Counted from the stretch's first letter, positions 1-32,000 are shown. The stretch: DNA of 32,000 nt from Paramicrosporidium saccamoebae KSL3 (GCA_002794465.1 MTSL01000146.1:1-32000); one strand, 5' to 3'. Notes: generated by a model not told the origin, from the letters alone. Numbers and translations: made by a program.

Positions 1-58
1 GTAGAGTTGGGTCGGGTAGAGTTTGGGTGGGGTGGGGTGGGTTAGGTTAGGTTGAGCT
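1..58 (+). repeat. G-rich degenerate pentamer tract (GTGGG/GTTAG/GTCGG), potential G-quadruplex
   Basis: gtttgggtggggtggggtgggttaggttaggttgag: four G3+ runs and ~5-bp periodicity. Confidence 0.7.
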
Positions 59-171
59 GAGGAGAGACGAGGCAAAGAGATACAATCAAATGTAAGCCAG
101 CTTAGATTTATAATACGTCAACTATTGACTAGTAAGCATTATCTACCGCCAAACTTAAATCTGGATTCGAA

Positions 172-231
172 CCAATCAATTTACAAAAATCGGTCGACTG
201 ACAGAATTGCCCTTTCTGGGCATTGACCAAT
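172..231 (+). promoter_or_regulatory. Two CCAAT boxes upstream of DED1
   Basis: AACCAATCA (CCAAT 172-176) and GACCAATCA (CCAAT 227-231), both matching RRCCAATSA, 73-130 bp before the ATG. Confidence 0.4.
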
Positions 232-246
232 CACCTTTTGAGATAA

Positions 247-2502
<2,256 letters not shown>

Positions 2503-2569
2503 TGTAATGAGCTGATAATACGGTAACGTGTTTCTAAGTGAGGATGATAAAGGGGGTGCAAATGAGTAA

Positions 2570-2655
2570 ACTATGTTGTGATATGGGCAGTGTTGGGTAT
2601 TAGGTATTGGGTGTGATGTAATGTGGTTGTGGTTGTGGTTGTGATATAGTATAGC
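2570..2655 (+). repeat. G/T-rich microsatellite-like tract (GTTGTG, GGTATT) downstream of DED1
   Basis: gtggttgtggttgtggttgtgat and gggtattaggtattgggt. Confidence 0.6.
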
Positions 2656-2857
2656 ATAACGCATTTAGTTCTATTATAATATGTGACAGTTTTATAGCTG
2701 GCCATCCCTCCCATTACTGGAACGGATTATGAGATTACTATCTGTGTTGGGGAAACTAAGCGGATACTGCTCGAGTATCACACAGATCCAATATACTACA
2801 CCACTCATCACGAGTGTGTCTGTCGGTTAAATGCCAGCTCTTTTATTAGTTGTAGTC

Positions 2858-4303
2858 TTAGCAAAAATTAATGTTATAGGCTACGGCGAGTGCCTCTACC
2901 AAACTCTTTTCGTCGTGCAATTTTCTCAAGTAAGGGTCGTCGCCACCACACACAATTTGAGTTACTTGTGAGGCTGGTAGTTCGACTGGGGAGTTGTAAT
3001 GCAATGTGAGCACGGTCACGATTATCACTATATCTCTGAATCGAGGTCCGCTCGACATGTACATCCCATTCTCCTCCAGCAACTTGAATAGCCAGGTTTG
3101 CAGCAGTTCTTCCGCAGGAAGGCCGTTGATATAATATGGGCAGAAGGTTAGATTTTGTGCGAGGACTCTTAGGATGTGCTTCTGATCGCTCTGCCCATCA
3201 AGTGTTAACAACTTGTTGTTTGTTCTCTGAAAAGTCTTTCTGAACAGGGAAATGTTCTGTGCGGGCGTGAGCAGGGCGGGGAGACCGATAAATAAAGTGA
3301 GCCGATTGTTGAGCAACCGATCATGGTCTACCAGGATCTTGTAACGGTCCAGGTAGGTCGGATACTGCGAAAGTGTCTGCATGATTGACAAATAGTCGTA
3401 CTGTGGCAGTTTAATCCGACTCAGCCGGGTAATCACTCTCCTAAAGGCATTGTCCTCGCGAAAAGGAGGAGCAAGCAAGAGTACCAGATGTCGTGTCTCA
3501 ATGTCGTTCCGGAAAAGCGAAAAGTCTTCCAGAGCGGCACAGCGGCCGGTATTGTCAAGAATGCAGTTCAGCACAGCGAATAGCAAATCGCCTACGGATG
3601 CGACAAATGTGTGCATCTCTACGAAAAATTCAACGTAAGCAAGCTCAAGGTCATCGTTTTCAAACTGTCCATATCGATCATAGACGATACGAAGAATCGC
3701 TGCTCTTGCTGGCTCGTCATGGATCTTGATGTATCTAAGAAGAACCTTTAGTAGCTGCGGCTCTAAATCTCCAGCCCACTCCAGTGCAAGTGGCGTCAGA
3801 TAGCGGTGCAACGGAGTGTCGTGAGCATCCAAGATGAATTTTTCCCAGTTCATATCCTCCCACCACGGATAGTTGAAGCGATACTCTCCCCGAGTGTCCA
3901 TATAGTCAATACGTTGCATACTTTTCAGAAACCAAGTGGGATCCCTCACGGTTACCGGGAGATGGTGCCATTTCAGAGTTTGCGGGACCGAGAACTGCAG
4001 TTTGGCGGTGCACCAGGGCGATAAGAGCCATCTGGATTCGGGATTTGCATCCACATAAGTGCTCACATCGTCATATAGCTCAGGAGTCCAGTGTTTGCAG
4101 CTGCGGGCCAAGGCATCGTGTATCGAAAAATATTCCATAGTTTGGGTGAGAGTAGCATAGTCGGAAGATTTCAGGAGGACATGGGCCACGGTAGACTTTA
4201 GCCTTTCTGTTAGCGTTCTGGCCATGTCATCTCGTGACAGATACAGCACGATGCCAGGTGCATTCTGGAAAAACAGCAGCAGGAACACCAAAGTCCTTAA
4301 CAT
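2858..4303 (-). CDS. Orphan ~481-aa protein with signal-peptide-like N-terminus
   Basis: Long intronless ORF. The track start at 4330 is TTG; the first ATG (4303) gives MLRTLVFLLLFFQNAPG. No family recognised. Confidence 0.78.
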   Translation of the reverse strand: MLRTLVFLLLFFQNAPGIVLYLSRDDMARTLTERLKSTVAHVLLKSSDYATLTQTMEYFSIHDALARSCKHWTPELYDDVSTYVDANPESRWLLSPWCTAKLQFSVPQTLKWHHLPVTVRDPTWFLKSMQRIDYMDTRGEYRFNYPWWEDMNWEKFILDAHDTPLHRYLTPLALEWAGDLEPQLLKVLLRYIKIHDEPARAAILRIVYDRYGQFENDDLELAYVEFFVEMHTFVASVGDLLFAVLNCILDNTGRCAALEDFSLFRNDIETRHLVLLLAPPFREDNAFRRVITRLSRIKLPQYDYLSIMQTLSQYPTYLDRYKILVDHDRLLNNRLTLFIGLPALLTPAQNISLFRKTFQRTNNKLLTLDGQSDQKHILRVLAQNLTFCPYYINGLPAEELLQTWLFKLLEENGMYMSSGPRFRDIVIIVTVLTLHYNSPVELPASQVTQIVCGGDDPYLRKLHDEKSLVEALAVAYNINFC

Positions 4304-4597
4304 AACAGGGGTTAAAGGGACACTGGCCAAGGTTATTAACCACTGTTTATAGAATAAATTTTATTGACTATAATGCGAAAAGGATTTATTCGGGCATTTC
4401 TTTTGATATACATACCTGGATTGCGGTTGTTGCTGTGATCCAACTATGCCTACTGGTCCGCCCCAGGTTGTGGCTGAGGCTGTGTGGTAAACTTTCTCCA
4501 AGCTAACCGGGGTTGAGCCGTCCATCTCCGGTCAAGACGCCGTCTGTACCCGAGGCAGGTTCATGATAAATTGGCACCCTGATGGTTAAAGATTATT

Positions 4598-4830
4598 GCG
4601 TAGTGGGGATAATACCACAGACGGGGAGGGGGGTTGTTCACTGCTAATCCTAGAATAGTATGGATGCACATGCCGCGTAGTGGGGATGATACCACGACCC
4701 AAGTCATACGGACATCTGTTCATTGCTAATCCTAGAATAGTATGGATACACATCTCACTGTCCTCGAACACCCAGCAAAACGATCCGCTCTAGCACACAA
4801 ATACCCAACTAATCAATCCTCTATGTCACA
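4598..4830 (+). repeat. Dispersed repeat family, locus A: two tandem ~77-82-bp units plus a downstream shared block
   Basis: GCGTAGTGGGGAT(A/G)ATACCAC at 4598 and 4675; GCTAATCCTAGAATAGTATGGAT at 4643 and 4725; 4808-4830 matches 12964-12986 at 20/23. Confidence 0.88.
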
Positions 4831-4856
4831 TAATAACGATGGGGATCTATTAATAT

Positions 4857-6887
4857 CTATCTACGCTGTTTTTGCTTTTGGCTATGCTTGCGTTGTGTAA
4901 GCTGTTTCTCTCTCAGGGATCTGCGCTTCTTGGCACGCACTGTGCCCTTGTGCGCCAACATGATGGCATTCTTGGTAGTCTTTTCCTTGACACGGTTCGT
5001 GGAGCTGGCCTTTTCATGATGTTTTCCCTTCTTTGAGCCATACTTGAGACGGCCCTCACGCCCCGTCTTAATAGAGGCCATGCGCGCCTCATAGTCGGCC
5101 TTGGTCTTTTTACGCGATTCAAGGCTGCGTGGATCCACAACGTCTGGATCTTGAGTTTCCGAATCTGAATCCGAGCTAGATTCTGATTCAGAGGCGTCCA
5201 TCTCACCAGCAACACGTTTGCGTAGTCTACTAATCTCTGCTGGACTGAAAATTTTTTGTGAAGCCAAAGTGACAATGTCTACAGATGGTGAACAGTGTTC
5301 CGTGTCCGAATCCGAATCCAAGTTAGAATCCGAGTTAGAATCGAGATCAGAGCCGGGGTCAGAGTTAGAGTCAGCGTGGGCTTGAGGAGAGGATTGGTCA
5401 TGAATACCACTGGCATCAAGATGGGTGATAGTGTTGGAGCCAAATGTAATGGGCTTGGCGACACGGCCCTCTTTCATGGCAATGGTCACTTCCTTGCCAC
5501 GATCGCGACGATGGAGCATTTCGGGATTAAACTCTCGATAGAGTGCAATCAGAGAACGTGCAGCCATGACTACGCCTTTGTTATTGTAACCCTTGAATTG
5601 GGCGAGATCCTGCAACAGGTCACTTTCCATAGCCGCGGGACAACGGGTGCAAATTTCACGCAGACCGTTGAGACCAGCGGCAATCACCTCATTGGCGCAG
5701 TGTTCAGCGGCAAAGTTGTGGGTAATTGCAGTGAGTAGCGGCATCATGACATCGGATGGAAGCATATCGTGGGTAGCCTGGGCGGCGTAGGCCAAGATCT
5801 GAGTAACCTCCTTTTGATGGGGCTGAATGTAGCGATGAAGGAAGGAGTAAAAGTCAAGTAGTAAAAGTCGATGCGCTCCAATCACACGCGAGATTACATT
5901 CATCATCAACAGCTTCAGATCAAAGGGTTCGTTACTACGCTTTAGCTGCGCAAATAGCTTTTCAACAAAACCCTGTGGATCGTGCAAAAGATGGATAGCG
6001 GCAAAGGAGCCGTGTCGGTCGTTGTTTTGATTCTTTCGCTCCTTTCGATGCATTCCATTTAGTGCTTTTTTCAGCTTTTTTGCTGTGGTGCGCTTGTTTG
6101 CTCCACTAAAGCTACTCTTTTGCAGTAGCTCCTTGTATTCATTGCCTTCCTCTTCCTCATCTTCACTATCGTCGGCCAGCGCCTTTCCACGGAAACGACC
6201 CACAAAGAAATTCAGCGCCGTATTCATCACTTTGGGACTGACCTTTCGCACAGCTGCATCAGCCACAACGTTTACGGTGCGGACATCGTCCCAAATGCGC
6301 TTTCGGTAGAGTTCAATGATAATCTGCAAAATGCGGTCTAATGCCAAATTCTCATCAGTGCCCAACTGCGTCCCGGAATGTTCTTCAAATAGGCCATACA
6401 TGTAGTTCTGCAGGGACCGGTTCAGGCCATTGTTTTTGTGGGGTCGGTTGGCCCGACGCACTTCGCCCACAATAGACGTGTATAGCATCTCTCGCAGTGT
6501 CTTGTCCTGTACCCGCAACAGTCGGAAAAATAGCTCCAGCAACGGCTGCAGCTCCAGCAGTCCGTGCTTCCGGAGTAGCAACAGGCCTTGCACCAATACT
6601 CGTCGTAGCGACGCATTCATTCCCGCTGCTTCTCGCTCAAGCAGTCCCGTTATCAAGCCTGGAAACTCTTGTCGACTCTCTGGATAACAGCCAGCGACAT
6701 GACTGAGAAAGGTCACTAGTGCCTCAAAATGGTCATCTGCCGCTGAGGGACGAACCTCGACAATCGCCAGGGAAGCCTTGAAGTGCAAATACTGTTGGGC
6801 AAACTCTTGTGCGTAGGATGCTGCATCCCGTTTGATGAGGTTCTGCAGATGGGGATAGTTACTGGGCTGAATGGCAGCTCGTCCCAT
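4857..6887 (-). CDS. SDA1: Sda1, 60S ribosomal subunit biogenesis/export factor (~676 aa)
   Basis: Start moved to ATG 6887 (MGRAAIQPSNYPHLQNLIKRDAASY matches the Sda1 N-terminus); FSAIHLLHDPQGF-like motif, GLNGLREIC, YEARMASIKTGREGR, STNRVK and basic tail. Confidence 0.94.
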   Translation of the reverse strand: MGRAAIQPSNYPHLQNLIKRDAASYAQEFAQQYLHFKASLAIVEVRPSAADDHFEALVTFLSHVAGCYPESRQEFPGLITGLLEREAAGMNASLRRVLVQGLLLLRKHGLLELQPLLELFFRLLRVQDKTLREMLYTSIVGEVRRANRPHKNNGLNRSLQNYMYGLFEEHSGTQLGTDENLALDRILQIIIELYRKRIWDDVRTVNVVADAAVRKVSPKVMNTALNFFVGRFRGKALADDSEDEEEEGNEYKELLQKSSFSGANKRTTAKKLKKALNGMHRKERKNQNNDRHGSFAAIHLLHDPQGFVEKLFAQLKRSNEPFDLKLLMMNVISRVIGAHRLLLLDFYSFLHRYIQPHQKEVTQILAYAAQATHDMLPSDVMMPLLTAITHNFAAEHCANEVIAAGLNGLREICTRCPAAMESDLLQDLAQFKGYNNKGVVMAARSLIALYREFNPEMLHRRDRGKEVTIAMKEGRVAKPITFGSNTITHLDASGIHDQSSPQAHADSNSDPGSDLDSNSDSNLDSDSDTEHCSPSVDIVTLASQKIFSPAEISRLRKRVAGEMDASESESSSDSDSETQDPDVVDPRSLESRKKTKADYEARMASIKTGREGRLKYGSKKGKHHEKASSTNRVKEKTTKNAIMLAHKGTVRAKKRRSLREKQLTQRKHSQKQKQRR

Positions 6888-6907
6888 TCCTGCGACCGGG
6901 GTCAACG

Positions 6908-7723
6908 ATGCGGACTGCATTGATATTGTGGATACTATGGTTAGGCGTGCATTCGCGACAAGACGCACAGTCCACAGAAATGGTGTATGTGGAGAGCATT
7001 GGATTTGTGTGGGTTTCCCGGTCCGCCGAGCACCGGAACCGACGAAGAGTGCGACAACGAAGGAGAATTGCCCCTGGCGACAATATCGTCTTGTCTTCCC
7101 AGCACGGTGACACGGAACATGCCTACAATGCTCCCCAACGCGCAAGAGACGAGCTATGTGGTCATCCAGACTTTCCAAACATGTCGAAGCGTCGATATGA
7201 CTATATTCAAACTCTCCTGGCTGGAATTCCGACTAGGAGCACTCAGTCAGTGATCAGCGCAGTCATTTCGCAGTTAAAACCAAAACTCCGACAGTTGCAT
7301 CGCGGCTATGTCTTTCTATCTCGTCGTGGAATTGGACTGGCAGAAGATGTGTGCACGGGGGACGACCACAGGGAACGCATAGAGGTGTGGTGGTCTGAGG
7401 ATGAGGAGTACAATACCAGCCGTTTGCCGAAACGGCCGTCCTCCTCGAATGGCGGACCGATCCGACCACGGACCTTTAAATATCGCTATCCGTTACGAGA
7501 CTATCGCAACAGCTTCTTCAAGGGGCTGAAGTATCATTTGTTTGGTCTTGTCGATCCGGTAGAAAAGATGATGACCCTGGTGATGGATATGACACCTGAG
7601 CGGGCGGAATCTTTACAATTACCCAAGGAAGGCCGAAGAATTGACACGGGAGAGTGGCAGAGATACGTGGAACGATACACTGTCAACGATAGATTTGAGG
7701 CCAATCCCGTTTATGAAAAATAA
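6908..7723 (+). CDS. Orphan 271-aa protein with signal-peptide-like N-terminus
   Basis: ATG-initiated intronless ORF filling the SDA1-PRP4 gap; MRTALILWILWLGVHS; no family recognised. Confidence 0.62.
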   Translation: MRTALILWILWLGVHSRQDAQSTEMVYVESIGFVWVSRSAEHRNRRRVRQRRRIAPGDNIVLSSQHGDTEHAYNAPQRARDELCGHPDFPNMSKRRYDYIQTLLAGIPTRSTQSVISAVISQLKPKLRQLHRGYVFLSRRGIGLAEDVCTGDDHRERIEVWWSEDEEYNTSRLPKRPSSSNGGPIRPRTFKYRYPLRDYRNSFFKGLKYHLFGLVDPVEKMMTLVMDMTPERAESLQLPKEGRRIDTGEWQRYVERYTVNDRFEANPVYEK

Positions 7724-7744
7724 CTGTATAATAAAAGTGCTATA

Positions 7745-7912
7745 CGATGAAGGATAATGAGGTCTTTACCATTTAGGACTATTATGTTATTTGTGAGACT
7801 ATAAGAGGGTCGTTGGATTGACTGAATAAATTCTCGCCTCTTCTCTTCTCTTCTCGTCCCATCTCGTCGTCTCTTCCCGCCTGACAACGTCCGTGGTATT
7901 ATCCCCACTACG
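7745..7912 (-). repeat. Dispersed repeat family, locus B (inverted copy with GAGAA microsatellite expansion)
   Basis: Reverse complement aligns with 12803-12913: CGTAGTGGGGATAATACCACGG ... AGAATTTATTCAGTCAATCCAACGACCCT(C/T)TTATAGTCTC ... AAATGGTAAAGA(C/T)CT(C/T)ATTATCCTTCATCG. Confidence 0.92.
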
Positions 7913-7935
7913 TGAAAAGTACATCAATATACACA

Positions 7936-9384
7936 TCAAGTAGCCATCGAATTTGCATTCTGACACTTCCATAGCTTTATCGTACGATCTGCACTTGCAG
8001 TTAATACACTGGGCCCCGCGCCTCTTGACATTTCTGCATCCAATACCTTGGATTCGTTTCCACTGAGAGTGACAAGCGGCTTTAGATCTGTACTCCAAAG
8101 TCGGGCTGTACCATCGAAACCCGCGGTAAGCAGCACTTCATTGCGCCATTTGGCACAACTTACCACGGAAGACTGAGCTGGAAGCACATGAGTAGGAAGT
8201 AGTTTACGCAAATCCCAGATGCGCACAGTGCCATCTTCACTTCCGGTAGCGATTGTGGGAAGGAGAGGATGAAAATCAAGTGACAGGATTGCCTTGATGT
8301 GGCCTTGCAGTGTCCAAATGGCCCGACCCAATCTGAGATCCCAAATCCGGCCATGGGAATCGAGTGCACCCGTTGCCGCCAATGCCCCATCAGGATGGAA
8401 TGCCATCGAGTACACGTGACGAGAATGTCCCTCTTGCAATTGCAGTTCACATTGTCGTTCCACGTCCCAAAGACGCCAACTGTGGTCAAAACTCGCCGAG
8501 CCTAGCAAACGTCCCGAGGGATGAAAAGCCACCTGTGACACCCTTCCTGTATGTCCTCTCAGCTCACCCGTCGCCTTTTCTTGCTGCAAAGACCAAAGCG
8601 CAATCTTTCCCTCGTTGTCGCAGCTGGCCAGTGTGTTGTCTACTGGACTAAAGACGACACTCCCAATTCGTGACGAATGCACACCCTCCAATTCGCAAAT
8701 CAGAGTGCAGTCCTCAGCCGACCAAATACGACAGACGCCCCCAAAATCACCCGTCGCAAACACTCCGCCGTCGGGAGAGAAAGAACAGGATGAAATTGGC
8801 CGCTCTCCCCCCACCTGACTCGCTACCAATTCAAAACCTCGCATTTTTGCATACAGCTCGGATCGCTGCCGTTGCACTTTTTCTGGTGGCTGCGCTCGGT
8901 ACTCTTTCTCTTGATTTAACCGTTCTTGTGAGCGTTTTAGGCTGTACTCTACTAGCCAACGTCTCGTCTCTTCCAACTCTCTTGAACCCGGCACAAAAAA
9001 CTCTTCCGAATCATCCACCTGTTCCTCCTGTTTCGTCTCCAGACCCGCTACATCCAACAGCTTTTGGTATTGTTCACGCTTTCCTGATGATAATAATGTC
9101 CGAAGTCGTTCACGACGGTCATAAGGGCCCTCGGCAAAAACTGTGATGGGTTCTTTAATGCCGCGTAGCCAACTCTTTACGATACGGTCGTCTGTGGGGA
9201 TGGCAAGCTGTTTTCCGCGTTGCTTTGCTTGTCGCTCGGAGAGATAGAGAGACTGTAATGCGGTGGGTTCGACCAGCTGAGGAGAGTGAGAGGCCTTTAT
9301 TTCCTCCAGCGCGACTCCTTCAATGTCATTGGTGTCTTCATGGGATACGTCGTTCAAGCTGCCAAAATGTATTCGGTTTGACAT
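7936..9384 (-). CDS. PRP4: U4/U6 snRNP WD40 protein Prp4 (~482 aa; alternative ATG at 9432)
   Basis: IHFGSL N-terminus, PRP4/SFM domain (IPTDDRIVKSWLRGIKEPITVFAEGPYDRRERLR), SQVGGERPIS, seven WD repeats (LQEGHSRHVY). Confidence 0.95.
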   Translation of the reverse strand: MSNRIHFGSLNDVSHEDTNDIEGVALEEIKASHSPQLVEPTALQSLYLSERQAKQRGKQLAIPTDDRIVKSWLRGIKEPITVFAEGPYDRRERLRTLLSSGKREQYQKLLDVAGLETKQEEQVDDSEEFFVPGSRELEETRRWLVEYSLKRSQERLNQEKEYRAQPPEKVQRQRSELYAKMRGFELVASQVGGERPISSCSFSPDGGVFATGDFGGVCRIWSAEDCTLICELEGVHSSRIGSVVFSPVDNTLASCDNEGKIALWSLQQEKATGELRGHTGRVSQVAFHPSGRLLGSASFDHSWRLWDVERQCELQLQEGHSRHVYSMAFHPDGALAATGALDSHGRIWDLRLGRAIWTLQGHIKAILSLDFHPLLPTIATGSEDGTVRIWDLRKLLPTHVLPAQSSVVSCAKWRNEVLLTAGFDGTARLWSTDLKPLVTLSGNESKVLDAEMSRGAGPSVLTASADRTIKLWKCQNANSMAT

Positions 9385-9453
9385 GAGACAGTGCTGGCCA
9401 CGCCGCCCAGGGTTGACAAGTTTTAATACCATCCCCGCAAGAATATTGTCAAA

Positions 9454-11004
9454 ATGAGGCTCGTGTGGCTCCGTCTCATCATCACATGTTCGGCAATATG
9501 CATCAAATTATCCCAAAACATCATCGAGACTAAGCTCGATGGCGCACTCTTACACGTCGTCTATTGGTCATCGCTACAATATAAAGACAATTATCCAGCC
9601 ATGGGCCAAATGCTGAGTTCTTTTGGCTTGGGACAGACAAAGATTTTGACTGATACTTGCTCCAAGTGGACACGCAATATTTACCAAATGGTCCGCGAGT
9701 TTGTGGTTGCAAATCCAAAATACGAACAGTACTTTTTGACACCGGAATGTGCCCAGTTGTTAAAAGTTCTGACTATTCAGGACACTGTGGACAATTTGAG
9801 GGATGGACTTTACGCGTCAGCGCCTCCAGATTGCAATATGGAAAATGAGTTTGCATTGAAGCTGGCGTTACTCAATATTGACTGCATAGATCGGTTTGGT
9901 CTCTTCCGATCCCGACTAGTCACAAGAATCCTTGACTGGTCATTTCTGCCGACAGATGACATGCTATCCAACGTTCCAGTGTCTGGATATCTAAGCCATC
10001 ACATGGTCGAAAATTTTGGAAACGAGTTGACGTTTGTCAAATTTCTATGCGGAAATCTGGAGCGCCATCAAAACAATGTCGAAAACTATCTGGTCATCCT
10101 AGAGATTACGATAGAGCGACTGGCGGCTCTGCGACACCACACAGAGCTAGAAATTCAGGAAGCCCGACTTTTTTATGACGCAATATTAAAGTACTCTCCA
10201 AATATTCCTTACGAGGTGTTGATCAAGACAACAAAGATTACGGCCTATATAAGAAGGACGGCCCCGAATATGACGCTTTCGGGAGTGTTCACGAGCACCG
10301 ATCCTATTCACCTTGTTAAACTTGGGATATTGGTTCATGGTATCCAGCGTGTCGTTCCCCCGAGTTCCCTAGTCTCTGCCACACGCAAGCACCTGAAAGC
10401 GGCGAGTGATTTTGAATTTGTCGAACTATTGCGTCTCATTACCGAATATGGCACGGCAGGCAGTTGTCGGCTGTACACTAACAATCTATACAAACGGCTA
10501 CATGACATCCGACCCCAACTGACCAAAGTAAAACCCACAGTAATGGGCTGTTTTACTGCCGAAGAACGGATCGCCTATTTTCGGAGATGGGAGAGTATCC
10601 TCCCGTGGAAGCGACATTGGATCATTGGAAGTGCCGGCTTTGATCTCACCTGGGCGCACTATTTATTCAGAGTGCCCATTTACCGCAATTCCTTGGGGCA
10701 CGTGAAAAGGCTATTCCATCAGTGTTTGGAGCATTTGCGAAAATATGTTATAGTGTTCTCCACCAATTATGGACTGGTTGAGCGGCATTGGTTGAGCTTG
10801 AACGATCCGCCAGAAGACATGTGCAATGACGTTATAAGACTCTTTACCCTGTTGTTGCTGTCCAAACTACACTATGACGGAATTGGATACGAGCTGGAGT
10901 ATCGATTAGCCTATGAGGTGGCGTGTCAACCAAAGAGTCAATTTACTAGAAACTTGGATATCCTGAGTAGTGGGATAATGGTTGTGTACAATTTGATTTG
11001 TTAG
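9454..11004 (+). CDS. Orphan 516-aa protein, possible signal peptide
   Basis: Long intronless ORF rich in L/Y/F; MRLVWLRLIITCSAIC; alternative ATG at 9601; no family recognised. Confidence 0.8.
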   Translation: MRLVWLRLIITCSAICIKLSQNIIETKLDGALLHVVYWSSLQYKDNYPAMGQMLSSFGLGQTKILTDTCSKWTRNIYQMVREFVVANPKYEQYFLTPECAQLLKVLTIQDTVDNLRDGLYASAPPDCNMENEFALKLALLNIDCIDRFGLFRSRLVTRILDWSFLPTDDMLSNVPVSGYLSHHMVENFGNELTFVKFLCGNLERHQNNVENYLVILEITIERLAALRHHTELEIQEARLFYDAILKYSPNIPYEVLIKTTKITAYIRRTAPNMTLSGVFTSTDPIHLVKLGILVHGIQRVVPPSSLVSATRKHLKAASDFEFVELLRLITEYGTAGSCRLYTNNLYKRLHDIRPQLTKVKPTVMGCFTAEERIAYFRRWESILPWKRHWIIGSAGFDLTWAHYLFRVPIYRNSLGHVKRLFHQCLEHLRKYVIVFSTNYGLVERHWLSLNDPPEDMCNDVIRLFTLLLLSKLHYDGIGYELEYRLAYEVACQPKSQFTRNLDILSSGIMVVYNLIC

Positions 11005-11106
11005 AGTGTATCAGATGAGTTTTAGAGCCATCCCAGACTGAAATTATGCTGGGGGGGGAGCATTGAATTGTTGACCACAAAAACTCTTGGCTTCTTGACA
11101 ATTAGT

Positions 11107-12510
11107 TTATTCCCAATACTTTATCGTTCCGTCCCAACTACAAGACGCCATTCTACTTGCATGCTGGGGATTCCATTCCACACCAATACAGACTTGCGGA
11201 TGTGCATCTAGTCTTCTTACCTGTTGGCCGTTCTGCCAGTTCCACACCATCACCTGGCCCCGTCCATCGCCAGAGCAAATGTAACGTCCATCGGGCGAAA
11301 AGTTGACCTGGCACGCATATCCCGAGGTGGAATGTCCAATGAACCGTTTGTTACGCGGAGTCAAGAGATCGTGCAGCGAATAAATCTGAATCTGATTAGC
11401 TAATGATTGGAATGCAAGAAACGGTTCAGTAGGATGATGCGCAACATATGGCATGCTTTGCATTTCTGGATCGCTGATTGTCTTGACTGAATTTCCGTTT
11501 CCGTATTCCCAGACGCGAAGTGTGCGGTCATCGCTCGATGTTACAAAGTTGCGTCCCTCGTTGAAGAAGGTAATTGTGTTGATTGCGCCGTTGTGTTGAC
11601 TGTATTCCAGGACGAGTTCGTCGGCGCGGATGTCCCACTGCAGCACCTTTTTATCAGCAGTTCCCACGAGCATGATATTGGGGTCGTCGGGATGGGTCCG
11701 GACACAGTATGGGATGGTGCTGTATTCTTTGCCAAAAATGCATTTTCCCGTCTCAGTGTCCCATTGTTTGTAGGATCGGTCATAGGAGCAACTGACAAAT
11801 TTGCCTCCATCTGAGCTAAAGTTGACCTCACGCACCGGCTTGTTGTGTCCATAGAATGTCCGGATACACTCTCGTTCGCCATATACATTCCACAGCTTGA
11901 TCCGCTGGTCCTGTGCGGCAGACAAGAGTAAATGTCCCGTCTTTGGGATGAATCGAATAGAATTTACCCCCTTTGTGTGGCCTGTCCAAGTGTGGATGAG
12001 CCGTTTGGGAGCGAAACAGTCAAATGTCTCCTTGTCAAAGGACATGCCCTCCTCATGTGGAGGCGACATGTACGACCGACCCAAATAGTCTCTCTCCTCT
12101 TTGCCGTGAAAAACGGAGCGTTCCTGTCCTAATGCAACATGCCCACTAAGAGTGGCTGGCACAAAGCGCGATTTTTCTGTCAAAAACTTGTTCATCTCTT
12201 CCTCACTTGGCTGCGTCACGGCCTCCTCGCCCTTATTTTCTCCCACAAAGCCAGCCCACGGACCACGGAAGCCTTCAACATTGGCAGGGTCGCCGCGTTC
12301 AAGACGATGTTTCTTGGGCCGTTTGGCCTCGGCGTGCTTCTGACGTTCATGAAGACGACGCTGTTTTTCAAAATCGGCATTACTTAGCTCGACCGGTTCG
12401 ACCTTTCCTGCCAGAGTTACAGTCGTCTTGCTCTTTGGCTGCGTAGTACTAGAAATCTACAATAATAAGACCAAAACATACTAAAATACCAATTGGTCAT
12501 CATCACCCAT
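11107..12510 (-). CDS. CDC40: Pre-mRNA splicing factor Prp17/Cdc40 (~456 aa); exons 12510-12490 and 12456-11107
   Basis: GFRGPWAGF, GQERSVFHG, APKRLIHTWTGHTKGV, WD40s ending SCSWDGTIKYWE. A 33-nt GT-AG intron (12489-12457) links MGDDDQL to the long frame; the track start is GTG. Confidence 0.93.
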
Positions 12511-12541
12511 ACCGATCCCCGGCCTTATGAGATTGAGTGTT

Positions 12542-12633
12542 GAGTTTCGAGTTTTGAGCGGTGAGGTTGAGAGTTAAGCGTCGAGTTCCGAGTTTTGAGC
12601 GATGAGGGTGGTGAAAGTTGAGTGTCGAGTTGA
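12542..12633 (+). repeat. ~41-44-bp degenerate tandem repeat (2+ copies) immediately upstream of CDC40
   Basis: gagtt(t/c)cgagttttgagcg(g/a)tgagg at 12542 and 12583; partial third gagttga at 12627. Confidence 0.75.
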
Positions 12634-12802
12634 ATATAGAGGCTCCTTATGGGGGTGTATTAGACGTATATAAATCCTTTCAGATTTGTGCCGTTTATAA
12701 ATAATTACTCTCAACACATTGAATATTCTGATCAGGATCGCCAATAGGCACAAAGGCAGAGATTGTCGTATTGTAATGTATAGGATTCGCAACCTTGTGT
12801 CG

Positions 12803-12986
12803 CGTAGTGGGATAATACCACGGCCCAGTTTAGGCGAGAAGAGAATTTATTCAGTCAATCCAACGACCCTTTTATAGTCTCCCAAATGGTAAAGATCTTA
12901 TTATCCTTCATCGATTGTTCTGATTATCCTTCTCCAAACTAGGGAACTATTTCCAAAAGACATACTAATCAGTCTTCTACGTCACA
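12803..12986 (+). repeat. Dispersed repeat family, locus C
   Basis: 12803-12913 is collinear with inverted locus B; 12964-12986 matches locus A 4808-4830. Confidence 0.9.
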
Positions 12987-13108
12987 ACATGATGCATTAT
13001 CCATGGTAACCCAGCTATATCACCCATGACAACCAAAGACCATAGATACCATCCATGGCAACGCATCGTTGCGTATATTTTCGCATTGTGCGCCATTCGC
13101 AAACAACC

Positions 13109-13729
13109 ATGCTGCTTTTTGCTGCACTTTTCCTCTTCTCTGTTGTTGTGGGCGAGGAGCAGATTACCAACCCATACCTCATCAACCCGTTGGAATTGCA
13201 TGGAACGACACAATATCTCGTGTTTCATGGCAATTTGCGCTCAAACTATACATATGCAAGGACACGCTGCGTTGCCCTCGGCGGCGATCTCGTTGATGTG
13301 GACACTTTGGAGAATCTGCAATATTTGACGGCAAGGATCCACGGACCTGCGTTCATTTCTGGTTTTCTGGGAGACCATTTTGGGGACGAGTGCGCCGCTA
13401 TTTATCCAGGAGGAGCGGTGGCAATTCCGGAGCACGAGTGCAGATCCCGACTCGACAGTATCTGTGAGGTACCAGTGTTGGGAACCGGTGCGATCCATCT
13501 TGGCGCAGTAAGAGACTATTTGGGCGACAAGGACCACGAGTTGGCCGTACTGCCCGGCACCAAAGCTGATTTTCATGTGGTTCCCAAGGGCTTCTTCCGG
13601 CTGGCGGCTGACGGCGGTAATTTTGTAGTCGCTGCCAAACAGAATGGCGTAGTTACCACGACGATTAACATTTACGGCTCAATTGCTACGAACCCTGTGC
13701 TACCGTGTTGCAAGTGCTGCGGTCTATAA
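13109..13729 (+). CDS. Secreted C-type lectin-like domain protein (~206 aa) with Cys-rich C-terminus
   Basis: Signal peptide MLLFAALFLFSVVVG from ATG 13109; CTLD pattern ARTRCVALGGDLVDVDTLENLQYL...FISG...CAAI...C...SICE; tail PCCKCCGL. Confidence 0.75.
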   Translation: MLLFAALFLFSVVVGEEQITNPYLINPLELHGTTQYLVFHGNLRSNYTYARTRCVALGGDLVDVDTLENLQYLTARIHGPAFISGFLGDHFGDECAAIYPGGAVAIPEHECRSRLDSICEVPVLGTGAIHLGAVRDYLGDKDHELAVLPGTKADFHVVPKGFFRLAADGGNFVVAAKQNGVVTTTINIYGSIATNPVLPCCKCCGL

Positions 13730-13816
13730 CTACCCGGTGCATATGTCTGGCGCATAGACCCATAACTTTACTAGCTTCGACTAAAGTGTACTAAATCCAA
13801 CCTTTTTATTCCACCT

Positions 13817-14851
13817 CTAGTTGTAATTTACCTCTGGATCCGTCATATGCAGCGCATACGACAGTGCAATATTTACAAATTCTTTCACATAGTCGAAATT
13901 GACAGTCTTTGCTAAAGTATGGGAACGTCTTTTCGTCATGGTTCCTGAAGAGAGCCCTGCCACTGGATATCCGGCAACATGCCAGCTGTAGTAGTCACTA
14001 CATGCGTATCCACATTTTATGTTTCTCACGGGCAGTGTGCTATAAGACCCGATGAGTATTTGAAGGAGCCTGTTCATCCGACGATCCGTGTTATCTCTAA
14101 TCAGGCCAATGGCTGCCTCTGCGCCCGAAGCCGTGTGAGAATCAATGTCAGTGTGCAGCACTGCAGCTGAGATGTTCTTCTTTTGGTAATGACGGATGAC
14201 ACTCTGGCTGCCGAGGAGACCGGCCTTTTCAGCCGAAAAGAAGAGGAATTCGATTGGACGGGTTATTTGTACGGCGGTGGAGGCGACCAGACGGAGGACC
14301 TCTAATTGAGCGACCACACTAGCACCGCCGTTAATAGGGGCGCTCAAAATGACACGATCCATCTTGTCCAAGGACATGTTCTTGTCAGGCGATTCTATTC
14401 GACAAGAAATGCTAAATTGAGGTCGCCCTTTGTGAATGATGCGCTGCGTGGTCACCCTCATGGGCGAATTCTTGGTTAGATGCCTGATCATCCGGAAAAG
14501 CCATTCTGTAGGCTCTCTTCCAGTTGTTGCTTTGCTGCGAGAACTGGCCAACTTGTTAGAATGCTTCTTCATCAGCTCCTTGTCAATGTCATCGATTAGG
14601 GTCCGGATCGTTGAGGCACGATGCTCTCGAAGCTTTGTGGGAAGTTTGGCCTTGGGAAGACTGTCACTTTTCTGCAACTCTGGACCATAGCTGATATCCA
14701 TAAACGGCGCATTACGTACAATGAGATCTTGCACCTCATCATCGTTCAGCTCCAATACTTCAAATTCCGTTTTTATCAGTCTCTTCCCGGGTTCTACCCT
14801 TGATGCCACAGTCAAGCAACTGAATAGTGATAGCAGGCTAGCGGCCCTCAT
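13817..14851 (-). CDS. M28 (leucyl aminopeptidase Lap1-like) family protein, probably catalytically degenerate; alternative ATG at 14887
   Basis: Signal-like MRAASLLSLFSCLTVA; FMDIS pro-region; IEFLFFSAEKAGLLGSQ; KCGYACSDYYSW; AGYPVA; several Zn ligands missing. Confidence 0.85.
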   Translation of the reverse strand: MRAASLLSLFSCLTVASRVEPGKRLIKTEFEVLELNDDEVQDLIVRNAPFMDISYGPELQKSDSLPKAKLPTKLREHRASTIRTLIDDIDKELMKKHSNKLASSRSKATTGREPTEWLFRMIRHLTKNSPMRVTTQRIIHKGRPQFSISCRIESPDKNMSLDKMDRVILSAPINGGASVVAQLEVLRLVASTAVQITRPIEFLFFSAEKAGLLGSQSVIRHYQKKNISAAVLHTDIDSHTASGAEAAIGLIRDNTDRRMNRLLQILIGSYSTLPVRNIKCGYACSDYYSWHVAGYPVAGLSSGTMTKRRSHTLAKTVNFDYVKEFVNIALSYALHMTDPEVNYN

Positions 14852-15081
14852 CACACAAGTGTCCTTGTCCAATCGCCTCATGTCCATGAAGCATTTTTCA
14901 TTCCTCGTTACTATTTTTAGTTAGACAGTCCAATCAAACGGAAGATTTAATTAGCAAATAATAGGACAATAGACGGCAATCTTGACAACTGGATAAAAGT
15001 TGAATGCGAGAGACCTTGATGGGTCGAGGTGGCCCATGTGGATTATTAAACGTGGCTAGCTAGCCCACCACGTATCACTGT

Positions 15082-15540
15082 CTATAGGCCGTGCTCCAAA
15101 TCCATCTCCATCCAGTCATGGAACCGATCGCCGAGGCTTTGTTTGCCCTCTGGAACCACCGCTCTTCCGTTTCCTGATATATTCTTGGTTGTGGCAGGGA
15201 CCTTTACGTCCTCTTGTAAAGTTGGTGTCCCGGGACTCTCCTTGGTGAGGCTAGGAACAGTGGCACTCGGCGCGGGTGATGGCGTTGCCGAGCTGCGGGG
15301 CGGATACCGCGCCAGTGCAATTTCAAACTTGACAGTATCCATTAAAGTACTTTCTCAAAGAGCGTTTTGTGACGTTGGTGTCTCTCTAGTGCCTATCTGA
15401 GGTGAATCTGAAACAGTTCTGACGAATGAGATATCTTTCAACCTTGGCTTCCGCGCTCCCGATTGGTCACTACGCTGGTCCGGCAACTTTATGGGATTGG
15501 CCGCTTGAGCAGTAGTAAGTGCCAAATTTGAGTAGAACAT
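15082..15540 (-). CDS. Hypothetical low-complexity protein; two in-frame ORFs separated by a single TGA
   Basis: ORF 15540-15355 and ORF 15342-15082 share a frame (QNAL*ESTLMDTV); Pro/Ser/Thr-rich; no homology recognised. Confidence 0.3.
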
Positions 15541-15669
15541 TATTGTGTGACCATATAGGCGCTGGATTTAGGTGGAGCATTATTGTGAGACCATATAGGT
15601 ACTGGATTTGAGTGTAATATTATTGTGAGACCACATAGGTGCTGAATTTGAGCGGGACATTGTGAGACC
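15520..15669 (+). repeat. 40-bp minisatellite, ~3.5 copies
   Basis: TATTGTG(T/A)GACCA(T/C)ATAGG at 15541, 15581 and 15621 (exact 40-bp period); partial units at 15520 and 15659. Confidence 0.92.
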
Positions 15670-15806
15670 GCCATATCAGCTATCTATGGGCGGCCACTCT
15701 CAACACGCCGGATTGGGTATATGGATAGATATTCTGATTGGGGTTGCCAATAGACAGCGAATATTATCTTACAATAAGATTATCAGATTTCTTTGACAAT
15801 TCTGTA

Positions 15807-17003
15807 ATGGTGAATTCTTTTCATGGAAACTCTTTCCCAAAGCTGCCGCAAGTGGGCGACATATTGATATATGACTGCCGGTCTGCGGAACAGAAAAGGA
15901 TCAAGCTGTCAGCCAAGAAAATCCCCATTCCCGTGACCCTAAAGTGCATCCAGTGGAACATTGAGCGTGGTTATAAACTCAATGACGTTATTACGGCGCT
16001 AAAGAGCCACCGTGCCGATATCATTTGTCTCCAAGAACTGGACATTCATTGCGAGCGCTCGGATAATAGAAACTGCGCGTTGGAGATAGCGGAGGCATTG
16101 CAGATGAAGTGCGCCTTTGTGACCGAATATGAAGAGTTTCATTCTCCGTTACGCAGACCCCATCTCCAGGGCGGCGGCGTACATGGCAACGCGATTCTCA
16201 GTCGATTTGACTTTGAGCCGCGTAGCTGGCCACACCACCACCAACCTGTGGACTGGGACCGAGAAGGCCCCCTAATAGGCGAGCCGCGTCGTGGAGCCCG
16301 GGTTGTTCTTGCTGCTGATATACATGTGCCGGGACTGGATTCGCCCGTGCTCTGCTACTCGCTTCACTTTGAAGTGTTTACTGGCATTTTTGGGAGACTG
16401 CGGCAACTGGCTGATGTGTTTGCCCATTCAAAGATCAACCAAGAGCGGACTCCAAGGCAGCTTATTTTCGGCGATCTAAATACAATGGCACATGGAATTG
16501 CACGACTCTCGTCCATGTACTGTCGCGATGGAATGCGGCTGGGATCCCTTGGATATTCTGAGGCGGCCTGGTGGCAGAAGCATATTTTGTCATATACCCA
16601 GAATAGTCCCAACTCGGAAAAGTACCGTGGATCGCCCTTGAGCGATGAGGAAATGTCTTCTTTGATCAACCCCTACTTTTATGATCCATTCAGTGTCACA
16701 AAGGATACGACGTTACAGGGATATAGCGGAACATTTGCTGGTAAATTGGACTGGACAATGTTGAGGGGCTGGCACGTTTTGGGAAAGGGCATGGACAATC
16801 ATCACTACAAATGGTCCGATCACAAATTGCTCTATGTCATTCTGAGACCTGTCCTGGACGATGAAGGCGACATTGGCAAGGTGGCCTATGATGAATATCA
16901 TGTGCCCCTGGATCATGGTCGAAGAATGTCCTATCAGGCGGTCATGTTGGGAGCCGTGCTTGGTATTGCCTCAGTTAGTCTGGTTAGGCTATTTTATAAA
17001 TGA
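15807..17003 (+). CDS. Endonuclease/exonuclease/phosphatase (EEP) family protein with C-terminal hydrophobic anchor (~398 aa)
   Basis: QWNIERG, DIICLQELD, GNAILS, IFGDLNT, KLDW and SDH catalytic motifs; the track start is TTG, first ATG is 15807. Confidence 0.88.
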   Translation: MVNSFHGNSFPKLPQVGDILIYDCRSAEQKRIKLSAKKIPIPVTLKCIQWNIERGYKLNDVITALKSHRADIICLQELDIHCERSDNRNCALEIAEALQMKCAFVTEYEEFHSPLRRPHLQGGGVHGNAILSRFDFEPRSWPHHHQPVDWDREGPLIGEPRRGARVVLAADIHVPGLDSPVLCYSLHFEVFTGIFGRLRQLADVFAHSKINQERTPRQLIFGDLNTMAHGIARLSSMYCRDGMRLGSLGYSEAAWWQKHILSYTQNSPNSEKYRGSPLSDEEMSSLINPYFYDPFSVTKDTTLQGYSGTFAGKLDWTMLRGWHVLGKGMDNHHYKWSDHKLLYVILRPVLDDEGDIGKVAYDEYHVPLDHGRRMSYQAVMLGAVLGIASVSLVRLFYK

Positions 17004-17258
17004 ACGAGGATTAAAATAAAGACCATGCTAATGAGCGAGAGCAAAAGTTTTTTACCAGAGTATGTGGCACCTGGCCTACCATTCTCACTTAATGCACCCG
17101 ATTGTGGGACATGGCACTACTAAGATTACCAACCATGAATGAGGGCACTGGTTAACGGAACGTTTATTGGTATATACGATCTATTGTAGATCATTTTTCA
17201 TTTTTTGCCTTTTTGTACTTCACACTTTTGCTCTAGATATAAATTTATAGAACACAAA

Positions 17259-17963
17259 CTAGGCCATTGTGGGTAGCGGAAGGATGGTAACGATTGCAGA
17301 AATGACACCAAACAGTCCGATGGCGCTGGCGAAAATTTCAATAATCAGAATCTTGACAAACAAGGACGGATTCTGCGCATCTGCAATCACTGCACTACTG
17401 CCAATCAGGCCGACTGCGAGCGCACAGGAAAACTCGGCTATCCCCACCGTCACACCGGCCCAGAAGATGGCATATCCAATGTGGCAATTCTGGGGCGTTG
17501 CACTGGAATATTGTGCCAGCTTGCCGCTCATGATAACGTTGGTAATAATTCCATAAATAGCCACCGCTTCGCATAGCAAAACGCTGATGAGGTTCTTGGT
17601 GCGGACGCGAGGAACTTTGACTGTGGTGCCGAGCAGGGTGCTACCAATAGTAAAGATGCCCCTAGGGATGAGTAACAGGACGAAAGTGTACCATCCAGCT
17701 CCCAAGGCAGACAAGGAGAGGGAAATAGCCAGTCCTAGGGAGCCCCAAATGTATGGCGAAATTCCTAGGATGAACCGTCCAACTATGAACTGGGTATCCG
17801 GGCGGGTCAGCGTGTCCACCGTAATGTAAACGACCAACGCAATGATTAATATTCCCAGTATCCAGTAGTATAGCGAGTACCAGGAGTAGTATGACTGTGG
17901 ACTGGGAGCCTCGCTCTCGGGAGCAACCATTTCAGCGGGTGGTCTGTATCCAACACCACTCAT
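17259..17963 (-). CDS. VMA16: V-ATPase proteolipid subunit c'' (~224 aa); intron 17691-17662
   Basis: GAGW|GIF after removing the 30-nt intron; PRVRTKNLISVLLCEAVAIYG (TM Glu); DAQNPSLFVKILIIEIFASAIGLFG. Confidence 0.94.
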   Translation of the reverse strand: MSGVGYRPPAEMVAPESEAPSPQSYYSWYSLYYWILGILIIALVVYITVDTLTRPDTQFIVGRFILGISPYIWGSLGLAISLSLSALGAGWYTFVLLLIPRGIFTIGSTLLGTTVKVPRVRTKNLISVLLCEAVAIYGIITNVIMSGKLAQYSSATPQNCHIGYAIFWAGVTVGIAEFSCALAVGLIGSSAVIADAQNPSLFVKILIIEIFASAIGLFGVISAIVTILPLPTMA

Positions 17964-18000
17964 CCTCGACTTTAACACGTAAATATTTTCGTTTCATTTA

Positions 18001-18344
18001 TTATTTTGGCAGCGCCTTGTCAATGTAGTCCTGCACAGTCTTGACACACTTGATCTGGGATTTGTTTGCAGTATGTGATACATATGGTTTTAGGGTAAAG
18101 TTGGTGAGATCGGGGATCATGAATTGTCTAATCTTTTTTGGGTCGAGAATGTAATGTGCTCCCTGGTAATGCCCGAGAGAGCCAGTTCCAGAACCTGAAA
18201 GTGTCAAACGTATGAGGCAACTCAGATACCCTTATAGTACTGCTTATTTCCATGCTTGGCAGGCATTCGACCCCTCCGCATCCAACGAACAAAAATGTGC
18301 TGTGATTTTAACTGTAGACCGTCCAGCGACTGCAGCAGCTTCAT
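18001..18344 (-). CDS. MRPL27: Mitochondrial ribosomal protein mL41 (~102 aa); intron 18229-18195
   Basis: KHGNKQYYKG|SGTGSLGH...YILDPKKIRQFMIPDL...LKPYVS; the 35-nt GT-AG intron joins the two track ORFs. Confidence 0.88.
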
Positions 18345-18519
18345 AAGATTTCCGAAATGTATTAATGTTAAATTGGCGCGTATCAGGCATAGGTGTTGAC
18401 GCGCGAGAGTATGAGGTGGAGTTGAATTTATCAGTCTCTCAACCATCGTGGGCAAGTTATTGTTGGGCTATAGTATCAATTATCTATCTATTCTAAAGTA
18501 TCTACCCAATGGCCAGTGT

Positions 18520-18879
18520 TTATAGAGACTCGGTTACTATTACATCGCCACTTTGGATTGCCTCATTGATATCGCGGGCACCCATGCTTTTCAATTCAGC
18601 TACGCGACGCCGATCGTTATGGCGCCTTGTCATAAAGTGCTCTGCCTACAAAATCTAGTACAACAGCACAGTTACCCATGAACTTGGACAGGCTTCTTTT
18701 AGCATTGATTTTAGTTCAGCACAAGCTGACACATCTTCCCCAGCTTCCCCGCCTTCTCCAGCTTTCCCATTCTGAACTGTATCATCAAGACACGCGAATA
18801 GTTTGTCGCGCACTGCCCAACATTTCTGTCGACTGGCTTTGTCCAAAGGACGATAATTCAAGTTGTCCGGGTCGGACAT
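18520..18879 (-). CDS. COA6: Cytochrome c oxidase assembly factor Coa6/Cox6b-like twin-Cys protein (~109 aa); intron 18675-18646
   Basis: RQKCWAVRDKLFAC (CX9C) and CAELKSMLKEACPSSW|AEHFMTRR (CX10C, W..F..RR) after removing the 30-nt intron. Confidence 0.85.
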
Positions 18880-18993
18880 TCCAACAAACCACGCCAGCCA
18901 ATCAAATCATCAGCCAGGGTTTCCGAGGAATTTACCAGCTTTCTTAGTCCCGGGGGCCAGTGAGGTCAATTAGCGCTAAATCTCCATCTCATA

Positions 18994-19941
18994 ATGACCG
19001 TTGCCACTATCCTCCCCTCTAACCTGAAAAAGCAGCTGCGTGACGTAACCCGCCTGCTCTCACGGCCCAACCTATCCGCAGACATCCGCCAACAACAGGA
19101 GCGTAAGCTACAGCACATCAACAGTTTGGTGCAAGAGCGCACTGTGGAGGAGAAACAGCGCAAAATGCGCTCCAAGTACGCCAAGGTGCGATTCTTTGAG
19201 AGCACCAAAGCACGTCGCCATCTCCGTCAGGCCGCAAAGGCGTTGGTCGCTGAACCGACTGAGGAGAATTTGCAAAAGTGGATGGAGGCCAAGAGGGACG
19301 TGATCTATGTCCAGGCCTTCCCTGAGACTTCCAAATATATCAGTCTCTTCCCAAGCACGCCCCTTACTGAGGAAAAGGTTCTTGCCAAGCGCACTCAGAT
19401 TCGCACCGAATTGGCGGAGAGGAACGACTTTGCCACCTCTCTGCGTCTGGACGATGCTGTAGCCATGGCCCGTGCTGAGCTTAACGCCGAAGCGCCAAGC
19501 AAAGTTGACCAGGAAACTGCTGAAGCTGTTGAAACGTCAGAGTTGAAGCTGAGCATGGCCCTTGCACCCGGTAGTGGACGTGGTCGTGCTGACGATGACG
19601 AGGAAGATGATGAAGAAGATGAGGAAGATGATGAAGAGGATGACGAAGAAGAGGAAGATAATGACAACGACAATGACAATGACGATGAGGACGGAGTGTC
19701 TGGTGATGACGGCGAGGAGGATGATGACGAAGATGACGACGAGGGTGAAGACGACGAGTCTGACGATGAAGATGATGATGACGAAGATGACGACGACGAG
19801 TCTGATGACGATGAAGATGATGATGAAGATGACGAGGAAGAGTCATACTACGATTCTGACGATTCTGATGATGGCGAGGAAGCCGAAGGCAGTGATGACG
19901 ATGAGAAAGATGAACCTCGCAAGAAAGCTCGTCATAACTAA
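18994..19941 (+). CDS. EFG1: rRNA-processing protein Efg1 with long acidic tail
   Basis: LKKQLRDVTRLL, ERKL, KYAKVRFFE, YVQAFP...KYISLFP typical of Efg1; D/E tract at 19591-19914. Confidence 0.88.
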   Translation: MTVATILPSNLKKQLRDVTRLLSRPNLSADIRQQQERKLQHINSLVQERTVEEKQRKMRSKYAKVRFFESTKARRHLRQAAKALVAEPTEENLQKWMEAKRDVIYVQAFPETSKYISLFPSTPLTEEKVLAKRTQIRTELAERNDFATSLRLDDAVAMARAELNAEAPSKVDQETAEAVETSELKLSMALAPGSGRGRADDDEEDDEEDEEDDEEDDEEEEDNDNDNDNDDEDGVSGDDGEEDDDEDDDEGEDDESDDEDDDDEDDDDESDDDEDDDEDDEEESYYDSDDSDDGEEAEGSDDDEKDEPRKKARHN

Positions 19942-20084
19942 GAGTTGAATAAAATTTCGAGATTGTTTTACCTGAGCTTTGAGAAGAGCATAACACGACG
20001 ACACGGTTCCAAGCTAAAAGTTGAGATTGTCCCCTCCGATACTAATGTCATGATAGTAGCCGTTGGACCCTGCCCTGGTAGCCA

Positions 20085-21983
20085 ATGACTGAACAAGTTG
20101 CAGAGTCTGCGCCCGTTATGGAGAGTGCCCCTAAAAAGTCAAGAACCGACGGATATGTACACTACGATGATATTAAGAGAGAAAATGCAGTGTTGGAAGA
20201 TTATTATCGACGCCAAGAAATTATTCCGGACGAGGAATGGCCCCAGTTTCTGGCCGTTTTGGGACAAAATTTGCCCATTACGTTTCGTCTGACTGGTCAT
20301 CGTGACGAAGCTGCATCCATCAACCGTCAGCTCCACGACGTCCTCCTCCCAACTCTTGGGACTGCAGCTCGCTCTTTGCCTTGGTATCCAGAGGGATATG
20401 CCTTTCACTTGGATACGGATCGCAAGTCGATGCGCACGCAGGAAGGCTACTCGGCCTTTCATAAATGGCTAGTTGCAGCCACTGAAAATGGAGACATTAG
20501 TAGACAAGAGGCAGTCAGTATGGTGCCTCCGTTGTTGATGGATATCAAGGCGGAGCATTTGGTATTGGACATGTGTGCTGCCCCAGGATCAAAGACGGCA
20601 CAGCTCGTAGAGTATATGCATGCAGACGCACAAAAGATGGACGTTGAGGCTACCGGATTGGTCATTGCCAATGATTCTGATCAACAGCGCGCATATTTAT
20701 TATACCATCAGGTAAAGAGAATTCTGTCGCCAGGCCTGCTGGTCGCCAACAATGACGGTACCTCATTCCCCACACTGGTTGCAGCGGCCAATGGGAACTT
20801 TGAGCGCGTCTATTTTGATCGTATCCTGGCTGATGTCCCATGTAGTGGCGATGGAACCCTAAGAAAGAATGCCAACTTGTGGAAAACTTGGACACCCCAT
20901 CTGGCACTTGGTCTGCATCCCCTGCAGATTCGACTTTTGGATAAGGCAGTGAGATTGCTAAAAGTTGGTGGTAGACTTGTGTATTCTACGTGCAGCATGA
21001 ATCCCGTCGAGAATGAGGCAGTACTTGCGTACATTCTGCATCAATACTCCCATGCTCTCCATCTGGTCGATGTTTCTTCTGATTTGGCTGGCTTGGAACG
21101 TCGTCCTGGCAAGTCCGGATGGAAGGTTCTTACCAAGGACGGAGCAGAGTATGAAAAGGCTGAGGATGTGCCTCAGGATCAACGAAAACGCTTCCCACCA
21201 TCTCTATTCCCAAAGCCGGAATATTCTCAGCTGAATCTGGACCGCTGTCTTCGCATCTATCCCCATTTGCAAAATACTGGCGCCTTTTTTGTTGCAGTCA
21301 TTGCCAAAACTGCCGATATTGATACTGTCGCAGCTGAGCCCTCAGCAAATAGCGCACCGCGTCCAGTGAAGAAGGGAAAGCGCAAGTTTGGTGTTCCCAA
21401 GACTGAAAGCGAGTTCCGTATTTTGGATCCCTCTAATGATCCGGTTCTCGACAACATTTTCGATTGGTTCGGTATTGATAAGGAGCGTCTCATCCAAAAT
21501 GGCTATGGATTCCTTGTCCGCTCGGAACGCGACCCCATCAAAGTCGTCAGTCTCGTCTCGCCATGTGCCATGCCAATTTTCAAGGCCACCGTGTCCTCCC
21601 ATCGTGTTGAGGGAGAGCAGGAATTGTACAATGGATCCCTAAAGATTGTGAATGCGGGAGTGCGCGCTTTTGAAGTATACGAAAGTAACAGACCGGTTCC
21701 AGTAGACTGTCCATACCGATTGCTATCCGAATCAGTGGCCATCCTTCGCCCATACATGAACAAGCGCGTCGTCAAAGTCGAAAAAGAAGTCATTTTGCAA
21801 TTGATTGACTGCCAAGATTCTGTAAAGATTGAGATTGAAGGGCTCGACCAAGGAGGTGCTGTTCTCGAGGCAACCAACACTGAAGGAAATATGGTATGCA
21901 TTCCCGTCTGGATCAGCGAACGAGGCATAAAAGCATTTGTACCGAATCCCAATCGACCTGCACTGCGTCTCCAATTGGCATGA
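20085..21983 (+). CDS. NCL1: tRNA cytosine-5 methyltransferase Ncl1/Trm4 (NSUN2)
   Basis: ISRQEAVSMVPP, VLDMCAAPGSKT, FDRILADVPCSGDGT, LVYSTCSMNPVENEAV, RIYPHLQNTGAFFVA. Confidence 0.96.
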   Translation: MTEQVAESAPVMESAPKKSRTDGYVHYDDIKRENAVLEDYYRRQEIIPDEEWPQFLAVLGQNLPITFRLTGHRDEAASINRQLHDVLLPTLGTAARSLPWYPEGYAFHLDTDRKSMRTQEGYSAFHKWLVAATENGDISRQEAVSMVPPLLMDIKAEHLVLDMCAAPGSKTAQLVEYMHADAQKMDVEATGLVIANDSDQQRAYLLYHQVKRILSPGLLVANNDGTSFPTLVAAANGNFERVYFDRILADVPCSGDGTLRKNANLWKTWTPHLALGLHPLQIRLLDKAVRLLKVGGRLVYSTCSMNPVENEAVLAYILHQYSHALHLVDVSSDLAGLERRPGKSGWKVLTKDGAEYEKAEDVPQDQRKRFPPSLFPKPEYSQLNLDRCLRIYPHLQNTGAFFVAVIAKTADIDTVAAEPSANSAPRPVKKGKRKFGVPKTESEFRILDPSNDPVLDNIFDWFGIDKERLIQNGYGFLVRSERDPIKVVSLVSPCAMPIFKATVSSHRVEGEQELYNGSLKIVNAGVRAFEVYESNRPVPVDCPYRLLSESVAILRPYMNKRVVKVEKEVILQLIDCQDSVKIEIEGLDQGGAVLEATNTEGNMVCIPVWISERGIKAFVPNPNRPALRLQLA

Positions 21984-22050
21984 AGGTATGAAGGTATGAG
22001 GGTATGAGGGTATGAGGATATGAGGTCAGGAGGTCAGGAGGTCATGAGGG
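21981..22050 (+). repeat. 8-bp tandem repeat (TGA[A/G]GGTA drifting to GGAGGTCA) starting at the NCL1 stop codon
   Basis: tgaaggta tgaaggta tgagggta tgaggggta tgaggata tgaggtca ggaggtca ggaggtca tgagggtg. Confidence 0.85.
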
Positions 22051-22205
22051 TGTATTGGTGCGGTATAACGGCGTGGCATGTCGATAATATCTCAATGGTA
22101 TATTGACAAAATCTCAGTGATATATTGATAATATCCCAATGACTGATAATGTCTTAACAAAGAGTATAGAAAATACATTGAATTTACTTTGGGTTGCTAA
22201 AGTGA

Positions 22206-25200
22206 CTATTCCCATCCATCATCATCGTCAAAGATGATGTCAACGGGGGGCTTTTTGGTTGGCGTGGCATCATCCTGAGGCGTATGGAACCCTTCATCAC
22301 CCAATTCCACTGGCTCGACATTGTTGAATTCATCTTTCTCCTCTGACTCGGCTGGTTCGACTGGTTCGACGGATTTGAATTTGAGAGAGGGGTAATCTTC
22401 AAGATGCTTTTCAGGGTGCTCTTCAAGATGCTCTTCAGGGTGCTCTTCAAAATGCTCTTCAGGGTGCTCTTCAAGGTGCTCTTCCTCCAGCTCCTGGATA
22501 GAGAGTCCTTCTAATCCACGAGATGGTGGCGCATTGGGGTCTTCTCGTGACTCGGAAATGGAAATCGAGGCAAGATCATCAAGATCATCGGCGCGAATGG
22601 AACCATTCCCCACATTAACCTCCATGGACATGTGGTCGGAAAAGGCCGTCTCATAGGGACTGATTGGAGGAGGGGCGTAACTGGAACGGCTCAAATCACT
22701 AGACGAGACTTCTAAGAGAGGCGCAGGCGCTTCAAACGATACTGATCGAGACTTTGCCGAATCATAGCCGCCCCTTGCAGAACGGGAAGTGTCCTCTACG
22801 GCAATGGCATCGGTGTACTCGGGGAACAATTCGGGGTTAGCAAATGGCTCAGCAATAAATGTGGCCGCGCGATGCTTCTTTGCGGCCAATTGCTGTCGCC
22901 AAAGGGAAACGGCTCGATCAACGCCGCTGGGGAGATATGTTCTTGCAAAAAGGGCAGCTTCAGGATATCTCTCCGTCTTGATGAGCAGTTCGAGGCATTC
23001 CTCCCGTTTTCCCGTCACAAAATAGCAGGTAAAGGCAATGTTAAATTGTGCACTTTCCACAGCCATTGACCCCAGGGTCAGCAGACCATTGGCGTTCCCC
23101 GACGAGGAGTACAACAACAGCAAACTCTCCAAGTCGCCACTCTTGAGGTAGCACTTTTCAGCCAAGGCAGTCTTCCACTCTGCAAGAGCCAAATCTCCAA
23201 GCTCGCGCCATTTATGAAGCGACTCGCTGTGGGACACCAACTCGTATGCCAAATCAAGCATTTTTAGCTGAACTGCCAACTCGAATTTGAAATCCGTCTC
23301 TGTCGCCAAATCCAAGGCAAGGTTCTTTAGGCCTCGGCTATCCAAAAAATGTGCAACTCGGTTTAGCTGATCAGAGGGAATCGATCCCACTAGTGCTTGG
23401 GCGGCGGCCATGTCTCCCTTGAGAATTGCACTTTCGTAGGCAATGACATCCATGGACAGCGTGTAGGTAAAGGTGGCGGCATCCTTGTCGACCAGTACAA
23501 GACGGTTCTCTTTGGCTAAGAAGCCAACTAGATATAGAGGTCGCTCGGAAATTGCAATTTGATATGTTTGACCCCCGACAACGTAGCTGATCCGATTGCG
23601 CGAAGTGACATAGACGAAGCAATCGGCAATCCAGATTCCCGAAACAATCTTTTCATTCACCTCGTCCACAAATTCAAAGGCCTCCTCCAGTCCATCCTCG
23701 GGAAGGTACCCGTTGGACTGGATGTAGCTCTCCACTATATCATTGTTGAATTGGAGGATGTAGAGGGAATCTTCAGTGCAAATGGCCGCCTTTTGCGACG
23801 ATTCGGACCAAATTACACGCTTTGCATCGACATCAATGCGACGCACAAGCTGGCTCGAGTTCCAGTCAAAAAAGCAAAGCTGTCCTCCAGTACAGGCAGC
23901 ACCCAACAAGACTCCCCCGAAAATCTTTTCGCAGGAACTTGCGACTTTGATAGATGCCGATTCGACAAAATTTTGAAAGACGGTAATCTTTGAGAGAGAT
24001 TCGCGCACGGCATATTCGCTGCCACTCGGCAAAGCCCAAGCCAACTCTAGGCCCTTTCCAAAGGTCTTGTTGCGCCAAGCCAAGGCAGTGTAAATAATGT
24101 ACTCGCCATCACCGCACACGACAACAAAGCGACCATTAGGACTGTGCTGCAAAAGCTGGGGATAGACTTCACAATGGCCAAGCTCTTTGTTGGGCAGCAT
24201 AACACGCTGACCATCTGGAACAGGCTCATTCATTTCGACGCATTCCTCTAATGTCTGCTTAATGTTGCCGGTGAGAATTTCATTGTGGCGTGCCCAGATT
24301 AGCTTGCCATTGGAATCCATAGAGGCAGCGGGTTCTCCCTTACCCAATTGAAACACGACTGAGCCTTCGTCAAAGCCAACGGAAATCTCGGTGGAGCCCT
24401 TTCTAATAGCCAAAGCCCAGACGCGGTCCAGAGAAAAATTAAAGACGGCTTCGGAGCGGAATGTATTGGAGCTCCACACCTTGACTGATCCATCTTCACT
24501 ACCCGAAAGAATGAGGGGGAGATCGGGGTGGAAAAGAACGGCAGAAATGTTCTGAACATGTCCTTCCATGACGCGAACGCAAGATTTGGTCTGGTAGTCC
24601 CAGACACGAACGGTGGCATCGTCGGCGCCACTGACAAGGTAGGGACGCTCTCCACCGGAATAGTAGTCAATGCAGTTTACCCCCTTATCGTGCCCTTCCA
24701 AAGTATAGTTTGCAGTCGCAGAGCCAATGTTCCAAATCTTTATCGTCCTGTCCAGCGAGGCTGTAGCAAAAGTGTTGGTATCTTTGGGGTTAAATGTCAC
24801 AGCCATGACATAATGGACATGGCCCTCGTAGGTGGTCACGCAGTTCCATTGCTTTTCCCAATCCCACAACTTGACGGACATGTCGTCTGAGCACGACAGT
24901 ACGTATGGTCTGGTAGGATGGATGGCAAAACTGCGGATATAGTCGCTGTGGCCTTCAAATTGAGTCACCTTTTCCAGCGTATTGTAGTTGTAAACCCGGA
25001 TAATCAGGTCGTCGGCGCCAGTGATGATCCAATTCTTGCGAGGAATAAACTTTGAGGTGCGAATAGGCATGTCGCTGACTTCAATTGTCTTTACGACAGT
25101 TTGCGTCTCATAGTTCCAAATGGTCACGACGCCACTGTACAAACTGGCCAACATCCATGGCTCGGTGGGGTGAAAGTCGACACACTTGACGCGGTCCGAA

Positions 25201-25276
25201 TGCGCAGTCAAAAGAGTCTATAGAGTGAATATGGGGGGAAGGAAAGAGTTACTCGACGTTCAAGTGTCAGTCCCAT
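22206..25276 (-). CDS. SEC27: Coatomer subunit beta' (~1011 aa); exons 25276-25253 and 25217-22206
   Basis: HSDRVKCVDFHPTEPW, FEGHSDYIR, SPNGRFVVVCGDGEYIIYTALAWRNK. A 35-nt intron (25252-25218) restores an ATG start; the track start is TTG. Confidence 0.97.
22397..22485 (-). repeat. Coding 12/24-bp repeat EEH(P/L/F) x~7 in the Sec27 tail
   Basis: EEEHLEEHPEEHFEEHPEEHLEEHPEKHLEDY. Confidence 0.9.
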
Positions 25277-25376
25277 TGCGTCAAACGTTCTGATATTGGC
25301 ACGGGTTATTTAAAGAATAATTCCCGTTTGGTTGTGAGATTACAGTAAAGAATAATTCGAAATTTTACTCTAGTCG

Positions 25377-26197
25377 ATGCCACTCCCAAAGTCCAAAGCG
25401 TTTTGGGCATTTGCATCAACAGTTTCCATTTCAGTGGTAGCTGTTCTTTATGACCGGCAGAGGTTGAAGGCCGTTAGAAGCCGTTATATTGAAGAAGCAA
25501 CTGCCATGGGACTGCAGCCTTTGTTGCAAGCACCTAGAAAAGTTACGCTAGTCTCCTTTGCCAATGATAACATTGAGGCTCGCAAGATTAGAAAGCTTTG
25601 GCGCTCTTATGCCGTTGATCTCTTTACTTTTGCTGGATGCGATTACCAACTGATTGAATGCAATGCGGTAGCGCTGGATAAAGAGCTTGACAAGCGTCTT
25701 CCAGTGCCAGAGGGTGAAGCGCCACCCGAGGAAAAGACTATTGCAAAGTTGGTTACGCCGGATAATTGGATACGCCCTATGATGCTAGAGTGGATGCAGA
25801 GAATTAATGGAAAGAGCGCGCTGTTTCCGCTTCCCTCGGACACTACTGAGGCAACACTACTAAAGATGCGGCAGGAGATGCGACCTGAGCCAAAGAGTCT
25901 AACATTCTTTGAGGACGGGATTGTTGCCCTAGAAAGAAACTCTTATGGCTCCATGATAGACGGCGTAAGGGATTTCGATAGCGATGTAGGCACAAAGAGT
26001 GTGCCTCAACTGGGCTACATTCCTTGTGACACTGTTAAATCTTGGAGGTCGAGCATTTATTACGTACGATTGGGTTTGGTATTTTATATTTCTAGTTTTT
26101 CAGAAAGTCTGAATTGGCAGAGAAAATTGGCCATGCTACTATGGATGTTTTGCGTGAAAGGGTCCGTCCCGACGGATACCATAAGAGTTATCATTAA
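25377..26197 (+). CDS. TIM54: Mitochondrial TIM22-complex subunit Tim54 (~262 aa); intron 26064-26095
   Basis: LPKSKAFWAF...LYDR TM anchor, PRKVTLV, LWRSYA, AGCDYQLIE, LGYIP; the 32-nt intron restores IYY|FFRKSELAEKIG. Confidence 0.85.
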
Positions 26198-26215
26198 AGC
26201 ATTTTCTTTGTTCTC

Positions 26216-26991
26216 ATGGAATCATCAACGGAGCTACGGAGCTTACTGGTAGACAATGCTGTTAAATTTTTGCAGGATCCCCAGGTGCGCAGTAGTAGCG
26301 TGGAGAGGCAGTTGACGTTTCTCAAGAGTAAGGGTCTAACTGAGGCTGAGATTGATGAGGCTATGAAGCGGGCAGGAAGCCTGATTAGCGCGACTGGCAC
26401 TCCGCCGCCCTTGCCCTCAGGTCCGCCGCCAAGTCGAGCCATGGCACAGGCCAAGTTTGACTGGGGGAAACTTTTCCTTGTGCTTGCCTTCATCGGGAGC
26501 ACTGGGGCGGCCTTGTCTCAGACAATATTGGGGGTATGTTTGATCGGATTGCCTAATGCTAGAAATCGCTACTGGATTGGTGGAAGAGGATCAGAGCCAA
26601 AGTATCCGAATCGACTGGCATTAAGGAAGAGTTGGAAAAGATACGTGAAACGCAGGCTGCACTAGAAGTGAGTCTACAGAGTGTCGCTCAGCTACGTGAG
26701 ACGCAGGCTGCATTAGAGGTGAGTCTACAGAGTGTCGCTCAGATACAAAAGACACAGGCCGTGTTGGAGGCAAGCCTGCAGAATGTCTCTCAGATACAAA
26801 AGACACAGGGAACATTAGAGACAAACTTGCAAAATGTCAGTCAAAAGCTCACTGCGGACATTGAGGGACTAAAAGCCTCTCAAAACTATTTGTACCAGGA
26901 TTTGGTTCGTGAACTTGAGGATTTGCGCGAAGAGGCCATCGCCACTGTGCCAATCAACGTCAATGATGATCAAGAAAAGGTACAAGTGTAA
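26216..26991 (+). CDS. PEX14: Peroxisomal docking protein Pex14 (~248 aa); intron 26534-26562
   Basis: RSLLVDNAVKFLQDPQV...FLKSKGLTEAEID N-domain, TM segment (DWGKLFLVLAFIG) and coiled coil; 29-nt intron GTATGT...CCTAAT...TAG. Confidence 0.9.
26641..26844 (+). repeat. Coding 51-bp (17-aa) tandem repeat x4 in the Pex14 coiled coil
   Basis: IRETQAALEVSLQSVAQ / LRETQAALEVSLQSVAQ / IQKTQAVLEASLQNVSQ / IQKTQGTLETNLQNVSQ. Confidence 0.93.
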
Positions 26992-27097
26992 ATAATGGGT
27001 TATACCGAACCAGACAGTAAGGCGATAAAGGTCCTTTAATGTTTAACACCAAACCCTTATCGAATTAATCTTTGTCATAATCCCTGCTACGGCTGCG

Positions 27098-27911
27098 ATG
27101 GCAAACTACATAGACGTTGGTCAGCCCAACTCGACCTTATATATACAGAACCTGAATGAAAGAGTTACTCCAAAAAGTCTGTGTAGTCAGTTGAAAAAGA
27201 CATTTGGAGTGTTTGGAGAGATTCTTGACGTTGTCGCGAAACGACGTGTGGCCTTGCGGGGACAGGCTTTTGTTCTGTTCCGAGACATGGAGGCGGCTCG
27301 CCAGGCCATAGAGACCCTTCAGGGAGATAGATTATATGGAAAATCAATGGTGATCAAATATGCAAAATACAAGTCAGACGTCATCAGCAAAGCTGATGGC
27401 ACATATGAGATTGAGAGGCGTCGACGCGAGCAGGACAGGAGTAAGCCGTTGGGGATGATTCGCTTACTTTTTAGTTGAACGGTCGCGTCATCCCCGCATG
27501 ACCCGGAGACAAATGCTAGCGCAAATGGCCGCTAACCCGGGAATGCAAGGAATGTCAAGTTTGCCCATGGCCGGCTTGCCAATGCACATGGGACCTGGAA
27601 TGGGCGGATTTGGGATGAGTGGGCCTGGAAGTGGTCCCTCCCTCGGGCCTCAAATGGTGGGAGGAGAGCTGCAGCTTCCAAACAAGGTCTTGTACTTGCA
27701 GAATCTGCCGGAAGGAACTACTGAGAAACAACTTGTGGAAGTGTTTAAAAAATATCCAGGATTTGTAGAGATGCGCCTTGTGCCGAATCGTCCAGATGTA
27801 GCCTTTGCTGAATACGAGAGTGAGGCACAGGCGGTTGTTGCTCGCCAGGCTGCCGAAACACACGAAATTCAACCCGGAGTCAATCTGCGGGTGGCATTTG
27901 CACGTCGCTGA
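27098..27911 (+). CDS. U1A/U2B'' family snRNP protein with two RRMs (~259 aa); intron 27441-27474
   Basis: TLYIQNLNE...RGQAFV...YAKYKSD (RRM1) and PNKVLYLQNLP...DVAFAEY (RRM2); U1A versus U2B'' cannot be resolved by eye. Confidence 0.92.
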
Positions 27912-27939
27912 CCACAGAAAGCACAGTAGATAGCTATCA

Positions 27940-28016
27940 ATGTGAGCTGTGAGATTTGACTTTTGACGTTTGGAATTTGATACTCGACATTTGATATTCG
28001 ATATTTGAGCTTTGAA
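27940..28016 (+). repeat. Degenerate TTTGA/TTCGA ~7-8-bp repeat between convergent genes
   Basis: atttgac ttttgac gtttgga atttgat actcgac atttgat attcgat atttgag ctttgaa. Confidence 0.7.
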
Positions 28017-28116
28017 GGGCTATACATAAACTAATAAACCCTACTCACTGGGGATGCTCGAGTCAACCATGGCAGCTGTCTCAATGTGAGATGTGCTATC
28101 TATGGACTAACAAGCT

Positions 28117-28407
28117 TTACTCACTGATGACGTTTGGATCAATTTTTACAGATATGAGCCGTCTGTACTTTTCGATAAATTCAGTCCTTGTCTGTATTTC
28201 GTCTTGTACCTTTTTTCGGTCTTTCAGGGCGACAGTCGAATCGTAAGGCTTTTGAATATCTGGCAATCGGTTCATGTACTGTTCAAGAGTATCCATTTTC
28301 TGAAGTAGGCCATTGCAAACATTAAGTATCTTTCCGTAGTTGTTATGATTATCCAACAACTCTAGGACGTGAATAAGGTCAATGGTTAGCTCGCTATTAT
28401 CCAACAT
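28117..28407 (-). CDS. Small helical protein (~96 aa), possibly Mediator subunit Med9
   Basis: LLQKM...MNRLPDIQ...QDEIQTRTEFIEKYR resembles the Med9 pattern (L.QK...I..LP.I.....QI......L.KYR); ATG 28407, track start is TTG. Confidence 0.5.
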   Translation of the reverse strand: MLDNSELTIDLIHVLELLDNHNNYGKILNVCNGLLQKMDTLEQYMNRLPDIQKPYDSTVALKDRKKVQDEIQTRTEFIEKYRRLISVKIDPNVISE

Positions 28408-28581
28408 GAACAAGTGAGCGAGTGAGCGAGTAGCGATATATCAAACCAAGGCAAGAACTGAGGTTTGACGAGCCAAAAAGTCGGTACCTGACGAGTCTAC
28501 TATTTTCAAAAGTTGAACTGTAACGGACCAACGCTTAGTCTTTAAAAACTCGAACTAACAATTCACAGCAACAAAAGTTAA

Positions 28582-29579
28582 TTAATTGTGGTTTGTACCA
28601 GATTCTGCTAGAATAAACTGTACAGTTGCAGCCAAATCAAATTTGGGCGACCATTCCCAGTCTTTTCTGGCATTACTGTCATCAAGTATGTGAGGCCAGC
28701 TATCAGCAATAGCCTGTCTATGATCAGGCTTATAGTTAACAGACATGGTCTTTCCCGTTGCCGTTTCAATTGCGGCCCGTAGTGTTCCAGGATTGAAAGA
28801 CATTGCTTGAATGTTGTAGACGGACCTAGTCAGTCTTTCACGAGGCACCGACATTAGCTTGATTATGCCTTCAATACAGTCGTCAATATGAACCATGGGG
28901 AGCGTAGTGTCGGCACGCAGGAAACAATTATACTCGCCGGAGATGGCGGCACGAACCATCTCGATGGCATAATCTATCGACTATTAGTATTGCAAGACTG
29001 AAAAACCTGTGGTTCCAGTCCCAGCAGACGCATTGGCAGAGAGAACTCCAGGGAGTCGGATCGATCTAAAGTCGACTCCATATCGGCGATGAAAGTAGTC
29101 ACCCAAGAGCTCGTTGTATACCTTGGTCGTTCCGTACAGGAACTGAGGTGCCATGATGGTTGTATCAGAGGCCGTCTTAGGCGTATCAGGTCCGAATGCA
29201 GCAATTGTGGACGGGCAGAATAGACGGAAACGGTACTTTTGCGCCAGCTGCAGCATGTGGACAAAGCTGTCGACATTGACCTTTAGGGTTCTGACAGCAG
29301 CAGACCAGTCCTTCTCCGCTGCCCCAGATAGGATTGCAGGCAGATGAAAAACCCACTCGGGCTTATAGTCTTCAATAATCTTTTTCGCATTTTTCATAAT
29401 GGTAATGTCACTTTGTTCAAACGTGCCAATGTGTTCCGGACCGGTGGCAGAAATGTCCACTCCAACCACAGTGGCGCCTTTGAAGGCTTTGCTCAAGGCT
29501 GTCCCAATTTGACCGTTGCATCCTACAACGTCATCGTATGTGAAGGTGTGCCTGTGATCAGAACTCGAGATGGCGTCAT
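28582..29579 (-). CDS. TDH: L-threonine 3-dehydrogenase, extended-SDR type (~311 aa); introns 29551-29523 (GC-AG) and 29006-28974
   Basis: After splicing: MTPSRVLITGCNGQIG, FHLPAILS, PSTIAAFG, YGTTK, YGVDFRSIRLPG, GTGTT|DYA, DSWP...DDSNARKDWEW. Confidence 0.92.
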
Positions 29580-29629
29580 TTAGCACTGCAATAAGGACAG
29601 GGGGAGTAGGAGTAGAGTCGGGGTTTATT
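29580..29629. promoter_or_regulatory. Putative 50-bp bidirectional promoter/5' region shared by TDH and KBL
   Basis: Entire space between divergent ATGs at 29579 (-) and 29630 (+); purine-rich GGAGTAGGAGTAGAGTCGGGG. Confidence 0.55.
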
Positions 29630-30923
29630 ATGTTGGGAATCTTTCGACCATCATTGCAGCTATTGTCCCGTAGCCAATTTTACAAGAGGCTAGTGCAAGA
29701 TTTGGATGCCATGAAAGCATCTGGGCTGTACAAAGACGAGCAAGTCATTGCCTCTCCCCAATCCAACAGTGTAAAGGTGCAAGGGGAAAATTTGATTAAT
29801 TTCTGTGCCAACAACTATCTCGGTCTTTCAAACCATCCTGGTAATATTGAAAACGCCATGTAATTCCCGTAGAGCTTGTTGAGGCTGGAAAGCATGCCTT
29901 GGAGTCTCGTGGGGCGGGGATGAGCTCGGTGAGATTTATTTGTGGTACGCAAGACCTTCACAAGAAGCTGGAGGCAAAAATTTCCGAATTCCATGGAACC
30001 GATGACACAATTCTCTACACGAGTTGTTTTGATGCAAATGCAGGTATTTTCGAAACATTGCTGGGAGCAGAAGATGCAGTCATTTCTGATGCCCTAAATC
30101 ACGCATCCATAATTGATGGAATACGACTTTGTAAAGCGCAAAGATTGCGTTACAAGCACAATGATATGGATGACCTCGAGAGATTATTGAAGGATAATCG
30201 AGAAAAGGCCCGGACCATGCTTATCGCAACTGATGGCGTATTTAGCATGGATGGCGACTTGGCCAAGCTGCCCGAAATCTGTCATTTAGCTCGAAAATAC
30301 GATGCGCTTGTGTTTGTAGATGACAGTCACGCCACTGGGTTCATTGGTTCTACGGGTCGCGGAACGGCAGAGCATTTTAATCTCGAAAAGGAGGTGGACA
30401 TTATCTCTTCCACTCTTGGAAAGGCGCTTGGAGGCTCGTCCGGTAAGTCACTTTGGGAGCGTTGGTTCATCTTCTAGGCGGGTATACCACAGGACGATCT
30501 GAGGTCATATCTACTCTTCGACAGCGCAGCCGGCCATATTTATTCTCCAACAGCCTTCCTCCGGTGATTGCCTCGTTTGCGCTGAAAGCACTGGAGCTCG
30601 TATCTTCTCGGCCGGAACTTTGTATTGCTGTAAATGAAAATGCGGTGCATTTCCGAAAAAGCATGACAGCCAAAGGATTCAAGATTATGGGAAACGCCAG
30701 TCATCCCATTTGTCCAGTACTGATTGGCGACGCCGTGATTGCCGGCAAGATGGCCGCAGAACTGCGAGCTTGTGGCATATTTGTGATTGCATTTAGCTAC
30801 CCCGTGGTGCCTCACGACCTTGCTCGAATCCGCGTCCAATTATCGGCTTCTCACACCAAAAAGCAAATTGACAATGCTGTTGCAGAATTCGAGCGTATAG
30901 GCAAGAAATATAATGTTATCTAA
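29630..30923 (+). CDS. KBL: 2-amino-3-ketobutyrate CoA ligase (glycine C-acetyltransferase, ~408 aa); introns 29841-29872 and 30443-30477
   Basis: [15 protein letters not shown]|[39 protein letters not shown] (PLP Lys) S|[22 protein letters not shown]...ARIRVQ. Confidence 0.96.
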
Positions 30924-30932
30924 AGTGAATAA

Positions 30933-30985
30933 TGTGATTGTGCGATTAGGCGATTATGCGGTGAGGCGATTGGGGGGCTGTGGGC
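30933..30985 (+). repeat. Degenerate GCGATT repeat downstream of KBL
   Basis: gtgattgtgcgattaggcgattatgcggtgaggcgattgggggg. Confidence 0.55.
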
Positions 30986-31206
30986 AGTCTTACGAAGCGG
31001 TAGTAAAAGTGTGCAACGTGACACCTGTGTAGTGTGATAAAGTCTGTTTTTGCACCTATCAAGGAATCTGGTAATAAGAGAGGCCCCTTGAAAGTCCGTG
31101 ATATGTTCTTTGTGACTGGTGAGCGATGAACAGGTTTTGTATTATGCGAACATTAGTTGCCCATAACAACATTATCACTATCCGAGACGTGTATATTTCC
31201 ACAATC

Positions 31207-32000
31207 CTACTGGCTTACAATGCTGTCATGTGTTCCAAAGAGTTTGTGGACTGAATCATATATCCAGGTGGGGAACAGTCGTGCGATTGAAATAATCATC
31301 ATGAATCGGGGTAGCCAAACCTCTATGCGTCCGGTCTCAATAGCATCTACAATCTGTTGGGCCACAAAAGATACTGTGAGGGTGGGTAGTAGACTTTTAA
31401 AATTCCACTTTACCTTGCCGCGGAACATGGCAGTATCTACATGAAATGGGCATATAATTGTTGTTGTCACACCCGAGCATCCATCTGCCTGCAGCTCTAA
31501 TCTTAGGGATTCATTCATCCCATACAATGCAAATTTGCTGGCACAGTAGTCGGCTACAAGTAAATGTGCAAAAAGTACCTAGTACTCATTTTTGCCACTC
31601 CCCCAATACCCAAGATGGACGAAATGTTGACAATGCGTCCAAAATTCTTCTCAATCATTTGGGGAAGGAATTTTTTGATGAGTCGGAATGGTCCCATTAC
31701 ATTCACATTCAAGACATTTTGAATTTCCTGATCTGACAGTTCGCCTATTCGTTTCCCCCTGTTCCAAATTCCCGCATTATTGACAAGGATTGTCGGGGCT
31801 ACGTTCTAGATATTGAAAAGTGTATCACAACACGTACCTTTGACACGAGAGCGGCTGCCAAGTTGTCGATACTTTCTGCATCACCAACATTGCACTCGAT
31901 GTATTGTACATCTATGGCTGGAATCTATATAAACAATGTGCATACTTTTTGGCAGTTCCCAGTCTGGCCGAGCTATGTCAGCGATTATTATTTTAGAGCA
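31207..32000 (-). CDS. Classical short-chain dehydrogenase (RDH10/DHRS-like), 5'-truncated by the window edge; introns 31945-31912, 31837-31806 and 31585-31554
   Basis: IIIADI, YIECNVGD, ILVNNAGI, NVNVMG, IVNISSILG, T|DYCASKFA (YxxxK), ESLRLEL, ICPFHVDTAMF; possible further intron near the stop. Confidence 0.9.

Follow-up and report, generated by a model that had tools for sequence, protein, structure and literature searches.

A short intergenic repeat of Paramicrosporidium saccamoebae bounded by imperfect inverted termini: a possible low-copy MITE-like element

A 20-nt core sequence (CGTAGTGGGGATAATACCAC) recurs in four copies at three intergenic loci (A, B and C), all within 8.4 kb, in the genome of Paramicrosporidium saccamoebae, a member of the Rozellomycota that is parasitic on amoebae. 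The reading that we prefer, tentatively, is that these are young copies or remnants of a low-copy, non-coding MITE-like DNA element, which would have spread locally and be specific to the P. saccamoebae lineage. Our analysis centres on the first 32 kb of contig MTSL01000146.1 of strain KSL3 (GCA_002794465.1), hereafter the window, and the sequence covered in looking for copies was contig positions 1-35,154, that is, 35,154 of the 7.3 million assembly bases. According to the genome paper, the text of which is free of any word beginning with 'transpos', this 7.3-Mb genome has a repeat content of 0.53%, mostly simple repeats. The copies and their associated blocks are as follows.

4599-4618, + strand: core A1, exact match
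4676-4695, + strand: core A2, 1 mismatch
7893-7912, - strand: core B, exact match
12803-12821, + strand: core C, one G missing
4598-4674, + strand: locus A unit 1, with the core at 4599-4618, a G-rich spacer and a 37-nt block at 4635-4671
4675-4756, + strand: locus A unit 2, with the core at 4676-4695, an unrelated spacer and a 37-nt block at 4717-4753
7745-7912, - strand: locus B unit, 168 nt, with the core at 7893-7912 as 5' arm and the 3' arm at 7745-7759
12803-12913, + strand: locus C unit, 111 nt, with the 5' arm CGTAGTGGGATAATA at 12803-12817 and the 3' arm TATTATCCTTCATCG at 12899-12913
4808-4830, + strand: 23-nt block, A copy (ACTAATCAATCCTCTATGTCACA), 132 nt downstream of core A2
12964-12986, + strand: 23-nt block, C copy (ACTAATCAGTCTTCTACGTCACA), 161 nt downstream of core C and outside the B/C unit

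The repetition itself is beyond chance. The original prediction of four core copies at three intergenic loci holds, with none expected by chance; the core is present at exact length at three sites (0 expected in 100 shuffles), while the C copy is without one G. Across the four copies the core is 95-100% conserved beside adjoining spacers that cannot be aligned, and the copies, which have no coding capacity, occur in both orientations, every one of them in a spacer. B and C are single dispersed units that had been said to align over ~110-170 bp, and they indeed share a unit of 111 nt at C and 168 nt at B (7912-7745 on the minus strand against 12803-12913), with 100 of 114 positions identical and 59 gap columns, the gaps being a GA-rich expansion (the expanded spacer of B lies at ~7833-7892), an 18-nt indel and a single G. 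A head-to-tail, minisatellite-like arrangement is found at locus A only, where two tandem units of 77 and 82 nt have in common the core (20/21) and the 37-nt block (35/37), separated by a diverged, unalignable spacer, and where the core arms are in direct, not inverted, orientation. Also as predicted, A and C share a separate 23-nt block, identical at 20 of 23 positions (0 expected by chance), which had been placed 130-160 bp past the core. Outside the core and this block, similarity between A and B/C is not significant (p about 0.2), and a homology between them extending beyond the core was accordingly dropped. The idea that the 23-nt block might be an inverted copy of the core was likewise abandoned, the resemblance being non-significant (p = 0.08-0.29).

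The ends of the unit shared by B and C are what points to a mobile element. Aligning the copies, which had been proposed as the way to define their ends, showed that B/C homology runs exactly from CGTAG to CATCG, between flanks that are unrelated on either side (ACTTTTCA and TATAGCAC around B, TTGTGTCG and ATTGTTCT around C). At C, the first 15 nt of the unit match the reverse complement of its last 15 nt at 11 positions in register, with an 8-nt exact run, and a repeat finder identified the exact inverted pair GGATAATA/TATTATCC within these termini. Equally good in-register termini are present in 0.019% of all 111-nt segments of the window (empirical p about 2e-4), a significance that falls to p = 0.01 at C and 0.09 at B once the register is free. 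Since the B/C unit ends in imperfect inverted repeats, the core is one arm of a terminal inverted repeat (TIR); a MITE is expected to have such TIRs exactly where the repeated unit begins and ends, although they are imperfect here (11/15) and weaker with the register free. The earlier statement that there is no clear TIR, target-site duplication or poly-A tail is therefore right in its last two parts, no 2-10-bp direct repeat abutting the ends of B or C and no poly-A tail being found at the copies, and has to be amended in the first. By the same token, the suggestion of a mobile element gains from limits that coincide with 15-nt imperfect inverted termini and loses from the absence of target-site duplications. 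Judged from the sequence, the coincidence of the B/C limits with the inverted termini, together with the fact that the conserved part is a terminal arm, leads us to favour a MITE-like element provisionally and with less than even confidence. The terminal arm is the only part conserved in all four copies, the interior differing between A and B/C, as in MITE subfamilies.

Under the MITE-like reading, the element would measure 111 nt at C and, after expansion of a GA microsatellite, 168 nt at B, and would be bounded by imperfect 15-nt inverted termini (CGTAGTGGGATAATA on the 5' side, TATTATCCTTCATCG on the 3' side) of which the core would be the 5' arm. A transposase supplied in trans would have recognised these termini and moved the unit locally, over ~5 kb and into inverted orientation, and slippage would afterwards have given rise to the tandem arrangement at A as well as to the GA-rich and 18-nt indels. 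Locus A would then be a rearranged derivative, because it consists of two tandem 5' arms with an unrelated interior. MITEs with TIRs of 5-34 bp are present even in very small microsporidian genomes, and have been catalogued in Nosema, Encephalitozoon and Enterocytozoon (PMC4405373; PMC7313128). The P. saccamoebae repeat resembles them in that its unit is 111-168 nt long, non-coding and intergenic, with inverted termini of ~15 nt, conserved ends, a variable interior and both orientations represented, and in being young and lineage-specific. It differs in that there is no target-site duplication, the inverted repeat is 11/15, three loci are found in 35 kb and one of these (A) has direct copies of a single arm only. 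Several observations weigh against a MITE-like element: (i) the missing target-site duplication and an inverted repeat that is imperfect and weaker with free register, (ii) the 23-nt block shared by A and C outside the B/C unit, and the direct arms of A, (iii) the lack of extra copies in 35 kb and a published repeat content of 0.53% and (iv) the corresponding site of a close relative (contig L007, see below), where something similar to the interior of the unit seems to be retained (p = 0.004-0.04).

The genome of this organism is a reference for the transition from fungi to microsporidia. If the transposon reading is true, Paramicrosporidium, with a genome published as virtually repeat-free, would have gained its first described family of mobile elements, and a reduced genome would be shown to retain mobility at the DNA level, or failing that the active copying of spacers. 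No new kind of biology is opened by an intergenic repeat of this type, and MITEs are already known; with two copies that resemble a miniature transposon with inverted ends, the feature is real but fairly ordinary.

Another origin, local duplication without transposition, has to be weighed against these termini. Patches of 20-170 nt would have been copied between neighbouring spacers by replication slippage, template switching or ectopic repair synthesis, in which case the repeats would be neutral and their inverted termini fortuitous. The distribution of the copies agrees with this, since all lie within 8.4 kb and the other ~27 kb examined have none: unfiltered profile searches of contig positions 1-35,154 recovered no core beyond the four, and a sensitive self-comparison detected no other non-coding similarity in the window. 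The expectation of many more copies genome-wide is thus left without support, the more so given the very low published repeat content (0.53%), which also suits local duplication. Scans of public collections with the core gave three metagenome, two bacterial-genome and no viral matches, and we take the metagenome and bacterial matches to be due to chance because the core alone matched, without any similarity in the flanks. The copies are moreover mosaic (C shares the core and the inner unit with B, and the 23-nt block with A), target-site duplications are absent and the indels between copies are slippage-like. Spacers of the window are in any case prone to small tandem duplications (12528-12631, 15526-15661, 21977-22142, 27975-28008 and 30936-30971, in arrays of 8-41 nt), which are frequent between its genes. 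The two-unit tandem array at A and the GA-rich and 18-nt B/C indels do recall minisatellites and micro-duplications, from which the repeat differs in that B and C, in opposite orientations, are separated by 5 kb and have sharp limits at inverted termini, and in that the core recurs in otherwise unrelated sequence. Local duplication does not account for the exact coincidence of the B/C limits with two inverted termini, nor for the sharing of an arm of 20-25 nt, and of little else, by A, B and C, and we consider it somewhat unlikely.

The age of the copies can be gauged from two relatives. In L007, a contig from JGI metagenome 3300042203 that belongs to a close relative with a PRP4 protein 89-90% identical to that of P. 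saccamoebae, fourfold-degenerate sites are only 54% identical, and neutral DNA is therefore nearly saturated in this comparison. As the copies are 88-95% identical to each other, far more than the 54% by which neutral sites match those of the nearest relative, their copying is recent and lineage-specific, and, all copies being about equally young, purifying selection is not needed to account for the identity of the core. A young MITE-like family, if such it is, would also supply a marker for strain comparison. The 3' flank of PRP4 in L007, of which 101 nt are on the contig, contains neither the core nor the GA-rich spacer. This flank is not a clean empty site, since part of the unit, AATTTATT...TTTTATAG, may have a counterpart in it (p = 0.004 in comparison with C and 0.037 with B); on the other strand, that segment carries the AATAAA that follows the convergent gene. 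In a more distant relative, represented by the 78-kb contig L010, the genes follow one another as here (M28 peptidase, WD40, orphans, PRP4, SDA1, DEAD helicase), and the syntenic 21-kb region contains neither the core nor dispersed spacer repeats of another kind.

All three loci are intergenic as judged by the ends of open reading frames (ORFs) and Pfam domains, and their gene contexts differ. The A spacer (4331-4856) separates tandem genes, lying between the stop of SDA1, whose SDA1_C domain reaches the end of the ORF, and the start of an orphan gene of ~490 aa; its 23-nt block is 27 nt from the stop codon of SDA1, which is on the opposite strand. The B spacer (7724-7935) lies between convergent genes. 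There the core is on the PRP4 strand and starts ~24 nt past the stop of this gene, whose WD40 domain extends to the end of an ORF that matches its relatives right to the end. An AATAAA on the + strand (7825-7830) follows the stop of the convergent gene by ~100 nt. The C unit, finally, is situated between divergent genes, ~300 nt upstream of an ATG at 13109, and the protein encoded downstream starts with a signal-peptide-like hydrophobic stretch.

These contexts bear on the proposal that the repeat is a propagated cis-regulatory module, in which the core, perhaps with the 23-nt block, would be a putative site for a DNA-binding protein kept by selection, acting in spacers as a promoter element, an insulator or a roadblock terminator. 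Such a role would fit a core that is 95-100% conserved beside non-alignable spacers and contributes to a palindromic pair (GGATAATA...TATTATCC), the position of the nearest core at A and C ~300 nt upstream of a gene whose orphan product bears a signal peptide, and locations that could benefit from insulation, A being flanked by tandem and B by convergent genes. General regulatory factor and insulator sites in compact fungal genomes such as that of yeast are sharply conserved motifs found in a minority of spacers, and the core, which is short, sharply conserved and located both at promoters and between gene ends, is reminiscent of them; in contrast to such sites, it comes with more than 100 nt of co-duplicated flank and is not conserved at the orthologous site. 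The contexts are discordant, the core preceding a gene start at A and C and lying between two gene 3' ends at B, and it is missing from the PRP4 3' flank of L007 and from the L010 syntenic region, which is not the behaviour of a conserved cis-regulatory element. Copies that are about equally young need no constraint to remain identical, and no test matched a known motif; readings based on resemblance to Mig1-, Reb1- and Abf1-like motifs were rejected, none having passed a test. We therefore hold a regulatory module to be unlikely. We also give little credence to the more specific idea that the core serves either as the terminus recognised by a DNA transposon system of recent activity or as the site of a lineage-specific spacer-binding factor that was spread by duplication.

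A family of small RNA genes (snoRNA-like, snRNA-like or transcribed by Pol III), or a set of short UTR introns, is highly improbable. In its favour, GCGTAGTGG in three of the four copies resembles, on inspection, the Pol III A-box consensus, motifs of the types GTAT..G and YAG flank the cores, and the B copy is on the strand of the PRP4 3' UTR. Against it, ARAGORN found no tRNA, and Rfam 15 gave no match at gathering threshold, at E <= 10 over 8.9 kb (one E <= 10 search used 530 nt) or over locus A alone. Each copy on both strands folds like shuffled sequence (z -0.64 to +0.74), and the inverted repeat GTGG...CCAC noted earlier in the core, although present, makes a hairpin of 4 bp only, which is the single hairpin in the consensus of the four copies and is invariant, with 0 compensatory changes and no covariation. 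With no Rfam match, no fold beyond shuffled sequence and no covariation, the structured RNA family originally entertained is not supported, and the Rfam and covariance checks proposed for it both came out negative. Likeness to a tRNA-derived SINE or a Pol III gene stops at an A-box-like GCnnAGTGG, as there is no B box, poly-A tail or consistent T-run terminator at the copies. Readings as a tRNA/SINE, a 5S-derived element or an LTR primer-binding site, which were based on resemblance, passed no test and were rejected. Also discarded was a candidate U1 snRNA at 4408, where the motif ATACATACCTG is like the U1 5' end (p about 0.03): it has no Rfam match, a fold z-score of -0.74 and a poor Sm-like site.

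The splice-site-like motifs, together with a public annotation that spans A and B with long introns, are what the repeat has in common with introner-like elements and short introns. The public models place introns of 293 nt across B and about 577 nt across A, whereas the repeat loci are intergenic and the five introns that we could infer locally are 32-50 nt long and inside coding genes. An intron or introner reading was rejected on these grounds, and because the SDA1_C and WD40 domains reach the ends of their ORFs. The modelled long introns are 6-18 times longer than the inferred ones, in models that also cut conserved domains, and they look like artefacts. Since the repeats coincide with faulty public gene models, recognising them helps re-annotation. 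Among the other coding sequences, a lineage-specific orphan protein of 516 aa matched only itself, and an unannotated short-chain dehydrogenase (SDR) fragment matched only a relative.

The public gene models at 2858-6920, 6980-8004 and 8082-9384 look wrong. The PRP4 ORF (7936-9432) is uninterrupted and aligns with relatives up to its end. As for the annotation itself, it joins SDA1 and the downstream orphan gene as one model spanning locus A (the spacer at 4331-4856), spans locus B (the spacer at 7724-7935) with a modelled 293-nt intron (7682-7974), and shortens PRP4 by a modelled 58-nt intron (8106-8163).

A 74-aa ORF (18655-18879, minus strand), which matches Pfam COX6B (E = 5e-11), is probably a small gene overlooked by the annotation; it sits in a 1-kb annotation-free stretch (17964-18993). 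The public annotation also calls no gene at 31207-31800 (minus strand), where there are short-chain dehydrogenase ORFs with an inferred 32-nt intron. The closest protein to this dehydrogenase (64% identity) is encoded by an ENA metagenome contig (L006) that retains the gene order dehydrogenase, aminotransferase, epimerase.

Five introns of 32-50 nt were inferred in the window by joining reading frames and comparing them with conserved motifs in proteins, with 3' sites that are YAG and 5' sites that vary (GTAAGT, GTAATA, GTAAGC, GTTTTT and GTACTA). The coordinates of one were computed, those of the other four being approximate:
27443-27476, approximate
28957-28989, minus strand, approximate
29843-29874, approximate
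30443-30492, computed
31531-31562, minus strand, approximate

Uncultured relatives of Paramicrosporidium are present in environmental metagenomes, with conserved gene order and PRP4 identities of 89% and 56%, and they would help comparative annotation. The sources are:
L006, ENA ERZ1079237
L007, JGI 3300042203
L010-L012, JGI 3300036987, 3300037657 and 3300037044

Two orphan proteins of ~500 aa with hydrophobic N-termini, encoded at 2858-4330 (minus strand) and 9454-11004 (plus strand), are weak paralogues (28% identity across 78 aa). In L010, a syntenic contig from a distant relative, the corresponding positions (4040-9507 and 11640-15468) are occupied by five genes of 460-597 aa, none with a Pfam match, which may represent an expanded lineage-specific family.

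Within spacer A, ATACATACCTG (4408-4418) is similar to the 5' end of U1 snRNA (chance expectation 0.03), but this is probably not a U1 gene, there being neither an Rfam U1 match nor a significant fold. Many window spacers contain short arrays of tandem repeats, which have periods of 8-41 nt and bear no relation to the core family of dispersed repeats:
12528-12631
15526-15661
21977-22142
27975-28008
30936-30971

Slippage or duplication seems readily to affect the spacer DNA of this genome.
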